Source of the DNA: a virus
Taxonomy: Duplodnaviria > Caudoviricetes
Length of the DNA stretch: 64,000 bases
Direction: 5' to 3' (one strand)
IMG/VR virus record: IMGVR_UViG_3300031673_000001
Shown: piece by piece, positions 1-64,000 of the stretch
Layout: the number at the start of each line of letters is the position of its first letter
How positions within the stretch are numbered: the first letter of the stretch is position 1
Notes under the pieces: model-generated
Seen by the model: only the letters and a program-made list of their open reading frames with translations
Databases searched by the model: none
Told to the model about the DNA's origin: nothing
Program-made: the position numbers and the translations under genes

Positions 1-508
1 TATCAATCTTTAAAATTGAGTCAGCAAAATCAGTTATAAATTCTGATTTTAAAAATCCTCCACCATCAGTTAACCTAACCATGTAATCCTGTTGAACATT
101 TGAAAAGAATGTTCTTAAATGATCTATTATTTTTGCTTTTCGTTCCTGCATTGGATCCTTAAACTTTCTTATAGTTTTAGATAGTTTTTCAATATCTATT
201 TCTGCTTCTTCCTCAATTACAGGATCCTCCATTCCTTCAAATTCTTTTCCAATTTCATCTTCTACAATTACTTCTTCATCATCAAAAATATTTTTCACTC
301 TTCCATATCTACTACTAGCAGCAAATTCAGAAGTAGATAAGGGTGCTTCAGGAAATCTTAATTTATACTCGGAATATCTTATATTGTGATTACTAACTAA
401 ATGTTTTGGAGATATAACAAGAAATGGTTTTCCACATAATTGACAAATTAGCTTTCCATCTTCACTAAATAGAGGGTATGGATAATCTTCACTAGACATA
501 TTTTTCAT
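1..508 (-). CDS. C2H2-type zinc-finger protein (partial, runs off the window start)
   Basis: Not in the ORF track. Manual translation from ATG at 508 (RBS AAGGAG) gives MKNMSSEDYPYPLFSEDGKLICQLCGKPFLVISPKHLVSNHNIRYSEYKLRFP..., open to position 2; CxxC...H...H pattern. Confidence 0.7.
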   Translation of the reverse strand, partial: MKNMSSEDYPYPLFSEDGKLICQLCGKPFLVISPKHLVSNHNIRYSEYKLRFPEAPLSTSEFAASSRYGRVKNIFDDEEVIVEDEIGKEFEGMEDPVIEEEAEIDIEKLSKTIRKFKDPMQERKAKIIDHLRTFFSNVQQDYMVRLTDGGGFLKSEFITDFADSILKID

Positions 509-561
509 TCTCCTTTCTTTATAAACTCATTTTAATTTTGTTCTAAAAAATAGGAGGACAT

Positions 562-978
562 ATGTGTGATTTAATAAAGTTATTCAATTTAAACCTTGAT
601 CCTATGAAACCTATACATTATATAATAGGGGTTCAAGTTAATAAAGATACTATGGCAGAAGATAGAGGAAAACTATTTTTAAAATATGGACCAATAGTTT
701 ACACTAACGAGGATGTGATAAAAACTCATATTGCAATCAGGACATCTCAAATGGAATATCCAAAAACTACTTTAAAAAAAGCACTTGAAAGTTATGGTCT
801 TTCATCATTGAATACCGAGTTAGAAATGATGAAAAAATCCTGTCGAGCAAATGATGCTACTATGCATCATTTTTATACAGACATGACACTTCTAGATGAG
901 GATCTGGTTAATTTTGTGGATGCGGCAAATATTTGTAATCATACGTTAAAAAAATTAAAGGATTCGGAGATCAAGTAA
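562..978 (+). CDS. hypothetical protein
   Basis: 138 aa ORF, AGGAGG RBS, abuts the next gene. Confidence 0.7.
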   Translation: MCDLIKLFNLNLDPMKPIHYIIGVQVNKDTMAEDRGKLFLKYGPIVYTNEDVIKTHIAIRTSQMEYPKTTLKKALESYGLSSLNTELEMMKKSCRANDATMHHFYTDMTLLDEDLVNFVDAANICNHTLKKLKDSEIK

Positions 979-1422
979 ATGATAAATTCATTTGAAGATA
1001 AATATCAGTTTTTAAGTAATTTCTATCCATGTAGAATATATTATAGAGGTAAACCATTTCCATCTGTTGAACATGCATATCAAGCATCTAAAGGTTATAA
1101 TGATAATACAATAAATCTCATTTCAAATCTAAAACCAGGTGCAGCAGGACTAGCAAAATATATTGGAAATAATCCTAAACAAACAATTCTCAGGAAAGAT
1201 TGGCAACAAGTTAAATTATCAATAATGGAATTTTTATTGAGGCAGAAGTTTGAGCAACTATCTTTAAAAAATAAATTAATTGACACTGGATTTAAACAAT
1301 TAATTGAAGGAAATTTCTGGCATGATAATTACTGGGGTGACTGTCAATGTAAAAAATGTAAAAACATCGTTGGAGAAAATAATCTTGGAAAACTATTAAT
1401 GTTAATAAGGAGTGGTCTATGA
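979..1422 (+). CDS. NADAR (YbiA/DUF1768) family ADP-ribosyl/N-glycosidase hydrolase
   Basis: FLSNFY...FPSVEHAYQASK, LIEGN.W.D.YWG, GENNLGKLLM.IR motifs. Confidence 0.9.
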   Translation: MINSFEDKYQFLSNFYPCRIYYRGKPFPSVEHAYQASKGYNDNTINLISNLKPGAAGLAKYIGNNPKQTILRKDWQQVKLSIMEFLLRQKFEQLSLKNKLIDTGFKQLIEGNFWHDNYWGDCQCKKCKNIVGENNLGKLLMLIRSGL

Positions 1423-2081
1423 AGGTTATAATAACTGGTGATATCCATAATGAGTTTTCAAAACTAAATCAACTCATAAGTAGTAAGAGACCAGAATTAG
1501 TTATCTGTTGCGGAGATTTTGGATATTGGCCAGATACTCATTGGGCAACTCCAATGTCAAATATAAAACCTCAAGGTGCAAAAATATTATGGTGCGATGG
1601 AAATCACGAAAATCATTGGGAACTAAAGAAAAGAGAAAAAGATGAAATAGTTCCAGATGTTATTTATATGCCAAGGGGGAGCACTTATACAATAGAAGAT
1701 GGTCGAGTAATTATGTTTATGGGCGGGGCAGATTCAATTGACAAACACCAAAGAAGAATTGGAGAAACTTGGTTTCCAGATGAAATAATTACTCAAAAAG
1801 ATTTATATAACTTACCAGATATTAAGATTGATATTTTTATTACACATACCTGTCCCATGGAATTAGTCTTTGAAATGCTTAAATACAATTCAGAAAAATT
1901 CGACGATCCATCTCCAAAGGCATTAAGTGAATTGTGGAAAATATACAGACCAGACTTATGGTTCTATGGGCACTGGCATGTCTACAAAGAACTTGATATG
2001 TTTGGGACAAAATGCTATGGTCTTGGAAGCTGTTCCTGGTCAGATCAAACATGGTGGACGTGGTTGCCAGAAAGGAGGTGA
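1419..2081 (+). CDS. calcineurin-like metallophosphoesterase
   Basis: GDIH, GDFG, DGNHE, ITHTCP, YGHWH motifs. Confidence 0.9.
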   Translation: MKVIITGDIHNEFSKLNQLISSKRPELVICCGDFGYWPDTHWATPMSNIKPQGAKILWCDGNHENHWELKKREKDEIVPDVIYMPRGSTYTIEDGRVIMFMGGADSIDKHQRRIGETWFPDEIITQKDLYNLPDIKIDIFITHTCPMELVFEMLKYNSEKFDDPSPKALSELWKIYRPDLWFYGHWHVYKELDMFGTKCYGLGSCSWSDQTWWTWLPERR

Positions 2082-2131
2082 AATGTAAATTCATTTAAAT
2101 CTTTTGTAATATTTTAAAAAAGGAGGGAATC

Positions 2132-2380
2132 GTGTTATTTAATCTTACGGCACAGATCTTTATTATTCTTTTTACTTGCCCAGCAATTTGGTTAATTGTC
2201 AAATATGACGGATGGAGAGAATCAATCGGGGTTGCATTGGGTGTATTAGCTACCCCATTTATAATTTACAATGCCATTCATCACGGTCAATGGGGACTTC
2301 TTATTCCCTGCATTGTATTTATCGTGGCAACATTTCCAATTCTTTTAAAAGCTATTGAAAATAAAATCCGAAAGAATTGA
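2132..2380 (+). CDS. small membrane protein
   Basis: Three hydrophobic segments, GGAGG RBS, GTG start. Confidence 0.6.
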   Translation: MLFNLTAQIFIILFTCPAIWLIVKYDGWRESIGVALGVLATPFIIYNAIHHGQWGLLIPCIVFIVATFPILLKAIENKIRKN

Positions 2381-2774
2381 CCATGAAAAATTTCTTATTA
2401 TATGCTGCTAGGATGTGCATAAAGGATATACCTACTGTTTTGAGATTAGACTATATCATAATGAATATATAAAAGTCAAGTAAAAAATGAAGGTCTGGTA
2501 AAATTTCCATAAGGGTGAAATGTATAATAATTACGACAGGGGGGAAATTATAAGATGGGAACATGGTGGCAAAGACCCCACACCAGACCAGATTATATCA
2601 ATGTATATAAAAGGATATATACCAAGGCATGAGATATATCTCTTAGTTATACAAAAGTATATAAAAACATGTAGGAATCGCAATAATTGTCATTCCATTT
2701 ATTGTAATCATAGTAATAGCAATTAATTTTATCCTCACTAAAAAGAGAAATAAATCTCAAAAGGAGAAACATCA

Positions 2775-3632
2775 ATGAAAAGAGTAAGTGTCCTAATTGT
2801 AGGAATTATATTTGTAATATCATTCACCGCCATGACATTTGCAGCAGACAAACCAATTATAAAGATGGGAACTGGAGGAGCAAAAGGTATTTATAATACT
2901 GTGGCAGGACCGGCAATCGCCCAACAGGTTAGAGATGAAATGACAATAGAATTTGTCCCTGGTGGTTCAGCTGTTAATATCAAAAGACTGAAGGCAGGAG
3001 AAATTCAACTTGCGATCATACAGGGGGATGCTCTACCTGATTCAGATGTTCCGCTCGCTGTTATCGGATATCTGCACCCAGAATATATGCATTTCATTGT
3101 TCGTCAAGGTGGAAAAATTAATGAATTTTCTGATCTAAATGAAAAAAATATAATTGCTGTTGGTTCCACCCAAGGTGGATCTATGATAACCTGGGATAAA
3201 ATTAGATCGATTAGCAAGAAATATGCCAAGGTTCAAACTGATACAACAAGCGGTGCAAGAGCATTAGCTAAATTGGAAGGTGGACAGATTGATGGTGTAT
3301 TTTATGTAACAGGGTTGAAAAGTAAATATATTATGGAAGCAAACCTCAAACCCGAGATATTTGAACTTGTTGAAGTTGATGCAAATGGATTCAAAGAATT
3401 CAAATATGCTGGAAAACCAATATATGAAGAGAAAAAGATAGATTCAAAAACTTATCCTGGTCTAATTCAAGGAGCATTAAACTGGTCTCAAACAGTTTGG
3501 AGAGTTCGAGCAGTATTAGTCTGCACAGATGAATGGGCAAATGACCATGATGATTTATTTGAAGTGTTATATTCCGGGTCAGCTAGAGCTTTACCCACAA
3601 TTTTATCAAAAACAGGTTCTTCATTGGACTAG
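2775..3632 (+). CDS. TAXI-family TRAP transporter solute-binding protein
   Basis: Signal peptide; MGTGGAKGIY, GGSAVNI..L..GE.QLAIIQGD, L..E.MHFIVR, GS..GGS motifs. Confidence 0.85.
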   Translation: MKRVSVLIVGIIFVISFTAMTFAADKPIIKMGTGGAKGIYNTVAGPAIAQQVRDEMTIEFVPGGSAVNIKRLKAGEIQLAIIQGDALPDSDVPLAVIGYLHPEYMHFIVRQGGKINEFSDLNEKNIIAVGSTQGGSMITWDKIRSISKKYAKVQTDTTSGARALAKLEGGQIDGVFYVTGLKSKYIMEANLKPEIFELVEVDANGFKEFKYAGKPIYEEKKIDSKTYPGLIQGALNWSQTVWRVRAVLVCTDEWANDHDDLFEVLYSGSARALPTILSKTGSSLD

Positions 3633-3646
3633 GGAGGTCATCTAAA

Positions 3647-3925
3647 ATGGGATTAGCAAGATGGAAAAGAAAATTTGATAAGGCAAAAAAAGCAACAGTT
3701 GAGGGCGTTTCTGGAGCAGTCAGGAAAGCGTCGAGTATGCTTGACACCACCATAACATTCGAATCTGCTCAACAAGAACTTGCAGAAGATCTTGAAAAAG
3801 GATTGGGAATCTTTGATGAAATCGGATTGCCTCAGGATGTTGGAGATGCTATCCAGGAAGACATTGCAGATTATGCAATGCAAAAATTAAAGGATAACTT
3901 TCCTAAACAAGAAACTAAAGTCTAA
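3647..3925 (+). CDS. hypothetical protein
   Basis: 92 aa ORF with GGAGG RBS. Confidence 0.6.
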   Translation: MGLARWKRKFDKAKKATVEGVSGAVRKASSMLDTTITFESAQQELAEDLEKGLGIFDEIGLPQDVGDAIQEDIADYAMQKLKDNFPKQETKV

Positions 3926-3976
3926 ACTCAAACCGATAAGGGGCGTCTACTCAAGGCGCCCCAAAGGAATAATAAA

Positions 3977-4303
3977 TTGATGGAAGAAATGCCAGACGTA
4001 ACAAAATTCAAAGAATTAGATAATATTAAAATGGAAGAAATTGATGATCAAATTAAAATTCGTCAATTTCTTTTCAACGATATGGTTGGTAACCTCTATC
4101 CAAGTATTTTAAAAGGAGAAATTTCAAAACTAAAAATAATGAAAAGATATCCTGTAGATACTAAAGTGGAGGGAGGATTTCTTTACTACAAAGATGGGAA
4201 AGAATGGAAAATGGCAGGTCGTGAAGATCATCCATTAACCCAAAAATTCTTTAAGGAAGTAAAGCAAAGAATACATAACAAAAAACTAAAAGGTAGAATG
4301 TGA
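3977..4303 (+). CDS. hypothetical protein
   Basis: 108 aa ORF overlapping the next start codon. Confidence 0.55.
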   Translation: MMEEMPDVTKFKELDNIKMEEIDDQIKIRQFLFNDMVGNLYPSILKGEISKLKIMKRYPVDTKVEGGFLYYKDGKEWKMAGREDHPLTQKFFKEVKQRIHNKKLKGRM

Positions 4304-4830
4304 ATCTAACTCCTCGCAGACTCTCCAAAGATATTATCAACCACATATGGAGAAATTTAGAATCAAATATTAATATGGATAAAGAACAATATCAAAAATG
4401 GATTGATGAAATTGAAAAAATTATCGAAGTTGCAAATAGTCAATATAAATATCTAGGATTTTTTGATGGTTCAGCTAGACCTAATCCTGGTATTATGCGT
4501 ATTGGTGGTTACATTCAAGCTCCTAATAAAGTAAAAGAATATACATATTCTAGAAACATTGGACAAGGAACCAACAATATTGCAGAATATAGATCATTAA
4601 TTCATATATTAGAAGAAGCTGAAAAACGCGGAATACAACGTTTTCTTGTTAGAGGTGATTCACAACTAATTATTAAACAAGTAAACAATGAATGGAAAGT
4701 AAAAGATCCAACACTGAAAGAATTACACAGTAAGGCAGTTGAGATTATGAATAAAATACCTAGTTGTGAAATATCATGGCATGCAAGAGAAGATAATAAA
4801 GAAGCTGATAAACTAGCAAATAAAGGATAG
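4300..4830 (+). CDS. rnhA: ribonuclease HI (archaeal/mycobacterial type)
   Basis: FDGSARPNPG, TNNIAEY, GDSQLIIKQV, W..REDNKEADKLAN; acidic D/E/D/D catalytic set. Confidence 0.9.
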   Translation: MNLTPRRLSKDIINHIWRNLESNINMDKEQYQKWIDEIEKIIEVANSQYKYLGFFDGSARPNPGIMRIGGYIQAPNKVKEYTYSRNIGQGTNNIAEYRSLIHILEEAEKRGIQRFLVRGDSQLIIKQVNNEWKVKDPTLKELHSKAVEIMNKIPSCEISWHAREDNKEADKLANKG

Positions 4831-4835
4831 ATATT

Positions 4836-5369
4836 ATGATGAATGAAATAATGCCTCAAAAATATGAAATAAATAATACTTATCATGAATGTGTTGGATG
4901 TGGATTTTGTTGTCTTACAGCTCCATGCGAAGCATCTATAAGACTAAACCGTGGTCTAAGACCCTGTCCTCAATTGCAATGGATTGATGAGGAAAACAAA
5001 TATAGATGTGAACTTATGAGATTTGGTGGTCAACTTGGAGAATTTTATAGAAAAGAACTTCATGCAGGAGCTGGTTGCTGTTCTAGTTTATTTAATTCAT
5101 GGAGACAAGATGTAAGAAAAAGACATTCTATTCATGATAACAATTTAGAAAATTACTATAACCCACTGGATTCTATATTTCAAATATTTTTAAAATCTTT
5201 ATCAGCAAACTTTATATCTACAGATGCTATTAAGTTGACAATTCATGGAATGGAAAAGCACTTGAGTGAAAGCGGATATTCTAATAAAGAAATACATAGC
5301 ATTCAATCAAGAATTTTGGGAATGTTTGGTGACAATCAAAGTTCCTTTATGAAGGACTTTATGGGTTAA
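4836..5369 (+). CDS. YkgJ-like CxxCxxCC Fe-S/Zn-binding protein
   Basis: CVGCGFCC..APC, CPQL, YRC, GAGCCSSL. Confidence 0.6.
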   Translation: MMNEIMPQKYEINNTYHECVGCGFCCLTAPCEASIRLNRGLRPCPQLQWIDEENKYRCELMRFGGQLGEFYRKELHAGAGCCSSLFNSWRQDVRKRHSIHDNNLENYYNPLDSIFQIFLKSLSANFISTDAIKLTIHGMEKHLSESGYSNKEIHSIQSRILGMFGDNQSSFMKDFMG

Positions 5370-5382
5370 GAAAGGAGAATTT

Positions 5383-6417
5383 ATGCTTCAAACGCACGTT
5401 GCATTTTGTATTGATGAAAGTGGTTCAGTCAGATCTATTATTGAACCATTAGTTAAAGCGTATAATAAAACAGTCGAAGATATTAGAGATGCTGTTTTAG
5501 CTGAGGGGCAACAAGCAACCATGACCGCCCTTACATTTGGGGATATCAATGTTCAGCATAGAGTTTTATATGTTGGACAACAAGTTCAAACAGTGACCCC
5601 ATTAGACCACACAGCTCTTAATCCCACTGGAATGACTCCATTATTTGATTCTGTATATCGAGCTATTAAAAAATTAGAAGAGTTGGATGATGGAAATGAA
5701 AAGACATCCCTTATTATAAATGTTGTCACTGATGGACAAGAAAATGCATCTAAAAATCCTGGAGTTCATGTAACATTAGATCTAATAGAAGAAAAAACTG
5801 CTCTTGATAGATGGACATTTGTATTTCTGGTTCCAAATGGACAATCACGTAACTTCTGTAGTAGATACAGAATTCCACCAGGAAATGTTCAGGAATGGGA
5901 TGAAAAAACTGCAAAAGGAACAGAGCAGGCATTTGCTATAAGTTCTGTTGCTTACGCTGGATATTTTAAAGAAAGATCTCGTGGTATTAGGTCTACCAAA
6001 TCATTCTATTCAGATGTTAGTGATTTAACTGTAACCAAAGCAAGATCTGAATTATCAGAAATTACCAACCAGGTTAAATTTATTAAACCATTGAAGGACT
6101 GTAACATTCGTGAATGTATAGAAAGAGCAGGAGAAGAATTTATCAAAGGTTCTGGATTCTATCATTTAATCAAAACAGAGAAAAGAGTCCAATCATATAA
6201 ATTAGTCGCTCTCAGGGTAAAGAGTTCTGGCAAGGTCTACTGTGGTCAAAAAGCTAGAGAAATGCTTGGAATTGGTGGACTATCTGATACTGTTCGTTTA
6301 GTTCCTGGGGATCATGGCAAATTTGATGTCTTCATTCAATCAACAAGTTATAATAGAAAAATACCAGCAAATACAGAAGTTCTTTATTGGCCAAAAGTAG
6401 GAAGTCAAAAGAAGTAA
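5383..6417 (+). CDS. von Willebrand factor A domain protein with C-terminal extension
   Basis: MIDAS DESGS, TPLFDS, VVTDGQENAS. Confidence 0.85.
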   Translation: MLQTHVAFCIDESGSVRSIIEPLVKAYNKTVEDIRDAVLAEGQQATMTALTFGDINVQHRVLYVGQQVQTVTPLDHTALNPTGMTPLFDSVYRAIKKLEELDDGNEKTSLIINVVTDGQENASKNPGVHVTLDLIEEKTALDRWTFVFLVPNGQSRNFCSRYRIPPGNVQEWDEKTAKGTEQAFAISSVAYAGYFKERSRGIRSTKSFYSDVSDLTVTKARSELSEITNQVKFIKPLKDCNIRECIERAGEEFIKGSGFYHLIKTEKRVQSYKLVALRVKSSGKVYCGQKAREMLGIGGLSDTVRLVPGDHGKFDVFIQSTSYNRKIPANTEVLYWPKVGSQKK

Positions 6418-6445
6418 TTAATCACAAACTAATGAAGGAGGAAAA

Positions 6446-7363
6446 ATGAAAAAGAAGAAACTAAGGGCACATCTATTGGTAATTGATCCACAAAACGATT
6501 TTTGTTGGCCAGGCATCGATCTAACAAAAATTTCAAAACAAGAACGTGAAACTTTACAAAAATATGTTCCCGCAGAAGTTCTTGCAAAAGGAGCTCTATT
6601 TGTTGATGGAGCTGACAAGGACATGGAAAGATTAGCTGGATTTGTCAATCAATTCAAGGACCAACTTGATGATATCCATGCAACAGTGGATTCTCATCAT
6701 TATGTGGATATTGCCCATCCCATTTTCTGGGTAAACTCAAATGGTCAGCATCCTAATTCATTTACTATTATTTCAGCTGAAGATGTTAGAAATGGAGTTT
6801 GGTTGACAACCAATCCGCAACACCAGAAGAGATGTTTAAATTATGTAAATCAACTGGAATCAAATGGTCGATATCCCCTTTGTATATGGCCACCACATTG
6901 TCGAATTGCAACATGGGGTTATTCTGTACATCCAACTCTTGCAGAAGAATTTCTCAATTGGGAAAAAGATTTTGCAATGGTCAACTATGTAACCAAAGGT
7001 TCAAATTTCTGGACAGAACATTATTCAGCAGTTCAGGCAGATGTTCCAGATCCAGAAGATATGGGAACTCAATTGAATCTAAATGAAGGAGGTTTAATTT
7101 ATACTCTTGCTGATAAGGCAGATATAATTCTCCTTGCCGGTGAAGCTAGATCACATTGTCTAGCAAATACAGTTCGAGATATTGCTGCAAACTTTGATAA
7201 AGGCAGTGTTGAAAAACTGTATCTCTTAGAAGACTGCACCTCAGATGTTATGGGATTCGAATCCATGGGAGAGTCGTTTGTCAAGGATATGACAGCAATG
7301 GGAATGAAACTAACCAGCACCAAGAAATTCACAGAAGATCAATTCTATGAGAAAGGAGTCTAA
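6446..7363 (+). CDS. nicotinamidase/isochorismatase-like cysteine hydrolase
   Basis: VIDPQNDF, DSHH, WPPHC, TKG, GEARSHC (Asp-Lys-Cys triad plus metal ligands). Confidence 0.85.
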   Translation: MKKKKLRAHLLVIDPQNDFCWPGIDLTKISKQERETLQKYVPAEVLAKGALFVDGADKDMERLAGFVNQFKDQLDDIHATVDSHHYVDIAHPIFWVNSNGQHPNSFTIISAEDVRNGVWLTTNPQHQKRCLNYVNQLESNGRYPLCIWPPHCRIATWGYSVHPTLAEEFLNWEKDFAMVNYVTKGSNFWTEHYSAVQADVPDPEDMGTQLNLNEGGLIYTLADKADIILLAGEARSHCLANTVRDIAANFDKGSVEKLYLLEDCTSDVMGFESMGESFVKDMTAMGMKLTSTKKFTEDQFYEKGV

Positions 7364-7366
7364 TCT

Positions 7367-8125
7367 ATGCCAAGACTGATGGCAACACAAGATGATCAAA
7401 TTATTAGTATTCCGGGACCAGGCAATTTTCAATTCTCTGCAATAAAGATTGAAAATCTAGGTGCATCGGAATACACATTAGTTACAATTGTTTGTGACAT
7501 TTCAGGAAGTGTTAATGCATTTGCAGTCCCTCTCCTAAACTGTATCAAATCAATTGTAGAAGCTTGTCAGAAAAGTCCTCGATCAGAAAATCTCCTAGTT
7601 CGTCTAGTCGTATTTAATTATACAGTTATTGAGATTCATGGTTTCAAAGATCTAAAAACAATTGATGTTAATGATTATAAACCTCTAGTTCCAGATGGTA
7701 TGACAGTTCTATATGATGGAACATATGATGCCGTTGGTGCAACTATTGAATTTTCAAGTGTTCTCAAGAAAAATGATTATGACGATGTAAATGGCGCAGT
7801 TTATATTATCACCGATGGAATGGATAACAGATCAAAAATTCGTCCTAAAGAAATTGCTGATAAAATAGCAATTGCCAAAAAAGGTGAGCAAATTATATCA
7901 TTGATAACTATTCTTGTTGCTCTCAATGATCCAAGTTCTCCAGATCCAGAAGTCACTAAATACTTATCAAAGTTTCAAGCAGAAGCTAATATAGATCAAT
8001 TCATTGATATTGGCGATGCAACTCCACAGAAACTGGCAAAACTAGCAAACTTTGTATCACAGAGTATTAGTAGTCAATCTCAAGCACTGCAGTCAGGTGT
8101 CCCAAGTCAACAATTAGCATTCTAA
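7367..8125 (+). CDS. TerY-like vWA domain protein
   Basis: CDISGS MIDAS, T.LYD, IITDG; lies upstream of a PP2C and a kinase. Confidence 0.75.
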   Translation: MPRLMATQDDQIISIPGPGNFQFSAIKIENLGASEYTLVTIVCDISGSVNAFAVPLLNCIKSIVEACQKSPRSENLLVRLVVFNYTVIEIHGFKDLKTIDVNDYKPLVPDGMTVLYDGTYDAVGATIEFSSVLKKNDYDDVNGAVYIITDGMDNRSKIRPKEIADKIAIAKKGEQIISLITILVALNDPSSPDPEVTKYLSKFQAEANIDQFIDIGDATPQKLAKLANFVSQSISSQSQALQSGVPSQQLAF

Positions 8126-8164
8126 AGGAGATAAACATGACCAACAAATTAAAGGTGCTTCGTT

Positions 8165-9283
8165 ATGACAGAAGCTAAGTATGTTTCAAAAACTCTGAAA
8201 CAACTATTAGATTATCCTGTTGTAAAAGATATTCTGAACTATAATTCAAATATTTCCAACAGCGTTACAGAAGTTAGTGATTACTGGGGTTATGATCTTA
8301 TGAACAGGAAACCCAGTGCACCATATACACAATATGGTATTTTTAAGGCAACAGATCTTGATCTAGCTTGTTTCCTATATACACTAGCTGGACGTGGTTC
8401 TGTTATTAATATACCAGTATATAAAGCTTTAAGACAGTCTAAAATGAAAGAAGGAGAAGTAGTCACATCGAAATATAATCGTAATGGGAAATTAGTCAAT
8501 GTGGCAGGTAATAAAGACTTCTTCATATTCTCCATATCAGTCATTGATCAAAATGTTGTTAGTGCAGACAAAGTTGGTGAGTTTCGAAACTTTGCACTGA
8601 CAGATTTTCATGGAGATTTCTATAAAGGATGGAAAGAAATACAGTTCGTCCCAACTCTTAATGAAAATAAATTCATTACAGAGAATTCATTATGGACGGG
8701 CAATAAAATATATTTCAAAAATTTTATCCATCCGAATCGTTGGACCAGCTTCTTTGGTTATCATTATGTGATTACCAAGCTACTTATAAGCAGATTAGAA
8801 GCAGAGTCCTCACATTATTACACTCAAATGAAAAAAATATTAGAATCCGGAGTGACATACCCTCAAGACAGAGGTCCTAAGTCCTATATTACTGAGGCAG
8901 TCGGGGAAAAGAAATCTATGAAATTTCCTTCTTTTCAGGTAGATGTTTATATTCCTGATGTAGAGTTTGTTGGATCTTTCCCGGTGATGAAAAATACACA
9001 GGAAGATCTCCTAGATGCATACGACCATCGTAAGAAATTATTATATGGAACAATTCCTAGATTACGATTTATGACCAGAGCAACCGAGTATGCACATTAT
9101 ATCGCACAAAATCGGTTTCCAGCTTGGATTAAAAATGCGGAGTGGGAAAGTGGATTTGTTATCCCTGGAAAAAGAACAAAATGGGATCGATTAAAACTCT
9201 TTCAGACAAAACCTGGAGAAATGGCAGTCTCACTACTCAAAAGAACATATGATAAGTCGACCCAAGTCGATATAAATTATTAA
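8165..9283 (+). CDS. hypothetical protein
   Basis: 372 aa ORF; no motif recognised. Confidence 0.75.
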   Translation: MTEAKYVSKTLKQLLDYPVVKDILNYNSNISNSVTEVSDYWGYDLMNRKPSAPYTQYGIFKATDLDLACFLYTLAGRGSVINIPVYKALRQSKMKEGEVVTSKYNRNGKLVNVAGNKDFFIFSISVIDQNVVSADKVGEFRNFALTDFHGDFYKGWKEIQFVPTLNENKFITENSLWTGNKIYFKNFIHPNRWTSFFGYHYVITKLLISRLEAESSHYYTQMKKILESGVTYPQDRGPKSYITEAVGEKKSMKFPSFQVDVYIPDVEFVGSFPVMKNTQEDLLDAYDHRKKLLYGTIPRLRFMTRATEYAHYIAQNRFPAWIKNAEWESGFVIPGKRTKWDRLKLFQTKPGEMAVSLLKRTYDKSTQVDINY

Positions 9284-9339
9284 CAATTTGGGAAGAGCAA
9301 GAAAGAAAATCAAAAATAATAAATCTTTTCTCTTGACTC

Positions 9340-9405
9340 TTCCCTTGGGGAGGGAATAACGAGCGGTTACTTCTTTGCCGGGGTTGCCGTTCAACGTTCC
9401 CTCCC
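9340..9405 (+). promoter_or_regulatory. GC-rich hairpin with an alternative pairing upstream of the PP2C gene
   Basis: GGGGAGGGAA (9347-9356) pairs with TTCCCTCCCC (9396-9405); inner GAGCGGTTAC/GTTGCCGTTC helix; competing TTCCCT at 9340-9345. Confidence 0.5.
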
Positions 9406-9428
9406 CATAACAATTACTGGAGAAAATA

Positions 9429-10238
9429 ATGCAAATAGATACTTTCATGACAATTGGAAAAAATCATAAAGTTTGTGAAGATTATATATTATCAGGAATG
9501 AATCCAATACCTTATATTATAATCTCTGATGGGTGCTCATCTTCAAAAGGAACTGATATGGGTGCAAGATTATTATGCTTTCTATCACAACAATATATTA
9601 GATTCAGAGCATCTTCAACTAATCACTTTGAACCAGATCATGATGAAATGGGTTTGTGGATCATTCATAATGCAGAGTTGGTTGGCAAGCAACTTGGTCT
9701 TCCAAAAAATGCTTTAGATGCAACTTTAATTATTGGTTATCAATATACAGAAGATATTATCAAAGTTCATTTCTATGGAGATGGTTGTGTCATTCACTTT
9801 AGACCAAACTATGGATCAATTGAAATAATTGAATACTCAAAGAATGCCCCATACTATCTTTCGTATAAGATTGATGATGAAAGGCATAACTTATATCATA
9901 GCATGAACCAACAAAGAATAATCAAAACTTATCTAATAGAACCAGAGTATGTAGAAATTTGCAATCCTTATGATAATAATAAAAGTGTTTTTAATTTTGG
10001 TCTTAGTGAAATAGATAGTGGTTTATTAATTGCATCTGACGGATTAGCATCTTTTATTAAAGATGAAGAAGGAGTTATTCCATTTCCTTCCTTTGTTAAA
10101 AATTTCTTTGCTTTCAAAACAACAAAAGGTGAATTTCTTAAACGACGTGCCAATAAAGAACTTATAACATTAGCAAAGGATGGAATTTATAATTATGATG
10201 ATCTTTCAATTGGCGCATTCCTTCTGGGGAGCGAATAA
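9429..10238 (+). CDS. PP2C-like protein phosphatase (TerY-P triad type)
   Basis: GKNH..CED, ISDGCSS, DATL, GDG, ASDG, DDLS motifs. Confidence 0.85.
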   Translation: MQIDTFMTIGKNHKVCEDYILSGMNPIPYIIISDGCSSSKGTDMGARLLCFLSQQYIRFRASSTNHFEPDHDEMGLWIIHNAELVGKQLGLPKNALDATLIIGYQYTEDIIKVHFYGDGCVIHFRPNYGSIEIIEYSKNAPYYLSYKIDDERHNLYHSMNQQRIIKTYLIEPEYVEICNPYDNNKSVFNFGLSEIDSGLLIASDGLASFIKDEEGVIPFPSFVKNFFAFKTTKGEFLKRRANKELITLAKDGIYNYDDLSIGAFLLGSE

Positions 10239-11929
10239 TGAAAATAATAGTAAATGGTAAGGTTATCAACTTAAGTCAGAAAGATTTTGTTGCTAAAGGT
10301 GGAGAAGCTATGGTCTTCAACATAGGGGATGTTGCATATAAAGTATATGAAGATTTAAAGAAGATGGTTCCAGAAGCAAAATTAAAGGAATTATCAACAC
10401 TGTCAAGTCCAAATATAGTTTCTCCAAAAGATTTAATTTATAACACAAAAAAACAGGTTGCTGGTTTTACAATGGCATGGTTAGGAACAGATATGCCTGC
10501 TTTATGTAAACTCTTCACCACAGGGTTTAGAAAGGCAAATCAAATTACAAATGATCAAACATTAGAATTAGTTGAAAATATTAAAGAGAAAACCATATAC
10601 ATTCATGAGAATAACTTCCTAATTGTCGATGGAAATGAGCTTAATTACATGGTCGATAAGGACTTTGTAACACCATATTTCATTGATGTAAATGCCTGGA
10701 AGACTCCAAGTTTTCCTCCAACAGCAATCATGCCTTCTATTCGTGATTATAGATCAAAGATTTTCTCATCCTTAACTGATTGGTTTTCATTTGCAATCAT
10801 AAGTTTTCAGTTGTTTATTGGAATGCATCCTTTTAAAGGAAAACATCCCAATTATCCAGATAGAGATTTTGAATCTAGGGTAAAAAATTGTATATCAGTT
10901 TTAAATCCTCAGACTAAAACTACACCTAATATTAGAGATTTTGGTTTAATTCCAACATCCTATATGGATTGGTATTTAAAACTATTTGAAAAAGGAGAAA
11001 GATTACCACCACCATTAAAAGCAGGTCAAATCGGGCAAGTTAAAACTAGAATTATTTTAGTTAGCAACACAGATAATTTTCACATTAAAGAACTATTAAC
11101 GTTTAAGTCAGATATTATATTTCACAATGTTGTGAATAATAAACAAATAACTAAAACCCAAAATCATCTACACATTGACAAAGAAAAATATAAAGTTTCA
11201 CCTGATGTTGAGGTTATATTAACACCCATGGAAGGAATTCCAATCTTTATAAAAATTGAAGGTGAATATGCAAAATTTCATTGTCCAGATATTAATTATA
11301 ATCTTAAATCTATTGACATAAAATGTAATGAAAAAATGATAATCAACAATATATTATTTCTAAGAAATAGTGGAAAGCTTATTGAAATAGCTTTTTATGT
11401 ATCAGGAAAAAATATATTAATTGGATCAAAAACCGTCTGGTCAATTGAACCCATTTCAAGTCAAATACTTAGTGGTGTTATACATCAAAGTATTTTGGGC
11501 AAATCATTTATTACTATTCCTTTACCAACATATCATAAGAGCTCATCAATTGTTAAAAAAATTCCAGAGTTTGATGATTATAAAGTCATTGATGGAAAAC
11601 ATCAAAATAGAATTTGTATGTTTACCTTATATAAAAATGATGAATATAGCAGAGCAACACTCACATTTGATGACTCTTATAATAGGTATAAAATAGATAT
11701 TAAAGAAGGAATAGACTATACACCAATCAACTTTATTGTTTTAGACAATGGAATTTGTATATCAATCACAGATGATGATGCAGTTGAAATATTTTTGAAT
11801 AAAATTGACAAACCTGATGTAAAAAGAATAGAAGATCCAGAAATCAACTCTGTGATGAAACTATGTAATGATGGCGTTCAAGTAAGAGTATTTAAAGGAG
11901 AGAAACTTTTTGCAATTAAAATGAGGTAA
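10238..11929 (+). CDS. Ser/Thr protein kinase with long C-terminal region (TerY-P triad type)
   Basis: KGGEAMVF Gly loop, AYKVY, VDGNELN, FID, TDWFSFAII.FQLF.GMHPFKG. Confidence 0.85.
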   Translation: MKIIVNGKVINLSQKDFVAKGGEAMVFNIGDVAYKVYEDLKKMVPEAKLKELSTLSSPNIVSPKDLIYNTKKQVAGFTMAWLGTDMPALCKLFTTGFRKANQITNDQTLELVENIKEKTIYIHENNFLIVDGNELNYMVDKDFVTPYFIDVNAWKTPSFPPTAIMPSIRDYRSKIFSSLTDWFSFAIISFQLFIGMHPFKGKHPNYPDRDFESRVKNCISVLNPQTKTTPNIRDFGLIPTSYMDWYLKLFEKGERLPPPLKAGQIGQVKTRIILVSNTDNFHIKELLTFKSDIIFHNVVNNKQITKTQNHLHIDKEKYKVSPDVEVILTPMEGIPIFIKIEGEYAKFHCPDINYNLKSIDIKCNEKMIINNILFLRNSGKLIEIAFYVSGKNILIGSKTVWSIEPISSQILSGVIHQSILGKSFITIPLPTYHKSSSIVKKIPEFDDYKVIDGKHQNRICMFTLYKNDEYSRATLTFDDSYNRYKIDIKEGIDYTPINFIVLDNGICISITDDDAVEIFLNKIDKPDVKRIEDPEINSVMKLCNDGVQVRVFKGEKLFAIKMR

Positions 11930-11931
11930 TT

Positions 11932-12165
11932 ATGTTTAATCACACACTTATACTTTTTGTGGTTGTTGTTTTAATAATATCAATTTTAGGTTGGCAAAAT
12001 TCATCCAATAGGATACTAAAAATCGTATTATCGAAATATGAATGGACTCTATATGCCAAAAGTTTAAAAAGACTAATCCCTGGATATTCAGTTTATTATT
12101 TATACAAATGGAAAAGACAAGTCAAAAGAGAAACCAAAAAACAAAAATTGAAAGGGATGTTATGA
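11932..12165 (+). CDS. small membrane protein
   Basis: N-terminal hydrophobic helix. Confidence 0.55.
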   Translation: MFNHTLILFVVVVLIISILGWQNSSNRILKIVLSKYEWTLYAKSLKRLIPGYSVYYLYKWKRQVKRETKKQKLKGML

Positions 12166-12473
12166 AAATTGTTGATAAAGAGGACATACCAGAGGACGCA
12201 GTTGAAATGCATTTATACGATTGGCAAAATGTAATGATGCCAAGAGGATCTAGACAAAAAGAATCAATATATGAAATTATCTTCCCAAGATTGGTTGAAT
12301 CATTCCTATCTTTCACTGATCCAAAATATGGTGACAATCCACATATTGAAGATTTATTAAAAACTATGTCTAAAAATCTTTTAGGTGAAATGCTCAACGC
12401 TTGGGAAGATTTTTTAAATAATCCAACGGTAGAAGAACGAATGTATGAAATTAAAAAAAGAAAGGAGATTTAA
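12162..12473 (+). CDS. hypothetical protein
   Basis: Start re-assigned to ATG 12162 (AAGGGA RBS, ATGA overlap with the previous gene). Confidence 0.55.
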   Translation: MKIVDKEDIPEDAVEMHLYDWQNVMMPRGSRQKESIYEIIFPRLVESFLSFTDPKYGDNPHIEDLLKTMSKNLLGEMLNAWEDFLNNPTVEERMYEIKKRKEI

Positions 12474-12475
12474 AA

Positions 12476-12808
12476 ATGGTAACCTTTATAGAAAATGGAG
12501 TTATAGATCCACATAAGGTCAAAATCGTTCCAATCCCTAAAGGAGTTATGGAAGCTGATGAATTAAAAGTAATTCAAATTATGAAAGTTGAAAAATTAAA
12601 GATCATGCATAAATTATGGGACCAGATCGGTATGGAGCTTCTATTTTGGCCAATTATATTAGATCAAGATTATGAAGTTATAAGTGGAATATGCGAAGTA
12701 GCATTTGCTCGCCAAAAAAATGTAGAGCAAATATCATTTAAAAGATATAACTTAACCAAAGAGGATAAAATCAGATTTTTGCCTCATGTACACATATTCA
12801 AAAAATAA
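12476..12808 (+). CDS. degenerate ParB/Srx-like domain protein
   Basis: WPIILDQDYEVISG resembles the ParB-N core but lacks the HR motif. Confidence 0.4.
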   Translation: MVTFIENGVIDPHKVKIVPIPKGVMEADELKVIQIMKVEKLKIMHKLWDQIGMELLFWPIILDQDYEVISGICEVAFARQKNVEQISFKRYNLTKEDKIRFLPHVHIFKK

Positions 12809-12842
12809 AAGAATAGATTAAAAAAAGAAAGGAGAAAAGAAA

Positions 12843-13829
12843 ATGACTAAAACAAAAGTGGTTACAAGAAAGAAAAAAATGGCAAAAATAACAACAGGCA
12901 CCACAAAATTACCATTTCCAACTAATCTACCTTCTAAACATATAAATATGAGCCTTATGGAAAAAGGTTATATTGAACCAAATAAAGTCAAAATGGATCT
13001 TCCTTTTCAAAGAGATGAGGAACCTAATAGAATGAAATATCTTCTTGAGTCATTCGAAGCTTTAGGTATGTATGATGAAGCTTTTCCAATTGTATTAGAT
13101 CAAGATGATAGGGTTCCAGATGGAACACATCGAATCATTATGGCGAAGCTTAAAAATTTACCATTAATACCATATATTAGATATCACTTTGCAACCCAAT
13201 TGGATAGATTAAAATATTTTCATATAGCACAGAGACACCCACAAGGTATGAAAGCAAGGGATGAATTATATGCTTATAAGCTTGGTCAGCACGCATATGC
13301 GGAACTATTATATTCTTTATGTGGACAAAACGCTCCTACCTTATGTTCCACTTGCAGCGATTTAAAGATGAATCAAGACTCAAAGATGTCAAATTCAAAT
13401 ATCAAAGTTGTACATCTTTGTTATATGGTTAATTACATAGTTCTTGGTTCAAAAACAAGTTGGGCGAGAACCCTGGCTGATACTCTGTATAAAAAATCCC
13501 TTCCGCATTTAAATGAGAAATCATATAAAATGAATTGTCAAAAAATCGACGATTTTTTACGATTTTTTCTAAACTCAACCGGATGGGATATATCAAAAAA
13601 GGATCTAAGGTTTAAAGAGCATTTTATTTTAGCTTTTATTGAACTTTACACAGAACATCTGATGCCTGATTCAAAATTCAAACTAAAAGGAGAAAAGAAA
13701 AGAATTGAAGGTATACTGAAAAGATATCGAATTATTTCTGAAGTGGTTACCAATCATAGGTTTGTCATTGTACAAAAATTATTAAAGGAGATAAATGGCA
13801 CGAAAGGGCCAGAAAAATGTTATATCTAA
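12843..13829 (+). CDS. ParB/Srx-like (DGxHR) domain protein
   Basis: FQRD...FPIVLDQDDRVPDGTHR. Confidence 0.65.
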   Translation: MTKTKVVTRKKKMAKITTGTTKLPFPTNLPSKHINMSLMEKGYIEPNKVKMDLPFQRDEEPNRMKYLLESFEALGMYDEAFPIVLDQDDRVPDGTHRIIMAKLKNLPLIPYIRYHFATQLDRLKYFHIAQRHPQGMKARDELYAYKLGQHAYAELLYSLCGQNAPTLCSTCSDLKMNQDSKMSNSNIKVVHLCYMVNYIVLGSKTSWARTLADTLYKKSLPHLNEKSYKMNCQKIDDFLRFFLNSTGWDISKKDLRFKEHFILAFIELYTEHLMPDSKFKLKGEKKRIEGILKRYRIISEVVTNHRFVIVQKLLKEINGTKGPEKCYI

Positions 13830-13858
13830 TTTAAAATTTAAAAAGAAAGGAAATAGAT

Positions 13859-14410
13859 ATGTCAATAATTCAATACATCATCAAAAAAACCAGGAAGGAG
13901 CTTTTCATAACACAGGACATAAGCATTATTAAACAAAGAGTTGAAAGAATAAGACTCGGAGCAGAAAATAAACTTGAAAATCCCTGGATACCTTATGACA
14001 AAACTATGAAAGATATTTACTATTATAAAGAAAAAATAGGAGTTATGTATGCAGATGTTCTTCCAAAGTGGCCAGACAGAGTTATCATTGGTTATAGTCT
14101 ATGTAATACTGGATTCGATATCTGGAATTATGTTGGAAACGGAAAAAGATACGAAAAAAATTTTGGTATAAAAATTGCACGTGAAAGAGCAGAAAAATGG
14201 TCAGAATATGAGGATCCCCCTTTTACTTCTAATAAATATCTATTATTATCAAATCAGGTTCCCGATTCTATAAGAGATGACCTTATAAGATTCATTGACC
14301 GATGTATGAGCTATTATAAAGATAAAGAACTAACATACTGGGCAAAAGATCTTATGGGTTTAACAGTTACCCCTGCAATTTTTCTAGATACCGACAGAGA
14401 AATCATCTAG
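13859..14410 (+). CDS. hypothetical protein
   Basis: 183 aa ORF with RBS. Confidence 0.65.
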   Translation: MSIIQYIIKKTRKELFITQDISIIKQRVERIRLGAENKLENPWIPYDKTMKDIYYYKEKIGVMYADVLPKWPDRVIIGYSLCNTGFDIWNYVGNGKRYEKNFGIKIARERAEKWSEYEDPPFTSNKYLLLSNQVPDSIRDDLIRFIDRCMSYYKDKELTYWAKDLMGLTVTPAIFLDTDREII

Positions 14411-14426
14411 TCAATTAAGATATAAA

Positions 14427-14666
14427 ATGACAAGAGAAGAGGTCCAAACCTTAAGACATGGTCTATATCTTATTCACTGGAAAAATGGTGAAAAATCATT
14501 AGCAGCAGTTGGAAGTAAATATAATGGTGATAAATGGATATGCTGCACCAACTGGACAAGTGCAGAATATAAAGGAACTGATAGTCATTCTCAAAAAATA
14601 TGGAATAATGTTGAAAAGGTGGGGGTAATATCTATTGATGAAAAAGGAAACTTCAAAAATGGTTGA
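14427..14666 (+). CDS. hypothetical protein
   Basis: 79 aa ORF. Confidence 0.55.
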   Translation: MTREEVQTLRHGLYLIHWKNGEKSLAAVGSKYNGDKWICCTNWTSAEYKGTDSHSQKIWNNVEKVGVISIDEKGNFKNG

Positions 14667-15042
14667 TAAATACATTTATAAAGTTATCAAAGGAAGAACC
14701 AGAATGAGTGCCATAATTAATGGTCGTAGTAAATATGGAAGACTCTATAAAAAAGGTGAAACTGTTTATGCTGAACCAGACACACTCGGCATAATGTGTT
14801 TTAAAACTAAAGAAGAAGCAGTAAATTTTTCTATGGATTTATCCGGATGGAATTATCATCACACTAAAAATTTTAAGGTGGTTAGAGTCAAACCAATTGG
14901 AAAAAGGAAAAAAATAGATTATATCTCTAAATTTTTAACAAGCAATTGCTTAGATAATTTCTATTCAAATGTTAGAGAAACTGTTATGGCAACAGCTCCC
15001 AATGGAACCATTGGATATCCTGGTGTGTTTGTTGTAGATTGA
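14635..15042 (+). CDS. hypothetical protein
   Basis: 135 aa ORF; the true start may be the second Met. Confidence 0.6.
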   Translation: MMKKETSKMVDKYIYKVIKGRTRMSAIINGRSKYGRLYKKGETVYAEPDTLGIMCFKTKEEAVNFSMDLSGWNYHHTKNFKVVRVKPIGKRKKIDYISKFLTSNCLDNFYSNVRETVMATAPNGTIGYPGVFVVD

Positions 15043-15060
15043 TTTATCATCTACAGCGGG

Positions 15061-15103
15061 AAAAGACTTGAGTTATTGAGATCCCAAACTCAAGTCTTTT
15101 TTT
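15061..15103. terminator. bidirectional intrinsic terminator between convergent blocks
   Basis: AAAAGACTTGAG / CTCAAGTCTTTT inverted repeat flanked by A and T runs. Confidence 0.8.
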
Positions 15104-15154
15104 ATTCTAAATTATTAATTTCAAAGTTCAAAAGCTTAAACACTACTTGGTAGA

Positions 15155-15328
15155 TCATATAAAAAGTTTTATTTTTTCATCTTTATAAATAGTTCTATCT
15201 GATAATTTTCCATTTTTTGTTGCTTTTCCGTTGCAATATTTACATATTATTACTTCTCTATCAATATGTGGGGGTAGAGATAATGAAGTTAATTTCATAC
15301 AATCGCTGCACTTATATTCATGTATCAT
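15155..15328 (-). CDS. small FmdB-like zinc-ribbon protein (57 aa)
   Basis: Below the ORF-track cut-off; MIHEYKCSDC...CKYCNG; RBS weak. Confidence 0.5.
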   Translation of the reverse strand: MIHEYKCSDCMKLTSLSLPPHIDREVIICKYCNGKATKNGKLSDRTIYKDEKIKLFI

Positions 15329-15345
15329 TCCATATAAAAGTGACG

Positions 15346-15399
15346 AAAAAAAGACCTGAACAGGTCAAAGGAGGTAACCAAAAACCCTGTTCAGGTCTT
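15346..15399 (-). terminator. intrinsic terminator downstream of the major capsid gene
   Basis: AAGACCTGAACAGG / CCTGTTCAGGTCTT 14-bp inverted repeat followed by a T run on the minus strand. Confidence 0.75.
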
Positions 15400-15418
15400 C
15401 CCGCCGGACACTAACTGA

Positions 15419-16873
15419 TTATGCACCAATAGATAGAGTTGCAATACCATTACTTCTAACAAGTGCAGTCGCATAACGACTCAAGATTGTTAGAGAAGGT
15501 GTGTAACCCAAAGGATACGGATGCAAAACTGCTGGGACATAAGGAGCGTAGAAATAAATAGCTTTCAGTTCTTCTACTGGTTTGTAGACCATAACCATTG
15601 TACCTTGTGTGACAACGGCAGATGTTAGAACTTTCCACTTTCCACCAGCAACTGTAGCTGATCTATATCCCACATCTCCATCCACACTTGATGTTCCAGT
15701 GTAGTTGAATGTCTGTAGGTCTTCAAGGATAGCAACATCTAGGGGGTTAGCAAGAATGGTATTTCCTGCATCAATGTTGGTATCTGTATAGATCTGACCA
15801 GATAGTTGATTCAGTACTGGGATGATATTTTCATGCCAATACTTTGTTCCCCATGTATAAGCGGTTGGTGGGGTACGAGTAAATGATCCTGCGTGCGAAG
15901 CAGCATTCAGACGTGTATTTGCTGTAATCAATGCATTGATGATTTCTCTATCAATGTCTAGAGCAACTTGTTGACCCAGAATGTTTACGATTTCAGCTTG
16001 CATAGAAACATCAAACAGAGCTCGCATATCTTGCTCCATATTGACAGTCCAGTTTGCGCTGATCTGTCTGTCTCTTGCATACAGTCTTACCTTATCTACG
16101 TTTAGAGTAACTGATGGGTTCACTCTATTTTCTTCCAGTGAAATTGTCACTGTGTAACGTACATATGTAACAGTACCGGTAGCACTAGAAATATCCACTG
16201 TACCATTCAAGTAATCAACTTTACCGGAAACAACATCTGCTGATCCTACTGTAACACTTTGTGAGAAATGTCCTTCAACAGCTGGTAGAATAGACACTGA
16301 TGTCCATGCTGTACCGTCTGCTGAAACTGCTGTGATCTCAAAATCTCTTTCAAGATGAGCTTGTGTACTTGTCAATGTTGGACTAGCTGTTGCGAGAACA
16401 TCATAAGAAGAACTCGGAACCGGAATTGAAGCAGCAACAGGTGTTCCAAATGCAACACCCTGAGAAATATCATTTGATGTTACAGGAGCATCATATGTGC
16501 TTGAACTGTTTGATGGAGTAAACTTTGCTTTGATGAAAGCTTTGATTGTTTCTGGTTTATCCATTGGTGATACAGTTACAGCTTCTTTTGCAACTAGTTT
16601 GGGGTAGAAAACACGAAGAATAGGTAATGTTAATGTTTCATAAGGATTGATCTGAAACATTGAATTTTCTAACAGATTAATTCTTGTATTTTCTGCAAGT
16701 ACTAAAAATTGTTCACGATCTCTTTTGTTCTCAATTGATTCTGCCAATCCTGTAGCATATGCTTCAAATGCTGCATCGTCGACTAATACAGCTCGAAGAT
16801 TGCCAGGTTTACTTGGGTCTACGCCACTAATTTTTTTGGTTGTAGCATAAACCTCTTGAAGTAATTCTTTCAT
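15419..16873 (-). CDS. major capsid protein, T4 gp23-like
   Basis: PILR.FYPKLVA..AVTVSPM, RQISANWTVNMEQDMRA, EI..IL.QQVALDIDREII, FYAPYVP, SRYA. Confidence 0.92.
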   Translation of the reverse strand: MKELLQEVYATTKKISGVDPSKPGNLRAVLVDDAAFEAYATGLAESIENKRDREQFLVLAENTRINLLENSMFQINPYETLTLPILRVFYPKLVAKEAVTVSPMDKPETIKAFIKAKFTPSNSSSTYDAPVTSNDISQGVAFGTPVAASIPVPSSSYDVLATASPTLTSTQAHLERDFEITAVSADGTAWTSVSILPAVEGHFSQSVTVGSADVVSGKVDYLNGTVDISSATGTVTYVRYTVTISLEENRVNPSVTLNVDKVRLYARDRQISANWTVNMEQDMRALFDVSMQAEIVNILGQQVALDIDREIINALITANTRLNAASHAGSFTRTPPTAYTWGTKYWHENIIPVLNQLSGQIYTDTNIDAGNTILANPLDVAILEDLQTFNYTGTSSVDGDVGYRSATVAGGKWKVLTSAVVTQGTMVMVYKPVEELKAIYFYAPYVPAVLHPYPLGYTPSLTILSRYATALVRSNGIATLSIGA

Positions 16874-17049
16874 AAAATCCTTCCTCCTAATAATTTTTTA
16901 ATAACGTTATTAAAAATCGAGACACTGATCTCAAGTCTTTCAATTATGTTCTAAATTTTTTTAAGAAAGAGTTTTCAACTTTTATAGGCAAAATTTATAG
17001 GCAGGATTAAGTTAGAATCTTATTTTCTTTTGACGCTTAAGATTCTAAC

Positions 17050-17463
17050 TCATTTTGAAAATCGTTTAGTTATCGTTTTCAGTGTGTTTCCCAAATGAAA
17101 ATCTATCTTTTCATCAGATAATTTATTAACTATCTTAAGTAAAATGATAGTTTCATGTTTTAAACTTCCTTCATAGACAAGTCCAGAAATAATCATCTTT
17201 TCTATTCTATCAAGTAGTTTCAATATCTTTTTAACTCGATTAAATTCTAACATTAATACTTGAAGACTTTCTTTATTTTCTTTTACTTCAAGTTTCTTTT
17301 TTTTATAGTCGTTTTCTAAATCCTTTGTAGAATTTAAATAACCACTATACATATCATCAAAAAGAGGATAAATATTAGAAATAATATTATCAGCTAATAT
17401 AATTTTTGAATGATCAATATTTTCCTCAACAACATCCGGAATTTTAGTTCTTTCAACTATCAT
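17050..17463 (-). CDS. hypothetical head-module protein
   Basis: 137 aa helical ORF. Confidence 0.65.
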   Translation of the reverse strand: MIVERTKIPDVVEENIDHSKIILADNIISNIYPLFDDMYSGYLNSTKDLENDYKKKKLEVKENKESLQVLMLEFNRVKKILKLLDRIEKMIISGLVYEGSLKHETIILLKIVNKLSDEKIDFHLGNTLKTITKRFSK

Positions 17464-17750
17464 AATTCACTTCCTAATTGTTCTAAAAGTTCATTTTGTT
17501 TTGATTCAATATCTTCTTTTATTAAAGATATTCTTCTTTTCACATCCTCAATTAATTTTTCTGATTGACTTAAAAGATTCCCCTGTTTACCAACTCTATT
17601 TTTTATAGTATTAATCTTTTCTTCAACTGATTGCATATCATCTTTTAGTTTAAAATGTGGATCAGTTTTACAAATTGAAAATATTCTATTAATTGCTTGT
17701 GGTAGCATTTCTTTTCTATAAGGAATATTATCTAATATTTCAATTTCCAT
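17460..17750 (-). CDS. hypothetical coiled-coil head-module protein
   Basis: 96 aa ORF. Confidence 0.65.
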   Translation of the reverse strand: MEIEILDNIPYRKEMLPQAINRIFSICKTDPHFKLKDDMQSVEEKINTIKNRVGKQGNLLSQSEKLIEDVKRRISLIKEDIESKQNELLEQLGSEL

Positions 17751-17765
17751 TCATATATCCTTTCT

Positions 17766-18206
17766 TTATTCAGCATATTTTTGTTGTGAAAGCTGTTGAA
17801 ATCTAGACTTAAGTGCTCCAGCTTCTCCACCAACCTTACTCATTTTTGCATGAAATTTTTGTTTGCACTTGTCTGGACTCTTAGTTTTCATACATTTATT
17901 TGAAGCTTGTTTAAGAGCATTTAATTGAGCATTTTTTCCAGCTGATTTAGCTCTTAACATGCATAATGCTTTCTCTTTGCCTGGTAAATCTTTACATTGT
18001 CTAGCTGCTTTTGTAAAGTAATTCTTATATAAATTAAATGCCATATTGAAAGCTGAAAAGACACTAACTGCTGCCAGAACAGGTGCAAAACTCATTCCTG
18101 CTGCCCCAACTGCTGCAGTTGCTCCTCCTCCAGCTAAACCTGCAACAGTACTACCTCCAGGCACCTCTTGTAATTGAGTTAAGTATTCTTCAATAAATTC
18201 ACTCAT
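17766..18206 (-). CDS. putative internal head protein, C-x10-C-x22-C-x8-C paralog 1
   Basis: Short acidic leader ending LQE, Gly/Ala hydrophobic segment, basic 4-Cys domain. Confidence 0.6.
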   Translation of the reverse strand: MSEFIEEYLTQLQEVPGGSTVAGLAGGGATAAVGAAGMSFAPVLAAVSVFSAFNMAFNLYKNYFTKAARQCKDLPGKEKALCMLRAKSAGKNAQLNALKQASNKCMKTKSPDKCKQKFHAKMSKVGGEAGALKSRFQQLSQQKYAE

Positions 18207-18220
18207 CTTTTACCTCACTA

Positions 18221-18886
18221 TTAAACCCATCTCTTAAAAAAAGTAATTACTTTTGTTTCAATCAATTTATCAAAATACTCAGGCATAAAACATCTTCCAT
18301 TCACACAAACTATGCCACTTGAAGTTTCCGTTAAGCAATCACTTTCAAACTTCATTTCATTAAAGTCAACAACAGCGGATTTATGTGATGGCATAGACAC
18401 TGCATCAAAAGCTATGATTGTAAGAGGTCCTTTAACTTCATTATAATCTTGCTTTCGATCAAGTTCAGCAAGTCCTCTCATAGAAAATCCGACTCCTGTT
18501 CTATCCTTTAAAAGACCAAGTAATATTCCACCATTTGGAGTGCTTGTTGTTTCCATCTCACCAAATAAATGTTTTCCCCTAAATTCATAATCACGAATTA
18601 TATGAGATACTTCTTTTAATGCAACAGTGGTTTGTCTAATACCATCAACTTGTTGACTCCCTGTTGGTAATGGATGATCAAGTTCAGAATAGAAAGCTCT
18701 ACGTCTCATTCTTGAAGAACAATTTGTCATTCCTTCATCAAGAACACTTGAAGGATATAGTCTATGATTTTGATTAACTTCATCAACTGATTGAATGGGA
18801 CATCTAAATATAGCTTTGCTAGGAGTCTCCTTAATCATTGTTGCTTCGGAAAAGATTTGTTGTTCTATAATTAACGAAGGATTCAT
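18221..18886 (-). CDS. prohead core protease, T4 gp21-like
   Basis: N.N.R.Y, ELDHP (His), GFSMRG (Ser), FDAVSMPSH; start re-assigned to MNPSL at 18886. Confidence 0.9.
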   Translation of the reverse strand: MNPSLIIEQQIFSEATMIKETPSKAIFRCPIQSVDEVNQNHRLYPSSVLDEGMTNCSSRMRRRAFYSELDHPLPTGSQQVDGIRQTTVALKEVSHIIRDYEFRGKHLFGEMETTSTPNGGILLGLLKDRTGVGFSMRGLAELDRKQDYNEVKGPLTIIAFDAVSMPSHKSAVVDFNEMKFESDCLTETSSGIVCVNGRCFMPEYFDKLIETKVITFFKRWV

Positions 18887-18887
18887 T

Positions 18888-19442
18888 TTATAGTGCTCCC
18901 ATTTTAGCTTTTTCTTTATTAATTTTCCCTTGTAATTTTGATTTACATGAAGTTGGATCTTTTGTTTTCGCACATTTTGACATACCAGCTTGCAGTGCTT
19001 GAATTTTAGCAGCTTGTGCCTTTTTCTTAAATTCCTTCATACAAATAGCTTTTTCTTTACCACGTTTGTCTTTACACGCTCTAGCTGCTTTGGATAAATA
19101 ATCTTTATATACCCAATATGAATAAGATATAATTAAACCTGCTAAAGCAGCTCCCACAAGGTGTTTACTCTTTACTCCATGTTGACTAAGATAATTAGCA
19201 AGTTTTTGGACTGCCCCAACACCTGAATTAGCAGAATCTGAAGATCCTCCAATCATTGCCTCAAACAAATTTTTATCCTCTTCTGTCAACTTGTCTTTAA
19301 CTTCACCACTCACTAACATATATTTAACTTGATCATCACTTGCTTCCATAATAAATTGACCAATAGCAAGTTTTTGTTCTTTTAAAAGATGATCATGTAA
19401 TTTAACATATTCCAAAGCAAATATTTTTAATTCTTTATCCAT
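18888..19442 (-). CDS. putative internal head protein, paralog 2
   Basis: Shared leader MxxELKIFALEYVKLHDHLL...; hydrophobic helix; 4-Cys basic domain. Confidence 0.6.
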   Translation of the reverse strand: MDKELKIFALEYVKLHDHLLKEQKLAIGQFIMEASDDQVKYMLVSGEVKDKLTEEDKNLFEAMIGGSSDSANSGVGAVQKLANYLSQHGVKSKHLVGAALAGLIISYSYWVYKDYLSKAARACKDKRGKEKAICMKEFKKKAQAAKIQALQAGMSKCAKTKDPTSCKSKLQGKINKEKAKMGAL

Positions 19443-19444
19443 TT

Positions 19445-19990
19445 TTATAGTTCTCCCATTTTAGCTTTTTCTTTATTAATTTTTGCTTGAAGTTTTGCTT
19501 TACATTTAGCTGGATCTTTCGTTTTCGCGCATTTTGACATACCAGCTTGAAGGGTTTGAACTTTAGCAGCTTGTGCTTGTTTCTTATATTTATTTATACA
19601 ACTTGTTTTTTCTAAACCACCTTTTTCTTTACATGCTCTAGCTGCTTTAGACCAAAATCTTTTATATGCCTTTATAGCTAATACTGCTGCTGTAGCCACT
19701 ACTGCTGCTGTAGCTACTGCTGCTCCTCCCCCTGCTCGAATACCAATTTCCTTTCCATACTGAGCACCAGATTTAAAAGCTTCATAATCGCTATTACTCC
19801 ACGATGCCTCAACCAAACTTTTATTTTCTTCAGTTAGACCATATTTAACTTCACCGCTCAATAGCATATATTTAACTTGATCATCACTTGCTTCCATTAT
19901 AAAATGACCAATAGCAAGTTTTTGTTTCTTCAAAAGATGATCATGTAGTTTAACATATTCCAAAGCAAATATTTTTAATTGTGTATCCAT
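19445..19990 (-). CDS. putative internal head protein, paralog 3
   Basis: Same architecture as paralog 2. Confidence 0.6.
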   Translation of the reverse strand: MDTQLKIFALEYVKLHDHLLKKQKLAIGHFIMEASDDQVKYMLLSGEVKYGLTEENKSLVEASWSNSDYEAFKSGAQYGKEIGIRAGGGAAVATAAVVATAAVLAIKAYKRFWSKAARACKEKGGLEKTSCINKYKKQAQAAKVQTLQAGMSKCAKTKDPAKCKAKLQAKINKEKAKMGEL

Positions 19991-20017
19991 TTTAATTCCC
20001 CTCCAGAGGATTCATCT

Positions 20018-20581
20018 TTACATTGCTCCCATTTTAGCTTTTTCTTTATTAATTCTTTTTTGAAGTTTTAATTTACATGTAGATGGATCCTTGCTTTTTT
20101 CACACCTTGACATACCAGCTTGTAGTTCTTTAATTCTTGCTGCTTGTGCTTGTTTCTTATACTTCACCATACAATTTGTTTTTTCTAAACCGCCTTTTTC
20201 TTTACATGCTTTAGCAGCTTTAGATAAAAATCTTTTATATATTGCATATGATGCTGTCACTACTGCTGCCACTATTGCTACTGCTGTTAAGGCATTCTGA
20301 ACACCTCGATTATAACCTTTATATCCACCATATTTCTCACCATGTTCAACTCCACTTTCCCAACCAGCTGCAAATGGACTCTTTTCTTGTATCAATCTTT
20401 TAGTTAACACTATATCTTCTTCTGTTAAATTATCTTTAACTTCTCCAGTTATTAGCATATATTTAACTTGATCATCACTTGCTTCCATAATAAATTGACC
20501 AATAGCAAGTTTTTGTTCTTTTAAAAGATGATCATGTAGTTTAACATACTCAAGTGCGAATATTTTTAATTCTTTACTCAT
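20018..20581 (-). CDS. putative internal head protein, paralog 4
   Basis: Same architecture as paralog 2. Confidence 0.6.
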   Translation of the reverse strand: MSKELKIFALEYVKLHDHLLKEQKLAIGQFIMEASDDQVKYMLITGEVKDNLTEEDIVLTKRLIQEKSPFAAGWESGVEHGEKYGGYKGYNRGVQNALTAVAIVAAVVTASYAIYKRFLSKAAKACKEKGGLEKTNCMVKYKKQAQAARIKELQAGMSRCEKSKDPSTCKLKLQKRINKEKAKMGAM

Positions 20582-20582
20582 C

Positions 20583-21446
20583 TTAATTCCCTCCAGAGGT
20601 CTTATCCTTATAATAATCTCTAATTTTAAAGTAAATTTCTTTTAAAAATTTATAGTAAGATATAATTATATCGTCCATCTTTTCTTTATATGAATCTATA
20701 TTTGAAGCTAAAATTTCAAAAAGTTCAATTGATTGAGAAACATATCTTCGTATTTCTGTAAGTTCAGGATCTGCTTCAGAAGCTAAATATGATTCGATTG
20801 ATGTTAACCTTGTATATATTTTTTTCAATTCATAGATTCTGCCAAGATCATGGGGAGATTTTTCTTCTTCAGCACCTGCACCACCCATTCCCATATCTCC
20901 GCCTGCTTCATCACCCATGTCCCCCATATCTCCGCCCATATCTCCGCCCATATCTCCGCCTGGTTGCTCTGCGTTCATAGATGGGTCGGTTGTAGCTGGA
21001 TCTGCTGGAAGCGCCATATCATCTCCAGCATTCTCTTCCGGTGCTTCCGCAGAAGGATCCATTTCATCTTCGCCTTGTTCTCTAATTTTAATATCTTGGC
21101 CGTCAGATGTTCTCATTAATTTAGTTGGTTTTTTATTTTCTTCTTCATCTTCATCTCCAGAAGGAGCAGAATAATCAAAAGGTTGACCACTCTTATTATC
21201 AGGAAGTTGCGCTGCACTATGTCCACCTCCACCTGCTGGTAAAGCACCAATGTTAGAACTTGTTTTATATGGTTCTTCTGTTGATAAATCATTATCTGCA
21301 GAACCTTTATAACTAACATCACCAGCAATAGGTTTCATAAATGGACTACTATTAGAATCGTAATCCTTATCTACAACTTTAAACTTGTTAGATTTTATAA
21401 TCGTTTTATCATATAATTTTGTTAGTGTATCAGTGGATGATGCCAT
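20583..21446 (-). CDS. acidic low-complexity head-module protein
   Basis: GGDM repeats (CCCATATCTCCG tandem near 20921-20960); helical C-terminus. Confidence 0.6.
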   Translation of the reverse strand: MASSTDTLTKLYDKTIIKSNKFKVVDKDYDSNSSPFMKPIAGDVSYKGSADNDLSTEEPYKTSSNIGALPAGGGGHSAAQLPDNKSGQPFDYSAPSGDEDEEENKKPTKLMRTSDGQDIKIREQGEDEMDPSAEAPEENAGDDMALPADPATTDPSMNAEQPGGDMGGDMGGDMGDMGDEAGGDMGMGGAGAEEEKSPHDLGRIYELKKIYTRLTSIESYLASEADPELTEIRRYVSQSIELFEILASNIDSYKEKMDDIIISYYKFLKEIYFKIRDYYKDKTSGGN

Positions 21447-21449
21447 AAT

Positions 21450-22100
21450 TTACCTCTTAACTTTTAACATAGCAGATAGTTGTTTTTCTATCTCTGTTAT
21501 TTTAGCTTTCTTTTCAACAACTTTATGTTGCAATTCTGCTACTTTCTTCTTAATTTTCATCTCACACTTTTGTTTATCTTTTGAATGGGCACATAATTTT
21601 ATCTTTGATTTTAAAATTTGTATCTGTTTTTCAAGAGCAGCAATATCAACTTGATGATGGCATTTTTTCTGTGCAGGACTATTGAGTTTATACTGTCTAC
21701 ATTTTTTTGGTTTTAATTGTTGTTTAATAACTTTACTAATCTTATATGATGCATAGATTATAGCAAGTGCAGCAGCAGATCCAGCAATTACCTGTTGAGT
21801 TGTAGTTAGATTTGACAAAGTTTTAGAAATTTGATCTCCAAGATCACTAATATCACCTGCTGGATCTATTTTTTCAAAAGCATCAAGACCCTTTTTACTG
21901 GTATCTATACTCCATTTTGCCTCTAATAGCATCTGTTTAAGATCTTCTACCATCAAATCCAACTCTACATGCTGAACACTTTCCAAATAAATTTCCAATA
22001 TAGGATTATTTATTTCAGTTATATTCTCTCTTAAAATTCCACCTTTTTTTAAAGATTGATTTTCTTTTAAAATTTTTAAATAAGTCTCATCTGATAACAT
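21450..22100 (-). CDS. putative internal head protein, divergent paralog 5
   Basis: Hydrophobic helix followed by a C-x12-C-x22-C-x8-C basic domain. Confidence 0.5.
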   Translation of the reverse strand: MLSDETYLKILKENQSLKKGGILRENITEINNPILEIYLESVQHVELDLMVEDLKQMLLEAKWSIDTSKKGLDAFEKIDPAGDISDLGDQISKTLSNLTTTQQVIAGSAAALAIIYASYKISKVIKQQLKPKKCRQYKLNSPAQKKCHHQVDIAALEKQIQILKSKIKLCAHSKDKQKCEMKIKKKVAELQHKVVEKKAKITEIEKQLSAMLKVKR

Positions 22101-22112
22101 TTTTCTTCCTCC

Positions 22113-24077
22113 TTAGAAGCTTCCACCCATTCCACCCATTCCACCCATTCCACCACCCATTTCATCTTCTTTCTTGGATGGGTCAACTGCTGTTTCAACT
22201 TTTTCATCAATATCATATTTTTTAATTTCTGCCCAATCAAAGTTAGGTAGATATTTTCTCTTTGAGTATTCTTTTGGAATACCAATTCTTTCAAGACTAT
22301 CAATCAGTCCAGTTATTTCGTTCATATATCTAGCTTCTCTTTCAAATTGTAGTGATTTTGGTGTGGGTAATGCAACTTCTATATTATCTAATAATGTTAA
22401 TGCTTCTTCTGGATCAATTATATCAAAAATCTTTTGAACTAATTCTGTAAATTGATGTGTCAAATACTTTTGATGACCAATAACAGTTCTAGCAAAAAGA
22501 ATATTTTCTTCGCTTAATGCTGCTTTGTTTGAAAGGTTCTCTTCTATACCAATAAAACTTGGAGGAACACCCAAACTAGCAACCATTTGGTCTCTCATAA
22601 ATTTTAATTCATCAACCTTGCTTCTAACATCCACATTTCCCTCATTGAATGTAGAAATATCAACAAAAGGTTTTCCATCTTTTTGTGGAATATAAACATC
22701 TTCAAACGTAGTGATCATACTTGGAATTGTATCCACGGTTCCAAAGCTATCAAGACTTACTTTACGTTTTCTAAACTCTTCTTTCATAGCTTCAATTACA
22801 TTTCTAGCATCTCTTGGCAGACCAATTTCAACAGCAATCTTTCTTTTTTCTGTTGATCTAGAAAGTCTCTGAACAGCTAAAGCAGTTTCAAGAGCGATCA
22901 AAACCTTTCCTGCATATTGAACCCCATCAAAAATTGATTCTCCGTATGGATGGAATCTCGTTGATGGAATTCTAAAATGAACTACTTTATCGGGCGGAAC
23001 ATATCTAATTTGCATTGCTTCATTAATATCAGATCCTCGAACCATTGCTTTAATAATATCTACTAGTTCTCTATTATTTTTAAATTCCTTCATCTGTGGA
23101 ATTTTCTTTTCAACACTCTGTATAATAGATTTACATATTTGATTGACCATATCGTCTTCAAGAGCTGGTCCAATAATACCAAATGATGTAATATTTGGAA
23201 AAACTAAATATCCAAAGCATATTGGAAATAATGAACTCTGTAATTTTACAACCAAACTAGGTTTGTGAAAAACAAGATTTAAATTTTTTATTTTCCTTTC
23301 TAATTTTTTAGTTCTGTTTGCATCAATTTTATCTGCTGGTTCCGGAGTAGTTCTTTCCATTACTTCATTAAATGCTCTATAATCAATATCTACTTCAAAT
23401 TTAAAAGAATCTGCTTTTCCATTTACTTTTTTATGGACAAAACTTATTCTGTCAATATCTCCAGATTGAATTGATTCCTCTACTTGACTTAAATATGTTT
23501 TAGATTCTGCTAATATTGTTTTACTTGTTAATGCAGTTTTTGCACTTGCAATTTCACAAAAGAAATCACCAAATGTAAGAGTATTTTTAACAATTATATC
23601 AAGTCGTTCTTCTAACTTAATTTGTTTAATAATAGTTTTAACTCTTTTAACTCTTGACTCATTTGGTAACTCATCTTCTAAAAATGTTTTAGGTTTAATT
23701 TCAAGACTTATTTTTGTAATATCATCCGGAGACAATATATTATCAACTAAAACATTCAATGCTCTATGATTATAACTAATATGTGAAACAAGAGCTTCAT
23801 ATGTTTTATATCTATTTAATCTAGCTCCTTGTCCAAAAGCTGTTGGTCCTGATGATGCCTGTGCAAATATACCTCCTGACTGTGGAGATATTAACATGCT
23901 ACCAGTTGATTTAGATATCACACTCTTTACAAGATTTATATATCCAAGTCTTCCACTATTAGCTTTATATTTAATGATGTCTTTAGTTGCTTGATCTAAC
24001 TTTGCATCTACTTTTTGTGTTCGAGTGCCAACGAGAGTTGATTTTAATTGCGCATAAAGATCTTCAATTTTAGCCAT
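22113..24077 (-). CDS. portal protein, T4 gp20-like
   Basis: R.SRSTEKRKI.VEIG, EDVYIP.KDG, DELKFMRDQM.ASLGVP.SFI, EENILFAR.V..HQ. Confidence 0.9.
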   Translation of the reverse strand: MAKIEDLYAQLKSTLVGTRTQKVDAKLDQATKDIIKYKANSGRLGYINLVKSVISKSTGSMLISPQSGGIFAQASSGPTAFGQGARLNRYKTYEALVSHISYNHRALNVLVDNILSPDDITKISLEIKPKTFLEDELPNESRVKRVKTIIKQIKLEERLDIIVKNTLTFGDFFCEIASAKTALTSKTILAESKTYLSQVEESIQSGDIDRISFVHKKVNGKADSFKFEVDIDYRAFNEVMERTTPEPADKIDANRTKKLERKIKNLNLVFHKPSLVVKLQSSLFPICFGYLVFPNITSFGIIGPALEDDMVNQICKSIIQSVEKKIPQMKEFKNNRELVDIIKAMVRGSDINEAMQIRYVPPDKVVHFRIPSTRFHPYGESIFDGVQYAGKVLIALETALAVQRLSRSTEKRKIAVEIGLPRDARNVIEAMKEEFRKRKVSLDSFGTVDTIPSMITTFEDVYIPQKDGKPFVDISTFNEGNVDVRSKVDELKFMRDQMVASLGVPPSFIGIEENLSNKAALSEENILFARTVIGHQKYLTHQFTELVQKIFDIIDPEEALTLLDNIEVALPTPKSLQFEREARYMNEITGLIDSLERIGIPKEYSKRKYLPNFDWAEIKKYDIDEKVETAVDPSKKEDEMGGGMGGMGGMGGSF

Positions 24078-24087
24078 TCATAACTCC

Positions 24088-24327
24088 TTATCTTCTTGCT
24101 TTACTCCTAACTCTCGGAGAGTATTTTTTATGAATCATTGCTCGATATTTATAATACATTTCACGATATTTTACCATTCTCGCATATAGAGGATCATTTT
24201 TTTTACGAGCTTCAACGCTAGCAAGTTGTCCTGTTGCTTTCTTAATTTTTGTCTGACGAGTAACAACAGCACGACTAGTACGTTTTGCCTCGTTTAGTAT
24301 TTCTTGAGTAATAGGATCTAAACTCAT
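24088..24327 (-). CDS. small basic putative core protein
   Basis: Acidic leader ending ILNE, then a strongly Arg/Lys-rich body. Confidence 0.55.
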   Translation of the reverse strand: MSLDPITQEILNEAKRTSRAVVTRQTKIKKATGQLASVEARKKNDPLYARMVKYREMYYKYRAMIHKKYSPRVRSKARR

Positions 24328-24770
24328 TTGTTCTCTTCCTCACCCATAGTTAAATTATCTAACGCTGTTGATCTAATCTCATCTGTTTCATATTTTATAT
24401 TAAAATATTCAATTATATTAAAAGTCAAAGCGTCATCCCCACCATATAAATATTTCAACTCATCATATATCATTGGACCCATCATTTTAATTACTAATCT
24501 TCCATATGATGAAGACGCTTCATCAAATTTATCATTTGGAATCCCTGTTGCTTCAAGTGAGTAAATTAAAATTTGATCCTTATGTATAATCTCATATGCT
24601 CTTTCCATATGATACTGTAATATAGCTACATAGCTATCAAAATGATCGAGTATATTTTGTTTTTTTTGAATCTCTTGTTTTCTTACTATAACTATAATAG
24701 TTACTATAAACATTAAGATTAAAATTATAGCAACCAATGAAATAATTAAATATTCAGATGTAGACGTCAT
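24324..24770 (-). CDS. membrane-anchored hypothetical protein
   Basis: Strong N-terminal transmembrane helix. Confidence 0.65.
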   Translation of the reverse strand: MTSTSEYLIISLVAIILILMFIVTIIVIVRKQEIQKKQNILDHFDSYVAILQYHMERAYEIIHKDQILIYSLEATGIPNDKFDEASSSYGRLVIKMMGPMIYDELKYLYGGDDALTFNIIEYFNIKYETDEIRSTALDNLTMGEEENK

Positions 24771-24774
24771 TTCA

Positions 24775-25083
24775 CTACTCCATATCTGTAACTATATCCT
24801 CTGTAAAAGTTTCAATAGTTTGTTCTACTTTTTCATCATTAATTTCAGGTTGCTTTATAGGAGTGACTTCTTTGGTAGGATATTCGACATCTTTTTCAAC
24901 AACGATGCCAGATATATAACTAGGTCTAACTAAAACTGAAGTGTGTGAAGTTTTTACAACTGCTACTGTAGTTCCTCGCATCATATCTAGTAAGAATTTA
25001 ATTGTTTCTTCTGTAGTTTGTTCATCATTATCATCTAATAATTCAATCGGACCATCTTTCGTATTTATAGTTATTCTTTTCAT
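24775..25083 (-). CDS. hypothetical protein
   Basis: 102 aa ORF with RBS. Confidence 0.6.
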   Translation of the reverse strand: MKRITINTKDGPIELLDDNDEQTTEETIKFLLDMMRGTTVAVVKTSHTSVLVRPSYISGIVVEKDVEYPTKEVTPIKQPEINDEKVEQTIETFTEDIVTDME

Positions 25084-25394
25084 TCCTTTTCCTTTTTTGA
25101 ATCCATCACTAATTGATCAAGAATACTTCTAGTTTCATTTTCATCATCAAATATTTCTTCAATAACAACTTCTTCAACTTCCGTTACAGGAACGAACTTT
25201 TTATATAAATTAAATTCTTTATCGACCTCATCTTTAGACCTAATTGAATATTCTTCAGCACCTACCTGACGAAGCATCACCTTAAACAATTTAACCTCTT
25301 CTTTTGTTAATGTGAACTTGGCAGGAGTTCTTATTGGTCTGCCCTTATGTGTCAAAAGCTTATTCGGAGTTTTAACCTCTAATATGTAATGCAT
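25080..25394 (-). CDS. hypothetical protein
   Basis: 104 aa ORF with RBS. Confidence 0.6.
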   Translation of the reverse strand: MHYILEVKTPNKLLTHKGRPIRTPAKFTLTKEEVKLFKVMLRQVGAEEYSIRSKDEVDKEFNLYKKFVPVTEVEEVVIEEIFDDENETRSILDQLVMDSKKEKE

Positions 25395-25410
25395 TTCACT
25401 CCTTTCATAT

Positions 25411-25442
25411 GAGGGTTGAGAATTTCTATTTTCTCAACCCTC
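25411..25442. terminator. hairpin downstream of the acidic scaffold-like gene
   Basis: GAGGGTTGAGAA / TTCTCAACCCTC 12-bp inverted repeat. Confidence 0.55.
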
Positions 25443-25468
25443 AAAACATCTAAAATATTTAGTCGACT

Positions 25469-26476
25469 TTATTTATCTTCATCCTCGTCTTCTTCTTCAT
25501 CCTCGTCTTCTTCTTCTTCCTCAATTTCTTCTTTAAAAAGTTTAAAAGCTTCTTCTAGATCGTCTTGATCTGAATCTTCTGCATCTGGTCCACCAGGAAA
25601 TCCTGCAGCTTCTTCAACTTTTTTATCTACATCTAGATCTTTTTCTTCTTCTTCTCCACCTTCTTCTCCACCTTCTTCTCCACCTTCTTCATCTGTATCT
25701 TCTATTTCTTGCATCAATTTTTCAATTAGTTTATCTTCATTATAATTTTTTGGTTTTACCATTTGATCGTGACGATCTTTTCTATCAGGAACTTGACCAT
25801 CAGATGATCCTGTTCCAGCTTGATCTTCTCCGCCAACACCTTTGGTATCTTCCTCAGGACCTTTTGCTTTCTTTTCTTGTGGAGCATCTGGAACACCTTT
25901 GAAATCACTAGATACATTTCCATCGCTTTCTTCTACTGCTTCTTCTTCATCTCCTTCGTCTTCATCTTCATCTTCATCTTCTTCCATTTCTGAAATTAAT
26001 TTTTCAATAACTGCATTTTCTACTTCTTCTGACAAATCTACATCTGCTGATTCGTCAGTGTACTTTTTCTTCTTGGGAACATCATCGTCATCCCATTCTT
26101 TCTCACTAACCATCCCTTCTTTAGCAATGTCTTTACCTTTTTCATCTTTGGAAGCTGGAATTGTAGCAGCATCACTTGTTCCTGCTTGTTCCTCTCCACC
26201 CGGTCCTTCTGTATGTTCGGAACCAGCTTTTGATTTTACACCCTTATCATTTTCATAATCAGACTCGGAAACTTCCACACCTTTCTCTCGCTTCTCATTG
26301 AAGTAATACCTTTCGAGAACACTTGCAGCATCCTTATAAGTGGGTAGTTCGCCATCGCCTTCATACGACAAAATCGGGTCCAACATCGGACCTTTGACAT
26401 CTACATTATTTGACGTATCAAATTCACTAATAGCTTCTTTTAATAACTGTTGATATGATACAACTTTTTTGCTCAT
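25469..26476 (-). CDS. very acidic prohead scaffold/core-like protein
   Basis: Glu/Asp-rich, internal repeat (GG.EQAGT twice), location in the head module, own promoter motif. Confidence 0.55.
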   Translation of the reverse strand: MSKKVVSYQQLLKEAISEFDTSNNVDVKGPMLDPILSYEGDGELPTYKDAASVLERYYFNEKREKGVEVSESDYENDKGVKSKAGSEHTEGPGGEEQAGTSDAATIPASKDEKGKDIAKEGMVSEKEWDDDDVPKKKKYTDESADVDLSEEVENAVIEKLISEMEEDEDEDEDEGDEEEAVEESDGNVSSDFKGVPDAPQEKKAKGPEEDTKGVGGEDQAGTGSSDGQVPDRKDRHDQMVKPKNYNEDKLIEKLMQEIEDTDEEGGEEGGEEGGEEEEKDLDVDKKVEEAAGFPGGPDAEDSDQDDLEEAFKLFKEEIEEEEEDEDEEEDEDEDK

Positions 26477-26576
26477 CTTTCTATTCCTCCATAGTAATAT
26501 TAAGGTATAAATACCTTACCAAATCCAATTTATAATATGTTCTAATATTTATAAGAAACTACATCCAGTTCGTTTC

Positions 26577-28091
26577 TTAAAATTTCATATCACCAAAACC
26601 TGAAAATGACGAGATAGCATTACACGAATCTTTATTAGAAGAAAATGATGATGATTTTTCAGGGTTTGAACTTAAACTTGCTGACACAAACAAAAAATGT
26701 TCAAAATTTGCTATATATTCAATTCCTAAATTACTACGACCCGATCTATTTTTTCCCACTTTTCCATGTATTTTTTTATCATCAGTCATATCTCTTGCTA
26801 GTAATATAATACAATCTGCATGTTCTACTTTCTTAATTGATTCAGACATTTGATCAAGATTCAACTCGCCAGAATCTTTTATTCTATATGCTGCTCTACC
26901 CAATTGAGATCCTGTTACAACAGGGATATTATATTCAACTCCTATTGTTTTCAAAGATAATGCTATATGACCCAACTCAATTCTGTATAGATCATATTTA
27001 TTATCTGTTTTTAACAAATCTAAATAATCAACATATAAACCACTAATAGATTCTTTTCCATAAATATTTATTACATCATCAAGCACACCCATTAAATCAA
27101 TTGTACTGATGGATAATGCTGGAAAATATTTCATTACAATTGTTGAGTTATTTTGTAATAAAATATTATTAATTCTAGCTTTAATATCAACACCATGTGA
27201 AATGTCATAGAGCATATCTCGTAAACTTTTATTAAACAACCCCTGATAGATTCTCATAAGGGATTCTTCAATTGTATTTTCCATAGTTACATAAACGTAA
27301 ACTCTAGTAATCTCTCCAGCTGGTGGTGGTACAAAGTCAGGAAATTCCATATAATTTATCGGTTTGATTATTGATTTAAAAATCGTATTAGTTAACATTG
27401 TTGATTTACCTGAACCTGAACCCCCACCATAAATATAAAGTCTTGAAGGTTCATAACCTCCATTCATTACAAAACCATCAATTATGTCAAACCCTGTTGA
27501 TACTGTACTATGTTTTTCATATTTTTTCTTGATCATTTCAATAACATGACTAAAATCATCTTTTCCTATATCTAAAGAAGCTGCTGCCTCAATTGTAATT
27601 TGTCTATTTGACTCCATCATATTTGAAAACAGACCTTTTATTGTTAACTCATATTTACTAACCAGATCATCAATAGCTTCAAATGATCCCGTTTTTATTG
27701 TATTTAGAATTTCATCTAGATCATCATAATTTTCAAATAATGATTTTATTTTTTTACGAATACGAACCTGCTTTAAATAATCTTGAAAAACATCATCCTT
27801 CATATCTTCTGTAATAACACGATATAAAAAATCTGAATATTGTTTAAACTTTCCACTCACAAGACTATCATAAACTGAATCAATTTGTCTTCCCTCCAAT
27901 AGCATATTAGAAGCTTTTTTTAGACAACTTAATTTACCTTTAACTTCTATTGGTATCTCGAATGAATGTTTGGTTTCATAAAAATCAATAATCTCTAAAA
28001 TATCTCTATATAAACCAGGCGATCTTTTAATCTTTGACTGTTTATTTAATAGTAAGGATAAACAGCTATTTACAAAAGATTCTGTTAGCAC
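26577..28091 (-). CDS. replicative DnaB-like helicase, T4 gp41-like
   Basis: Walker A GGSGSGKST, VTME, Walker B YVDYLD, SQLGR, SESI.K...AD, KNRSG. Confidence 0.9.
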   Translation of the reverse strand: MLTESFVNSCLSLLLNKQSKIKRSPGLYRDILEIIDFYETKHSFEIPIEVKGKLSCLKKASNMLLEGRQIDSVYDSLVSGKFKQYSDFLYRVITEDMKDDVFQDYLKQVRIRKKIKSLFENYDDLDEILNTIKTGSFEAIDDLVSKYELTIKGLFSNMMESNRQITIEAAASLDIGKDDFSHVIEMIKKKYEKHSTVSTGFDIIDGFVMNGGYEPSRLYIYGGGSGSGKSTMLTNTIFKSIIKPINYMEFPDFVPPPAGEITRVYVYVTMENTIEESLMRIYQGLFNKSLRDMLYDISHGVDIKARINNILLQNNSTIVMKYFPALSISTIDLMGVLDDVINIYGKESISGLYVDYLDLLKTDNKYDLYRIELGHIALSLKTIGVEYNIPVVTGSQLGRAAYRIKDSGELNLDQMSESIKKVEHADCIILLARDMTDDKKIHGKVGKNRSGRSNLGIEYIANFEHFLFVSASLSSNPEKSSSFSSNKDSCNAISSFSGFGDMKF

Positions 28092-28104
28092 AAAAGTTAC
28101 CTCC

Positions 28105-29514
28105 TTAAAATTTGAATGTCAATTCAGGTTTTTCTAATTCCATAAACTCATCCTTTGATAAACACTTGTTGACAATATACTCACAATATTCTTCATCAAG
28201 ATCCCTCAACATATCAAGAGATTTAGATATACTGTGTGACTTAATCTTTTGTTTTTTTGTTAACTTTCCTTGATTTAGAATCCTTGTAGTCATAAGACAC
28301 ATCTCATTAAACGCTTCTACTTCGCCAGATTCATAAACAGGATATGATTCATTAGCAAACTGTCTCATTCCTTCCTGTAAGTGCGCATAAATACCCAAGG
28401 TATAAAGAATTGAATAAACTTTTACATCTTCATGAAATGTCTTTGTTGTACTATCATAAACTCCATCAGTTGAAATCTCTTTAAATCCGTATTTTCTCGC
28501 ACATTCATTTAAGACCTTTTCAAACATCTCTTCAACTCTAAAACCTGTATATGATCCATTATTTAAAATGGTATCAAATCTCTTATCTAAATTATCAGAT
28601 TTAATACTCATTTTTCTAATGTGATTATGCTTATCTGCAACATGAACAAATCTTGCGTGCATAACCTGCTTATAAATTCCAGATGAATCATATGTTATAT
28701 TTAAATCAATGTTATGAACCTTTTTTGTAGTTATTCTAAATAACTCATAAAATAATATATCTCTAAAATTTGCTCCACCCAATATATGAAAATTTAAATA
28801 ATTTCTTCCATATTTTATACACTCATTGAGTAACGGTATAAGAGGTAATACATAAATGATACAAGGAATTGACATATCACCAGACATATTAGCAACGATA
28901 CCACCAGTGCCATGATAATTAAAACTCGGAAAGAACTCATGATCTCTCATCAATTTAGTATATATTTTCCATAATCTAGGAGTTCTAAAATGATGAATAT
29001 AAATAATTTTTTCTCTTACATGATCTGGCAGATCTCTAGCAATTTCATATGATTTTAAATTAATATCATAAACATCTTTAAAGTCTTTGAATATTTCACA
29101 ACCAGGTCCAGGAGGGATATCAAGTATAAATGCTTTATCATAAACCTTATAACTATCCTCTAACCATTTATAGTACATTTCAAATAATAAGTCTGATTCT
29201 ATACGTGTTAGTTTTCCAATTGAAATTTGAAAACCTCCACTATCTGCTATTAAATTACAACCATCGAAAATTCTCATTTCTCTACATTTTTTAAATAGAT
29301 CATATTCTTTTTGATTATATTTATCATACTTTTTCTTTCCTGGAAAATCTTGACCATATGAATGTAAAAATCCTGCACCAATATTTGCAAGAAAATGGGA
29401 GATTTGTTCTCTCGTAAAATTATTTTCAAATCTCCCTCTTTTCCCAAGAAAAAAATTGTCAACAATTGTTGCTAATGTTTCAAATCCAGCTAAAATATAA
29501 CCACTTTTTACCAT
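28105..29514 (-). CDS. TGT-superfamily guanine transglycosylase, DpdA-like
   Basis: IADSGGFQ, FILD.P, GG, FHILG, TYDSS motifs of the TGT TIM barrel. Confidence 0.75.
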   Translation of the reverse strand: MVKSGYILAGFETLATIVDNFFLGKRGRFENNFTREQISHFLANIGAGFLHSYGQDFPGKKKYDKYNQKEYDLFKKCREMRIFDGCNLIADSGGFQISIGKLTRIESDLLFEMYYKWLEDSYKVYDKAFILDIPPGPGCEIFKDFKDVYDINLKSYEIARDLPDHVREKIIYIHHFRTPRLWKIYTKLMRDHEFFPSFNYHGTGGIVANMSGDMSIPCIIYVLPLIPLLNECIKYGRNYLNFHILGGANFRDILFYELFRITTKKVHNIDLNITYDSSGIYKQVMHARFVHVADKHNHIRKMSIKSDNLDKRFDTILNNGSYTGFRVEEMFEKVLNECARKYGFKEISTDGVYDSTTKTFHEDVKVYSILYTLGIYAHLQEGMRQFANESYPVYESGEVEAFNEMCLMTTRILNQGKLTKKQKIKSHSISKSLDMLRDLDEEYCEYIVNKCLSKDEFMELEKPELTFKF

Positions 29515-29572
29515 ATCAACATTCTCCTATCCTCATCATTTATTCTTTGTTCTTAATTCACTTGTAGAAGAC

Positions 29573-30100
29573 TCACTTTAAAATTTCTTCAATGATATAT
29601 GGCGGACCAGTTGACATATCATAAGTACCTGATGCTTCTAAAGCAGTTAATATTCTTTTTTTAGAATCCTTCCATGCTTCTGTTGTATATAAGGATCCAA
29701 ACGCATATGAACTTCCTGAACCAATACATGTATAATCTTTAATCTCACTCATTTGAAAATCTACTAAAATTTCAAATAGTTTTCCATTTGAGGTCCCTAT
29801 TAAAAAATTTGACTCCATTAAATAAATTCCAGTTTCGGAATTTCTACCTAAGCATCCATTCTTCTCAAACTGTTCAATCATCTTATCAGGAAAGTCAAAA
29901 ATATTTTTGGGGGGTTTAAAGTATTCTGGTTTAAGTACCTGCCCAGATCTAATACTACCAATGTAACCAATCAAATAAGGTCCGTTAATAAATATCTTTT
30001 TACATTTTATTCGTCTCTTTTCACCATCCGAATTAGTAGCATAACTATCTGCTCCAATCAAGACTTTTCCACTATTCACAATACCAATAACAGTTGACAT
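29573..30100 (-). CDS. HslV/proteasome-beta-like Ntn peptidase
   Basis: N-terminal (S)TVIGI...IGADS, IGSGSSYA.G.L, ALEAS..YD..TGPP. Confidence 0.75.
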   Translation of the reverse strand: MSTVIGIVNSGKVLIGADSYATNSDGEKRRIKCKKIFINGPYLIGYIGSIRSGQVLKPEYFKPPKNIFDFPDKMIEQFEKNGCLGRNSETGIYLMESNFLIGTSNGKLFEILVDFQMSEIKDYTCIGSGSSYAFGSLYTTEAWKDSKKRILTALEASGTYDMSTGPPYIIEEILK

Positions 30101-30904
30101 TTACTCTCCCTTCAATTTTACATCATCTCGCATTCTTAAACACTTTGCAAGATCAAATGAATAATCATAAATATGAAGACCCTTACTTGTAGCAATTATC
30201 TCACCATCTTCAACTCCAATTTCTCCCGCCACATACTCCTTCAATAATTGAATTCCACCAAGATTGGCAGGAAAACCACCCCACAAGTCCCAACTTCTAA
30301 AGTAAGGATAAAAATGTAACTTTCCATCTTGAATCCTTGTGTCAATCTGTCTCAAGCAAGGGGGATCTTGAAGTAACATATCAGTTGGATGCGCCACTTG
30401 AAAAACCATCTGATTATTTCTATGTCCATACTTTTTATAGGTTTGAATAAGCAACTCAATCTGGTTTAAATAAAATATATTGTCCTCATACATAATAATT
30501 TTCTTATCTCTCATTTCTTCCATATCTTGAATTAAAATATCTTTCCATTGTGGTGAACTATATGCATATATAGGATAATCAATTGGATATTTAGTCAACC
30601 TCTGTCCATATGTATATGATTCGCCCATTTTTAATTCACCAGTCATTAAATACAAAAGATAATCATCTAAATAATCATCTGCAACTGGATTTGGTAAATT
30701 GTGATGGGATTCTATTTGAGGTGTTAACGGTCTATCACCAGGTCTTTTAATATAAACTGTAATCCAGTCAAACTCTAGTCTTTTTTGACCTTCATAAGAA
30801 CCACGATCAATTTTAAATACTGTACCTTCTTCAAGTATTTTAAATAGAGTTTGAAACCATGCGTCGCTCAAATCTCTTGCCTTAATGTACTGCATGTTTA
30901 ACAT
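30101..30904 (-). CDS. thyA: thymidylate synthase (ThyA fold)
   Basis: YTYGQRL, PPCL, FRSWD..GG.PAN, HIYD. Confidence 0.8.
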   Translation of the reverse strand: MLNMQYIKARDLSDAWFQTLFKILEEGTVFKIDRGSYEGQKRLEFDWITVYIKRPGDRPLTPQIESHHNLPNPVADDYLDDYLLYLMTGELKMGESYTYGQRLTKYPIDYPIYAYSSPQWKDILIQDMEEMRDKKIIMYEDNIFYLNQIELLIQTYKKYGHRNNQMVFQVAHPTDMLLQDPPCLRQIDTRIQDGKLHFYPYFRSWDLWGGFPANLGGIQLLKEYVAGEIGVEDGEIIATSKGLHIYDYSFDLAKCLRMRDDVKLKGE

Positions 30905-30923
30905 TTTAACCTTCCCTTCAAAA

Positions 30924-31274
30924 TTAGTGAATTATTCCAGAAGGACTTTTTATTTGTATTGTTCCTTCATTACTAATTGCACCAATTTCAAGATGTACTA
31001 AAGATTTTTTTGTCTCCTCATGTTCTAGAATTCCATAAATTTCTTCATATTTTAGTATTCTTAAAAGAAGTTTTCCTATTAAAGATGCTTGGCCACCACG
31101 ATTGTGGAAAACAATAACATCACCTACATTTAAATTCTCTACATCCTCACCAAAAGATAAAACTTTTCCATATCCTTGAGGATCGCTTGAACTATCTGGT
31201 AAAATAATTCCACCTTCTGTTTTAGTTCTTTTCAATTCTTCAACAACTATTTTATCACCAACAGCTTTAATCAT
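30924..31274 (-). CDS. groES: GroES co-chaperonin
   Basis: AVGDKIVV, KTEGGIILPD, GKVLS.G, VGD.IVF, EIYGIL. Confidence 0.85.
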   Translation of the reverse strand: MIKAVGDKIVVEELKRTKTEGGIILPDSSSDPQGYGKVLSFGEDVENLNVGDVIVFHNRGGQASLIGKLLLRILKYEEIYGILEHEETKKSLVHLEIGAISNEGTIQIKSPSGIIH

Positions 31275-31593
31275 CAGAATATCTCCCTTTCATTTTTTTT
31301 CTATTACTTTTTAATCTATCAATACGACCTTGTTTATGAAACTGTTCCGCTTTTTCTTGTTCTTTTAACCTCAACCGAATTGATTGTGCCTTTTTTCTAC
31401 GCTTCTTATTACTAGGTTTTTCAAACTGCATTCTTTGTTTTAACTCTCTAGATATTCCACTTCTAGTATACTTTTTTCTAAATCTTTTTATAAAATCATC
31501 AAAAGATTCATCTTCATGTCTAACAACACAAATACCTGAATGTTCATCTGGATAAAAGTGCCTGCTTCTATTAAATGATTGAATTTTAATCAC
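31267..31593 (-). CDS. rpsU: ribosomal protein bS21
   Basis: ESFDDFIKRFRKK...GI.RELKQR..FEKPS.KKRRK. Confidence 0.85.
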   Translation of the reverse strand: MIKIQSFNRSRHFYPDEHSGICVVRHEDESFDDFIKRFRKKYTRSGISRELKQRMQFEKPSNKKRRKKAQSIRLRLKEQEKAEQFHKQGRIDRLKSNRKKMKGRYSDD

Positions 31594-31602
31594 CGCCTTT
31601 CA

Positions 31603-32271
31603 TTAAACAAAACCAAATATAATATGACTCCTTGATGAAAAACTAAACTTAAATTTTTCACATAAATCAAATGTCTTTTCAGAATTCTTAATTAAATCTA
31701 CTCTATTTGTTCCTTCTGGCATCAACCAAATTTTTTGATCCCATATAAGTTGTTCTTCTTTACTTAAAATTTCCAAAAATTTATAAATAAGATCACTTCC
31801 ATCATAAACCACTTTAACGTAAACTGTATTATATGCTTTAATTTCTTCAAGAGTTTTTAATGATTTATCAATGTCTTCAGAACAGAAGATTTTAGGCGAG
31901 AACATAAATTTTATTTTCTTTGAATAGTCAACTTCAGATAATAATTCTTTTAGATGATATCCATTTGATTCAACATTTGCTATGGGGTATTCTAATTCGT
32001 TTAAGAGAGAAACGGTTTCATTAAAATGTCTTTCTACTGTTGGTTCCCCTCCTGTTACTAAAATTCCAGCATTTCTTTCAAATATTGTATTTTGAATATC
32101 TTTTAATTTATGTGGAGCTTCAGCAGAAATTCTCATTTTGACAGATGTATCACACCAGGGACATTTAAGATTACACGTTTTAAATCTAAGTATAATCATT
32201 GTTTTCCCTGAATCTGGTCCTTCACCTTGCCAACTTACAAAATTTTCAATTAATCTAACTTCACCTTCCAT
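31603..32271 (-). CDS. queE: QueE-like radical SAM 7-carboxy-7-deazaguanine synthase
   Basis: E.F.SWQGEG, LRF..CNLKCPWCDT, VTGGEP, VESNG, LMPEG; start re-assigned to 32271. Confidence 0.85.
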   Translation of the reverse strand: MEGEVRLIENFVSWQGEGPDSGKTMIILRFKTCNLKCPWCDTSVKMRISAEAPHKLKDIQNTIFERNAGILVTGGEPTVERHFNETVSLLNELEYPIANVESNGYHLKELLSEVDYSKKIKFMFSPKIFCSEDIDKSLKTLEEIKAYNTVYVKVVYDGSDLIYKFLEILSKEEQLIWDQKIWLMPEGTNRVDLIKNSEKTFDLCEKFKFSFSSRSHIIFGFV

Positions 32272-32305
32272 ATTATATTCTCCTTCATGTTTATTTGTTC
32301 TAAAT

Positions 32306-35300
32306 TTAAAATAAAATAACCTCATTTTTCTTTTCTTCTATTGCTTTGAATAATGGTTTTAAGAATAATGCATGTCTATCTTCAAATGTAAATTTTAATG
32401 TTGACTGAACATCTGGAATAAAATAATGTGGTAATTTTTCTTCTTCATCTGGAATTGCTATTACTTCCAATTTTTTACCTCCAGATATAAATTTATGATA
32501 CTTTTCTAAAACATCTTTTGGCGCTTTATCAATATCTATTCCTTTCACCCAGTATAAATAACCCTTTGCACCTGTGCGATGAATATCATACATTATACTA
32601 TTCCATGCCTGCATACTTCTTACTCCCTGTGGAACCATTTTATAATCCTCTAATTTTTTACCCCATGATACAGGTCTACCAATTTTCTTATCCCCATTTC
32701 TTATCATTTCTACAAAATCTCTTTTGCTTCTATTAATAAAATCCATAATTTTAGGAGGTGACATCTTTTCAGATTTTGACTTTAATAAAAGTTCAGATAA
32801 CTCTATTAAAAATTCTTTTGATTTACTTGGATAATCAGATCTTTTAATTTCAACTCCCATAAAATTAGTTTTATCAACTTCCTTCCCTTCATTATTTACA
32901 ACATGAATTGCATATCGTTTTTTAGCAAGAAATAATCCTCTTGAAATAATTAACTCATTTTTTAATTTCAATCTGTTATACTCTAAATTAACATTATATC
33001 TCTTTACAACTTCAGCAATTTTATCATTATTTAAAAAATCTTCTATTTTATCACACCATTTACGAATATTATCAATCGTTTTCTCTTCCACAAAATTTTC
33101 AAACTTACAAAAAATTGAATCTGTATCTCCAGTTATAATGAAATCGTTTGATCTGTCAGGTAATGTATATAACTCTGGTTCTGCCTTTGGATCTGCAAAC
33201 ATTTCTTCTTTTGTTAAAGTCTTTGGTTTTATATACTCTATTCCTGTTGCCATACTTCTCATTAAAGCATCGCCTTCAATAATTGAAGTTTTCAATGCTT
33301 CTTGACCAGTCAATGTGATTGCTGATGCTAGTGATAGATCATAAAATCTAAATGACTTGTTTGCAACAACCCCATATAAAGTATTTGCTAAAACCTTATA
33401 AACAAGTTGTCTTGTATAAAAGAATTTTTCTGCATTCTTATCTTTCTTTTCAATAGCATCAAACATCTGACTTTTATATGTATCACGAGATGACATTAAC
33501 ATCTCGACTACTTCTCCAAACACAGAAAACTTTTTCTTATGCGAGTTAAAAAAGCATCCATTAACTGTATAAACTAACTCTTTTTCTTTTATCAATTTCA
33601 ATAACCCATTTTTATCAATTTCTACAAGTTCTTTCTTATATAGAGGATCAACAACTACACTTATTTTATCTGGCAACTTTTCTGGATTATATGCAATATC
33701 ATATCCAAGATGCGGATTGGTTGTTTTCATTACAAAACTATTAATACCAATATTATAAGTAATCATTAAACTTGGATACAGAGACTTAAAATCAAAATCT
33801 GTTATCCAACTATAAAGTCCAGGTATTGGTTCATAGACATAAGCTCCAGGATAACTTTCTTTTGAAATGTGTGGATCAGAATTTTTAGAAGCTATTCCCT
33901 TACTTCTTAAATATGAAACCATCAATGAATCAATCTGCCCCATAGATGTGACAGAATCAAAACTTGTATTACAAATAATTCTCAATTCATTTAACAAATT
34001 AATATGACCTAATTTATCATCTAATTCTTTTAACAATTCTGTATCTCGAATATTATACTTAATCGTCATATTTAACTTCTGCCAATACATCTCATTGAAG
34101 GACAACGGCAATTGAATTTTTGTACGCCCCAGCTCACTCTCTGCAATAAATCCAAGTTTATAATTTTCCATTTTTGTAAATGTAAATGTTCTATATAAAA
34201 AATCTTGATCAATAGCAACACATCCAGGAATTAAACAAATCCATCTTGCACCATCAACAAAAAATTCCCCAAATTTTGTCATTAAAGTATCAGGTATTTT
34301 TAAATTTCTAATTCTATTAAAAATGTATTGCATATCAAAACTAATTAAATTCCATCCAGAAATAAAATCAGGATCAGTATCTCTAAAATCTTTCATAAAT
34401 GTACGCAACATCTTATTTTCATCTTTTATATCAAAAATCTTATAAACAACACCATCAACTTTTTCTATTGGTTCAGTTTTATTATCAAGAACATAAGTGG
34501 TTGTAACACCATTATAAATTGATGTAAACATATTTATTGAAAACTCTGCTTCTATTGGACTTGGAAAGATCTTTTCTTTTCCAGTATCAATTTCAATATC
34601 AAAAAACATAACATTAGATTCTACCTTTGGAGCATCCCCTTTGTTAAAATGATAATAATCCATAGCATGTTTAGTTGTTATTCTAATATCCCCTTCATAC
34701 GTTATATCTGGATCTAATTGATTTCTATCTCTATATGATAAAGAAATTTGTTTAAGATCTTCATAAGGAATAATCTTTCTTGCTTCAACTCCATCTTTTA
34801 TCTGATAACAAATATATTCATCACTTTCTGTATGATAAATTTTTTTATTATTTCTATCTCTAAAAATATAAAGAACCTCTTGCTTTTTACTAATAAATTG
34901 AACATCAATGAGTCTGTAATCGTCTGTATAAAACTTCTCTGGAATCTTATATCTGTATATGCCTTCTCCAATTTTCTTCTCATTAACTTTAAATGATACG
35001 TCTGAAACAACGCCATTTAACAAATCTGAAATTTTTAACATATCTTCTTCAAATTTTGGTTCCCATACCTTTAAATTTCTATTAGCAAAAGAAGGATGGA
35101 TTGTTAAAAAAACTTTAAATCCTTCCCATTCAAACGTTTTACCATGAAGATTAGTTATACCCGATTTAGCAATGCCAAATGCACTCATAGGAGTTGCACC
35201 CATCAAAACAATCAACTTTGGTTTACATTGTCTAATAATTTCCATACAATTCATTTTACATCTTTCAATAACATCTGGTTCTGGATTGCCAGTTGTTTTA

Positions 35301-35581
35301 TCTGGATTTATTGTCTGACATAAAACTGTATTTGTTAGAAGATATTTTACTTTATTTAATTCATATTTTGCAAAATATTTTCTAAACATTCTGCCTGACT
35401 TACCAACCAACGGTGCTGGTTCTGGTTTTTTGGCAACCTCATTCTTACCAGGATTCTCTGCTACAAATACAATTTCAACCTGTGTAAGATCAACTTTTGA
35501 ATTTGTTTCTAGAATACAAGAAGGAGCATCTAATAATTGACAAGTTGAGCAATCAGCAAAAGAATCTTTAATTGAAATCAT
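32306..35581 (-). CDS. family B DNA polymerase with N-terminal family-4 uracil-DNA glycosylase domain
   Basis: UDG: CxxC, AENPG, LVGKSG, TN.V.C, C...KPKLIV.MG, HPS. PolB: FDIE, GWN...FD, YN..D, DFKSLYPS, K..AN..YG, GDTDS. Confidence 0.92.
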   Translation of the reverse strand: MISIKDSFADCSTCQLLDAPSCILETNSKVDLTQVEIVFVAENPGKNEVAKKPEPAPLVGKSGRMFRKYFAKYELNKVKYLLTNTVLCQTINPDKTTGNPEPDVIERCKMNCMEIIRQCKPKLIVLMGATPMSAFGIAKSGITNLHGKTFEWEGFKVFLTIHPSFANRNLKVWEPKFEEDMLKISDLLNGVVSDVSFKVNEKKIGEGIYRYKIPEKFYTDDYRLIDVQFISKKQEVLYIFRDRNNKKIYHTESDEYICYQIKDGVEARKIIPYEDLKQISLSYRDRNQLDPDITYEGDIRITTKHAMDYYHFNKGDAPKVESNVMFFDIEIDTGKEKIFPSPIEAEFSINMFTSIYNGVTTTYVLDNKTEPIEKVDGVVYKIFDIKDENKMLRTFMKDFRDTDPDFISGWNLISFDMQYIFNRIRNLKIPDTLMTKFGEFFVDGARWICLIPGCVAIDQDFLYRTFTFTKMENYKLGFIAESELGRTKIQLPLSFNEMYWQKLNMTIKYNIRDTELLKELDDKLGHINLLNELRIICNTSFDSVTSMGQIDSLMVSYLRSKGIASKNSDPHISKESYPGAYVYEPIPGLYSWITDFDFKSLYPSLMITYNIGINSFVMKTTNPHLGYDIAYNPEKLPDKISVVVDPLYKKELVEIDKNGLLKLIKEKELVYTVNGCFFNSHKKKFSVFGEVVEMLMSSRDTYKSQMFDAIEKKDKNAEKFFYTRQLVYKVLANTLYGVVANKSFRFYDLSLASAITLTGQEALKTSIIEGDALMRSMATGIEYIKPKTLTKEEMFADPKAEPELYTLPDRSNDFIITGDTDSIFCKFENFVEEKTIDNIRKWCDKIEDFLNNDKIAEVVKRYNVNLEYNRLKLKNELIISRGLFLAKKRYAIHVVNNEGKEVDKTNFMGVEIKRSDYPSKSKEFLIELSELLLKSKSEKMSPPKIMDFINRSKRDFVEMIRNGDKKIGRPVSWGKKLEDYKMVPQGVRSMQAWNSIMYDIHRTGAKGYLYWVKGIDIDKAPKDVLEKYHKFISGGKKLEVIAIPDEEEKLPHYFIPDVQSTLKFTFEDRHALFLKPLFKAIEEKKNEVILF

Positions 35582-35799
35582 TTAAATCCTCCATTTCATC
35601 ATTTTATTTTTGTTACGCAAACAAAAATTATTTTCCCATTTAAACAAAAGTATCTATATATATTAATAAGTGAATATTGAATTTGGTTTATTTTTTTTTA
35701 AATTAACTTTCAACAAAAGGAGGTCAATGTGGATAAAAAACTAAATAACTGACTATGGCGGAAACAAAAATTAACAAGAGTATCGAAATGATATAGGAG

Positions 35800-36702
35800 A
35801 TGTGGATGACCAAAATAGTACAGCAAGTTAGCTCCGGGAACAATTCTGAAATTGACCCAAATTCTATAAAATATTATAAGCAGTTAGATCGAATTAAAAA
35901 ATTGGCTCTTGATACCAATGTACCAGAAGATTTTCATATTAAATGGTTGCAAGCTAAAACAATAATTGGAGTTCAAGATAACCTCATTGAAGATACTGTA
36001 CATATTTTAAAATCCTTTCTAGTAAAATATGTTGATGAGGAGGAACAACAAAAATTAATTGATTTAAAAAATGCAAGAAATTTATTAATTGAAACAAACC
36101 TTCTAACCCAAATTCATACCACAGGACAATTTGAAAAATGGAAAAAACCATTTTCAAATACTTGTCAAAAATGTAAAGGTGCAGGTGAACTTCTACTTTT
36201 CAATCGTATTACAAAAGATGTAACTTGTAATAAATGTAAACATGGAATAGTCTGGTTACCTTGCCCAAAATGTGATGGAACTGGTAGAGTTATCGTTAGA
36301 TATAAAAAAGGTGGAGGAACAGATTCAATATGTGATAAATGTTTAGAATCAACTAAAGAGTATATAAAAACTGAAGAATATGGGACTCTTCTCAAACTAA
36401 ATGAAAAAAATCCAGAATCTCATCCCCTTAATATTAATAAAATAAAAGTATCTTGTAGAACATGCAAGGGAACAACAATTGCAAAAATTTTAGTTTTAGA
36501 TTATTCTTTAAAATCTACTACTCCTTGTGATTCATGTGATTCATTAGGTTATATAATTAAAACCCAAACCCCCAAGAAAAAACAAAAAGAACCAATTCCA
36601 GATAATCCAGTCTTAAATCAAGAGCTAGCACTAAAAATTAACCTCCTATTAGACAGTCAAAAAGATCTCAATTCCACAGACGAAACCAACCCTACAACAT
36701 AA
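35800..36702 (+). CDS. protein with DnaJ-type CxxCxGxG zinc-finger repeats
   Basis: CQKCKGAG, CNKC, CPKCDGTG, CDKC, CRTCKG, CDSC..LG; no J-domain HPD motif seen. Confidence 0.65.
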   Translation: MWMTKIVQQVSSGNNSEIDPNSIKYYKQLDRIKKLALDTNVPEDFHIKWLQAKTIIGVQDNLIEDTVHILKSFLVKYVDEEEQQKLIDLKNARNLLIETNLLTQIHTTGQFEKWKKPFSNTCQKCKGAGELLLFNRITKDVTCNKCKHGIVWLPCPKCDGTGRVIVRYKKGGGTDSICDKCLESTKEYIKTEEYGTLLKLNEKNPESHPLNINKIKVSCRTCKGTTIAKILVLDYSLKSTTPCDSCDSLGYIIKTQTPKKKQKEPIPDNPVLNQELALKINLLLDSQKDLNSTDETNPTT

Positions 36703-36711
36703 CATTTCCAA

Positions 36712-36760
36712 ATAGCTGAAAACTTTTCTACACTTCCATGATAGAGAAGTTTTCAGCTAT
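36712..36760. terminator. bidirectional hairpin at convergent genes
   Basis: ATAGCTGAAAACTT / AAGTTTTCAGCTAT inverted repeat. Confidence 0.65.
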
Positions 36761-37264
36761 AAAATCTTTCAATGATTTTTTAACTACTATTTTTTTTGTA
36801 GATTTTATTTTTTGCTTTTTAATATTCTCAAGTCCTAAAGAATTATAAAAAGTATCTCTTTTATCAGACTTATTTATTATATCACACAGAAAGTCCACTT
36901 CAAAAGATTTTAACTGTGGATATCTTTTTTCAATAACATTATAAAGTTTATCATTATACTTTCTTTTATAATAAGTTGTATCATATTTACCAACTCTAAA
37001 CTCCAATACACATTTCTTAATAAAATATAAAAGCTCTTCCCTTGGAATTGAATAAATATTTATATTATTAAAGTATTGATCTAAATATTTATTTAATGAA
37101 AGATTTCTTAAAAATACACTGATAACATATCTATTTGTTATTGGACTATTATACTTTAATATATTTGGAACAATAACTTTTCCATCTTCAGTCGTTCTTG
37201 GTGCTGGAATTTTACTATTTATATTTCCATCAAATAACCAATTGAAATACGTTTTAAATGGCAT
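36728..37264 (-). CDS. hypothetical protein
   Basis: 178 aa ORF with RBS. Confidence 0.65.
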   Translation of the reverse strand: MPFKTYFNWLFDGNINSKIPAPRTTEDGKVIVPNILKYNSPITNRYVISVFLRNLSLNKYLDQYFNNINIYSIPREELLYFIKKCVLEFRVGKYDTTYYKRKYNDKLYNVIEKRYPQLKSFEVDFLCDIINKSDKRDTFYNSLGLENIKKQKIKSTKKIVVKKSLKDFIAENFSIMEV

Positions 37265-37275
37265 TATTTCTCCTT

Positions 37276-37797
37276 TTAGAAAAGAATAATATGTTCCGCT
37301 CTATTCTTGTAAGTTCTCTCTTTAGCTTCAAAGTAATTATGTTCTGTATTAAGACATAATAACAAATTCCATTCATTATCATCCCAATAATTTCCATTCC
37401 AATGATGTATATGCCAAATAAACTCTTTTCCATACAATAACTTGCCACTTGGACCATAAACTGCCTTAACATTTCCGAATAGATCTTTATTCGGTATAAC
37501 AGGAAATTTATAATTTAATTCTGGACGAGCTTGAAAATAATACAGTGTATGCTTTCCCATTGATGGTAAATTGATCAATCCATATTTACTAAACACCTTT
37601 GAACTAGGATAAACCCTTATCCTTCTTTCATTTATTTTACTATCATAAATACTGCTAAAACAAAAAGGACAATCTATACAAACAGTATTTTTAAGATTTC
37701 TATCAACAACATTACACATCTGACAATCACCTTTTAATTCTGAATCAATGCCTGAATAATCAACTGGTATATTATTAGAAAAATCAATATTTGCCAT
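37276..37797 (-). CDS. HNH-like endonuclease
   Basis: IHHWNGNYWDD..WNL.....EH motif plus CxxC pairs. Confidence 0.65.
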   Translation of the reverse strand: MANIDFSNNIPVDYSGIDSELKGDCQMCNVVDRNLKNTVCIDCPFCFSSIYDSKINERRIRVYPSSKVFSKYGLINLPSMGKHTLYYFQARPELNYKFPVIPNKDLFGNVKAVYGPSGKLLYGKEFIWHIHHWNGNYWDDNEWNLLLCLNTEHNYFEAKERTYKNRAEHIILF

Positions 37798-37812
37798 TTG
37801 AACCTCCTTTCT

Positions 37813-38751
37813 CTACATCATTCTATGTATTATATTCTCGTAAAACATCTTCATTTCCCCTTCACATATAAGAGATGGAACTCTTAATCTACCTCTATCA
37901 ACTGCTTCAATTTTATCAATAAGGTCTTCTTTATCATTATAAATGTATTGTCTTGGAAGAATCTCTGGATAAGCACATCTATTAGGAGCTAGTGGAATAC
38001 AATTGTTCATAACAGCATCCACGATTTGATAACCAAATGTATCCTCATGCGCTGATATTAAAAGAATCTTACTCATACTCAAAAATTTATAATAATTTTC
38101 CCAAGTATTTTTTTCTTTATCTCGAGTTCTTCTAACAATGTCAATACCCTTCTCCAATTCTGCATCAACTTTCTGTCTTGTTGGTCTTGATGCTGAAGCA
38201 ATACCAATCGTTTTTTCAGAAACTAAATTTGATATATCTTTGAAAGGAGGAAAAGGTAATCTAACAACCACTGTATTTGCCCATTTTAACTTTTTCTGAT
38301 GATAATTTGAACCAATGAAAATTTCATCAAACATTCTTGAATGCGCTGTCTCAACTAAAAATTTACTATCACTCACACTTTCAAAATAATCAAATTTATT
38401 AATACTTGTTGCATGACAATAAGCAAACGATTTCTTTGGTTTCTTATGATATAGAACATTACAGAAGAAACCTGGAAAACTTATATCTGCGACAAATAAA
38501 ATATCATCAACTTTTAAATCCATTGCCATATATTCTTTTATCTGTTCAGATTCAAATCTAATAGCTGCCTCGATTGGAGAAAACATTCCTTTTGTCTCAA
38601 CACCTTTAATGTTATATTTAGCTGCTTTTTCTCCCAGAATATAAACTTCAAATCCTGCGTTTCTAAATTCTAGAGGAAACTTTGAGTACCACCATTCCTG
38701 ATATCTCATAGGAGTTGGATATTGAGGCACAAAAATAATTCTCTTATTCAT
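37813..38751 (-). CDS. GT-B fold glycosyltransferase
   Basis: ILLISA.EDTFGY..VDAV...CIPLAPN...YPEI. Confidence 0.8.
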   Translation of the reverse strand: MNKRIIFVPQYPTPMRYQEWWYSKFPLEFRNAGFEVYILGEKAAKYNIKGVETKGMFSPIEAAIRFESEQIKEYMAMDLKVDDILFVADISFPGFFCNVLYHKKPKKSFAYCHATSINKFDYFESVSDSKFLVETAHSRMFDEIFIGSNYHQKKLKWANTVVVRLPFPPFKDISNLVSEKTIGIASASRPTRQKVDAELEKGIDIVRRTRDKEKNTWENYYKFLSMSKILLISAHEDTFGYQIVDAVMNNCIPLAPNRCAYPEILPRQYIYNDKEDLIDKIEAVDRGRLRVPSLICEGEMKMFYENIIHRMM

Positions 38752-38960
38752 TATTCTTTCTCCTTTCTGCTCCTTTTTAAAAGTTTAGGAATATCTAATG
38801 GTCTTCTATATTTACACGCCCAGCAATAATTTTCTCCAATATTATTATACATTTCACAAACAACATCATATATACACCAATCTTTCATACCTAATTTCAA
38901 ATTATAATATTTCCTATATTTTATATCTTCATCTTTTATTCCTGATGGTCCTTTACTCAT
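38751..38960 (-). CDS. hypothetical protein
   Basis: 69 aa, coupled between the deacetylase and glycosyltransferase genes. Confidence 0.5.
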   Translation of the reverse strand: MSKGPSGIKDEDIKYRKYYNLKLGMKDWCIYDVVCEMYNNIGENYCWACKYRRPLDIPKLLKRSRKEKE

Positions 38961-38969
38961 ATTGCCTCC

Positions 38970-39440
38970 TTAAAACACCCATTTGCAATAACCTTCAAAG
39001 AGAACATACTTCTTCTCATATTTCCACATATCACGTTGACTTGCATAAACTTCATTTAATATATATTCCTTTCTAGTTGGTTCCAATGACTCGTGAATAT
39101 ATGGAGCATTCATTATAGTGCTATAAAAAGTTACATCAATTCCTGATCTAGCATATAATTCTCCAGTCATACCCAATTCTCTATGTTTTGGATGAGTCTC
39201 ATAGATTGGATCAGGAAAATAAAACTTATGATTTTTATTAATCATTGCCATAGGAATACTACTTTGAAACATTTGAACCTTAATTCCATCTATATATTCT
39301 TTTAACCTCATTGCTTCCTTTCTACGATTTGCATTTACATCTGGAGAATAAATAATTATAATAGTTTCCTCTCTTTTCAATACCTCATAACATCCAATAA
39401 TTTCATCATCAGGATGTGGTGCCACAATTACATGATTCAT
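38970..39440 (-). CDS. PIG-L/LmbE family N-deacetylase (minimal)
   Basis: VAPHPDDEIIG and HPKH motifs. Confidence 0.75.
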   Translation of the reverse strand: MNHVIVAPHPDDEIIGCYEVLKREETIIIIYSPDVNANRRKEAMRLKEYIDGIKVQMFQSSIPMAMINKNHKFYFPDPIYETHPKHRELGMTGELYARSGIDVTFYSTIMNAPYIHESLEPTRKEYILNEVYASQRDMWKYEKKYVLFEGYCKWVF

Positions 39441-39608
39441 AAATGTCTCCTTTCAATCATTTTATTATTTGTTACCATATCAAATAAAATTATCTTAATT
39501 ATTTTTTCTCAAATTTAAAAATCTGATCTATATATATTAATAATTGAGAAGGAGGTTTTTATTCATTTTTTTAAGAATAAATAATAAGAATTTAAGGAGA
39601 AACACGCC

Positions 39609-39878
39609 ATGTTAAAAACTCTTCAAAAGTGTATAGATGGAGCTCGAATAACAGCAGTTAAAGATTCCATCAAGATAGGAAAATCGTTAGACATCATTAA
39701 ATCAACTGTAGAGCATGGAGAGTGGTTACCGTTTATAAAGAAAAATTTCTCTATTAGTATTCGAAGCTGTCAAAACTTTATGTATCTTGCTAAACAACCA
39801 ATTGCTAAAAAGTATTATAAACTTGGCACTGAGGAGTTAATAATACGTCTTCGCAACGGAGAGGATTTATCTATTTAA
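39609..39878 (+). CDS. DUF3102-like protein
   Basis: IG..L...K....HGEW..F...NF..S.RS.QNFM.LA. Confidence 0.7.
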   Translation: MLKTLQKCIDGARITAVKDSIKIGKSLDIIKSTVEHGEWLPFIKKNFSISIRSCQNFMYLAKQPIAKKYYKLGTEELIIRLRNGEDLSI

Positions 39879-39900
39879 AGAACAAAATATAAATTCAGTT

Positions 39901-39990
39901 TGCATGGGGCACTGGGCAGGGCGCTATTTAGGATGGTCCTGAGCAAACCACCAAAGATGGCATCTCCTCCTGATCCTGGTGTTCCATGCA
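39901..39990 (+). ncRNA. unassigned structured RNA 1
   Basis: GC-rich; 16-bp closing helix with G-U pairs; starts 7 nt after a promoter motif. Confidence 0.5.
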
Positions 39991-39999
39991 ATTAAAGCT

Positions 40000-40077
40000 T
40001 GCGCACGATGTTGACATAGAACGATTAAAGGTTGCGCTCCTCGTCGTTCTAGCAATAATCCGTCTTCATCGTGCGCA
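40000..40077 (+). ncRNA. unassigned structured RNA 2
   Basis: TGCGCACGATG/CATCGTGCGCA and TAGAACGA/TCGTTCTA helices. Confidence 0.5.
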
Positions 40078-40141
40078 TTTTAATTTAGTTCGTTTCTTAA
40101 TATTATTTTAATTTTTTTAAGAACATATTATAAATATATAT

Positions 40142-40221
40142 CGGAACGTAGCTCAGTCTGGTATTAGAGCGCGTGGTTTGGGTCCACGAAGTCGGAGGTT
40201 CGAATCCTCTCGTTCCGACCA
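40142..40221 (+). tRNA. tRNA-Pro(UGG)
   Basis: Cloverleaf, anticodon loop TTTGGGT, encoded CCA. Confidence 0.92.
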
Positions 40222-40226
40222 TCTTT

Positions 40227-40312
40227 GCCCGAGTAGACGAATTGGCATAGTCAACAGGTTTAGGCCCTGTGCATTAAATTGCGTGGGAGTTCGACTCTCC
40301 CCTTGGGCACCA
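40227..40312 (+). tRNA. tRNA-Leu(UAG)
   Basis: Loop TTTAGGC, long variable arm, CCA. Confidence 0.9.
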
Positions 40313-40736
40313 TTCTCATATAAAAATGGTTATGTATATCTTTTGTCTCAAATTTAAATATTACAACGAAAGGTAAAAAAATTACTATGCGAAAAGATGA
40401 CAAGATGAAAGCATATATCAGTAAACATGTCTATCTATCCAACGCTCGTAAAAAATTAGATAGCAGCGGAAGATATTTAGTTCCTCCTGAAGAAGGAAGA
40501 ATATTAAGATGTGGTAATTTTATCAACCAGGGAATATTTAGAACCTTTACAAACAATAATATTGAATTATGGCAAGAGATTGAGATAGAAGCTCCATATG
40601 ATGAAGAAGAATCAATAAAGAAACTTGATGAAATAACAACTTGGAATCCAGGAAGAAAATTTGCAATTTGTAAAGTATTAATACATCAAATCAAAAAAGA
40701 TATAAAAAACAAAAAATTTGATAACCAATTTTAGAT

Positions 40737-40823
40737 GCCACCGTCGCTTAGTGGACGATAGCGCTGGATTTGTAATCCAGAGATCCTTGATCCTCGTAGG
40801 TTCGAATCCTACCGGTGGCTCCA
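40737..40823 (+). tRNA. tRNA-Thr(UGU) with 15-nt variable arm
   Basis: CTGGA-TTTGTAA-TCCAG; acceptor GCCACCG/CGGTGGC; CCA. Confidence 0.8.
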
Positions 40824-40853
40824 TTGTTAAAAGGTTACAGAGGTAACTATAAT

Positions 40854-41312
40854 ATGATATCTAATTATCTTAAATTTTTACAATCTGAAAAATACAATTA
40901 CAATGAAGAAGACTTATCCAGTCATCATGGAGTTTCTGCAATTATTTATGATAAGAATAAAAGAATTCTTATGCAGGAACATGTTAAGTTAAAATTTTGG
41001 ACAATACCAGTAGGCAAAGTCAAATCAGATGAAACTGTAATTCAAGGTTTGAAAAAAGAGATTTTGGAAGAGTGTGGAATCAAATTAATAAAATTTAAAG
41101 AAGTAGTAAAATTTAATAAAAAATATACCAGGCATGGAAAGAATGTAACAGTATTTGGTCATATTTTTGAAGTAGAAAAATATTCAGGTACTCCACGTAA
41201 TCTTGAACCCCAAAAACATAAGCAGCAAATTTTTATGAGTATTGAAGAGATTAAAAAGAAAGCAAAATTATCAGATTCGACTATTCAAGCATTAAAATAT
41301 TTAGAAAAATAA
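40854..41312 (+). CDS. Nudix hydrolase
   Basis: Nudix box GKVKSDETVIQGLKKEILEECGI; start re-assigned to ATG 40854, after the tRNA. Confidence 0.85.
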   Translation: MISNYLKFLQSEKYNYNEEDLSSHHGVSAIIYDKNKRILMQEHVKLKFWTIPVGKVKSDETVIQGLKKEILEECGIKLIKFKEVVKFNKKYTRHGKNVTVFGHIFEVEKYSGTPRNLEPQKHKQQIFMSIEEIKKKAKLSDSTIQALKYLEK

Positions 41313-41392
41313 GACCCTGTAGCTCAGTCCGGATTTAGAGCATCTGATTACGAATCAGAAAGTCGGAGGTTCAAATCCTCTCAGGGTCTCCA
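41313..41392 (+). tRNA. tRNA-Arg(ACG)
   Basis: TCTGA-TTACGAA-TCAGA, CCA. Confidence 0.9.
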
Positions 41393-41398
41393 ATCATT

Positions 41399-41473
41399 GC
41401 CCCCATAGCTCAACGGATAGAGTAAGGTGCTTCTACCGCCTCGACGTGCGTTCAACTCGTACTGGGGGTACCA
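41399..41473 (+). tRNA. tRNA-Arg(UCU)
   Basis: AGGTG-CTTCTAC-CGCCT, CCA. Confidence 0.85.
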
Positions 41474-41896
41474 AATGAAAGAAACACCATGTACACAAAA
41501 AAAGATTATAGAGGTGCAATCAATTTTGGTCTAAATTTTCCTCCAGATTTTGATCTTGTTAAACATGATATAGAAAAGGATCTATATAGGGTTTATGTAT
41601 TTGATGGAGGTTGGTATGATATAAATCTACATGGATATTACGTTAGATCTTGTTTAAAATGGAAAGGAATTAAGAAATGGGATCATCATGGTCAGATGGA
41701 AAATGCCAAAGATGCCAAAAGGAAACAACCATAACCACTATGAGTATGTTTAATACTGATCATTGCTGTCTTGAATGTATAGATAAAGAGAAGAAACATC
41801 CAGATTATAAATATGCTAAACAAATGGAATTATTAGCAATTGAAACTGGTAATTATAACTTTCCAGGAATTGGATTACCAGATGATTTATAAATTT

Positions 41897-41973
41897 AGAG
41901 GCGTTGTCTAGCGGTCCAAGACACAAGACTTTGACTCTTGTATTCGTAGGTTCAAATCCTACCGCCTCTTCCA
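41897..41973 (+). tRNA. tRNA-Gln(UUG)
   Basis: CAAGA-CTTTGAC-TCTTG, CCA. Confidence 0.9.
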
Positions 41974-42030
41974 AACAAATGAAAGGAGAATTTATAAAGT
42001 GTGAAAACCTGTAAAGATGAATAATATTAA

Positions 42031-42114
42031 GGGGGAATAGACGAACTGGTCCAGTCAAGGGATTTAAAATCCCTGCTTAAGTGCGTCCGGGTTCAACTCC
42101 CGGTTCCCCTACCA
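42031..42114 (+). tRNA. tRNA-Leu(UAA)
   Basis: AGGGA-TTTAAAA-TCCCT, long variable arm, CCA. Confidence 0.9.
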
Positions 42115-42494
42115 AAAGTGAAAGGACTATATTAAATGAAAGTTTATACAGAAATTCATACACCATTCAGTTTTGGCGCAAAATATGCATATATCAAAAC
42201 TGAAATTGAAGAATATCAAAGAATTGATATTGGAAAAGGATATTTTGGAATCCTCTTTAAAAATCCTTCCAGAAAACTATGGCATATAGTGCAAGAGGAC
42301 TGTGGAGCTCTTATTGGAACTAATAAATCAAAATCTAAACTTATTAAATCTGTATTAAATGATGTTGCAAGTGGGGATACTAAATTAATGCAAGAACAAA
42401 TTGAAATCGGAAAAAAGCAAATGTCCCAAGCTCATTCTCTTGAAAGAGATGAATGGTTCAAACGTTTTCCAAAATCTAAGTAATACAGGAGCTT

Positions 42495-42941
42495 ATGAAT
42501 ATGATAAAAAAATTCTTTATAACAATTTCAATCATATCAGTATTAATATTGTCAATGATACCATCTGTATTCGCACAAGATCAAGAAATAACACTAGCTT
42601 GGGATGCTAATGTAGAACCTGATCTAAAACTTTATACCATCTACTACGGAACAGCTAGTGGAGACTATAGTCATGTTATTAATACAGAAACAGATACTTC
42701 TGGAAGACCTCCAGCATGCACCACTTATGATCCATTTGATGCCAACTGCTGCGAATACACAGTAAAAGGATTGAGTATAGGAACATATTATTTTGCAGCT
42801 ACAGCATCTGATCAAGATGGAAATCAAAGTGAATTTTCAATAGAATTGACTCACACATTTATAGATGATAGCACTACTGAAAAGTTACCTAAACAACTAG
42901 AACAACCATCTAAAATTCAAAGCATTCCACCAATAGAATAA
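42495..42941 (+). CDS. secreted fibronectin type III domain protein
   Basis: Signal peptide; LAWDAN.EPDL..Y.IYYG..SG.Y, GL..GTYYFAATA.D..GNQSEFS. Confidence 0.8.
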   Translation: MNMIKKFFITISIISVLILSMIPSVFAQDQEITLAWDANVEPDLKLYTIYYGTASGDYSHVINTETDTSGRPPACTTYDPFDANCCEYTVKGLSIGTYYFAATASDQDGNQSEFSIELTHTFIDDSTTEKLPKQLEQPSKIQSIPPIE

Positions 42942-42995
42942 AACGAAAATCAGAAAAAGATTTCTATCAACCACTAACTGCAAAGGAGACAATAT

Positions 42996-43526
42996 GTGGA
43001 ACGAAACCCGAACCATACCGAAACTACAATTGGATTGTTTGGAACATGTGATAACAGTCAATGGAGACTCCCATTTATTAAAAAGTATGACGAGTTGGGA
43101 ATAGCTTGGTTCAACCCTGATGCTGGAGATAACTGGCATCCTGGATTAATTGAGCTTGAGAATTATTATCTCAATTATGCAGAGATTATATTATTTCCAA
43201 TTTTGAAAGAGTCTCTTGGTTCAGGAAGTTTAGGAGAAATTGGATTCAGTGTTCAAAATGTTATTAGAAATATTCAAAATGGAAGGCAACAAACCCTGAT
43301 TGCTCTCATCGACAATGATTGTACAGATGAAAGAAAATCAGAAGAAGAAAGAAAACGTTCTATTAAAGACAGAAAACTTGTAAAAACAAAATTCTTAAAA
43401 AACGTTTCCTGTCCTGTGATTACATTAGTCAATACATTAGATGAAATGCTGATAATGAGTCTTGAATTATATGACTTCTTTACTAAAGGTTGTCCAGTAG
43501 AAGAAACAGCACCAAGATCAGCATAA
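42996..43526 (+). CDS. nucleoside 2-deoxyribosyltransferase-like protein
   Basis: LFGTC..S.WR...FNP...NW.....E..YL..A.IILF pattern. Confidence 0.55.
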   Translation: MERNPNHTETTIGLFGTCDNSQWRLPFIKKYDELGIAWFNPDAGDNWHPGLIELENYYLNYAEIILFPILKESLGSGSLGEIGFSVQNVIRNIQNGRQQTLIALIDNDCTDERKSEEERKRSIKDRKLVKTKFLKNVSCPVITLVNTLDEMLIMSLELYDFFTKGCPVEETAPRSA

Positions 43527-43533
43527 CATCAAT

Positions 43534-43611
43534 AGCTCTGTGGTGGAACGGTATACACGATTGATTCAAAATCAATTAGGATTAAGGGTTCAAATCCCTT
43601 CAGAGCTACCA
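43534..43611 (+). tRNA. tRNA-Leu(CAA) with short (7-nt) variable region
   Basis: ATTGA-TTCAAAA-TCAAT, Leu-type D loop, CCA. Confidence 0.8.
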
Positions 43612-43620
43612 ACAGAACAA

Positions 43621-43709
43621 TGCGGGGTAGAGTAGTCCGGTCCAACTCGCTGGTCTCATAAGCCAGATCTCGAAAGAGAACGTGGGTTCAAATCCCACCC
43701 CCGCTACCA
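43621..43709 (+). tRNA. tRNA-Met(CAU), initiator-like acceptor stem, 15-nt variable arm
   Basis: CTGGT-CTCATAA-GCCAG; 1-72 mismatch; TCTC-GAAA-GAGA arm; CCA. Confidence 0.8.
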
Positions 43710-44869
43710 TTCATATAGAGAGATCATATTAAAATGAAAGGATATTAAAAATGGAAGATGTAGATGATTTAGAAGAAACTGGATATATAAAACTAAAAAA
43801 ATCAAAGAATATAATATACGCCCATTGTAGAAACTGTATTCACGACATGGAACCAGGTTATAATCCAGCAAAATGGGCTGATCTCGAAGCAATCATTGAT
43901 CTTAAAACTGGGATATTAACTCTTGGTTGTAGAAGATGTAACCTTCCTATTTTATGCGCCATGGTCCCAAGTGACATGGTAAAGCATGTAGACCATTGTG
44001 GATGCGAAATGTGTAAAACTGAACAATAGACCAAACTCATCTGGGAGCGAATCATGACCAAAACATTCAAAGGTGGTGAGATACCTAAATCTCCAAGTGC
44101 TAGTGGAATTTTAATTGGAGGTAAAGTAACACTCGAAGAACATGTTTTTCTTGAAGAAGCAAAAGAACTTGGTGAAGAACTGACTCCTGATAATGTAAAA
44201 CCATATCACAAAACAAAAATAAAATATAAAGATCATAAGGAGTCAAATAAACCTGGAAGAATACTCACCAGACGTGAAATTAACAAAGAACAATGGGAGA
44301 AAATTATTATGGCACAAACAACAATTGATAGCGTAATTATTGGTGCACTATTATCAGGAAGAGAAATAGCTGGAACCGAATTAATGAATATCGTATTAGA
44401 AAAAGTTCCTGAAAAATTAAAAACAGACTATTCCTGCAGAAGCTCATACATGTTCCATAAAACCGATTTTGGCAAATTTGTTACAGATAGACAAGTAGGA
44501 AATGGAAAGATGTTTAAACTTGTAACTGCTGCACTTGATTGTACAGTAGATGAACTGCTTCCTTTCCTTTATAAAGAAAAGGTAGATGAAAGGTTAGCAA
44601 CTTTGGATAAGCATATAGCTCTCCGTCCTTTTCTGGAACAAACCAAACCAGAAAAACAGATTGAAGTTGAATCCGTAGAATTTAAACCAGATGAACCAAA
44701 AGTTGAACCAGAAATTGTCAATCTGAAAGATTTCGAAAATATCAAAAAGACAAACGAAAAGGTAAATACCGCCATTGAATCTGCCATATCAAAAGTAATA
44801 AATGAACTTGGAATCAATGTCACCGTGAATGGTAAAGTAGAGTTCGTATTCAAATGGGGAAATTAATAA

Positions 44870-44930
44870 AAAACGAAGAGATTCTCTTTCTGTAATATTA
44901 AAAAATCAGACAAGAGAATCTCTTCGTTTT
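44870..44930. terminator. long inverted repeat / bidirectional terminator
   Basis: 19-bp perfect arms AAAACGAAGAGATTCTCTT / AAGAGAATCTCTTCGTTTT. Confidence 0.65.
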
Positions 44931-44951
44931 AAATGTGAATAAGGAATTGAA

Positions 44952-45491
44952 ATGATAATACACTCAATTAGCACACATAATATGATTACCGTTGCAACAG
45001 ATAAACGTTCAATTGCAGAATTGTCAGCGATCATTCCAATTAAAGATATACCAGGAAAAGTTTTTTATTTTCATAGAATTAAAGTTCTTCCCAAATATGA
45101 AGGAACAGGAGAAGGAAGAGAACTGATAATTGAAGTATGCAAACTTATAGATAAACAAAATGCAACAATTTATAATGAACTAAATCCTTATGGTAAAAGA
45201 GATTTGAAAGGTTTAATAAGTTTCTTTAAAGCTTCTAGATTTGAGATGTACAAAGAACCAAATATTATGATACGAAAACCAAAAGATACAACACGGGAAT
45301 ACCCATATATAATTAAAGAGAAAATAATTAAAGAAAGAAATTATAACATAAATTATGGGGATGATAGAATATGTGAATGTGGACATCCTTATCATAGACA
45401 CTTTGACCCATATGAAAATATGAATCCTTGTGGTTGTAAATATTGCAACTGTTATATATTCATAGAGAAAAAAGAGAAAGGAAAAAAATGA
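44952..45491 (+). CDS. GNAT-fold acetyltransferase-like protein with C-terminal Cys/His cluster
   Basis: RIKVLPKYEGTGEGRELI acetyl-CoA motif; CECGH...H...CGCKYC.C. Confidence 0.6.
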   Translation: MIIHSISTHNMITVATDKRSIAELSAIIPIKDIPGKVFYFHRIKVLPKYEGTGEGRELIIEVCKLIDKQNATIYNELNPYGKRDLKGLISFFKASRFEMYKEPNIMIRKPKDTTREYPYIIKEKIIKERNYNINYGDDRICECGHPYHRHFDPYENMNPCGCKYCNCYIFIEKKEKGKK

Positions 45492-46441
45492 GAATAAAAC
45501 TTCCAACAAATATAACACTAACAAACTTTATATCTATACAATGGTTAAAAAATTTGAAAGATTCATCGTTTATCAAATCTATCAAAAGATTTGGTAGAAG
45601 CAATAAAGTTTCTAACTTTATTATAACAACCATTGCATCTATTATCATTCTACTATTTGCTCTTATTCCCACTTGGTTTTATTTTGGAATAAGATTTCTT
45701 ATTGAACCAGAAGGATTTTGGCAAGAATTTGCTCTTGTCACCATATGTATGATTGTAATAGGATGGTTACAAGCAATTATGCTCATTATTGCAGTAGGTT
45801 TAATTTTTCACATCATCTTAGATGATTCCCCATACTAAAGGAGAAACAATGAATACGCCCGAAACTGAAAATACAATATCATATAAAACAATGAAATTAG
45901 ACGAAATTGGCAACTCAATTTATTATAGAGTAGCTTGCCAATGTGGAAGTCAAGATTGTGATTTAGTTTTAGAATTAGAATATGATAAAGATTTTGATTC
46001 CATCAACATTAGAATGTATAAAAAATTACACGCTTCTGCACACTGGGGTGAATCCTGGGATCATTTTGACTTTATCAGAGTTCTGTGGAACAAAATCAAA
46101 ATGTGCAGTATAGTTATGACAAAAGGTTATGTTGAAATTACCGAAGAAACAATGATTCAGGGGGAAGAACATATTGACAGTTTTATTTCAGCTTTACAAC
46201 AAGGCAAGAGATTTATTGTTGGAAAGGAGAAGGAATGGCAGAAATTCCTAGAATTACAAAAACAAGAACCAAAAAACTTGTCCAATGCAGAGAAGGACAA
46301 ATAGTAAAATTTCCAACCGCTATGGCACAAATGGATGTTGAAGAAATTGCAACTGAATATGGATTTAGAGTTTGGTTCTTTGAACCAGGCGATATGGAAT
46401 ATAACAAACATGGACGGAATGTTGTTAAACTTATAAAATAA

Positions 46442-46531
46442 GGCGAGTTACCCAAGTCAGGTTTAAGGGAGCTGTTTGCTAAACAGTCGGGGATAAAACC
46501 TCCACAGGTTCGAATCCTGTACTCGCCGCCA
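46442..46531 (+). tRNA. tRNA-Ser(GCU)
   Basis: GCTGT-TTGCTAA-ACAGT, long arm, G73, CCA. Confidence 0.9.
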
Positions 46532-46637
46532 GTCAGGGATACGTGGGAGGTCCAGTAGGACGGCACAATCAGGGGTGGGCACTTGTGCAACAGAAAGAGA
46601 AAATGAATCTATTACTAAAACATAGAGGAGAGATACA

Positions 46638-47723
46638 ATGAAAAAAAGTCTTTTACTAATTACAATTTTATTATTAACGCTGTATGGAGTTGCTCAAGCT
46701 GCCAGAGTAACTAATAATTTAGTTTTATTATATGATTTTACTGAAACAACCGGTGAAGTTATAACAGACAAAGCAACCGGAACACCAATGCTCAATTTAG
46801 ATATTACTGAACCCGCAGATGTAACATTTTTAAATCCAGGATTGAGGGTGACAGCAGCAACTATTATTAAGACAAGTGCTGCACGTACCAAATTAGGTGC
46901 TAGCGTCTTTTTCACCAATGGTATCACAATAGAGGCATGGTTAAAACCTCTTAACAATACTCAAGGTGGACCTGCACGCATCATTTCTTTTTCTTCAGAT
47001 AGTGGAAATCGTAATTTCACTCTTGGACAAGTAAATGATAAATGGGACGTAAGATTCAGAACTAGTGTCAATCCTGGTAATGGAACTGCTCCAAGCACCA
47101 CAACTCTCGCTGGTAGTATTGCTGCAACTCCTGCACTTCAGCATGTTGTCTACACTAGAGATTCAGCAGGTAATGCAAAAATTTATATTGATAAAGTTGA
47201 AGTAGCAACACAGTCTATTCCAGGAGATGGAAGCAATTGGGATATCTCGTATGGATTTGGATTGTTCAATGAGTTATCTTATCCTGCTATCCCTGATGAT
47301 GAAAGAACATGGTTGGGAGATATATTCATAGCTGCAATTTATGGTAAGAATTTGACTATAGCTGAAATAACCCAGAATTTTGATGCCGGTCCTAATGCAA
47401 CACCAGCTCCACCTGTATTACCAGTAACAAGATCTTATAAAATTACTACAACTTTATGTGATTCAACAACAAAGGTTACTAACTCAAAATTTGATCCCGG
47501 CATGACTTGGGCAACATTCATGGCACAAAATAAAGGTACAGATAACTTTGTTGATGCCCCAAATACAAATCCTGCTACTAAAGGAGAAGTAGCTGGAATG
47601 TATATGCCTGCTGATCCAACAGAAGTTGTTGCTGCAAATCTTAGATCAACAATAGTATCAGCAGATGAAACAAGAACAATTAGAATATATAAAGCTATAT
47701 GTTCTTCTGTCTTTTTAGAATGA
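46638..47723 (+). CDS. secreted LamG/concanavalin-like domain protein
   Basis: Signal peptide; ITIEAWLKP, ARIISF, HVVYT, KIYID, IY...LT.AEI.QNF. Confidence 0.75.
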   Translation: MKKSLLLITILLLTLYGVAQAARVTNNLVLLYDFTETTGEVITDKATGTPMLNLDITEPADVTFLNPGLRVTAATIIKTSAARTKLGASVFFTNGITIEAWLKPLNNTQGGPARIISFSSDSGNRNFTLGQVNDKWDVRFRTSVNPGNGTAPSTTTLAGSIAATPALQHVVYTRDSAGNAKIYIDKVEVATQSIPGDGSNWDISYGFGLFNELSYPAIPDDERTWLGDIFIAAIYGKNLTIAEITQNFDAGPNATPAPPVLPVTRSYKITTTLCDSTTKVTNSKFDPGMTWATFMAQNKGTDNFVDAPNTNPATKGEVAGMYMPADPTEVVAANLRSTIVSADETRTIRIYKAICSSVFLE

Positions 47724-47957
47724 GGTATAAATGGAAGAACCAACAGTCGCAAAAGCAATAATGGGAAGGAGATTCCTAGTTACAGATTCACAACTAAGTA
47801 CTCTTTTTGAATATATTAGAAGAAATGATACAAAAAGAGCATCCATATTAATTAAATCCATAAGAAAATTACAATATGTTTTTGAGTCTCAAAATATTAT
47901 TTCTGAGGATGTTGATAGAGTACAAGGAAGAGCTGGTAGTATTCTAACTGATATATT

Positions 47958-48046
47958 GGAGGGGTGGTCAAGTATGGTGTGACAGCAGTCTTGAAAACTG
48001 TCGGGTGTAAAAAGCTTTGCAGGTTCGAATCCTGTCCCCTCCGCCA
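47958..48046 (+). tRNA. tRNA-Ser(UGA)
   Basis: GCAGT-CTTGAAA-ACTGT, long arm, G73, CCA. Confidence 0.9.
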
Positions 48047-48928
48047 ACAAAAAGGGTTTCTAATGGTAAAATACAATACATCGAAATATAACATTGGTGA
48101 TCTTGTTACTATTGTAAGCACCAAAAACTCTAGTCCTAATCATTTAATGATAAATATGATTGGACATGTATATCCAATACAAGGAATTCCAGATCATACT
48201 TCTTGTATTATTAATAACTTTTACTGGTCCTCTAAGGATATTAAAAAATTTCATCCAGACAAAGAAAACAAAGAAAATATGAAACCAAAAAAATTTAATG
48301 TGAATAACTTGCTTATTGAGGAACAATATGAAAAATAATTGGGATCTAGAACAAATCAGAATTCATATTCACTGGACTGATAAGTTATTAGCTTTAGGAG
48401 CTTGTGGTGGCAATTTAAGAGTTGAAATGATAAATCCTTTAAAAGGACATACAAGACAAAAATTACTCACCGCAAGAGTCAAAGTGGAAAGATTTAACAG
48501 TGGTTATAATAACATTGAATGGTACAACAATTTAACACAAAAAGAGTTTGAAGAACATCTTAAAGATACCATAGATGTAATGATAAAATCATATCATAGA
48601 GGAATGCTTTTACTAGATGAAGATTATAACTGGATTGAAAACTGGCAATTATGACAATCTCTGATATGGTATCAAAAGTATTTGAGAAACAATTATTACC
48701 TTGTAAAAACTGTTTCGTTCAACCAATATGTCAAACTAAAACTCCATGGAATCATAGATTTAGAATCTGTAGCAGATATATAAAATATAGACAAAATATT
48801 AATACATACAAAAATATATTAGAAACTCTTCGCACGTGTATAACACTTTTTATAATCTTCTTAATTTTTCTTTATATAATAGTAACATTTTTTATGGGTC
48901 TAATTCATCAATATCTTTTAATTTTTGA

Positions 48929-49011
48929 GGGCGTATAGCTCAGTGGTAGAGCACCTTGGTCAATTGCTATCACCTTGGAGGTCGATGGTTCGAATCCATC
49001 TACGCCTAACA
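48929..49011 (+). pseudogene. degenerate tRNA with intact D/T arms and an expanded, unpaired anticodon arm
   Basis: GGGCGTA/TACGCCT acceptor, GCTCAGTGGTAGAGC, GATGGTTCGAATCCATC; about 15-nt loop; ends ACA rather than CCA. Confidence 0.6.
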
Positions 49012-49207
49012 TTTATAAGGAGGTACCAAATTATGGGGAAGCAAAGAGAAAGTATCACATAGTAGAATTTAATGATCATTGGAAGGTTGAAAAAAGAATT
49101 ATATTTGATCTTTGGTTCTACGTTAGAGACAAAAAATTAAAAAAGATAAAGTTTAATAATTTTCAAGAAGTTGTGAAATATGTCAACAAAAGAAAATAAT
49201 CTAAGAT

Positions 49208-49296
49208 GGGGGGTGTTCCTGTTGCTGGGCTGTAAACTCAGTGTCATAAAACATATAGGAGGGTGACGAGAGGTTCAATTCCTTCGCCCCCCACCA
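49208..49296 (+). tRNA. atypical D-armless tRNA-Tyr(GUA)
   Basis: CTGGG-CTGTAAA-CTCAG, TTCAATT T loop, CCA; only 10 nt between the acceptor and anticodon stems. Confidence 0.6.
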
Positions 49297-49556
49297 TTTG
49301 AGAAGGAATTCTAATGTATGAAAAACCCATGTGACATATGCATTTGTAAGGTAATATGTACTGAAATATGTCCAGAAAAAGAAAACTATCTAACATTAAT
49401 TAAAAATGCTATTATCCAAAATTCTTATTCAAAAAGAGGAATTCGAATACCAAAAAATGATAATTTTAGAAAATATCTTGAAATGCAACAACAACATTTC
49501 AAAGATACAGCGAAAATCAATGTGAGAAATTATAAGAAGAGGGGAGGAATGATTTC

Positions 49557-50756
49557 ATGATCCCGTATCAAGGAAAATATGGAAAAGCTTCTGTAATGCT
49601 TAACGAACTAAACGATCAGAATACTATTAGTCAGATATATGAATTTTTAAATCATCCAGCATTTACAAATCCAATTGCTATCATGCCAGATTGTCATTAT
49701 GGAAAGGGTGCTGTAATTGGATTTACAATGGAAATGACTGATATGATTATTCCAAATATAGTCGGGGTCGATATTAATTGTGGTATGCTTTCTCTATTTC
49801 TTGGACCCAATGCTTTAGAAAAATTAACTATCGAACAAATTGATCAGAAAATAAGACAAAAGATTCCCTTATCAAAACATGTCCATCAAGAAGTAACATT
49901 ATCTCATCATATGCTAGACAATTATTTTTGGAAACATGCAAGCTATAATCACAAACATTTTACCTTACAATATAATAAACGATATGGAACCAAATATGAT
50001 CCATTTAAATTTGATATTGATTGGTTTGAAGATAAATGCAAACAAATCAAAATGGATTTTACAAGAGCTTTATCATCTATTGGAACCTTGGGAGGCGGAA
50101 ACCATTTTTTAGAACTGGGTAAATTAGTCAATCGAAAAGAATACCTTTTCACAATCCATTCAGGATCAAGACAATTTGGATTGAAAGTTTGTGATTACTG
50201 GCAACGAAAAGCTGGAAAAGGTCATTTAGCATATTTGACCGGAGATGATATGTTTGGTTATCTTACAGATATGGTATTTACCCAAATATATGCACAAACA
50301 AATAGAGAAGCAATGGCAACGATCATTGAACGTATTTTTGATATTCAATCTTATAAGACGATTGAAACATGCCATAACTTTATAAGTATTCAAGATTTTA
50401 TTATTCGCAAAGGTGCAATAGCTTCTTATAAGGAACATCAGATGATCATTCCATTAAACATGGAAGATGGTTTATTAATATGTGAAGGAAAATCAAATCC
50501 AGAATGGAATTATTCAGCTCCCCACGGAGCAGGAAGAATTAGTTCAAGATCTAGTATTAAAAGAAAAATGAAAGAAAAATCATCCGCTGAAATTGTTCAA
50601 GAACGAATGAAAGAGAAAGGAATATACATATCAGTAGTTCCATTGGATGAAACAAAAGAAGCATATAAAGATCCAAAACTAATTGAAGATACTATTGACC
50701 CAACTGCATCAATTATTGATCGTGTAATGCCTGTGCTCAATATTAAAGCAATTTAA
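49557..50756 (+). CDS. rtcB: RtcB RNA ligase
   Basis: MPDCH.GKG..IG, VGVDINCGM, GTLGGGNHF.E, IHSGSR, HN, RKGA, SAPHGAGR, DE..EAYK. Confidence 0.93.
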   Translation: MIPYQGKYGKASVMLNELNDQNTISQIYEFLNHPAFTNPIAIMPDCHYGKGAVIGFTMEMTDMIIPNIVGVDINCGMLSLFLGPNALEKLTIEQIDQKIRQKIPLSKHVHQEVTLSHHMLDNYFWKHASYNHKHFTLQYNKRYGTKYDPFKFDIDWFEDKCKQIKMDFTRALSSIGTLGGGNHFLELGKLVNRKEYLFTIHSGSRQFGLKVCDYWQRKAGKGHLAYLTGDDMFGYLTDMVFTQIYAQTNREAMATIIERIFDIQSYKTIETCHNFISIQDFIIRKGAIASYKEHQMIIPLNMEDGLLICEGKSNPEWNYSAPHGAGRISSRSSIKRKMKEKSSAEIVQERMKEKGIYISVVPLDETKEAYKDPKLIEDTIDPTASIIDRVMPVLNIKAI

Positions 50757-51709
50757 TTGAATGTTAAATCGAAAGGAGATAACCATTCATTGGATATAGA
50801 TGGTTTTAAAAAATATATTCATACGGGAAGATCGTATATACCCAAAGTAACTATTAGAAAAAATGGAGTACTCGCTTTCAATAGTGGTGCTGTTCAAAAG
50901 TATGATCTATATGCATATAAATATGCTATACTTTATATCTCGGATGATAGGAATAGAATAGCAGTCAGATTTACAAATAGTGAAAAGGAATCTGGTATTC
51001 TTCAAATACAAAGTAGACCAGGAAATTTTCAAATATCTGCTAGAACCTTTTTTGGTCTATATGATATTGATTGGTCTGAAAATCGTAACTATGATTTCCT
51101 ATGGAATGAAAGAGATAAAACAGCAATTTTAAAAGTAAAGGACTCAAAACCAGAAATTATTAAACAACAAAGAGAGACTCTTCTTGCTATTAAGAACAAA
51201 TAACAAATTTGCTTATACAAAGGAGAATAGCTATGAATGATAAAGCTGTAAATCTAATTCATTAGGTTTACACCAATCCACCGTAGAGTTGTAGAGGTCC
51301 CCCCAGTTGTTTTCATTCAAATAATAACTTTAACTTTGAACTGAAAACAAAAAGGGGAATAAAACAATGACACGAAAAGAATTGAAGAATAAAATAAAAG
51401 AAGAACAAAAATTATTAGCAATCAAAATTAAAAGAGGAAAGTTTCTTAATAAACCTAGTCATAGAGAAAATATGACTGAGGAAGAAAAAGAATTCTATAT
51501 CTCAATTTATGATGGAATATCACATTTCAAAGATTGGAAAGTTGGACAATTAAGTCATGAGTATCGTCATAAACATATCATCTATTGTCAAATGTTTAAC
51601 AATACTCCTTATGAAAAAATTGAACACCCAAGAGTCAGTAATAAACCCACTCCCCAACATCTAAAACTTTATAAAGAACGATGGGAAGTGATACTTTGGG
51701 AAGCACAAC

Positions 51710-52003
51710 GTGATGAAGCTTTACATAATAATACGTAAAGATTTATCAATTTCACAAAGGGCAGTGCAGGCAGGACATGCTGTAGCGGAGTTTTGTCTGC
51801 GCGGTCCTATCTCGAGTTGGTCTAATGGAACTCTAATCTACTTGGGGGTTAGAAACTTAAATCAACTTGAAAAATTAATGTATCAACTTAATAATGAAAA
51901 TATTAGATATATCGAATTTCGTGAACCTGACTTATATAATCAAGTAACAGCAATAGCAACTGATCAACACTGTGAAATTTTTGAAAGGATAAGATTATTA
52001 TGA
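51710..52003 (+). CDS. Pth2-like peptidyl-tRNA hydrolase
   Basis: KLYIIIRKDL...Q.AVQAGHA, F.EPDL....TAIA. Confidence 0.7.
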   Translation: MMKLYIIIRKDLSISQRAVQAGHAVAEFCLRGPISSWSNGTLIYLGVRNLNQLEKLMYQLNNENIRYIEFREPDLYNQVTAIATDQHCEIFERIRLL

Positions 52004-52286
52004 TTAAACTTGGAGAAAAAAGAATCAATCCTAACAATATAATTAAATATTATCCAGAACTAGAAAACTCTATTAAATTTGAATTAGTTAATGGCAAATC
52101 TGAAAGTATCTTTTTTAGACATCAGCAAGAACGAGATGAAATGTTAAAAATGCTAGATGATTATCTGGTATTTTTTGACAACGGAATACTGAAGGGAATA
52201 CGAGATCAAAATTTGCCATCATTTATTATTAATGATACAGACAAAGGATACGGTCCAGGCGGAATACCAATGCAATAAAATTTAGT

Positions 52287-52364
52287 GGTCCAGTAGCTCC
52301 AGTGGTTAGAGCAGGAAACTCTAAATTTCCGTTTGCGAGGGTTCGAATCCCTCCTGGACCACCA
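52287..52364 (+). tRNA. amber suppressor tRNA (anticodon CUA)
   Basis: GGAAA-CTCTAAA-TTTCC; canonical D and T arms; CCA. Confidence 0.88.
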
Positions 52365-52882
52365 AAGTAAAAGAAAGGATATAGAATGCAAACAATAAAG
52401 TGTATTAGCGATTATTCTATAGAAGCAGAGGGGACAATAAAATTTGGAACAATTTTAACTGAAATGCCTGAATCTGACACGGGATTTGCTCAATATAGAA
52501 ATGAGAAAGGAGAAATATTCTATTTCGATGCTGAAGAAATTATGTTTTCTGATGAATTCTCGCAATCATTTAGATTAATTTCAAATGAATAATCATGTGT
52601 CAGTATCGAAAGGATAACAATGATAACTCAAGTGATTGGAAAAGGAACAACAATATTAGATCAACAAGAATTTGATGAAATTCCAACATTAATTGCTAAT
52701 GAACTTCCAAATGCTGATATGTATCCTACTATATTACAATTTAAAATGATTGGCATGGATGGAAATTGGCTCTTATTTGATATTATTCATGTAAACGGAA
52801 AGGATGAAATTCAACAAGGTATTAATATATTTGCTACCAAAATTCAAGTTGAAACAGATGATTAGAAAGGATAAAAAAAATA

Positions 52883-53074
52883 ATGTCAGCAACTGTTAAA
52901 CAGGATGAATCTAAATTAGTTTTCTGTTCATTCTGTTCTAAAAGCAATCAAATGATATATATTTATTGTGGTGAAACCGCTTCAATTTGTGACGAATGTT
53001 TGAATATAGTAAATCAGATAAAGATTATGCGTGACAAGAATGTTATCAAATTTATTGGAAAAATCCCAGAATGA
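52883..53074 (+). CDS. ClpX-type C4 zinc-finger small protein
   Basis: CSFCSK.......G...ICDECL. Confidence 0.65.
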   Translation: MSATVKQDESKLVFCSFCSKSNQMIYIYCGETASICDECLNIVNQIKIMRDKNVIKFIGKIPE

Positions 53075-53151
53075 TCCTGTAGTCCAAATAGGCATAAGGA
53101 TATGAGACTTTCAATCTCAACACGAGGGTTCGAGTCCCTCCAGGATCACCA
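53073..53151 (+). tRNA. tRNA-Glu(UUC)
   Basis: TGAGA-CTTTCAA-TCTCA, CCA. Confidence 0.9.
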
Positions 53152-53620
53152 ACTTTAAGAAAGGATAAAATCATGCCATTTTTTGTTTTAAGACTTATTC
53201 TTGTTCTTGGATCTATAGTTGGAGGAGTTTTTGGATTTAAAAAATTAACTGAAATTGCTGAAAAAAAATACTTCAATAATGGAAGCTGTAAGAAATGCGG
53301 TGGGCACTTTAAAATAATTGAAGGGGATGTTGGTAATGATCCAAAAGGATACAAATGCGATGTCTGTGATAATTGTGTTTGGATTTCTTATGGTTCAGAT
53401 ATAGGATATAAATACACACCAAGCAAACATTCTCAATAACAATTTGGTTTGTAGTCCAGATCCTGACCAGTGAAGGACGACGTTTCCAAGGGTGAAATTA
53501 ATCGAAACAGGTCGGGTTGGTCCCCTTCAATGTCGTGATAAAGTAACCCAAAAACATACTATACGTATAAGGAAAAATTATATAATGATTAAAATAAAAA
53601 ATCGACAATAGGAGAAAATT

Positions 53621-54994
53621 ATGTTCATCCCCAACAACATAAATCTTCTATATATAGAAGATGATGAGGAAAATGCAAATCTTATTCTGTCATTTTTAAA
53701 ATTATCTGAATATACAAAATTTAATACAACTCATAAAAGTACATTAGAACAAGGTTTAGACTATATTACAGATAACTGTATTTCTACTTGTAATAACACT
53801 TGTAAAACTCAAAATATTGAAAACTGTGGAACAGATGTTATTTTATTAGATCTAGTTTTACAAAATAGTCGAGGAGTTGATACATATAAATCAGTTTTAG
53901 AAAAATGCCCCTGTATTCCAATTGTTATCATATCTGGATATGAACAAATGGCATATGAATGTGTTAAACTAGGAGCTCAAGACTATTTAGTAAAACCCCA
54001 TATTAATCCAGGTTTAATTATCAGATCATTGGTATATGCAATTGAAAGAAATAATCTAGAAAACTCAAAAATACAAGCTGAAAAGAAATTTAGAGAAGTT
54101 ATTTATGCAACTCCAATTGGTTTTCATAATTATGAACTAAAAGAAGAAGATCTAATATTTATAGGTTATAATCCAGCAGCAGATCGAATACTAAAAATTG
54201 ATCATAAACAATTATTAGGAAAAACAATTGATCAAGCATTTCCCTCTCTAACTAAAATGAAAATTCCTGAAAAATATAAAATAGTTGCAAAAACAGGCAA
54301 ACCATGGGAATCACAAATTTTAGAATACGAAGACCATAATATTAAAAAAGCTTATTTTAAAATACATGCATTTAGAACATACCCTGGTTCTATAACCTCT
54401 TCATTTGAGGATATTACAGAGCAAATAATAGCAACAGAAAAACTAGAATATAGTGAAAAAAGATTTAGAAACCTAGTTGAAATAACAGGTGCAGGAATAT
54501 ATGAAATAGATCTCACTAATGGAAAATTTACTTATGTAAATCATGTTATGTGTAAACAAACTGGATATACTAAAGAAGAACTTTTTGAAATTGGACCTTC
54601 TGGACTTTTAACTCAAAAAAGCTATCTTGACTGGGTTGATAGATGGGAAAGATTTACTGATCCAGAATATATTAATGGAGGAGCTTATGATGGTCCATTT
54701 CAATATGAAGCTATTGCAAAAGATGGTTCTCATCTTTGGTCATTAGTTATAGCAGAATTTGTAATGGATAAAAATAAAAATATAACCAAAGCAAATGTTG
54801 TTGCTATTGATATAACGAAACAAAAATTAATAGAATCTCAATTAAAGAAAAAAGAAGATATTATATTCAATCAATTAGAAGATAAAATACATCAATGGAG
54901 GGATGAAATAACCGAAAGATCTTCAGTTGAATTTCAAAAATTAAAAGACATGGACAATAAAATAATATCCATTAGTAATCAAATTGTGGAGTAA
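53621..54994 (+). CDS. response-regulator receiver plus two PAS domains, no output domain
   Basis: YIEDD, ILLD, IISG, GAQDYLVKP; N.AA..IL and YVN..MC..TGYTKEEL PAS signatures. Confidence 0.85.
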   Translation: MFIPNNINLLYIEDDEENANLILSFLKLSEYTKFNTTHKSTLEQGLDYITDNCISTCNNTCKTQNIENCGTDVILLDLVLQNSRGVDTYKSVLEKCPCIPIVIISGYEQMAYECVKLGAQDYLVKPHINPGLIIRSLVYAIERNNLENSKIQAEKKFREVIYATPIGFHNYELKEEDLIFIGYNPAADRILKIDHKQLLGKTIDQAFPSLTKMKIPEKYKIVAKTGKPWESQILEYEDHNIKKAYFKIHAFRTYPGSITSSFEDITEQIIATEKLEYSEKRFRNLVEITGAGIYEIDLTNGKFTYVNHVMCKQTGYTKEELFEIGPSGLLTQKSYLDWVDRWERFTDPEYINGGAYDGPFQYEAIAKDGSHLWSLVIAEFVMDKNKNITKANVVAIDITKQKLIESQLKKKEDIIFNQLEDKIHQWRDEITERSSVEFQKLKDMDNKIISISNQIVE

Positions 54995-54997
54995 CTT

Positions 54998-55525
54998 ATG
55001 CCAGAAAATATAGATCTGATGGTTAAATTATTTGATACTTTAAAGCAATCATCAGATAAAAATGAAGCAACTCTTCAAAAATTAATAGAGCAGCAACGAT
55101 CTCTAATTGGTCATATAGAGTATCTACCGATTAAAGATTTACAGCAAGCTCTAAAAGAACACAATGCTCATTCATCCTCCGAAATTAACTCATGTACAGA
55201 AACTGTTAATACAACAACTAATAACATATTGGATAAAGTAAAGAATATCGAATCTAAAATAGCAAGGATGATTGTAGTTGTCCTTGTTGCATCTAGTGTT
55301 TTAGGACTTGCTTTTCTTGTAGGACGACTATCTCTTGATACAGGATCATTAGAAAAAAAAATTGAAGATAGACAACAGGCAGAACACAAAGAAATAATTG
55401 ATTCTGTTAGAAAATTAGTGCGTCAGGAATTTCAAACTATAGAAGAAAAAATAAATAAATTCCACAATTATGAAAAAAAAGAAAAAATTGAAGATACACA
55501 CAATACAGAAAAAAAATTTAAATAA
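54998..55525 (+). CDS. single-pass membrane coiled-coil protein
   Basis: Central TM helix MIVVVLVASSVLGLAFLV. Confidence 0.65.
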   Translation: MPENIDLMVKLFDTLKQSSDKNEATLQKLIEQQRSLIGHIEYLPIKDLQQALKEHNAHSSSEINSCTETVNTTTNNILDKVKNIESKIARMIVVVLVASSVLGLAFLVGRLSLDTGSLEKKIEDRQQAEHKEIIDSVRKLVRQEFQTIEEKINKFHNYEKKEKIEDTHNTEKKFK

Positions 55526-55581
55526 AAAAAGAATTTAAATTAATATATGAATAATAATCTAACTAAAAGAAGGAGAGAAAA

Positions 55582-55860
55582 ATGAAAAATCTAATGCTAT
55601 ATTTTGAAAATCCATTAACCGTTCTCTATATTTTACTAATTTTTAATTTAGTGGTTGCTGCGATAGTTATACTAGCTTCTAACTTTATAAGAAAAGCAAT
55701 GAAAAATATTATTAAAGTTACCGAAGTACAATTTGATGCAAGCAAGCAGATGGAAAAATCATTTACAACAATGATGGAAGCAATGGTTAAAATGACAGAA
55801 TTAAGAAAACAAATAATTCTTTCTACTGATGATGAAAAAACAAAAAAGATTTCTCAATAA
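55582..55860 (+). CDS. small membrane protein
   Basis: N-terminal TM helix. Confidence 0.6.
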   Translation: MKNLMLYFENPLTVLYILLIFNLVVAAIVILASNFIRKAMKNIIKVTEVQFDASKQMEKSFTTMMEAMVKMTELRKQIILSTDDEKTKKISQ

Positions 55861-55871
55861 AACCAAAATTT

Positions 55872-55945
55872 GGGGTGGGATCTGGTTATGATCAAAGAGG
55901 ACTCCAAACCCTCTTATCAGAGTTCGATTCTCTGTCACCCTGCCA
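55872..55945 (+). tRNA. tRNA-Trp(CCA), compact D arm
   Basis: AGAGGA-CTCCAAA-CCCTCT, G73, CCA. Confidence 0.75.
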
Positions 55946-55976
55946 TTTTATAAAATTTCATAAATAGAACAAATAT

Positions 55977-56480
55977 TTGAAATATATAATCGAGGAGATG
56001 ACTAGAATGAAATCTAAAAGTTTTCTTAAACTAATTTTAATTTTGACATTTTTATTTTTTTCATTAAGCGCATATGCATGGGAGGAAATAGATTACCATT
56101 TGTACTATGGAGATACTTCAAAATTTATAACTGTTGCGTGGGGAGATCCAAGAGTTACAACACCAGAGAATACAATGGATGATTATAATCCTGCAACTGA
56201 TAGCTTTGAAATTTCAATTTTTAACAAAGAAAGAAATATAGAGCAAGTTGTAGCAACTAATATCCCTGGTAATGTATTTGAATATAGTTTCCGTGCACCT
56301 AAAACAGGACATTGGATTCCTAAAATAAGAGTAGTTAGATATGAAATTGTAGATGGGGTAGAAGAAAATACAGTTACAGATTGGTCTGAATCAATTAACC
56401 CAGAAGTAGCAGAGGTCAATGGTCTTCCAAAAGCATGGTGGATATTTGCATGGATAGCACCAGTAGGACCAATTGAATAG
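55977..56480 (+). CDS. secreted beta-rich (Ig/Fn3-like) protein
   Basis: Signal peptide ending AYA; beta-strand pattern. Confidence 0.55.
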   Translation: MKYIIEEMTRMKSKSFLKLILILTFLFFSLSAYAWEEIDYHLYYGDTSKFITVAWGDPRVTTPENTMDDYNPATDSFEISIFNKERNIEQVVATNIPGNVFEYSFRAPKTGHWIPKIRVVRYEIVDGVEENTVTDWSESINPEVAEVNGLPKAWWIFAWIAPVGPIE

Positions 56481-56610
56481 TGTTTAGTAGTACAGAAAAT
56501 CGTGTAATAGAATATCAACAATAAATTTAAAAAATTGAATTCTCTATAAAGAGAATCTCTTATAAAATTCTCTTTATAATATAAAGAGAGTTCGGTAGGA
56601 GGAATTTAAC

Positions 56611-56928
56611 ATGGCAAAATTAGTAGGATTAAAAATTAAATTTCAAGCTTCAGCTTCACCAGATGTTGTAACAAATAAACTGTATTATGTTGAAAGTCCA
56701 GCAGTTGTAGATTATGATTCACCATTTGTAGATGTAGGAAATGTCAAAGATGAGAGCGGTTTTGTAATTGTAGATCTTGCTCAATATCTTTCAGGTTTAG
56801 AAGGTCGATATAATATAGGTGTTGCTGCAGTTGATGATGCTGGTAATGAAGCTGATATGTCTAAGGCAAATGACCTCCCTTTAAATTTCCTGGCGCCAGA
56901 AAGTGTTGGAGCTATCATCGTCCTGTAG
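56611..56928 (+). CDS. Fn3-like small protein
   Basis: G.YNIGVAAVDDAGNEAD motif; GGAGG RBS. Confidence 0.6.
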   Translation: MAKLVGLKIKFQASASPDVVTNKLYYVESPAVVDYDSPFVDVGNVKDESGFVIVDLAQYLSGLEGRYNIGVAAVDDAGNEADMSKANDLPLNFLAPESVGAIIVL

Positions 56929-57045
56929 ACATTTTTTGGTGCCTCATAAGAGAGGCATTAGATGCTCTTGAACTTATGCAACAAGAAGCTGGTAAAAAAG
57001 CAAAAGATCTTGAAGAATAAGTTCTAGCATGTTTTATTCAATGAC

Positions 57046-57124
57046 GCCTGTGTGGTAGTAGGTGGTGAGCTACGCGAGACTGTCGATCTTGAGATAGCGG
57101 GTTCGATTCCCGTCATGGGCGCCA
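57046..57124 (+). tRNA. tRNA-Asp(GUC)
   Basis: CGAGA-CTGTCGA-TCTTG, G73, CCA. Confidence 0.85.
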
Positions 57125-57163
57125 AACAAAATTTTTAGAACAAAAAATTCTATAAAATTAAAT

Positions 57164-57239
57164 GGGGGTGTAGCTCAGTTGGGAGAGCGCTGCTTTTGCA
57201 CGGCAGAGGTCGCAGGTTCGATTCCTGTCACTTCCACCA
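57164..57239 (+). tRNA. tRNA-Ala(UGC)
   Basis: Loop TTTGCAC; G3-U70 identity pair; CCA. Confidence 0.92.
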
Positions 57240-57243
57240 ATAT

Positions 57244-57318
57244 GGGAGTGTAGCTCAATGGTAGAGCAATCAACTTATAATTGATAGAAGTGAGGTTCGA
57301 TTCCTCTCGCTCCTACCA
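57244..57318 (+). tRNA. tRNA-Ile(UAU)
   Basis: ATCAA-CTTATAA-TTGAT, CCA. Confidence 0.88.
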
Positions 57319-58318
57319 ATTTAAACTGTGAAAATGTGAAGGAAGAAAAATTATGATTTTTGGAATTGTAGGTGCAATAGTTATTCTTTATTTGTTATTT
57401 GGTTGTATAATGGCGTGGTATGAAAGTTCTCAAACAGATGACCAATTTAAGTGGCAGTCAGTAATTTTATGGTTACCTAAAATGCTGGGAGTGAAAATTG
57501 GTGACGCAAGAAAATGAATAGGTGAAACTCAATGAGAAATCTTATGCAAGAAAGTCAAACAATTGAAAACCTAAAAATTATGCTAAAAGAACAAGATCTT
57601 GGAATGATCATTAAAAATGATTTCTTTAAAAATACTCTCGAATATCCAAATAAGAAAAATTTCAAGGTCAATAAAGTTTGTGAGCACTGTGGTTCATCAT
57701 ATACAGATAAAGAAGCATTTATTAAATATAAACAATCTAGAGATGAATACCAGGCAGAAGAAAATAGACTATATTATTTATTTAGAGATTCTCTGTTTTT
57801 GAATCACAATATAGAAATAACAGACAAAGGAAAAGTAATGTTTGAGATAGCATGGTCAAGGGGACATTCATCCGGACTATATGATGTATTTTTATGTTTT
57901 GAGGAAATGGTTGAAATATTATAATGGAAATATTAGATTTTGAAGTTGGTTATTATTATTTACATATAAATAGTCAAATAATATGGAAACCTAGAATTGT
58001 AGTTGAATCCGATTTAGACTATTTTAATAGTCCTTTCGTTGTAAAACATTGGAAAGTCGAAAATAATTTTGAGTTTCAAAAAATGAAATCTGAAGCAAAA
58101 GCAATTGATTCAGGAGCGTAAGATGGGTAAGTCCAAAAATGAGCATAATAAAGGTTGGAATCCACCAAATCGTTTTCTAAAAGAAAGTTTGAAAGGAAAA
58201 AGAAGATTAGCAGAAAGAATGTATCTACATAAGTTGAAGGAAGATCCATATTACTATGAAGAAAAAGACATAGAAAAAGATGATGAGTTAGATGATATTG
58301 ATAATTGGGAATAGTTAT

Positions 58319-58395
58319 TCCAGGGTGGCTCAATGGTGAAGCGGGTGACTGTTAATCACTGTCTTATGTGGGTTCGATTCCCACCCCTGGAGCCA
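58319..58395 (+). tRNA. tRNA-Asn(GUU)
   Basis: GGTGA-CTGTTAA-TCACT, G73, CCA. Confidence 0.9.
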
Positions 58396-58948
58396 AAACT
58401 TGTTAAGAGATTGGAGAAGAATGAAAATAATTGAAAAAATTGAAAGTTTATACTATAGAATAGATCGTATGTCTCCATTTCGGAATATTAAATATGGAGT
58501 TCGAAATCTTATCAAATGGTTTCCAGTGATATGGAATGATAGAGATTGGGACTTCTTCTTCATCTGGACTATATTACATAAAAAATTAGAACTAATGGAA
58601 AAAGAAATTAGAGTCAATGGTCATCATAAAAATAATATTAGAGACGCAAATCAAATTAAGTTATGTGTCAATCTTCTCAAAAGATTAATAGATGATCAAT
58701 ACCATGAAAATGTTTTTATACATCACGAAAAGAAATGGGGTAAATCCCATATGAAATGGGAACCAACTGAAGATCCAGAATTACAGTCTCTACATATAAT
58801 AAGAGACAATGTAAATACAGATGAAGAAAAAGAACAAGAAACAAAAGAATTTCAAAGATTAAGTCCAAAAGTTGAGGAGTTAAGACAACAAGACATCAAT
58901 CATTTATTTGACTATATGAAAAAACATATACTTGGTTGGTGGGATTAA

Positions 58949-59022
58949 AGCACCGTAGCTCAAGGGAAGAGCAAGCGACCGATAATCGCTCGACATCAGT
59001 TCAACTCTGTTCGGTGCTACCA
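58949..59022 (+). tRNA. tRNA-Ile(GAU) with C33
   Basis: AGCGA-CCGATAA-TCGCT, CCA. Confidence 0.8.
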
Positions 59023-59028
59023 TTTAAA

Positions 59029-59111
59029 GCGGACGTCGTCCAAGTGGTAGGACACTAGATTTCCAATCTGGCGCTTCGGCATTGCAGGTTCAAATCCTGT
59101 CGTCCGCTCCA
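59029..59111 (+). tRNA. tRNA-Gly(UCC) with 12-nt variable arm
   Basis: CTAGA-TTTCCAA-TCTGG; GC-TTCG-GC arm; U73; CCA. Confidence 0.85.
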
Positions 59112-59448
59112 TTCTAAAGAGGACTACAAATGAAAAAAGATCCTTTAAAAACTTCAAAGATTAAACCAGTAGGTTTAATAAAAATTGGTAAAGATTTAAA
59201 AATACCATTAAAACTAATAAAGAAATCTGATCAAAAAAGGAAAAAATGAAGATTGAAATTGAAATAGGAGATAATCTTAAAGATTTTCTTATATCACAAA
59301 ATTATGATACAAAAGAAGAATTAGAAATTATAATGAAATCATTAGAAAGAATGTTTGAAAATCAAAAAGTTTACACCTGTCAATTATGTGGTGGTGCTCA
59401 TTATGTAGGAGATATATGTCCTTATCAACAAACAGAAAAATTAAATAT

Positions 59449-59524
59449 GCGGGCGTAGCTCAGTGGTAGAGCGTCATTCTCCCCGAATGAAGATCGCAGT
59501 GTTCAAATCCTGTCGTCCGCTCCA
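59449..59524 (+). tRNA. tRNA-Gly(CCC), slightly aberrant
   Basis: TCATT-CTCCCCG-AATGA; extra base in the T stem; CCA. Confidence 0.7.
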
Positions 59525-60096
59525 TTTTTGAAAGGATGGATATATTGATACTTATAAAAAGACCAATGTTTTTTGCTAAAAAAGGTTGGTGGGGTGAACA
59601 TGGTTATATTAGAATATCTTTTTTAAAATACTTATATATAAGAAGAGAATATGTAACAAAAGTAAAATGGTTTAAATGTGGAAAGTAATTGATACAGGAT
59701 TAGACTAAATGCAAATAAAAGTTAAGGATATAATATGGGAAACTTGGGGAGCTATAAGTTACACTATCATTTTTGGAGATAATGAAATTCCATGCTTTGT
59801 TATGCTGCAAGAGATACAAATTGGCGAAAGAAATAATATAGATAAAATCCCTAAAGAAGTTTATAAAATTGCAGAAGATTTTGGTTTTATGATTCAAAAT
59901 AAAATAACAAAAATTATCAAAAAGCAACTTTCTAGATATGAAGATGTTATTATTTCTCCTATTAATGATCAAAAAAAATGTCCTAAAACAATGAATTACA
60001 TTTCTTTTGTTTCCGATGAAGTTAACTGGTTAGTTAATGCTGACTCTCTAAGGTTAGTAGTTTAATATTAGAACAAATAAATACTAGAAAATATAT

Positions 60097-60173
60097 GCCA
60101 CGTGTAGCTCACCGGTAGAGCTCTAGCTTGAAGCGCTGGGTAGCAGGGAGTTCAATTCTCCTCCGTGGCACCA
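60097..60173 (+). tRNA. tRNA-Phe(GAA)
   Basis: CTAGC-TTGAAGC-GCTGG; bulged acceptor stem; CCA. Confidence 0.8.
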
Positions 60174-60181
60174 AAGCTTAT

Positions 60182-60260
60182 GGTGGTCATACTCGAGTAA
60201 GGTCTCAGAGGCAAGGTTGTGGCCCTTGTTACGTGGGTTCAAATCCCACTGATCACCCCA
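60182..60260 (+). tRNA. tRNA-His(GUG)
   Basis: CAAGG-TTGTGGC-CCTTG; G-1:C73; CCA. Confidence 0.9.
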
Positions 60261-60279
60261 TTCTGAAAGGAATTGTGAA

Positions 60280-60483
60280 ATGACTAAACCATATCATTGT
60301 TTATTTTGTGGAAGAGAAAATAAAAAAGTTAAAAAAATGTTCTGTTCAGAAGAAACCAAATGTATTTGTAATGAATGTTTAGATCTTTGTAAAGAGATCG
60401 ATGAAAATGGTGAAAAGAAAATAGTTATTAATCTAAATATACCAACGTTGAAAAGAATTGATCATCCAGACATTGTAGCATGA
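60280..60483 (+). CDS. ClpX-type C4 zinc-finger small protein
   Basis: CLFCGRE...VKKM......CICNECLDLC.EI. Confidence 0.75.
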   Translation: MTKPYHCLFCGRENKKVKKMFCSEETKCICNECLDLCKEIDENGEKKIVINLNIPTLKRIDHPDIVA

Positions 60484-60862
60484 ATGAATCATGCTGGCAT
60501 TATGTAATCAAATTTATTAATGAACATGAAGATGGCGAAATATTAAATGCAACATCAATGCTTCATTACGTTAGAAAGCATAAACCAGAATATAAAAGAA
60601 AATATTATTACACGGGTATATATGACCATGTTGGAGTAGATGCTTTACCAGATCTAGTATACTCATATAGAGTTATATTAGAAAGACTAGGTTTTCTCAA
60701 ACACATAAAAAAAGGTTCGTGGATAAAAGTTAGAAGTTTTCCAGAACATATTAGTAGCTATAAAGCTAAAAAGATTGCATTTTCAAAGTTACCTTGGCAA
60801 GCATGGTTCATCCCTCCAGGATGGATAGTAGAAGGAAAAACTCAAAAATCAAAGGGGGGTTA

Positions 60863-61615
60863 ATGGAAGATGTAGCAGTAAATTTGCCCAATGGTGATAT
60901 TACAACAGATAAAGATAAATTAAATCAATTATTAGATTCAAGTTATCCTTTACTACAAAAATTTAGAGAGTTATGCCCTGGTTCTTATAAACACTCTCAA
61001 TCAGTATCTTCCATGGTGGAAGGAATATCACTATCACTAGGTTTAAACGTTACTTTTATGAAAGTAGCATCTCTTTATCATGATATTGGAAAAATGTTTA
61101 ATCCAAAATATTTCACTGAGAATCAGTTAGAAGATGAGAATATCCATGATAAACTAGATGCAAAAATTAGTTATCAATATATTTCAAGACATATTTCAGA
61201 TACTGCATTGATATTATTAAATGATGAAAACTTTCCAAGAGATTTGATTGAAATAATTACACAGCATCATGGTACAACTGTTATTAAATACTTCTTTGAT
61301 AAATCAGGAAGTGATATAGAAGACAACTTTAGATACAAGTCAAAGAGACCAAAAAAAATTGAATCCATGTTATTAATGATATGCGATTCTATAGAAGCTA
61401 AGTCAAGATCTCTTGTTCAAAGTGGTAACTTTGATCCAACTGAAACCATAGAAGAAACTATTAATAATCTTCTAAGTGATGGACAATTGGATGATGTTGT
61501 AATGAGACTTGGAGATTTACAAAAATTAAAAGACGGACTAGCAAAAGAACTAGAAGGAACCTACCAAAAAAGGGTTAATTATTCTAAAGCAAAAGATGAA
61601 GTAAAATCTGAATAA
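60863..61615 (+). CDS. stand-alone HDIG/HD phosphohydrolase of the PgpH (7TM-HD) type
   Basis: PGSYKHS, YHDIGKM.NPKYFTENQ, QHHGTT...YFF, FRY....P, MICDS.EA.SRSL; start re-assigned to ATG 60863. Confidence 0.85.
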   Translation: MEDVAVNLPNGDITTDKDKLNQLLDSSYPLLQKFRELCPGSYKHSQSVSSMVEGISLSLGLNVTFMKVASLYHDIGKMFNPKYFTENQLEDENIHDKLDAKISYQYISRHISDTALILLNDENFPRDLIEIITQHHGTTVIKYFFDKSGSDIEDNFRYKSKRPKKIESMLLMICDSIEAKSRSLVQSGNFDPTETIEETINNLLSDGQLDDVVMRLGDLQKLKDGLAKELEGTYQKRVNYSKAKDEVKSE

Positions 61616-61958
61616 TAACTCATACCATCTTGTGCCAGAAGATCCAAAATCCTGGGACTCCCATTTTTGAATGGATTAAGAGTCACCAGAAAGGATTCTT
61701 CTGGCACAACTTTATTGAAAGATATTATGGAGTGGATAGATATGCAACAGAAAAGAATATTAGTCATATTAGTATTTCTTTTTTTATTTATATCTTGTGC
61801 TAAAAAATATACAATTAATCACGATCATCCATATCATCCTTCTCCTGCTATAAAATATAACTGTCCATATGATAGCTGTCCCTATCCACCATTTTTTCAT
61901 GAACACAAAGGATATGGCAGACATCAACATGAATATAAAGGCGAATATGAATAATAGT

Positions 61959-62033
61959 GGCGGTGTATCCAAGTGGGAAGGAAGCTGACTGCAAATCAGT
62001 TATACGGGAGTTCGATTCTCTCCACCGCCTCCA
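61959..62033 (+). tRNA. tRNA-Cys(GCA)
   Basis: GCTGA-CTGCAAA-TCAGT, U73, CCA. Confidence 0.92.
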
Positions 62034-62046
62034 TTTAATTTTTAAT

Positions 62047-62125
62047 GGGATAGTAACTCAGCTAGGATTAGAGTAACTGACTTTTAATCAGTAAGTCGTG
62101 GGTTCGATTCCCACCTGTCCCACCA
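62047..62125 (+). tRNA. tRNA-Lys(UUU)
   Basis: ACTGA-CTTTTAA-TCAGT, CCA. Confidence 0.92.
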
Positions 62126-62463
62126 TTAAAACGACCCAGACACTCAGGACATCTTTCTAATAAATCCCTGAGTGCCTTATTTTTATCAACTTCCCAATAC
62201 TGTTTTTCTTGAGATAAATCTAAAATACAAGCACATTCTTCTTCACACATATCACTCTTATGATTATATCCTCTATTAATCATTTCTTCTTTCAAATCTT
62301 CATGTCTTTGATATAATACACGTGGTTCAAATAAATTATTCTTAAAATATCCATCTAATTTTTTTTGCTTCTTTAATGATCCGAGAAACATATGCATCTC
62401 TAAATGTTCCCCACATAAATGCTTCTGACACATAATCTTTGGATCACATAACCACATTCTCAT
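62068..62463 (-). CDS. pyrimidine-dimer DNA glycosylase (endonuclease V-like) family protein
   Basis: MRMW......C.KHL.GEH.E.H, RHE.L..EM..RGY.H; start re-assigned to 62463; 3' end overlaps tRNA-Lys antisense. Confidence 0.65.
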   Translation of the reverse strand: MRMWLCDPKIMCQKHLCGEHLEMHMFLGSLKKQKKLDGYFKNNLFEPRVLYQRHEDLKEEMINRGYNHKSDMCEEECACILDLSQEKQYWEVDKNKALRDLLERCPECLGRFNGGTGGNRTHDLLIKSQLL

Positions 62464-62464
62464 C

Positions 62465-62752
62465 TTACCAAGTTCCTTTCGCCTGTCTCTTCTTCCTTTC
62501 CATAGATAATTCAAGTCTTAATTTTGTAATACAAGTGTGCTTGATCTTGCCAGTTCTAAATCCAGTTCCTGTTAGATAGTTCATTACCACTCTTATCTTA
62601 TCATTAGATGTGCTAGATATGGGACCCAAATACTTTCTCAATCGAGCACAACACCATTCAGGATCCTCTTTCCATTTTCCTAAAAGACTCTTACGAACAG
62701 CTTGCCACTCTGGACTTTTAACCAATACATTTTTTGGATTTTCATCACTCAT
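62465..62752 (-). CDS. hypothetical protein
   Basis: 95 aa ORF with RBS. Confidence 0.6.
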   Translation of the reverse strand: MSDENPKNVLVKSPEWQAVRKSLLGKWKEDPEWCCARLRKYLGPISSTSNDKIRVVMNYLTGTGFRTGKIKHTCITKLRLELSMERKKRQAKGTW

Positions 62753-62761
62753 TATTATCTC

Positions 62762-63352
62762 CTATACAGTTACTCTCTTAAACCATCCCCTTGCATATTT
62801 TTTTTGCTTTGAATTACCATCCATATAATCCATATAATGTTGTCCTTGAAGTGTATTAAGCATTTTAACTAATACTTTTTCATCCCCACCTTTTTCACTA
62901 AGAGAATTAAGTGCGCTCAATGTTTTTTTACCAATTTTTCCATCCACCTCAAGTTCATCAAATAACTCACCATTTCTGTTCAGATAATTTAATGACCTTT
63001 GTAAGAATTTAGCAGCTCTAAGAACACCCAAATTTACACCAGTATCAAACATTTCTTCTGCTACTTCTTGTGAAAATTCATCAAGACAATTTATGTTCCA
63101 ATATTTATCTTTAAAAAAACTTGCAACTTCATTTTTAAGTCTAAGTGAATCATCTAAACTCTTTGGAAAATAAGGATCATATCTATGAAAATCAATAATT
63201 TCCCATCCATACCAATCAGGATTAAATTTTCTTGAAATTCCTTTATATGTTTCTCCTCCTGCATCATCCATATCATTTACATAACCACCTTCATTAATCA
63301 TTGTTTTTTCAAAAGCATCAATAAAACTCGACTTACAAATAGCGCTTTCCAT
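62762..63352 (-). CDS. endolysin, glycoside hydrolase family 108 with peptidoglycan-binding domain
   Basis: EGGYVND..DAGGET.KGI, FDTGVN.G, DG.IG.KT, GWF.RV. Confidence 0.9.
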   Translation of the reverse strand: MESAICKSSFIDAFEKTMINEGGYVNDMDDAGGETYKGISRKFNPDWYGWEIIDFHRYDPYFPKSLDDSLRLKNEVASFFKDKYWNINCLDEFSQEVAEEMFDTGVNLGVLRAAKFLQRSLNYLNRNGELFDELEVDGKIGKKTLSALNSLSEKGGDEKVLVKMLNTLQGQHYMDYMDGNSKQKKYARGWFKRVTV

Positions 63353-63618
63353 TACATAATTCCCCCAGACGGTTTAAAACTAACACCTATTCTGACCATT
63401 GAAATAATTTTTCTTGATCTCTTTAACTGATCAAACTTTTTCCAAAATTTCTGATTACCAAAAACCTTACGATAAATTGGGCAAGTTTCAGAATAATCAA
63501 TATAACCATTATCATTCACACAAACAGAACCACAAGCAAATGTACTATCTAACCAATAGTGTATCTTATTATATGTCAACCCACTTACCCTCTTCCAATT
63601 TACATCTATATGAATCAT
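63352..63618 (-). CDS. hypothetical protein
   Basis: 88 aa ORF coupled to the endolysin. Confidence 0.45.
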   Translation of the reverse strand: MIHIDVNWKRVSGLTYNKIHYWLDSTFACGSVCVNDNGYIDYSETCPIYRKVFGNQKFWKKFDQLKRSRKIISMVRIGVSFKPSGGIM

Positions 63619-63952
63619 CGTCAGAATGAGTCGTTGATACTTCTATAAATACACAACCATATTCTGTTTCTGATGTAAATCTATGTCTAATATAAGGTTT
63701 TATCCTGAATAATTCTCCGGGTCCTAAGATTTCAAATGTATGCTCCTCACCTTTAACATAATCAAGATGTAGAAATCCATCTAATACATAAAATGTCTCA
63801 TCTTTAATTTTGTGATAATGAAACTCACCCTTTGAAGACCATTTTTCAAAAGCAACATATATCTTCTTTCCACAATATCCAACATTCTCTTCATTGACAT
63901 TAGCAAACCAAATCTCATGTCCCCATGTTTTCTTCACAAATTCTCCTGTCAT
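63569..63952 (-). CDS. cupin-domain protein (sugar isomerase-like)
   Basis: KKTWGHEIW, HYHKIKDETF, HRF, EVST.HSD.DSYR. Confidence 0.8.
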   Translation of the reverse strand: MTGEFVKKTWGHEIWFANVNEENVGYCGKKIYVAFEKWSSKGEFHYHKIKDETFYVLDGFLHLDYVKGEEHTFEILGPGELFRIKPYIRHRFTSETEYGCVFIEVSTTHSDDDSYRCKLEEGKWVDI

Positions 63953-64000
63953 ATATCCTCCTTTGGTTTATTTAGAATCTTTTTTCCCCAAAACCCATAA

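Follow-up and report, generated by a model that had tools for sequence, protein, structure and literature searches.

Five paralogous genes in the head module of the phage DNA analysed here (64,000 nucleotides from an uncultured jumbo phage, hereafter the window) are, as judged from sequence comparisons, members of a large and previously unrecognised metagenomic protein family, and we consider it rather probable that they encode prohead-core or internal head proteins that carry an N-terminal propeptide for targeting and undergo processing behind a Glu residue. ORFs 21450, 20018, 19445, 18888 and 17766 were all confirmed on the minus strand amid the portal, S77 protease and capsid genes, near the protease and portal where the original prediction had placed them [Table 1]. 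Starting from the portal gene, which forms the upstream limit of the head module and whose product ends in a Gly-Met repeat, the order is portal, (21450-type), acidic protein, leader-type paralog(s), S77 protease, short-leader paralog, 96-aa protein, 137-aa protein (whose gene start overlaps the stop of the 96-aa gene) and gp23-type capsid protein. This order was kept in eight related contigs and parallels that of T4 genes 20-67-68-21-22-23. Every relative examined had a leader-type copy ahead of the protease and a short-leader copy behind it, and the number of leader-type copies adjoining the protease, which had been singled out for comparison in related phages, indeed varied from one to three. 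ORF21450, in contrast, is accessory, being found in L004, L009 and L010 and absent from L001 and L003. Among the relatives compared, the gene for the 287-aa acidic protein invariably lay directly upstream of a leader-type paralog; its product, with a low-complexity (G-D-M)n centre and a helical, nearly invariant C-terminal region of ~85 residues, had no match in Pfam, PHROG or NCBIfam and probably belongs to the prohead core or scaffold.

Table 1. Head-module genes of the window and subdivisions of ORF18888
Feature	Coordinates	Strand	Basis or remark
Portal protein, T4 gp20 type, 654 aa	22113..24077	-	Pfam Portal_T4 E 4.8e-21
Paralog 5, 216 aa	21450..22100	-	profile match E 7e-8
Acidic 287-aa protein	20583..21446	-	ORF list
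Leader-type paralog 1, 187 aa	20018..20581	-	profile match
Leader-type paralog 2, 181 aa	19445..19990	-	profile match
Leader-type paralog 3, 184 aa; source of structure models	18888..19442	-	profile match
ORF18888 leader, residues 1-58	19269..19442	-	
ORF18888 L-F-E, residues 59-61, candidate protease site	19260..19268	-	motif only
ORF18888 variable segment, residues 62-112	19107..19259	-	low-confidence linker, then hydrophobic helix 94-112
ORF18888 basic four-Cys part, residues 113-184	18891..19106	-	model pLDDT 87.8, pTM 0.70
Prohead protease, 221 aa, T4 gp21 / Peptidase_S77 type	18221..18886	-	Pfam S77 + PHROG 207
Short-leader paralog, 146 aa	17766..18206	-	profile match E 1.4e-23
96-aa helical protein, conserved, candidate scaffold component	17460..17750	-	
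137-aa helical protein, conserved, candidate scaffold component	17050..17463	-	
Major capsid protein, gp23 type, 484 aa	15419..16873	-	Pfam Gp23 E 1.1e-33

Homology between the five proteins was assessed with a profile of 21 leader-type homologues run against the 292 ORFs of the window. ORF20018, ORF19445 and ORF18888 matched at E-values of 1e-82 to 1e-86, the other two paralogs gave the values listed in Table 1, and none of the remaining ORFs fell below E 0.007. ORF21450, the weakest paralog, owes part of its score to compositional bias and displays the same helix and Cys pattern as the others. As originally described, all five proteins carry a hydrophobic helix, rich in Ala, Val and Gly, followed by a Lys-rich four-Cys module of pI ~10 with the pattern C-x10(12)-C-x22-C-x8-C, the spacing being 10/22/8 in four paralogs and 12/22/8 in ORF21450; no other ORF of the window has it. 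Their best 19-residue hydropathy windows range from 1.25 to 2.06 (Kyte-Doolittle). Past the helix, the pI is ~10.1 with 21-28 K+R, and the N-terminal part is acidic (pI 4.1-5.9). In ORF20018, which clusters with the copies present singly in two relatives (P0002, and P0004 from L004), a leader (residues 1-58) is followed by I-Q-E (64-66), a G-x3-G repeat, the helix (97-115) and Cys 126/137/160/169; in ORF19445, the same leader span is followed by L-V-E (59-61), the helix (88-106) and Cys 120/131/154/163. The acidic leader of ORF18888, predicted to form three short helices (3-15, 21-33 and 36-45), is the best-conserved part among close homologues of this protein, the Cys pairs of which are 123/134 and 157/166. 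ORF21450 bears Y-L-K-I-L-K-E at its N-terminus and L-L-E at 58-60 in its acidic N-terminal half; its hydrophobic helix spans ~104-122, and the Cys of its basic module are 134/147/170/179. ORF17766 begins with the 14 residues M-S-E-F-I-E-E-Y-L-T-Q-L-Q-E; a long hydrophobic Gly/Ala stretch comes next, and the Cys are 71/82/105/114.

The three tandem copies do share a leader, yet this leader is longer (~58-61 rather than ~48 residues) and less uniform than the near-identity first proposed, with 79-90% amino acid and 83-88% nucleotide identity over 58 residues. At the DNA level, a 192-nt leader block recurs three times with 84-88% identity (19257-19448, 19805-19996 and 20396-20587), as does a 228-nt C-terminal block with 78-84% identity (18886-19113, 19443-19670 and 20016-20243). 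The complete divergence claimed for the segment between them was borne out in two pairs, the nucleotide similarity of which could not be told apart from that of codon-shuffled controls, the third pair being marginal (the observed value was reached in 6 of 300 shuffles). The conserved flanks differ by a dS of only 0.30-0.54, with dN/dS ratios between paralogs of 0.16-0.26 in the leader and 0.40-0.64 in the C-terminal module. The hydrophobic helix sits within the DNA-variable segment, its character being kept and its sequence not. This segment spans ~30-50 residues here and 10 to 329 residues across the family; it is disordered in AlphaFold2 models, frequently carries G-x3-G repeats and, in those longer versions from relatives that were tested, contains no recognisable domain. 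These properties are better accounted for by a variable linker or oligomerisation segment than by the swappable effector cassette initially envisaged.

The gene between ORF18888 and ORF17766 encodes a head maturation protease, matching PHROG 207 at E 8e-23 and Pfam Peptidase_S77 at E 2.6e-6 (27.5 bits, the cutoff being 27). It starts at the ATG at 18886, yielding a product of the same length in all relatives, and does not overlap ORF18888. T4 gp21 cleaves after L/I-x-E (PMC9026906). Within 12 residues after the leader, [LIVMF]-x-E was present in 69% of 130 family proteins compared to 34% in shuffled sequences (0 of 500 shuffles reached the observed value), and in 86% compared to 39% for full-length leader matches, figures that overstate independence in that family members are related and hydrophobic-x-Glu is common in Glu-rich helical sequence. 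The reversed motif was not enriched. The placement of the leader end at a hydrophobic-x-Glu motif was supported by this enrichment. Candidate sites, recognised by motif, are L-F-E, L-V-E and I-Q-E after the leaders of the three tandem copies, L-Q-E ending at residue 14 of ORF17766, and L-K-E (residue 13) and L-L-E (residue 60) of ORF21450. The L-T-E|A site of T4 gp23 aligned in MAFFT with L-A-E|S of the capsid protein encoded here (L-A-E at residues 43-45), a motif kept in two orthologues. Further [LIVMF]-x-E sites occur inside leaders, such as I-M-E and L-T-E, the latter forming a second candidate site at residues 52-54 of ORF18888; the basic C-terminal module is nearly free of them (zero to three per protein).

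The closest positional counterparts of the paralogs are T4 gp67 (PIP) and gp68, core proteins cleaved by gp21 (PMC9026906, PMC5694885), with which they share the gene slot between portal and gp21-type protease, small size, helical character and division into acidic and basic halves. The helical N-domain of gp67 homologues ends in a hydrophobic-I-E-G-E motif. Sequence similarity to gp67 was nonetheless borderline: the leader aligned with T4 gp67 by blastp over 11/29 identities (E 0.015) and by hhalign against the single T4 sequence at E 0.002 and 0.024, whereas a nine-phage gp67 profile gave E 0.08, a score matched or exceeded by 20 of 200 column shuffles, and hmmscan of nine leaders against Pfam PF17634 (GP67) returned nothing at E<=10 (T4 gp67 itself scoring 163 bits). 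Comparison of T4 gp68 with the paralogs by hhalign yielded no significant similarity (E 0.5, probability 0.1%). The paralogs might also be strict analogues of gp67/gp68, that is, assembly-only minor scaffold or core proteins that assist in building and sizing the core, are cut by the protease and are mostly expelled, being neither retained nor delivered. The leader-type and short-leader genes flank the protease at fixed positions equivalent to those of T4 genes 67 and 68, gp68 has a comparable acidic N-terminal half and strongly basic C-terminus, the leaders contain several further cleavage motifs, and fragments of T4 core proteins mostly exit the head (PMC9026906). We nevertheless hold this explanation to be unlikely. 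The scarcity of [LIVMF]-x-E in the C-terminal module, its compact and confidently predicted three-helix structure and its four invariant Cys make it look like a persisting product, and neither tandem arrays nor members located away from head modules would be expected of a stoichiometric scaffold part. T4 gp67 and gp68 are devoid of the hydrophobic helix, the Cys motif and the paralog expansion, all of which are found here. The occurrence of one leader-type and one short-leader gene in every relative examined is in keeping with a structural prohead-core role like that of gp67/gp68 at least as well as with one as accessory effectors.

A second parallel is provided by the T4 internal proteins IPI, IPII, IPIII and Alt, which have a short N-terminal targeting peptide (capsid targeting sequence, CTS) ending in hydrophobic-x-Glu, as is predicted for the short-leader type here. 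The N-terminus of ORF17766 resembles the IPII/IPIII peptide M-K-T-Y-Q-E-F-I-A-E in length, aromatic/acidic content and terminal hydrophobic-x-E, and similar N-termini recur across the family. T4-like phages load diverse proteins into the capsid by joining a conserved targeting peptide to a divergent mature part (PMC3012670, PMC9026906). The T4-like head context of the original prediction is well founded in this respect, with a conserved T4-type module, a gp21-family protease and predicted mature parts that are basic like those of IPII/IPIII (pI 9.6-9.7 for the mature T4 proteins, ~10.1 for the paralogs after the helix). The likeness is confined to the style of the N-terminal peptide, however, with no homology to IPI, IPII, IPIII or Alt being found. 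In the tandem copies, a 58-residue leader predicted to fold takes the place of a 10-19-residue peptide, and variation is limited to a short middle ahead of a conserved C-terminal module, whereas the entire mature protein varies in T4; they possess a hydrophobic helix; and their genes lie inside the head module while those of the T4 internal proteins are scattered.

Residues 94-184 of ORF18888 were modelled as three long helices (scores in Table 1), with Cys pairs 123/134 and 157/166 bordering the two inter-helix loops. The Foldseek comparison of AlphaFold models proposed at the outset gave no match in PDB or BFVD at E<=0.001; in AFDB, the only match was an uncharacterised member of the family itself, A0A1V5ZNS2. 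The best VIA-align Z of 8.8 was inside the helical background. A CHCH twin Cx9C hairpin was rejected on the basis of the 10/22/8 spacing and of modelled Cys pairs that bracket loops instead of lying within one helix, and a zinc ribbon or finger on the basis of missing CxxC motifs and of a model with one Cys pair at each end of a 31-residue helix. The four-Cys module may harbor intermolecular metal sites.

The family comprises 1,560 clusters of metagenomic proteins at 50% identity, 969 of which match at E<=1e-10. That it had not been recognised was a fair statement, as none of the Pfam, PHROG or NCBIfam models matches it and a tblastn search of 50,697 GenBank phage records with three members returned zero matches, yet it is large in metagenomes. 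It is not known from any cultured phage. All four Cys were kept in 175 of 175 modules examined (spacing 10/22/8 in 141), and the helix is TM-like, with a mean hydropathy of 1.80 and 75% of modules reaching the threshold of 1.6. One source annotates a family fragment as "pilin-like", owing to the hydrophobic segment. Another phage, L014, has C-module genes in tandem arrays of at least six, and fused multi-unit proteins also occur. Members outside head modules lie among unrelated genes in L011 and next to baseplate genes in L014, while the distant member L013 retains synteny with portal, protease and capsid genes. Relatives encode contractile-tail baseplate genes. Such members outside head modules, together with the pilin-like label and the combination of a single hydrophobic helix with a basic, cytoplasmic tail, could suggest small membrane proteins that have nothing to do with the capsid, acting for example in superinfection exclusion, lysis control or host membrane remodelling, and that merely reside in a late head operon. 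We regard this as most improbable, as the genes are strictly syntenic with those for the portal, protease and capsid protein in all close relatives and in L013, as the conserved acidic leaders end in protease-type motifs, and as the T4-CTS-like N-termini are assigned no role by it.

A TM-like helix would be unusual beside DNA in a myovirus-type head and could instead indicate that the proteins reside in a membrane of the infected cell. In T4 and SPN3US, the prohead is put together at the inner membrane and becomes free only once proteolysis has taken place (PMC9026906), and the paralogs might be cleavable tethers or nucleators, with helix and basic module at the membrane, leader in the core at the portal vertex, and cleavage freeing the prohead. 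A helix trailed across the family by a net charge of ~+3 ahead of the first Cys, a linker free in sequence and length, and genes adjoining that of the portal would all suit such a device. Its topology is problematic, however: a cytoplasmic leader would place the module (net charge ~+16) in the periplasm, contrary to the positive-inside rule, and a cytoplasmic module would export the acidic N-terminal part of 60-90 residues away from the prohead. A tether would also hardly call for three to five paralogs or for arrays of at least six genes, and in T4 it is the portal that brings about attachment to the membrane, through YidC (PMC9026906). Tethering thus appears quite improbable.

The prohead-core or internal head protein reading that we favor is also reminiscent of the inner-head proteins of phiKZ (gp93-95/162/163) and SPN3US (gp53/54 (PF12699) and family B), jumbo phages with a gp21-related protease, as here. 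The copy number of these processed paralogs varies among related phages, from 2-7 and 2-20 (PMC5694885), and the variable copy number of the present family may, by analogy, be of the same kind. The phiKZ/SPN3US proteins have long N-terminal propeptides that are removed after Glu, as is proposed for the present family. They differ in being larger (~30 kDa processed) and in missing the helix and four-Cys module; their proteases favor S/A/G-x-E, a motif that is depleted after the leader in the present family. PF12699 gave no match at E<=0.1 with the five ORFs or with 20 longer relatives.

Under this favored reading, the propeptide, either a short T4-CTS-like peptide (ORF17766 and ORF21450) or a 58-residue acidic three-helix domain (tandem copies), would draw the protein into the scaffolding core during prohead assembly, and the S77 (gp21-type) protease would cleave after [L/I/V/F/M]-x-Glu at the propeptide end. 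The mature product, ~90-155 residues depending on the paralog, would consist of the variable, often G-x3-G-rich segment, the Ala/Val/Gly hydrophobic helix and the Lys-rich three-helix module, the loops of which would be bracketed by the two Cys pairs, and the basic module would remain in the capsid with the DNA. Incorporation, cleavage and retention in the head are deduced here from sequence features; the TM-like helix and the members located away from head modules weigh against this reading. Only tentatively, and with low confidence, may it be added that the product is ejected with the DNA, that its helix inserts in the host inner membrane and that the Cys pairs act as disulfide staples in the extracellular virion.

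A functional model for the hydrophobic helix, known here from its sequence, is offered by the podovirus ejection proteins (T7 gp14/15/16 and P22 gp7/16/20), which are stored in the capsid, exit with the DNA and become inserted in, or extend across, the host envelope. These proteins undergo no protease processing and belong to short-tailed phages that need a trans-envelope channel; they are also far larger, and the phage studied here has T4-type head genes. Extending this model, the family might represent widespread, unrecognised, capsid-delivered and membrane-active proteins of jumbo phages with T4-type heads, a proposal that we consider speculative and unlikely. The acidic propeptide would then keep a glycine-zipper/Ala-rich helix soluble while directing the protein to the prohead, and the head protease would arm it. 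The loop-bracketing Cys pairs would staple the basic three-helix module through disulfides in the extracellular virion that are reduced on entry, serving as a redox switch. Once ejected, the protein would oligomerise in the inner membrane, where it would form or anchor the DNA conduit or depolarise the cell, with the variable segment and paralog number being tuned to the host. Should this be true, contractile-tailed phages would possess a counterpart of the podovirus ejection proteins.

A search profile built from 21 leader-type homologues was run against the 292 ORFs of the window and matched all five paralogs and nothing else. The three tandem copies carrying the acidic leader (ORF20018, ORF19445 and ORF18888) had E-values of 1e-82 to 1e-86, the short-leader paralog ORF17766 had 1.4e-23 and the fifth member, ORF21450, 7e-8. 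Four cysteines at a spacing of 10(12)/22/8 were found in all five proteins and in none of the other window ORFs. In each of the five, a hydrophobic Ala/Val/Gly helix, whose best 19-residue window has a hydropathy of 1.25-2.06, separates an N-terminal part of pI 4.1-5.9 from a following part of pI about 10.1. Profile, cysteine and pI data thus agree with the original observation of a five-paralog family with a helix, a basic part and a fixed four-cysteine spacing.

In the three tandem genes, a leader repeat block of 192 nt (84-88% DNA identity) and a C-terminal repeat block of 228 nt (78-84%) enclose a stretch in which the copies are no more, or barely more, alike in nucleotide sequence than codon-shuffled controls, in line with the diverged middle between conserved flanks that was originally noted. 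The leader, originally described as near-identical and 48 residues long, is indeed a real block shared by the three copies, but its length is about 58-61 residues and its identity 79-90%. dN/dS among the copies is 0.16-0.26 in the leader and 0.40-0.64 in the C-terminal block. With dS in the flanks at only 0.30-0.54, the divergence of the middle is more than point substitution at that rate accounts for. Either the middle has been exchanged or remodelled by indels, or the flanks have undergone homogenisation. In a phylogenetic tree the three window copies form no clade, ORF20018 joining the single copies P0002 and P0004 of related contigs (support 89/83); the remainder is poorly resolved and does not yield the age of the triplication. 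All that the tree shows is that the tandem copies are no clean in-genome clade.

The parent phage contig is AT-rich (about 31% GC) and is recorded at ~237.6 kb; metagenomes containing the window's DNA come from soil and marine sediment, and RNA runs contain only small shares of it. The paralogs lie in a T4-type head module (table below), the capsid protein of which has its nearest cultured relatives, at ~25% identity, in the jumbo phages phiR1-37 and AR9/PBS1. Low-complexity Gly/Met/Asp tails are common to two proteins of this module, the portal and the acidic 287-aa protein. Genes of 341-344 aa occupy the position of the 335-aa acidic ORF in the related contigs L001 and L003. Window ORFs of at least 100 aa end in TAG (11), TAA (56) or TGA (11). 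Fusion of paralogs through recoding by the candidate suppressor tRNA(CUA) of the window was considered and rejected because all five paralog ORFs end in TAA.

Features of the window and of related contigs, with the basis of each assignment
Feature	Coordinates	Strand	Order, basis or content
T4-type head module	24077 to 15419	-	
Portal		-	first gene of head module; Pfam Portal_T4, E 4.8e-21
Portal C-terminus	22113-22170	-	Gly-Met repeat G-G-G-M-G-G-M-G-G-M-G-G-S-F
ORF21450, then acidic 287-aa protein		-	after portal; gene order
Repeat in acidic 287-aa protein	20830-20980	-	(G-D-M)n
ORF20018, ORF19445, ORF18888		-	after acidic 287-aa protein; gene order
Prohead protease		-	after ORF18888; Pfam Peptidase_S77; PHROG 207, E 8e-23
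ORF17766, then two small helical proteins (96 and 137 aa)		-	after protease; gene order
gp23-type major capsid protein		-	last of head module; E 1.1e-33
335-aa ORF	25469-26476	-	extremely acidic, Glu/Asp-rich; upstream of portal operon; without family assignment
25 tRNA genes	40142-62125	+	ARAGORN
tRNA with anticodon CTA	52287-52364		labelled tRNA-Pyl; candidate amber suppressor
L014, array of C-module genes	1-6341		includes a 659-aa protein with three modules; neighbours T4_baseplate and gp25-like genes
L004, gp23-type capsid gene	9384-12343		seemingly split into 207-aa and 292-aa ORFs
L001, genes a few kb upstream of portal region	1-1169		Cpn10, ribosomal protein S21, thymidylate synthase

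Eight related contigs share the gene order of this module: portal, an optional 21450-type gene, an acidic protein of ~280 aa, one leader-type gene, a 221-aa protease, one short-leader gene (138-146 aa), the 96-aa and 137-aa proteins and the capsid protein. Three tandem leader-type copies occur in the window only, compared with one in each of these relatives. One ENA contig has an additional 182-aa gene behind the short-leader gene, and a distant member whose spacer is 329 residues long also directly precedes an S77 protease. The family is also found elsewhere: L011 and L012 carry two adjacent family genes away from the usual slot, and L014 carries at least six consecutive genes for the C-module (the helix plus the basic four-cysteine domain) outside a head module and adjoining baseplate genes. 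In the closest relative, L004, the seemingly split capsid gene has a 406-aa ORF immediately upstream of it on the other strand; an intron, an inserted homing endonuclease or a faulty assembly could lie behind this arrangement.

Known relatives were sought at several levels. No match was obtained with the head-module DNA by megablast against 50,697 GenBank phage records, nor by tblastn of ORF18888 and two distant members against GenBank phage records, and an IMG/VR scan with the close-homologue alignment returned no relatives. The sole return of a representative-genome scan was a 19-kb contig in a Heimdallarchaeota MAG (L004), which we read as a mis-binned phage contig and not as a pointer to an archaeal host. 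No family model exists in Pfam, PHROGs or NCBIfam, where only sub-threshold noise was seen (Imm71, DUF1081, PqiB, VirB5 and a few PHROGs of unknown function); a PDB sequence search gave no match below E 1, and fold searches with AlphaFold models of the full protein and of the C-module returned generic helical matches, none of them specific.

Metagenomes, in contrast to these databases, contain many members. A word-indexed search gave 23 close relatives, none of them named; when the profile was searched exhaustively, 1,560 clusters at 50% identity came up (E<=0.001), 969 of them at E<=1e-10. Among 168 members fetched, 125 combine leader and C-module, 33 consist of the C-module only, many of these with a divergent leader or a short N-terminal peptide of the Y-L-x-x-L-Q-E type, and ten are natural fusions that join two or three units. 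The four cysteines are kept in 175/175 C-modules and the 10/22/8 spacing in 141. Leader and module are separated by 10 to 329 residues (median, 41.5), and chains of at least three G-x3-G repeats precede 27% of the modules, including those of ORF20018 and ORF19445. In the spacers of the 20 longer members tested, Pfam recognised no domain, and for ten of these 20 a comparison with PHROGs was equally negative. The variable segment, originally proposed as the swappable part of ejected effectors, has the look of a linker or glycine-zipper segment and not that of an effector domain. A subfamily with 80-165-residue spacers (e.g. P0092, P0080, P0119, P0136 and P0154) has a second conserved motif after the leader, roughly F-V-x-E-L-F-N-x-x-P-V/I-G, which suggests a further small conserved element.

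The helix is TM-like throughout the family (mean hydropathy, 1.80; 75% of modules reach 1.6), consisting of 34% Ala, 14% Val and 11% Gly, and a net charge of about +3 lies between it and the first cysteine, just ahead of that residue. That the proteins are membrane proteins unrelated to the capsid is highly improbable. A cleavable membrane tether for prohead assembly, for which it may be said that T4 and SPN3US proheads are known to assemble membrane-bound (PMC9026906), is at odds with the positive-inside rule, and we consider it quite unlikely.

AlphaFold2 with the 21-sequence alignment (pLDDT 79.8) predicted a leader of three short helices, with blocks scoring 85-93, then a middle of low confidence (47-57) and, in the C-terminal part, three long helices. 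Modelled alone with 102 sequences (pLDDT 87.8, pTM 0.70), the C-module has helices at residues 3-29, 36-66 and 70-90, with Cys 30/41 and 64/73 bracketing the two loops. As the pairs bracket separate loops, the model does not accommodate a single metal cluster within one monomer, and we infer that the cysteines may form two loop staples (disulfides) or intermolecular sites.

Alignment with MAFFT placed L-T-E↓A, the site at which T4 gp23 is cleaved, on L-A-E↓S of the window's capsid protein. T4 gp21 cleaves after L/I-x-E, the T4 core contains gp21, gp22, gp67, gp68, Alt and IPI-III, and the internal proteins (IPs) owe their targeting to N-terminal propeptides 10-19 residues long (PMC9026906, PMC5694885, PMC3012670). 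In the present family, 69% of 130 proteins have [LIVMF]-x-E after the leader vs 34% in shuffles (0/500 reach it); for full-length leader matches the values are 86% vs 39%. Read backwards, the motif shows no enrichment, and the phiKZ-type [SAG]-x-E is depleted. Inside the leader, residues 52-54 form a second conserved candidate site, L-T-E, so that cleavage may fall at either place. In style, the first 14 residues of ORF17766 are like the IPII/IPIII targeting peptides, and mature IPII and IPIII are basic, similar to the paralogs. The slot that the paralogs occupy here, between portal and protease genes, is that of genes 67 and 68 in T4, and the core-gene status of two paralog types fits a structural core role such as that of gp67/gp68. 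In its predicted function the family resembles these two proteins, the T4 IPs bearing the capsid targeting sequence (CTS) and the processed inner-head proteins of phiKZ and SPN3US, which form paralog families of variable copy number (PMC5694885); sequence tests placed it in none of these families. The leader showed early promise as a gp67 homologue, a claim dropped at a profile-profile E of 0.08 with 20/200 shuffles as good. Complex prediction of the leader with the C-terminal domain of the acidic protein and the 137-aa and 96-aa proteins scored 0.01, which weighs neither way.

Taken as sequence evidence, these features point to the family as probably comprising prohead-core or internal head proteins: an N-terminal propeptide would load the protein into the prohead, the S77 protease would process it, and the basic helix and four-cysteine product would stay in the head. 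A role as a scaffold for assembly only appears unlikely. Processed internal head proteins are known as a class; what would be new is that a large, previously unrecognised protein family belongs to it.

Few parts of large phages are as poorly understood as the internal and ejected capsid proteins, by means of which ready-made proteins such as anti-defence factors, polymerases and DNA protectors reach the cell. The present family is abundant, yet neither Pfam, PHROGs and NCBIfam nor the searched GenBank phage records contain it. Its members are built from modules: a leader of one of two kinds, a linker that varies, and the conserved helix and four-cysteine module. If the leaders target the prohead, they would provide a sequence tag by which packaged proteins could be predicted from metagenomic jumbo-phage genomes, and a second, larger capsid-targeting module beside the T4 CTS, with which proteins are already being packaged. 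Membrane insertion of the mature part, if it occurs, would be a new feature for heads of the T4 type.

What the first reader, a model, noticed from the sequence alone, without database searches (positions are those of the whole stretch)
28105..39440. Candidate hypermodified 7-deazaguanine DNA system: DpdA-like transglycosylase and QueE, with a glycosyltransferase and deacetylase nearby
Seen: a 469-aa TGT-fold protein (DSGGFQ, LD, HILG, YDSS) directly upstream of the helicase; a QueE radical SAM gene next to the polymerase; and a coupled PIG-L deacetylase / small ORF / GT-B glycosyltransferase unit at 37813-39440. Established: phage DpdA proteins swap G for 7-deazaguanine derivatives made through FolE/QueD/QueE/QueC, protecting DNA from restriction. 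Inference: the GT and deacetylase could add and de-N-acetylate an amino sugar on the deazaguanine (or another base), which would be an unusual modification. FolE, QueD and QueC are not in this window. The TGT-like enzyme could alternatively act on tRNA.
Basis: partly seen in the sequence, partly recalled or inferred. Interest (0 to 1): 0.72.

Follow-up and report, generated by a model that had tools for sequence, protein, structure and literature searches.

The report
Phage deazaguanine genes with amino-sugar module
A large uncultured T4-like phage carries genes for replacing guanine in its DNA with a 7-deazaguanine, and a sugar-adding enzyme plus a sugar deacetylase that sit beside such genes in several unrelated phage lineages, which suggests an undescribed amino-sugar-decorated purine in phage DNA.

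Summary

- **Transglycosylase.** The 469-aa protein has a tRNA-guanine-transglycosylase fold (Z about 18). It is a remote homologue of the DNA-acting DpdA2 enzymes of Vibrio phages (hhalign 97%), keeps the three catalytic aspartates, and forms its own metagenome-only subfamily.
- **QueE.** The gene is QueE-like.
- **Rest of the pathway.** The window lacks it. Related 200-255 kb phage contigs carry FolE2, QueD and QueC, but no QueF and no second TGT.
- **PIG-L deacetylase and GT4 glycosyltransferase.** In the cultured phages BUDD, X1 and BCSR5, homologues of both lie between FolE and dpdA2-queE. Of 47 IMG/VR loci with this PIG-L subfamily, 47 have the GT close by on the same locus. 43 have deazaguanine genes within 10 kb. 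Of 16 loci with only weak, partial PIG-L matches, none has either.

The pair is therefore an accessory of 7-deazaguanine systems. It probably adds GlcNAc and deacetylates it. The attachment point, and whether the product ends up in DNA, were not tested. I found no paper describing this. Other readers and agents of this scan noted the same idea on other genomes and on this one.

The parts
28105..29514 (-). DpdA-like guanine transglycosylase (469 aa). It is a new subfamily remotely related to DpdA2, and the predicted enzyme that swaps G in DNA for a 7-deazaguanine base.
   Evidence: - AF2 model, pLDDT 83.8.
- Foldseek PDB top hit is the DNA preQ0 insertase DpdA, 7ui4. BFVD hits include a 464-aa Vibrio phage nt-1 protein, the same length as that phage's DpdA2, at 9.8e-9.
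- VIA Z 17-19 to TGTs over about 310 residues.
- hhalign of family alignment A4 against a DpdA2 alignment: Prob 97.1, E 5.5e-11.
- D91, H243, G246 and D276 are invariant and D132 is nearly invariant in 52 diverse members.
31603..32325 (-). QueE-like radical SAM enzyme (7-carboxy-7-deazaguanine synthase), overlapping the polymerase gene's end by 20 nt.
   Evidence: - phrog_2076 'QueE-like' 9.7e-33.
- Best NCBIfam hits are QueE models, but below their cut-offs.
- tblastn finds annotated QueE genes of phages known to carry 7-deazaguanine DNA: immuto_2-6A, phiST and CP220.
- CxxxCxxC motif.
37813..38751 (-). GT-B fold, GT4-type glycosyltransferase (312 aa). It is the predicted sugar (probably GlcNAc) transferase of the module.
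   Evidence: - AF2 model, pLDDT 88.
- Foldseek hits are GT4 enzymes, including BshA and MshA.
- BLASTP to BCSR5 QRE00063 gives 9e-20 over nearly the full length. The BUDD and BCSR5 homologues hit Pfam Glycos_transf_1.
- Atlas places it in viral GT4 clusters.
38751..38960 (-). Small Cys-containing ORF (69 aa) between the deacetylase and the GT. Its role is unknown.
   Evidence: - Conserved only in close relatives.
- No similarity to the 143-155 aa ORF that occupies the same position in BUDD and BCSR5.
38970..39440 (-). Short PIG-L/LmbE-family deacetylase (156 aa). It is the predicted de-N-acetylase of the transferred amino sugar.
   Evidence: - Atlas structure TM 0.78-0.82 to PIG-L clusters.
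- P-H-x-D-D-E and H83-x-x-H86 motifs are invariant or nearly so in alignment A6, which includes the BUDD and BCSR5 homologues.
- BLASTP to the BUDD homologue gives 2e-11.

Best explanation
The region holds part of a phage 7-deazaguanine DNA-modification system with an added amino-sugar module.

**Inferred from family homology.**
- QueE makes 7-carboxy-7-deazaguanine from the product of FolE2 and QueD.
- QueC, encoded elsewhere in the genome as in relatives, takes it to the amide or nitrile (ADG or preQ0). No QueF is present, so preQ1 is not expected.
- The 469-aa TGT-fold enzyme is a new subfamily related to DpdA2. It exchanges guanine in phage DNA for the deazaguanine base by the double-displacement mechanism of TGT/DpdA, with D276 as nucleophile, D91 as general acid/base and D132 recognising the base.

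**Shown by comparative genomics.** The PIG-L deacetylase and GT4 glycosyltransferase are a dedicated accessory of such systems.

**Inferred by analogy** with MshA/MshB, BshA/BshB and the huimycin enzyme HuiG. The GT transfers GlcNAc from UDP-GlcNAc onto the deazaguanine or a precursor, and PIG-L removes the acetyl group to leave a free amine. That amine may stay as a charged group, or be joined to the 7-carboxyl group by the QueC-type or PP-loop enzyme next to it in other lineages.

The likely purpose is protection of phage DNA from restriction and other nucleic-acid-targeting defences.
For: **DpdA-like protein**
- TGT fold.
- Profile-profile homology to DpdA2, with DSGG(F/L)Q, HxLG and (I/T)YDSS aligned and D132 aligned to the FDEIP aspartate.
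- Invariant residues across the family.
- It is the only TGT-like gene in five related 200-255 kb contigs.

**Pathway in those relatives**
- QueC 4/5, QueD 5/5, FolE2 4/5, QueF 0/5, type I FolE 0/5.
- QueE is syntenic.

**QueE**.

**Linkage of GT and PIG-L to deazaguanine genes**
- Among 50,697 phage records, full-length homologues of both occur only in BUDD, X1 and BCSR5.
- In BUDD and BCSR5 the order is (PP-loop protein)-PIG-L-small ORF-GT-DpdA2-x-QueE, with FolE in the same cluster: directly upstream of the PP-loop gene in BUDD, downstream of QueE in BCSR5.
- Of 47 IMG/VR loci with this PIG-L subfamily, 47 have the GT on the locus (within about 2 kb in nearly all). 43 have at least one of QueE, QueC, QueD, FolE or DpdA within 10 kb.
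- Of 16 loci with only weak, partial PIG-L matches, none has either.
- In the BUDD-like lineage, the ORFs just downstream of the GT (adjacent in most loci) are DpdA-like: hhalign 97% to this family and 95.6% to DpdA2.

**Chemistry precedents**
- A GT4-type enzyme, HuiG, puts GlcNAc on a 7-deazapurine (PMC7439116).
- BshA and MshA are among the best structural matches of the GT.
- DpdA2 of phages nt-1 and VH7D inserts preQ0 or preQ1 into DNA in E. coli (PMC10516641).
Against: - There is no chemical evidence for any modified base in this or any related phage.
- In this clade the pair is not adjacent to dpdA or queE. It lies 5.5 kb from queE and 8.3 kb from the dpdA-like gene, within a replication block that is syntenic throughout the clade. 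Linkage within this clade alone therefore proves little.
- Sugar donor and acceptor cannot be read from the GT4 fold. Glycogen synthase and ALG2 score like BshA.
- None of the eight deazaguanine bases known in DNA carries a hydroxyl group for ordinary O-glycosylation.
- The TGT-like family lacks the CxCxxC...H zinc site conserved in TGT and bacterial DpdA (no invariant Cys).
- It gives no significant HMM or BLAST hit to any characterised DpdA.
- The window's own genome could not be searched for FolE2, QueD and QueC.
Confidence: 0.6

Rival explanations
1. The deazaguanine genes modify DNA with an ordinary base such as preQ0 or ADG. The GT and PIG-L pair does something else, for example glycosylating a pyrimidine made through the thymidylate-synthase-like gene, or a protein or host glycan. 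It would sit near the deazaguanine genes only because both are early or replication-module genes.
For: - In this clade the pair is separated from queE and dpdA by the polymerase gene and other genes.
- A divergent thymidylate-synthase homologue (30101-30904) and a polymerase with a fused UDG domain are present, features seen in phages with modified thymidine (abstract of PMC13697223).
- T-even phages use GT-B enzymes on hydroxymethylcytosine (established knowledge).
Against: - Outside this clade the pair sits inside compact deazaguanine clusters, directly beside dpdA2 or queC.
- No thymidylate-synthase-like gene lies within 10 kb in 21 loci of the other three lineages.
- The thymidylate-synthase homologue keeps the Asn of uracil-specific enzymes, and nothing marks it as a hydroxymethylase.
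Confidence: 0.15
2. The TGT-like enzyme and the sugar module act on tRNA rather than DNA. They would build a glycosylated queuosine-like base at position 34 of the phage's own Asp, Asn and His tRNAs, as eukaryotes mannosylate or galactosylate queuosine.
For: - The window encodes 25 tRNAs, including Asp-GTC, Asn-GTT and His-GTG.
- The fold is shared equally with the tRNA enzymes.
Against: - The nearest sequence family is DpdA2, which inserts bases into DNA in experiments.
- No QueA, QueG, QueH or QueF step towards queuosine was seen, and QueF is absent in 5/5 relatives.
- Pfam gives no QTMAN-type match for the GT.
- The gene sits between the replicative helicase and polymerase genes.
Confidence: 0.1
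3. The Que enzymes, GT and PIG-L make a free glycosylated 7-deazapurine small molecule of the huimycin or dapiramicin type. It would be used during infection as an inhibitor or signal and would not be incorporated into nucleic acid.
For: - Huimycin biosynthesis uses FolE, QueD, QueE and QueC plus a GT that adds GlcNAc to the 2-amino group.
- Earlier notes of this scan describe cellular clusters of that kind.
- In lineages A' and B, no DpdA-like gene was recognised within 10 kb of the pair.
Against: - A DpdA-type transglycosylase directly follows the GT in the BUDD-like lineage and is conserved in this clade.
- A 2026 genome-mining study uses absence of dpdA as the criterion for secondary-metabolite pathways.
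- No export or self-resistance genes were seen next to the pair.
Confidence: 0.1

Closest known systems
DpdA2-type 7-deazaguanine DNA modification of Vibrio phages nt-1 and VH7D (Hutinet et al. 2019, PMC6884629; Cui et al. 2023, PMC10516641)
   Same: - Large T4-like phages with a roughly 460-aa TGT-fold enzyme that Pfam's TGT model does not see.
- The same DSGGxQ, HxLG and YDSS motifs, and a phage-encoded preQ0 pathway.
- Profile-profile homology of 97%.
   Different: - No BLAST or HMM-level similarity, so this is a separate subfamily.
- FolE2 is used instead of type I FolE in relatives.
- An accessory PIG-L plus GT4 pair is present, which nt-1, KVP40, pf16, Moby and ACP17 lack.
Deazaguanine clusters of Xanthomonas phages BUDD and X1 and Burkholderia phage BCSR5 (sequenced, chemistry not described)
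   Same: Homologous PIG-L and GT4 proteins in the same order, with a small ORF between them, together with QueE and a DpdA-type enzyme.
   Different: - There the pair lies inside one compact operon with FolE, a PAPS-reductase-like PP-loop protein, a bona fide DpdA2 and QueE.
- Here the genes are spread over a replication block, and the transglycosylase belongs to another subfamily.
Huimycin biosynthesis (HuiG glycosyltransferase, Kutzneria albida; PMC7439116)
   Same: preQ0 pathway genes plus a GT4-type enzyme that attaches GlcNAc to a 7-deazapurine.
   Different: - It is a bacterial secondary metabolite with no transglycosylase and no deacetylase, and the sugar goes on the exocyclic 2-amino group of an O6-methylated free base.
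- Homology of HuiG to this GT was not tested because I had no sequence for it.
MshA/MshB (mycothiol) and BshA/BshB (bacillithiol) pairs
   Same: - A GT4 enzyme adds GlcNAc and a PIG-L family enzyme then removes the acetyl group to free an amine for a later amide bond.
- BshA and MshA are among the best structural matches of the GT.
   Different: - Those are thiol cofactor pathways with small-molecule acceptors.
- The PIG-L here is much shorter (156 aa).
- No Cys ligase is present.
Glucosylation of hydroxymethylcytosine in T-even phages
   Same: A GT-B fold enzyme in a T4-like phage that probably decorates a non-canonical base to evade host defences.
   Different: - The target there is a pyrimidine made by a dCMP hydroxymethylase, and no deacetylase is involved.
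- Here the thymidylate-synthase homologue is uracil-type and is not linked to the pair in other lineages.

Membership tests
TGT/DpdA superfamily | TIM-barrel fold of tRNA-guanine transglycosylases | tested here: met
   VIA Z 17.3-18.8, rmsd about 4 A, over 308-332 aligned residues. All 50 top entries are TGTs. The Foldseek top PDB hit is DpdA 7ui4.
TGT/DpdA superfamily | Three active-site aspartates: general acid/base, base recognition and nucleophile (D95, D130 and D256 in Salmonella DpdA, PMC10164549) | tested here: met
   D91 and D276 are invariant and D132 is nearly invariant in 52 diverse members. All three align with the DSGGLQ, FDEIP and YDSS aspartates of DpdA2. Their positions in the model were not inspected.
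TGT/DpdA superfamily | Structural zinc site (CxCxxC...H) | tested here: not met
   There is no CxCxxC in the protein and no conserved cysteine in the family alignment.
TGT/DpdA superfamily | Match to the curated sequence model (Pfam PF01702) | tested here: not met
   No hit for this protein or for 52 family members. The same model also misses the accepted DpdA2 of nt-1 and the DpdA3 of phiST and immuto, so this weighs little.
DpdA2 subfamily | Sequence-level membership (BLAST or HMM) with nt-1 or KVP40 DpdA2 | tested here: not met
   tblastn against 50,697 phage records finds nothing below E 0.7. The A3 profile finds nothing in nt-1. Only profile-profile comparison links them. I therefore file it as a sister subfamily, not as DpdA2.
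DpdA (any subfamily) | Exchanges guanine in DNA for a 7-deazaguanine base | not testable with these tools
   Needs an enzyme assay or nucleoside mass spectrometry.
DpdA (any subfamily) | Co-occurrence with phage-encoded 7-deazaguanine synthesis genes | tested here: met
   QueE is in the window. In five related contigs: QueC 4/5, QueD 5/5, FolE2 4/5.
QueE (7-carboxy-7-deazaguanine synthase) | Radical SAM cluster motif and a match to QueE models | tested here: inconclusive
   CxxxCxxC is present and phrog_2076 scores 1e-32. The best NCBIfam QueE model scores 61.8 bits against a cut-off of 260. tblastn hits are annotated phage QueE genes at 26-28% identity.
PIG-L/LmbE deacetylases | Fold, and metal-binding motifs HxDD and HxxH | tested here: met
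   Atlas model TM 0.78-0.82 to PIG-L clusters. P8, H9, D11, D12, E13 and H86 are invariant and H83 is nearly invariant. The Pfam score of 18.2 is below the cut-off of 28.2.
GT4 (GT-B, retaining) glycosyltransferases | Two-Rossmann GT-B fold with a GT4-type C-terminal domain | tested here: met
   Model pLDDT 88. The listed Foldseek matches are GT-B glycosyltransferases, most of them GT4, at E 1e-8 to 1e-5. Pfam Glycos_transf_1 is hit by the BUDD and BCSR5 homologues but not by this protein.
QTMAN/GTDC1 queuosine mannosyltransferase | Match to the QTMAN-type N-terminal domain, or a close structural match | tested here: inconclusive
   No Pfam match at E 0.01. GTDC1 is not among the 30 best Swiss-Prot structural matches, which does not exclude it.

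The most novel reading that the evidence does not exclude
Phages of at least four lineages, including the cultured BUDD, X1 and BCSR5, replace guanine in their DNA with a 7-deazaguanine that carries an amino sugar. The sugar would be GlcNAc trimmed to GlcN, possibly amide-linked to the 7-carboxyl group by a QueC-type or PP-loop enzyme, or attached at N2 as in huimycin. This would be the first sugar-bearing purine known in any DNA.
Probability: 0.4. Interest if true: 0.9.

Novelty: new variant of a known kind. Interest (0 to 1): 0.78.

Why it matters
Eight 7-deazaguanine derivatives are known in phage DNA, and none carries a sugar. Sugar decoration of DNA bases is so far known only for pyrimidines.

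A sugar-bearing deazapurine would be a new class of DNA hypermodification. It would have consequences for restriction, CRISPR and glycosylase-based defences, and for sequencing and enzymatic handling of such DNA.

The question is directly testable because three cultured phages (BUDD, X1, BCSR5) carry the same module.

The 469-aa protein family has 297 clusters at 50% identity, all from metagenomes. It would add a further DpdA subfamily, common in large aquatic T4-like phages.

Tried and rejected
- **Pfam, NCBIfam and PDB sequence searches of the 469-aa protein.** They gave nothing useful. Only phrog_887 matched, at 4.6e-5 over 100 residues.
- **Weak Pfam 'Pox_D5' hit (E 0.008).** Dismissed as noise.
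- **hhalign with the shallow alignment A3.** Too weak against single sequences. It worked only after building deeper alignments on both sides.
- **Homology to DpdA3.** Not supported: 2% probability.
- **phrog_887, A3 and PF01702 against nt-1, phiST and immuto.** None found even their accepted DpdA genes, so those negatives mean little.
- **The window's own genome.** It is not held, so the rest of the pathway was examined only in relatives.
- **Type I FolE.** Absent in relatives. FolE2 fills the gap.
- **The small ORFs.** The 69-aa ORF and the downstream 178-aa ORF show no similarity to the small ORFs between PIG-L and GT in BUDD and BCSR5.
- **PAPS-reductase-like protein of BUDD and BCSR5.** Not detectably related to QueC beyond the PP-loop, and it has no homologue in the window.
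- **Second radical SAM enzyme and a 125-aa protein.** They accompany the pair in other lineages and are present in relative G001, but not in this window.
- **Literature searches** for a glycosylated deazaguanine in phage DNA, or for PIG-L in such systems, found nothing.

Full report
**What is there**

The window is part of a large T4-like phage genome of about 31% G+C. It encodes a Gp23-type capsid protein, a T4-type portal and a prohead protease. No whole genome is held for it.

The finding lies in a minus-strand block running 15419-39440. In transcription order the block reads as follows:

| Coordinates | Product |
|---|---|
| 38970-39440 | PIG-L-like protein |
| 38751-38960 | 69-aa ORF |
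| 37813-38751 | 312-aa glycosyltransferase |
| 36728-37797 | two ORFs of unknown function |
| 32306-35581 | family B DNA polymerase with an N-terminal UDG domain |
| 31603-32325 | QueE-like radical SAM protein |
| 31267-31593 | ribosomal protein S21 |
| 30924-31274 | Cpn10 |
| 30101-30904 | thymidylate-synthase homologue |
| 29573-30100 | HslV-like peptidase |
| 28105-29514 | 469-aa protein |
| 26577-28091 | DnaB-type helicase |

A DnaJ-type zinc-finger gene on the plus strand (35800-36702) interrupts the block upstream of the polymerase gene.

**The 469-aa protein**

Ordinary profile searches do not recognise it. Pfam, NCBIfam and PDB sequence searches gave nothing, and phrog_887 'queuine tRNA-ribosyltransferase' matched only at 4.6e-5.

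It belongs to a large family found only in metagenomes: 595 close homologues and 297 clusters at 50% identity. None is in 50,697 cultured-phage records.

An AlphaFold model built on 33 homologues (pLDDT 83.8) is a TIM barrel.
- Its best PDB match by Foldseek is the DNA preQ0 insertase DpdA (7ui4), followed by many TGTs.
- Among viral models it matches a 464-aa Vibrio phage nt-1 protein, the same length as that phage's DpdA2, at 9.8e-9.
- VIA-align gives Z 17-19 over about 310 residues, and all 50 top entries are TGTs.

I built a diverse family alignment (52 sequences). I also built a DpdA2 alignment from nt-1, KVP40, pf16, BUCT-ZZ01, ACP17, BUDD and Moby.
- hhalign links the two alignments with probability 97.1 and E 5.5e-11 over 277 columns.
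- DSGGFQ aligns to DSGGLQ, LDIPP to FDEIP, FHILG to HxLG and ITYDSS to ISYDSS.
- D91 and D276 are invariant and D132 nearly so.
- These correspond to the general acid/base, nucleophile and base-recognition aspartates shown by mutagenesis in Salmonella DpdA (PMC10164549).
- The zinc site of TGT and bacterial DpdA is missing.
- There is no detectable relation to DpdA3.

I therefore call it a new DpdA-type subfamily whose nearest relative is DpdA2, not a member of DpdA2. Pfam's TGT model also misses the accepted DpdA2 and DpdA3 genes, so its silence here carries little weight.

**The rest of the pathway**

The QueE call rests on three results.
- phrog_2076 scores 1e-32.
- The best NCBIfam hits are QueE models, though far below their cut-offs.
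- tblastn finds annotated QueE genes of phages proven to carry deazaguanine DNA, including immuto_2-6A, phiST and CP220.

No other Que gene is in the window.

I found 25 IMG/VR loci encoding relatives of the 469-aa protein, and the replication block is syntenic in them. Five long contigs (203-255 kb, 49-66% identity) were searched whole:

| Gene (family searched) | Contigs with a match |
|---|---|
| QueC | 4/5 |
| QueD | 5/5 |
| Type I FolE | 0/5 |
| FolE2 | 4/5 |
| QueF | 0/5 |
| Canonical TGT | 0/5 |

phrog_887 hits only the homologue of the 469-aa protein in these contigs. The clade therefore encodes a full route to preQ0 or ADG and a single transglycosylase. These contigs are 65-82% complete by CheckV, so single absences mean little.

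**The glycosyltransferase and deacetylase**

- The 156-aa protein has a PIG-L fold: the Atlas model gives TM 0.78-0.82 to PIG-L clusters. It has the P-H-x-D-D-E and HxxH metal motifs.
- The 312-aa protein models as a GT-B enzyme (pLDDT 88). The listed matches are GT-B glycosyltransferases, most of them GT4, and include BshA and MshA.

The decisive evidence is context.

*Cultured phages.*
- tblastn of either protein against all cultured-phage records finds full-length homologues only in Xanthomonas phages BUDD and X1 and Burkholderia phage BCSR5.
- In BUDD the two genes lie in one operon: FolE, a PAPS-reductase-like PP-loop protein (SGGKDS), PIG-L, a small ORF, GT, DpdA2, a small ORF, QueE.
- BCSR5 has the same core order, with FolE downstream of QueE.

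*Uncultured phages.* A scan of IMG/VR with a PIG-L alignment that included these sequences returned 63 loci.
- All 47 loci with a strong hit to this PIG-L subfamily have the GT on the same locus, within about 2 kb in nearly all.
- 43 of the 47 have at least one of QueE, QueC, QueD, FolE or a DpdA-type gene within 10 kb.
- Two of the other four have the PP-loop gene.
- The 16 loci with only weak, partial PIG-L matches have none of these.

*Lineages.* By gene order and identity the 47 loci fall into at least four groups:
- **A:** this clade.
- **A':** a sister group with QueC and FolE flanking the pair.
- **B:** QueD-QueE-FolE-second radical SAM-QueC-125-aa protein-PIG-L-GT-GT2.
- **C:** the BUDD-like group.

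In group C, the ORFs just downstream of the GT (adjacent in most loci) that my DpdA2 model missed are still DpdA-like. hhalign gives 97% to this family and 95.6% to DpdA2.

By contrast, homologues of the thymidylate-synthase-like gene are found near the pair only within this clade, and in 0 of 21 loci elsewhere. That homologue keeps the Asn typical of uracil-specific enzymes, and nothing marks it as a hydroxymethylase.

**How it most likely works**

Inferred from family homology:
- FolE2, QueD, QueE and QueC make CDG, ADG or preQ0.
- The DpdA-type enzyme exchanges guanine in DNA for that base.

Shown by comparative genomics:
- The PIG-L and GT4 pair belongs functionally to such systems.

Inferred by analogy:
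- The GT adds GlcNAc and PIG-L deacetylates it. This is the logic of MshA/MshB and BshA/BshB.
- A GT4-type enzyme, HuiG, is known to put GlcNAc on a 7-deazapurine (PMC7439116).
- A QueC-type or PP-loop ATPase sits immediately beside the deacetylase in three lineages. That suggests the freed amine could be joined to the 7-carboxyl group of CDG, as QueC joins ammonia and as a QueC-like enzyme joins lysine in roseomycin (preprint 10.64898/2026.04.15.718813). This last step is speculation.

It is open whether glycosylation happens on the free base or on DNA.

**Rivals**

- The pair could have an unrelated target.
- The system could act on tRNA. The window has 25 tRNA genes, including Asp, Asn and His with GUN anticodons.
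- It could make a free huimycin-like metabolite.

Each is weakened by the adjacency of the pair to DpdA-type genes and by the DNA activity shown for DpdA2 (PMC10516641). None is excluded.

**Novelty**

Searches of the paper library found no description of a sugar-bearing deazaguanine in DNA, and none of PIG-L or GT genes as part of Dpd clusters.

First readers and follow-up agents of this scan raised the same idea on other genomes and on this one. Those are unchecked notes and I did not use them as evidence. They did give me the huimycin lead, which I checked in the paper.

Noticed in passing
window 32306-35581 (-): The family B DNA polymerase has an N-terminal uracil-DNA-glycosylase domain (residues 34-172, Pfam UDG 8.5e-16). 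UDG fused to A-family polymerases was recently described in phages with modified thymidine (PMC13697223). A B-family fusion may be a parallel case.
   Followed up: no
window 30101-30904 (-): A divergent thymidylate-synthase homologue whose best match is the archaeal-type model TIGR03283 (1e-30, below cut-off). It keeps the catalytic Cys (PPC) and the uracil-specifying Asn (FPAN). Whether it methylates or hydroxymethylates dUMP is open.
   Followed up: partly
window 29573-31593 (-): An HslV-like peptidase, a Cpn10 co-chaperonin and a ribosomal protein S21 gene sit between queE and the dpdA-like gene. They are syntenic in many relatives.
   Followed up: no
window 40142-62125 (+), especially 52287-52364: An array of 25 tRNA genes interspersed with small ORFs. 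One has a CTA anticodon (called tRNA-Pyl by ARAGORN), so it is a possible amber suppressor. I did not test for stop-codon reassignment.
   Followed up: no
window 562-25394 and 41489-63952: Pfam hits among the other ORFs include RtcB RNA ligase, peptidyl-tRNA hydrolase PTH2, NADAR, RNase H, a PP2C phosphatase with a protein-kinase-like protein, a PAS plus response-regulator protein, a pyrimidine-dimer glycosylase, and NUDIX (40815-41312). The individual ORFs were not assigned.
   Followed up: no
L061 (Xanthomonas phage BUDD) 9916-10614 (-): The annotated start of the BUDD PIG-L homologue (USV40853.1) cuts off the conserved N-terminal SPHVDDE metal motif. The open frame continues upstream and overlaps the annotated PAPS-reductase-like gene.
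   Followed up: partly
L093 3386-4435 and 4972-5349; relative G001 185133-186197 and 85260-85631: A second radical SAM enzyme of about 350 aa and a 125-aa protein with no Pfam match accompany QueC, PIG-L and GT in two other lineages. Both are also present in a relative of this phage, far from the pair, but not in this window.
   Followed up: partly
relative G001 (IMGVR_UViG_3300040801_004532) about 93.5-119 kb (-): A long run of tightly packed, overlapping genes of 180-420 aa that looks like a sugar or glycan biosynthesis island.
   Followed up: no

What the first reader, a model, noticed from the sequence alone, without database searches (positions are those of the whole stretch)
60863..61615. 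Soluble, stand-alone PgpH-type HD domain: candidate cyclic-nucleotide signal eraser
Seen: the protein reproduces the cytoplasmic HD domain of 7TM-HD (PgpH/YqfF) proteins (PGSYKHS, HDIGK..NP.YF.ENQ, QHHGTT, D..EA..RSL) but lacks the extracellular and transmembrane parts. Established: PgpH hydrolyses c-di-AMP. Inference: an unregulated phage enzyme that depletes c-di-AMP or CBASS/type III CRISPR cyclic oligonucleotides, i.e. a possible anti-defence nuclease unrelated to Acb1.
Basis: partly seen in the sequence, partly recalled or inferred. Interest (0 to 1): 0.66.

Follow-up and report, generated by a model that had tools for sequence, protein, structure and literature searches.

The report
Phage soluble PgpH-type HD phosphodiesterase
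An uncultured giant phage, like many other uncultured large phages, carries a membrane-free copy of the catalytic domain of the bacterial enzyme PgpH, which destroys the signalling molecule c-di-AMP; the phage probably uses it to erase that signal in infected cells, and I found no paper that describes or tests this.

Summary
Window 60863-61615 (+) encodes a 250-aa soluble protein. It matches the whole crystallised HD domain of Listeria PgpH (PDB 4S1B, E 3e-39; AlphaFold model pLDDT 92, TM 0.89-0.92). All seven metal ligands and the catalytic Lys and Asp are kept. There is no membrane segment.

The window is a distant T4-like jumbo phage (contigs up to about 237 kb) from soil and marine-sediment metagenomes. 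The protein belongs to a large family of stand-alone 234-273-aa proteins, found on 49 IMG/VR viral contigs and in hundreds of metagenome clusters. In trees this family is one clan (support 99), apart from all sampled cellular 7TM-HD proteins. It occurs in unrelated jumbo-phage lineages, is patchy within the window's own lineage, and has no conserved neighbour. No GenBank phage record carries it.

Best reading: a constitutive enzyme that cuts c-di-AMP to pApA and collapses the host pool. New preprints on 3'3'-c-di-AMP "guard" defences (PanDA, Panoptoo) make the family timely.

This scan has noted the same protein type at least seven times on other DNA, and one note was followed up with the same conclusion. 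Interest 0.55. Novelty: new variant of a known kind. Enzyme activity and host are untested.

The parts
60863..61615 (+). Gene for the 250-aa soluble PgpH-type HD-domain protein (P0001; 28.5 kDa, pI 5.2)
   Evidence: ORF and translation; PDB 4S1B E 3e-39 over the whole domain; Pfam HD and TIGR00277 HDIG; AF2 model and Foldseek; no TM segment
60852..60865 (+). Ribosome-binding stretch (AAGGGGGG) and ATG start that overlaps the TAA stop of the upstream ORF, suggesting translational coupling
   Evidence: Read directly from the sequence
60992..60994 (+). Codon for His44, equivalent to metal ligand His514 of Lmo1466
   Evidence: Alignment to 4S1B; codon check; 98-100% conserved in 193 phage-type and 191 cellular sequences
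61079..61093 (+). HDIGK motif: His73 and Asp74 (= His543/Asp544, metal ligands) and Lys77 (= Lys547, stabilises the leaving-group oxyanion)
   Evidence: role of Lys547 from review PMC12072042
61118..61147 (+). E86-N87-Q88 ... H95 block (= Glu556-Asn557-Gln558 and His565 of Lmo1466). It is conserved in both phage and cellular clades and is probably part of the substrate pocket (inference)
61190..61192 (+). Codon for His110 (= His580, metal ligand)
61265..61270 (+). Codons for His135-His136 (= His604/His605, metal ligands) in the QHHGTT motif
61385..61387 (+). Codon for Asp175 (= Asp648, which binds Fe1 and activates the bridging water nucleophile)
   Evidence: role from PMC12072042
60280..60863 (+). 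Context only: two upstream co-oriented ORFs with overlapping stop and start codons, a 67-aa ClpX-type C4 zinc finger and a 127-aa protein with no family match. Neither is found within 5 kb of the HD gene in the 49 other loci, so they are not partners

Best explanation
The gene encodes a cytoplasmic two-metal (Fe or Mn) HD phosphodiesterase of the PgpH type that is always active. It opens 3'3'-c-di-AMP to linear 5'-pApA. Because it lacks the 7TM sensor module of cellular PgpH, nothing ties its activity to envelope signals, so once expressed it should collapse the infected cell's c-di-AMP pool. From established c-di-AMP biology, the expected consequences are de-repression of K+ and osmolyte import, higher turgor, altered cell-wall homeostasis, and release of the c-di-AMP brake on Rel through DarB/CbpB. 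I infer that these states favour phage production or lysis. Shown here: homology, fold, intact catalytic residues, soluble stand-alone architecture, phage location, and a large, old phage-specific clade. Inferred: the substrate, the constitutive activity and the benefit to the phage.
For: (1) Whole-domain match to the crystallised PgpH HD domain (E 3e-39). The model superposes on 4S1B/4S1C at TM 0.89-0.92, and no other HD family comes close.
(2) His44, His73, Asp74, Lys77, His110, His135, His136 and Asp175 (= Lmo1466 H514, H543, D544, K547, H580, H604, H605, D648) are invariant or nearly so (98-100%) in 193 phage-type sequences that diverge down to about 37% identity. Nearly all positions that are at least 85% conserved in 191 cellular domains carry the same residue in the phage clade, including ENQ, His95, Ser103, Tyr158, Pro163, Arg237 and Tyr240. 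This points to purifying selection on the ancestral pocket.
(3) By my recollection, the enzymology in Huynh et al. 2015 (PNAS 112:E747) was done on the soluble HD construct; the paper is not held, so this is unverified here. What I can cite is that this domain was crystallised with c-di-AMP bound (4S1B), and that review PMC12072042 assigns c-di-AMP hydrolysis to pApA, and the catalytic mechanism, to it.
(4) The family tracks c-di-AMP synthesis. All 4 control genomes with the 7TM-HD module also have a DAC cyclase, and 5 of 5 cellular genomes holding the closest cellular relatives (Acidobacteriota, Bacteroidota, Chlamydiales, Planctomycetia, Caldisericales) encode a DAC.
(6) The family is large and phage-borne. 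It is on 49 IMG/VR contigs of 5-315 kb, always as a 234-273-aa ORF, with 812 metagenome clusters at E<=1e-10. It forms one clan, support 99.
Against: No enzymology exists for any member of the phage clade. Substrate specificity in HD enzymes can shift with few changes. A few cell-conserved positions do differ in the phage clade: Gly114 to Thr or other, Ala118 to Leu, His235 to Gln, and a 4-residue insert at 187-190. The host is unknown, so I cannot show that it makes c-di-AMP. The gene is accessory: one complete genome of the same lineage (277 kb, MCP 81% identical) lacks it, so it is not needed for the basic lytic programme. I could not retrieve the list of residues that contact c-di-AMP in 4S1B (papers not held), so pocket conservation is judged by family conservation only. 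Hosts with PanDA/Panoptoo-type guards should punish c-di-AMP depletion (PMC13640721).
Confidence: 0.55

Rival explanations
1. Anti-defence eraser. The enzyme degrades immune cyclic nucleotides made on infection (CBASS 3'3'-cGAMP, cUA or c-di-AMP, cyclic trinucleotides, type III CRISPR cA3/cA4/cA6) and so blocks effector activation. It would be an enzymatic counterpart of Acb1 built on an HD fold.
For: The distribution is patchy and accessory, the gene occurs in unrelated jumbo-phage lineages, and its genome position varies, as is typical of counter-defence genes. The same phage encodes an Acb2/Tad1-type sponge about 5 kb away, so its host probably uses nucleotide immune signals. Iyer et al. 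2021 (PMC7824862) predicted that other HD-superfamily phosphodiesterases of jumbo phages (HD-GYP, HD-alarmone) serve this purpose. HD-GYP relatives are known to cleave 3'3'-cGAMP (cited there).
Against: The pocket-forming conserved positions are those of cellular PgpH, with no sign of retargeting. There is no conserved linkage to other anti-defence genes: recurrent neighbours are DNA ligase, HNH, a ClpX-like ATPase and Rad52. The Tad1-like gene lies on the other strand in another gene block. The only confirmed immune role of 3'3'-c-di-AMP that I found is as a decoy that represses the effector, so degrading it would trigger that defence rather than block it (PMC13640721; 10.64898/2026.08.10.743927).
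Confidence: 0.2
2. Another nucleotide is the substrate. The enzyme acts on (p)ppGpp, pApA or nanoRNA, 2',3'-cyclic nucleotides or (d)NTPs, as part of the phage's nucleotide-pool or alarmone control.
For: The HD superfamily is chemically versatile: Foldseek lists dNTP triphosphohydrolases, YqeK and SAMHD1 as distant neighbours. (p)ppGpp inhibits PgpH, so it probably occupies the same site (PMC10117814).
Against: Those other HD families are far away (TM 0.41 or less, E>1e-3) while PgpH is very close. NCBIfam models for dGTPase, RNase Y and NadD-HD reach only 11-18 bits against cut-offs of 315-494. The PgpH-specific conserved positions are retained.
Confidence: 0.17
3. Non-catalytic binder or decaying gene. 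The protein only sequesters a nucleotide, or it is a functionless remnant of a captured host gene.
For: Phages often use sponges rather than enzymes against nucleotide signals (Acb2, Tad1, Acb4).
Against: Every catalytic and metal-binding residue is invariant or nearly so across about 190 diverged homologues. The frame is intact in all 49 viral loci. The clade is old and diverse.
Confidence: 0.03

Closest known systems
PgpH (Lmo1466) of Listeria monocytogenes, HD domain, PDB 4S1B/4S1C; orthologue PgpH/YqfF of Bacillus subtilis
   Same: Homologous over the entire catalytic domain (35-36% identity, E 3e-39). Same fold (TM about 0.9). Same seven metal ligands plus the catalytic Lys and Asp. Same conserved ENQ, NPHD, QHHG and D-x-x-EA blocks.
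   Different: It has no N-terminal extracellular 7TMR-HDED domain and no 7TM module, so it is soluble and presumably unregulated. It is encoded by a phage. In trees it sits in a phage-specific clan separated from all sampled cellular proteins. There is no PhoH-size or YbeY-size neighbour of the kind seen beside cellular copies. A few clade-specific substitutions are present (Gly114, Ala118, His235) along with a 4-residue insert.
HD-GYP and HD-alarmone phosphodiesterases predicted in jumbo phages (Iyer, Anantharaman, Krishnan, Burroughs, Aravind 2021, PMC7824862)
   Same: HD-superfamily phosphodiesterases carried by jumbo phages and proposed to remove host nucleotide signals.
   Different: A different HD family. 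Pfam HD_5 scores below its cut-off (16.2 against 27.2 bits), and HD-GYP structures align at TM 0.41 only. I did not find the PgpH type mentioned in that paper.
Acb1 (anti-CBASS 1), the phage cyclic-oligonucleotide nuclease
   Same: It would be functionally analogous if the rival reading is right: a small soluble phage enzyme that linearises cyclic nucleotides.
   Different: By my recollection, not tested here, Acb1 has a 2H phosphoesterase fold and is metal-independent. This protein has an HD fold and a two-metal site, so there is no homology.
Soluble cellular c-di-AMP phosphodiesterases DhhP/Pde2 and AtaC
   Same: Cytoplasmic, sensor-less enzymes that degrade c-di-AMP (PMC10117814).
   Different: Unrelated folds: DHH-DHHA1 for DhhP (PMC12072042), and an unrelated family for AtaC by my recollection. 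They are cellular housekeeping enzymes, not viral ones.
Phage sponges that bind 3'3'-c-di-AMP (Acb4, Acb2) and the guard systems PanDA/Panoptoo
   Same: Phage factors that lower free c-di-AMP. The guards show that bacteria monitor the loss of this molecule.
   Different: Sponges sequester the nucleotide without turnover. This protein is predicted to destroy it catalytically. Whether it triggers these guards is untested.

Membership tests
PgpH-type HD domain (catalytic domain of 7TM-HD proteins) | Sequence homology across the whole roughly 215-residue HD domain | tested here: met
   phmmer against PDB: 4S1B E 3e-39, query 27-240 aligned to chain 4-220. In the library of 1.84 billion representatives, the first full-length proteins outside the short clade are 600-850-aa proteins with the match at their C terminus.
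PgpH-type HD domain (catalytic domain of 7TM-HD proteins) | Two-metal site ligands His514, His543, Asp544, His580, His604, His605, Asp648, plus catalytic Lys547 | tested here: met
   His44, His73, Asp74, His110, His135, His136, Asp175 and Lys77 align to them and are invariant or nearly so in the family. The roles of Lys547 and Asp648 come from PMC12072042. The full ligand list is from my memory of Huynh et al. 2015.
PgpH-type HD domain (catalytic domain of 7TM-HD proteins) | Three-dimensional fold of the PgpH HD domain | tested here: met
   AF2 model pLDDT 92, pTM 0.86. Foldseek: 4S1C/4S1B TM 0.89-0.92 (target-normalised), rmsd 1.9-2.4 A; next family TM 0.41.
Full-length PgpH / 7TM-HD receptor (Pfam PF07697 + PF07698 + PF01966) | N-terminal extracellular 7TMR-HDED domain and seven-helix membrane module | tested here: not met
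   Only PF01966 is found. The stop-to-stop frame is 273 codons. Maximum hydropathy is 1.23. PF07698 is absent from four HD-bearing phage records, three of them 98-100% complete. All 49 viral homologues are 234-273 aa.
Full-length PgpH / 7TM-HD receptor | Cellular operon context: a PhoH-size gene upstream and a YbeY-size gene downstream | tested here: not met
   Window neighbours are a ClpX-type zinc finger, an unknown 127-aa ORF and a small lipoprotein-like ORF. A cellular-type copy in a contaminated 'phage' record shows 340-aa, 732-aa and 159-aa ORFs in a row. Naming those ORFs PhoH and YbeY rests on my knowledge of the B. subtilis operon.
c-di-AMP phosphodiesterase (functional class) | Hydrolysis of 3'3'-c-di-AMP to 5'-pApA | not testable with these tools
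   Needs enzymology. The support here is indirect: conservation of the active site and of family-conserved positions, and co-occurrence of the cellular family with DAC cyclases.
HD-GYP cyclic-dinucleotide phosphodiesterases | HD-GYP domain signature (Pfam HD_5) and fold | tested here: not met
   HD_5 scores 16.2 bits against a cut-off of 27.2. The best HD-GYP structure has TM 0.41-0.45 and 16-17% identity.
Known phage anti-CBASS or anti-cOA enzymes (Acb1, AcrIII-1 ring nuclease) | 2H phosphoesterase fold (Acb1) or DUF1874 ring-nuclease fold (AcrIII-1); demonstrated cleavage of immune cyclic oligonucleotides | tested here: not met
   The fold is HD. There is no PHROG match at all. PADLOC gives only weak generic HD matches to Cas3 (E 1e-5). 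Activity on immune signals is not testable here. The fold assignments for Acb1 and AcrIII-1 are from my recollection.

The most novel reading that the evidence does not exclude
The stand-alone phage PgpH-type HD proteins are a large, undescribed class of catalytic immune-evasion enzymes. They would destroy cyclic-dinucleotide immune signals (3'3'-c-di-AMP, cUA or cGAMP, perhaps cyclic oligoadenylates). They would also be the natural 'degrader' triggers that DAC-based guard systems such as PanDA/Panoptoo evolved to detect, which would tie housekeeping c-di-AMP signalling into the phage-bacterium arms race.
Probability: 0.2. Interest if true: 0.8.

Novelty: new variant of a known kind. Interest (0 to 1): 0.55.

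Why it matters
c-di-AMP is an essential or near-essential second messenger in most bacterial phyla outside the classical Proteobacteria. It controls potassium and osmolyte balance, the cell wall, and the link to (p)ppGpp. In the searchable literature I found no virus reported to degrade it enzymatically. A phage-specific enzyme family in hundreds of uncultured large phages would be a new way of taking over host physiology.

It would also be a ready-made natural trigger, or a target of selection, for the newly described defences that watch for loss of 3'3'-c-di-AMP. In practical terms, a small soluble sensor-free PgpH domain would be a convenient genetic tool to deplete c-di-AMP in vivo.

The limits are plain. 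The activity is predicted from homology, the host is unknown, and the general idea that jumbo phages carry HD-type phosphodiesterases against nucleotide signals was already proposed in 2021.

Tried and rejected
- **Expression:** the run search listed no RNA holder for this stretch, so I did not use read laying and assign no expression data or timing.
- **Promoters and terminators:** sigma-70-like sites were no more frequent than in shuffles and no terminators were found. TATAAATA (the T4 late-promoter motif) is enriched in the window (25 against 12.7 expected) but does not mark this gene. Timing is left open.
- **Host inference failed:**
  - No whole genome is held for the window.
  - Cluster look-ups gave one organism name only, a Vallitaleaceae MAG for a 73%-identical homologue on a 51-kb contig. 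I treat this as a possible binning artefact.
  - Names for the nearest cellular proteins were absent.
- **Donor lineage:** the phage clan attaches to the cellular tree by a long branch with no specific sister phylum, so I name no donor.
- **PF24729 (Acb2/Tad1) in five other HD-bearing phages:** nothing rang anywhere, including the controls, so the search is uninformative.
- **Papers not held:** the primary PgpH structure paper (PMC4343097) and the c-di-AMP structural review (PMC7102992). I therefore could not map the residues that contact the adenines.
- **Cultured-phage relatives:** the 8 tblastn hits in GenBank phages are 31-36% identical. The two I inspected are 732-aa and 490-aa cellular-type ORFs in 'UNVERIFIED' records, which points to bacterial contamination.
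- **Partner protein rejected:** the two translationally coupled upstream ORFs are not found near the HD gene in any of the 49 other loci.
- **Split gene rejected:** no 7TM module was found elsewhere in four HD-bearing phage records.
- **Second copy rejected:** there is none in the window.

Full report
**What is there.** Window 60863-61615 (+) is a 250-codon ORF. Its ATG overlaps the TAA of the preceding ORF and follows a G-rich ribosome-binding stretch. The product, P0001, is 28.5 kDa and acidic. It has no hydrophobic stretch that could span a membrane: the maximum 19-residue hydropathy is 1.23, inside the catalytic core. Pfam finds only the generic HD domain (1e-12), NCBIfam finds the HDIG domain (1e-13), and PHROGs finds nothing.

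Against all PDB sequences, the only real match is the HD domain of Listeria PgpH (Lmo1466, 4S1B/4S1C). The E-value is 3e-39, and the alignment covers the whole crystallised domain. An AlphaFold2 model built on a 42-sequence alignment is confident (pLDDT 92). It superposes on 4S1C/4S1B at TM 0.89-0.92 and about 2 A. The next best folds, HD-GYP proteins, reach only TM 0.41.

**Active site.** I aligned the sequence to the 4S1B chain and anchored the numbering on Lys547 and Asp648, whose roles are described in review PMC12072042. Both residues give the same offset. On that numbering, His44, His73, Asp74, Lys77, His110, His135, His136 and Asp175 correspond to His514, His543, Asp544, Lys547, His580, His604, His605 and Asp648.

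I compared 193 phage-type sequences with 191 cellular HD domains, using position-based weights. These catalytic residues are conserved at 98-100% in both sets. Nearly every position that is at least 85% conserved in the cellular set carries the same residue in the phage set. Examples are Gly40, Tyr72, Pro81, Phe84, Glu86-Asn87-Gln88, His95, Ser103, Pro125, Gly137, Tyr158, Pro163, Glu167, Glu178-Ala179, Arg182, Gln208, Arg237 and Tyr240.

The exceptions in the phage clade are few:
- Gly114 becomes Thr or other residues.
- Ala118 becomes Leu.
- Ala38 becomes Cys, and Ala61 becomes Leu.
- His235 becomes Gln.
- Four residues are inserted at 187-190.

This is the pattern of an enzyme under purifying selection that has kept its ancestral pocket.

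**Where it sits.** The window is phage DNA. It carries a family-B DNA polymerase, portal, T4-type major head protein, DnaB helicase, RtcB ligase, a GH108 endolysin and 25 tRNA genes between 40.1 and 62.1 kb. The head protein and polymerase are only 23-28% identical to those of any GenBank phage. Contigs carrying the identical HD protein reach about 237 kb. This is therefore an uncultured, distant T4-like jumbo phage. Near-identical DNA is found in soil and marine-sediment metagenomes.

About 5 kb beyond the window's end, on the other strand, the same genome has an Acb2/Tad1-type sponge gene, together with MazG, dCMP deaminase and related genes.

**The family.** The word-indexed search returned 812 clusters at E<=1e-10. 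The best 120 are all 237-283 aa and 66-83% identical. The exhaustive profile-free search of 1.84 billion representatives found 5,956 relatives. The closest are mostly further short proteins of about 230-270 aa (37-56% identical) plus a few fragments. Only after them come the classical 600-850-aa 7TM-HD proteins, which carry the match at their C terminus (33-41% identical).

A scan of IMG/VR with the family alignment gave 49 viral contigs of 5-315 kb, with GC 24-42%. In each one, the homologue is a stand-alone frame of 234-273 aa.

In 185,579 species-representative prokaryote genomes, no hit exceeds 39% identity. The 80 best hits are almost all long proteins, from Acidobacteriota, Bacteroidota, Chlamydiota, Planctomycetota, Caldisericota, Ignavibacteriota and others. 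Of these 80 frames, 76 span 523-989 aa stop-to-stop with the HD domain at the C terminus. Three of the remaining four are cut at a contig end. The fourth is a 319-aa frame in an Acidobacteriota MAG.

GenBank phages hold only 8 weak hits. The two I opened are 732-aa and 490-aa cellular-type genes in unverified records, which points to contamination. I found no isolated phage that carries this gene.

**Phylogeny and distribution.**
- In a FastTree of 206 domains, 88 of 90 short proteins form one clan, including all 43 distinct viral-contig sequences (support 99).
- In an IQ-TREE of 60 phage-type and 80 named cellular domains, the two sets are separated by a single branch (SH-aLRT 99). No particular phylum is sister to the phage set. 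The stand-alone form therefore arose once, or very few times, and then diversified in phages.
- It is not confined to one phage lineage. Among ten large HD-bearing records, four have a head protein 79-87% identical to the window's and two have one only 22-24% identical. Two complete genomes with terminal repeats (276 and 315 kb) have no detectable homologue of that head protein.
- Within the window's own lineage the gene is accessory. Two complete genomes were found through the head protein rather than through the HD gene. One (312 kb) has the HD gene at 59% identity. The other (277 kb, head protein 81% identical) lacks it.
- The gene has no conserved neighbour. The two upstream ORFs that are translationally coupled to it here occur next to it nowhere else. 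The recurrent neighbours in other phages are NAD-dependent DNA ligase, an HNH endonuclease, a ClpX-like ATPase and Rad52.
- The 7TM module is absent from four phage records that were searched whole, so this is not a split gene. Five phage records also lack a DAC cyclase.

**What it most likely does.** PgpH hydrolyses c-di-AMP to pApA through its cytosolic HD domain, which was crystallised with c-di-AMP bound (PMC12072042; 4S1B). By my recollection, the biochemistry in Huynh et al. 2015 was done on that soluble domain alone; I could not retrieve the paper to check.

The cellular family co-occurs with c-di-AMP synthesis wherever I looked. The four control genomes with the 7TM-HD module (B. subtilis, Synechococcus, Bacteroides, Thermotoga) are all among the 11 of 14 controls that have a DAC. 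All five genomes holding the closest cellular relatives also encode a DAC.

The best reading is therefore a sensor-less, constitutive c-di-AMP phosphodiesterase that collapses the host's c-di-AMP pool. By established c-di-AMP biology (PMC10117814), this should open K+ and osmolyte uptake, raise turgor, perturb wall homeostasis and release the brake on Rel. [quoted passage not shown] The substrate and the benefit are inferences. I put about 0.7 on c-di-AMP hydrolysis as such, and 0.55 on the full statement.

It is possible, but it has no direct support. Three observations favour it:
- The gene is patchy and mobile among phages.
- The phage clearly faces nucleotide-based immunity, since it carries a Tad1/Acb2-like sponge.
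- Iyer et al. 2021 (PMC7824862) predicted other HD families of jumbo phages to be counter-nucleotide enzymes.

Three observations count against it:
- The pocket looks ancestral.
- There is no anti-defence gene linkage.
- The only confirmed immune use of 3'3'-c-di-AMP is as a constitutive decoy that keeps a toxic effector off (PanDA, PMC13640721; Panoptoo, 10.64898/2026.08.10.743927). A c-di-AMP-degrading enzyme would set that defence off rather than disarm it.

That last link is what makes the family timely. Those guards were shown to respond to sponges, and a catalytic degrader carried by many phages would be an obvious natural trigger.

**Novelty and prior notes.** In the searchable literature I found no description of a phage-encoded PgpH-type or any c-di-AMP phosphodiesterase. 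The general concept was anticipated for other HD families in 2021.

Within this scan, the same kind of protein had already been noted on at least seven other stretches of DNA. One note was followed up with the same conclusion (e1-5337536). My tests were run independently and agree with it. They add:
- the single-clan phylogeny against named cellular phyla;
- the spread across unrelated jumbo-phage lineages;
- the accessory status within the window's own lineage;
- the lack of conserved partners;
- the DAC co-occurrence checks;
- the link to the 2026 guard-system preprints.

I class it as a new variant of a known kind: a known catalytic domain in a new, sensor-free viral architecture.

Noticed in passing
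window 61667-61954 (+): A 95-aa ORF lies directly downstream of the HD gene. It has a strongly hydrophobic N terminus ending in a lipobox-like ...FLFISC (hydropathy 2.06) and a His/Pro/Tyr-rich tail. It may be a small lipoprotein, perhaps metal-binding. No Pfam, PHROG or PADLOC match.
   Followed up: partly
window 60280-60483 (+): A stand-alone 67-aa ClpX-type C4 zinc finger (PF06689, E 2e-8) sits two genes upstream. In other HD-bearing phages, a full ClpX-like AAA+ protein of about 656 aa recurs nearby (L015 3688-5658). The zinc finger might interfere with, or adapt, host ClpX substrate delivery.
   Followed up: no
L001 11564-11914 (-), about 2.4 kb beyond the window's end: An Acb2/Tad1-hairpin (PF24729) sponge-like gene sits in a minus-strand block with MazG, dCMP deaminase, dGTP_diPhyd_N and a weak YAcAr/SLOG-like ORF. 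The phage therefore probably faces CBASS or Thoeris-type signalling.
   Followed up: partly
window 52287-52364 (+): A tRNA with anticodon CUA (ARAGORN labels it 'Pyl') is a likely amber suppressor. It lies within the array of 25 phage tRNA genes.
   Followed up: no
window 62068-62514 (-) and 62047-62125 (+): A T4 endonuclease V-like pyrimidine-dimer glycosylase (PF03013, E 6e-14). The longest frame, from a TTG start, overlaps the tRNA-Lys gene on the other strand. Public gene calls use a shorter 131-aa form.
   Followed up: no
window 53621-54994 (+): A 457-aa phage protein has a response-regulator receiver domain and faint PAS hits (public Pfam record). It is a host-type signalling protein in the tRNA region.
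   Followed up: no
window 63569-63952 (-): A 127-aa cupin (PF07883, E 4e-9) shows a sub-threshold resemblance to cyclic-nucleotide-binding domains (E 0.0075). This is probably just the shared beta-roll.
   Followed up: no
GenBank OR846595.1 53411-54109 (L059) and MT835511.1 5445-6128 (L060): These records are labelled as phage, but at these places they carry cellular-type long pgpH genes (732 and 490 aa), each followed by a ybeY-size ORF. The contigs are probably bacterial contamination of phage preparations or viromes.
   Followed up: partly
L081 4001-4678 (Acidobacteriota MAG, 606-kb contig): This is the only one of the 80 closest cellular loci where the HD frame is short (319 aa stop-to-stop) without being cut by a contig end. 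It could be a frameshifted gene or a rare cellular stand-alone form.
   Followed up: no
IMG/VR records G016 (277 kb, terminal repeats) and G021 (312 kb, terminal repeats): These are two complete genomes of the window's own lineage (head protein 81% and 74% identical). They differ in carrying the HD gene: it is absent in G016 and present in G021. They form a natural presence/absence pair for comparative work.
   Followed up: partly
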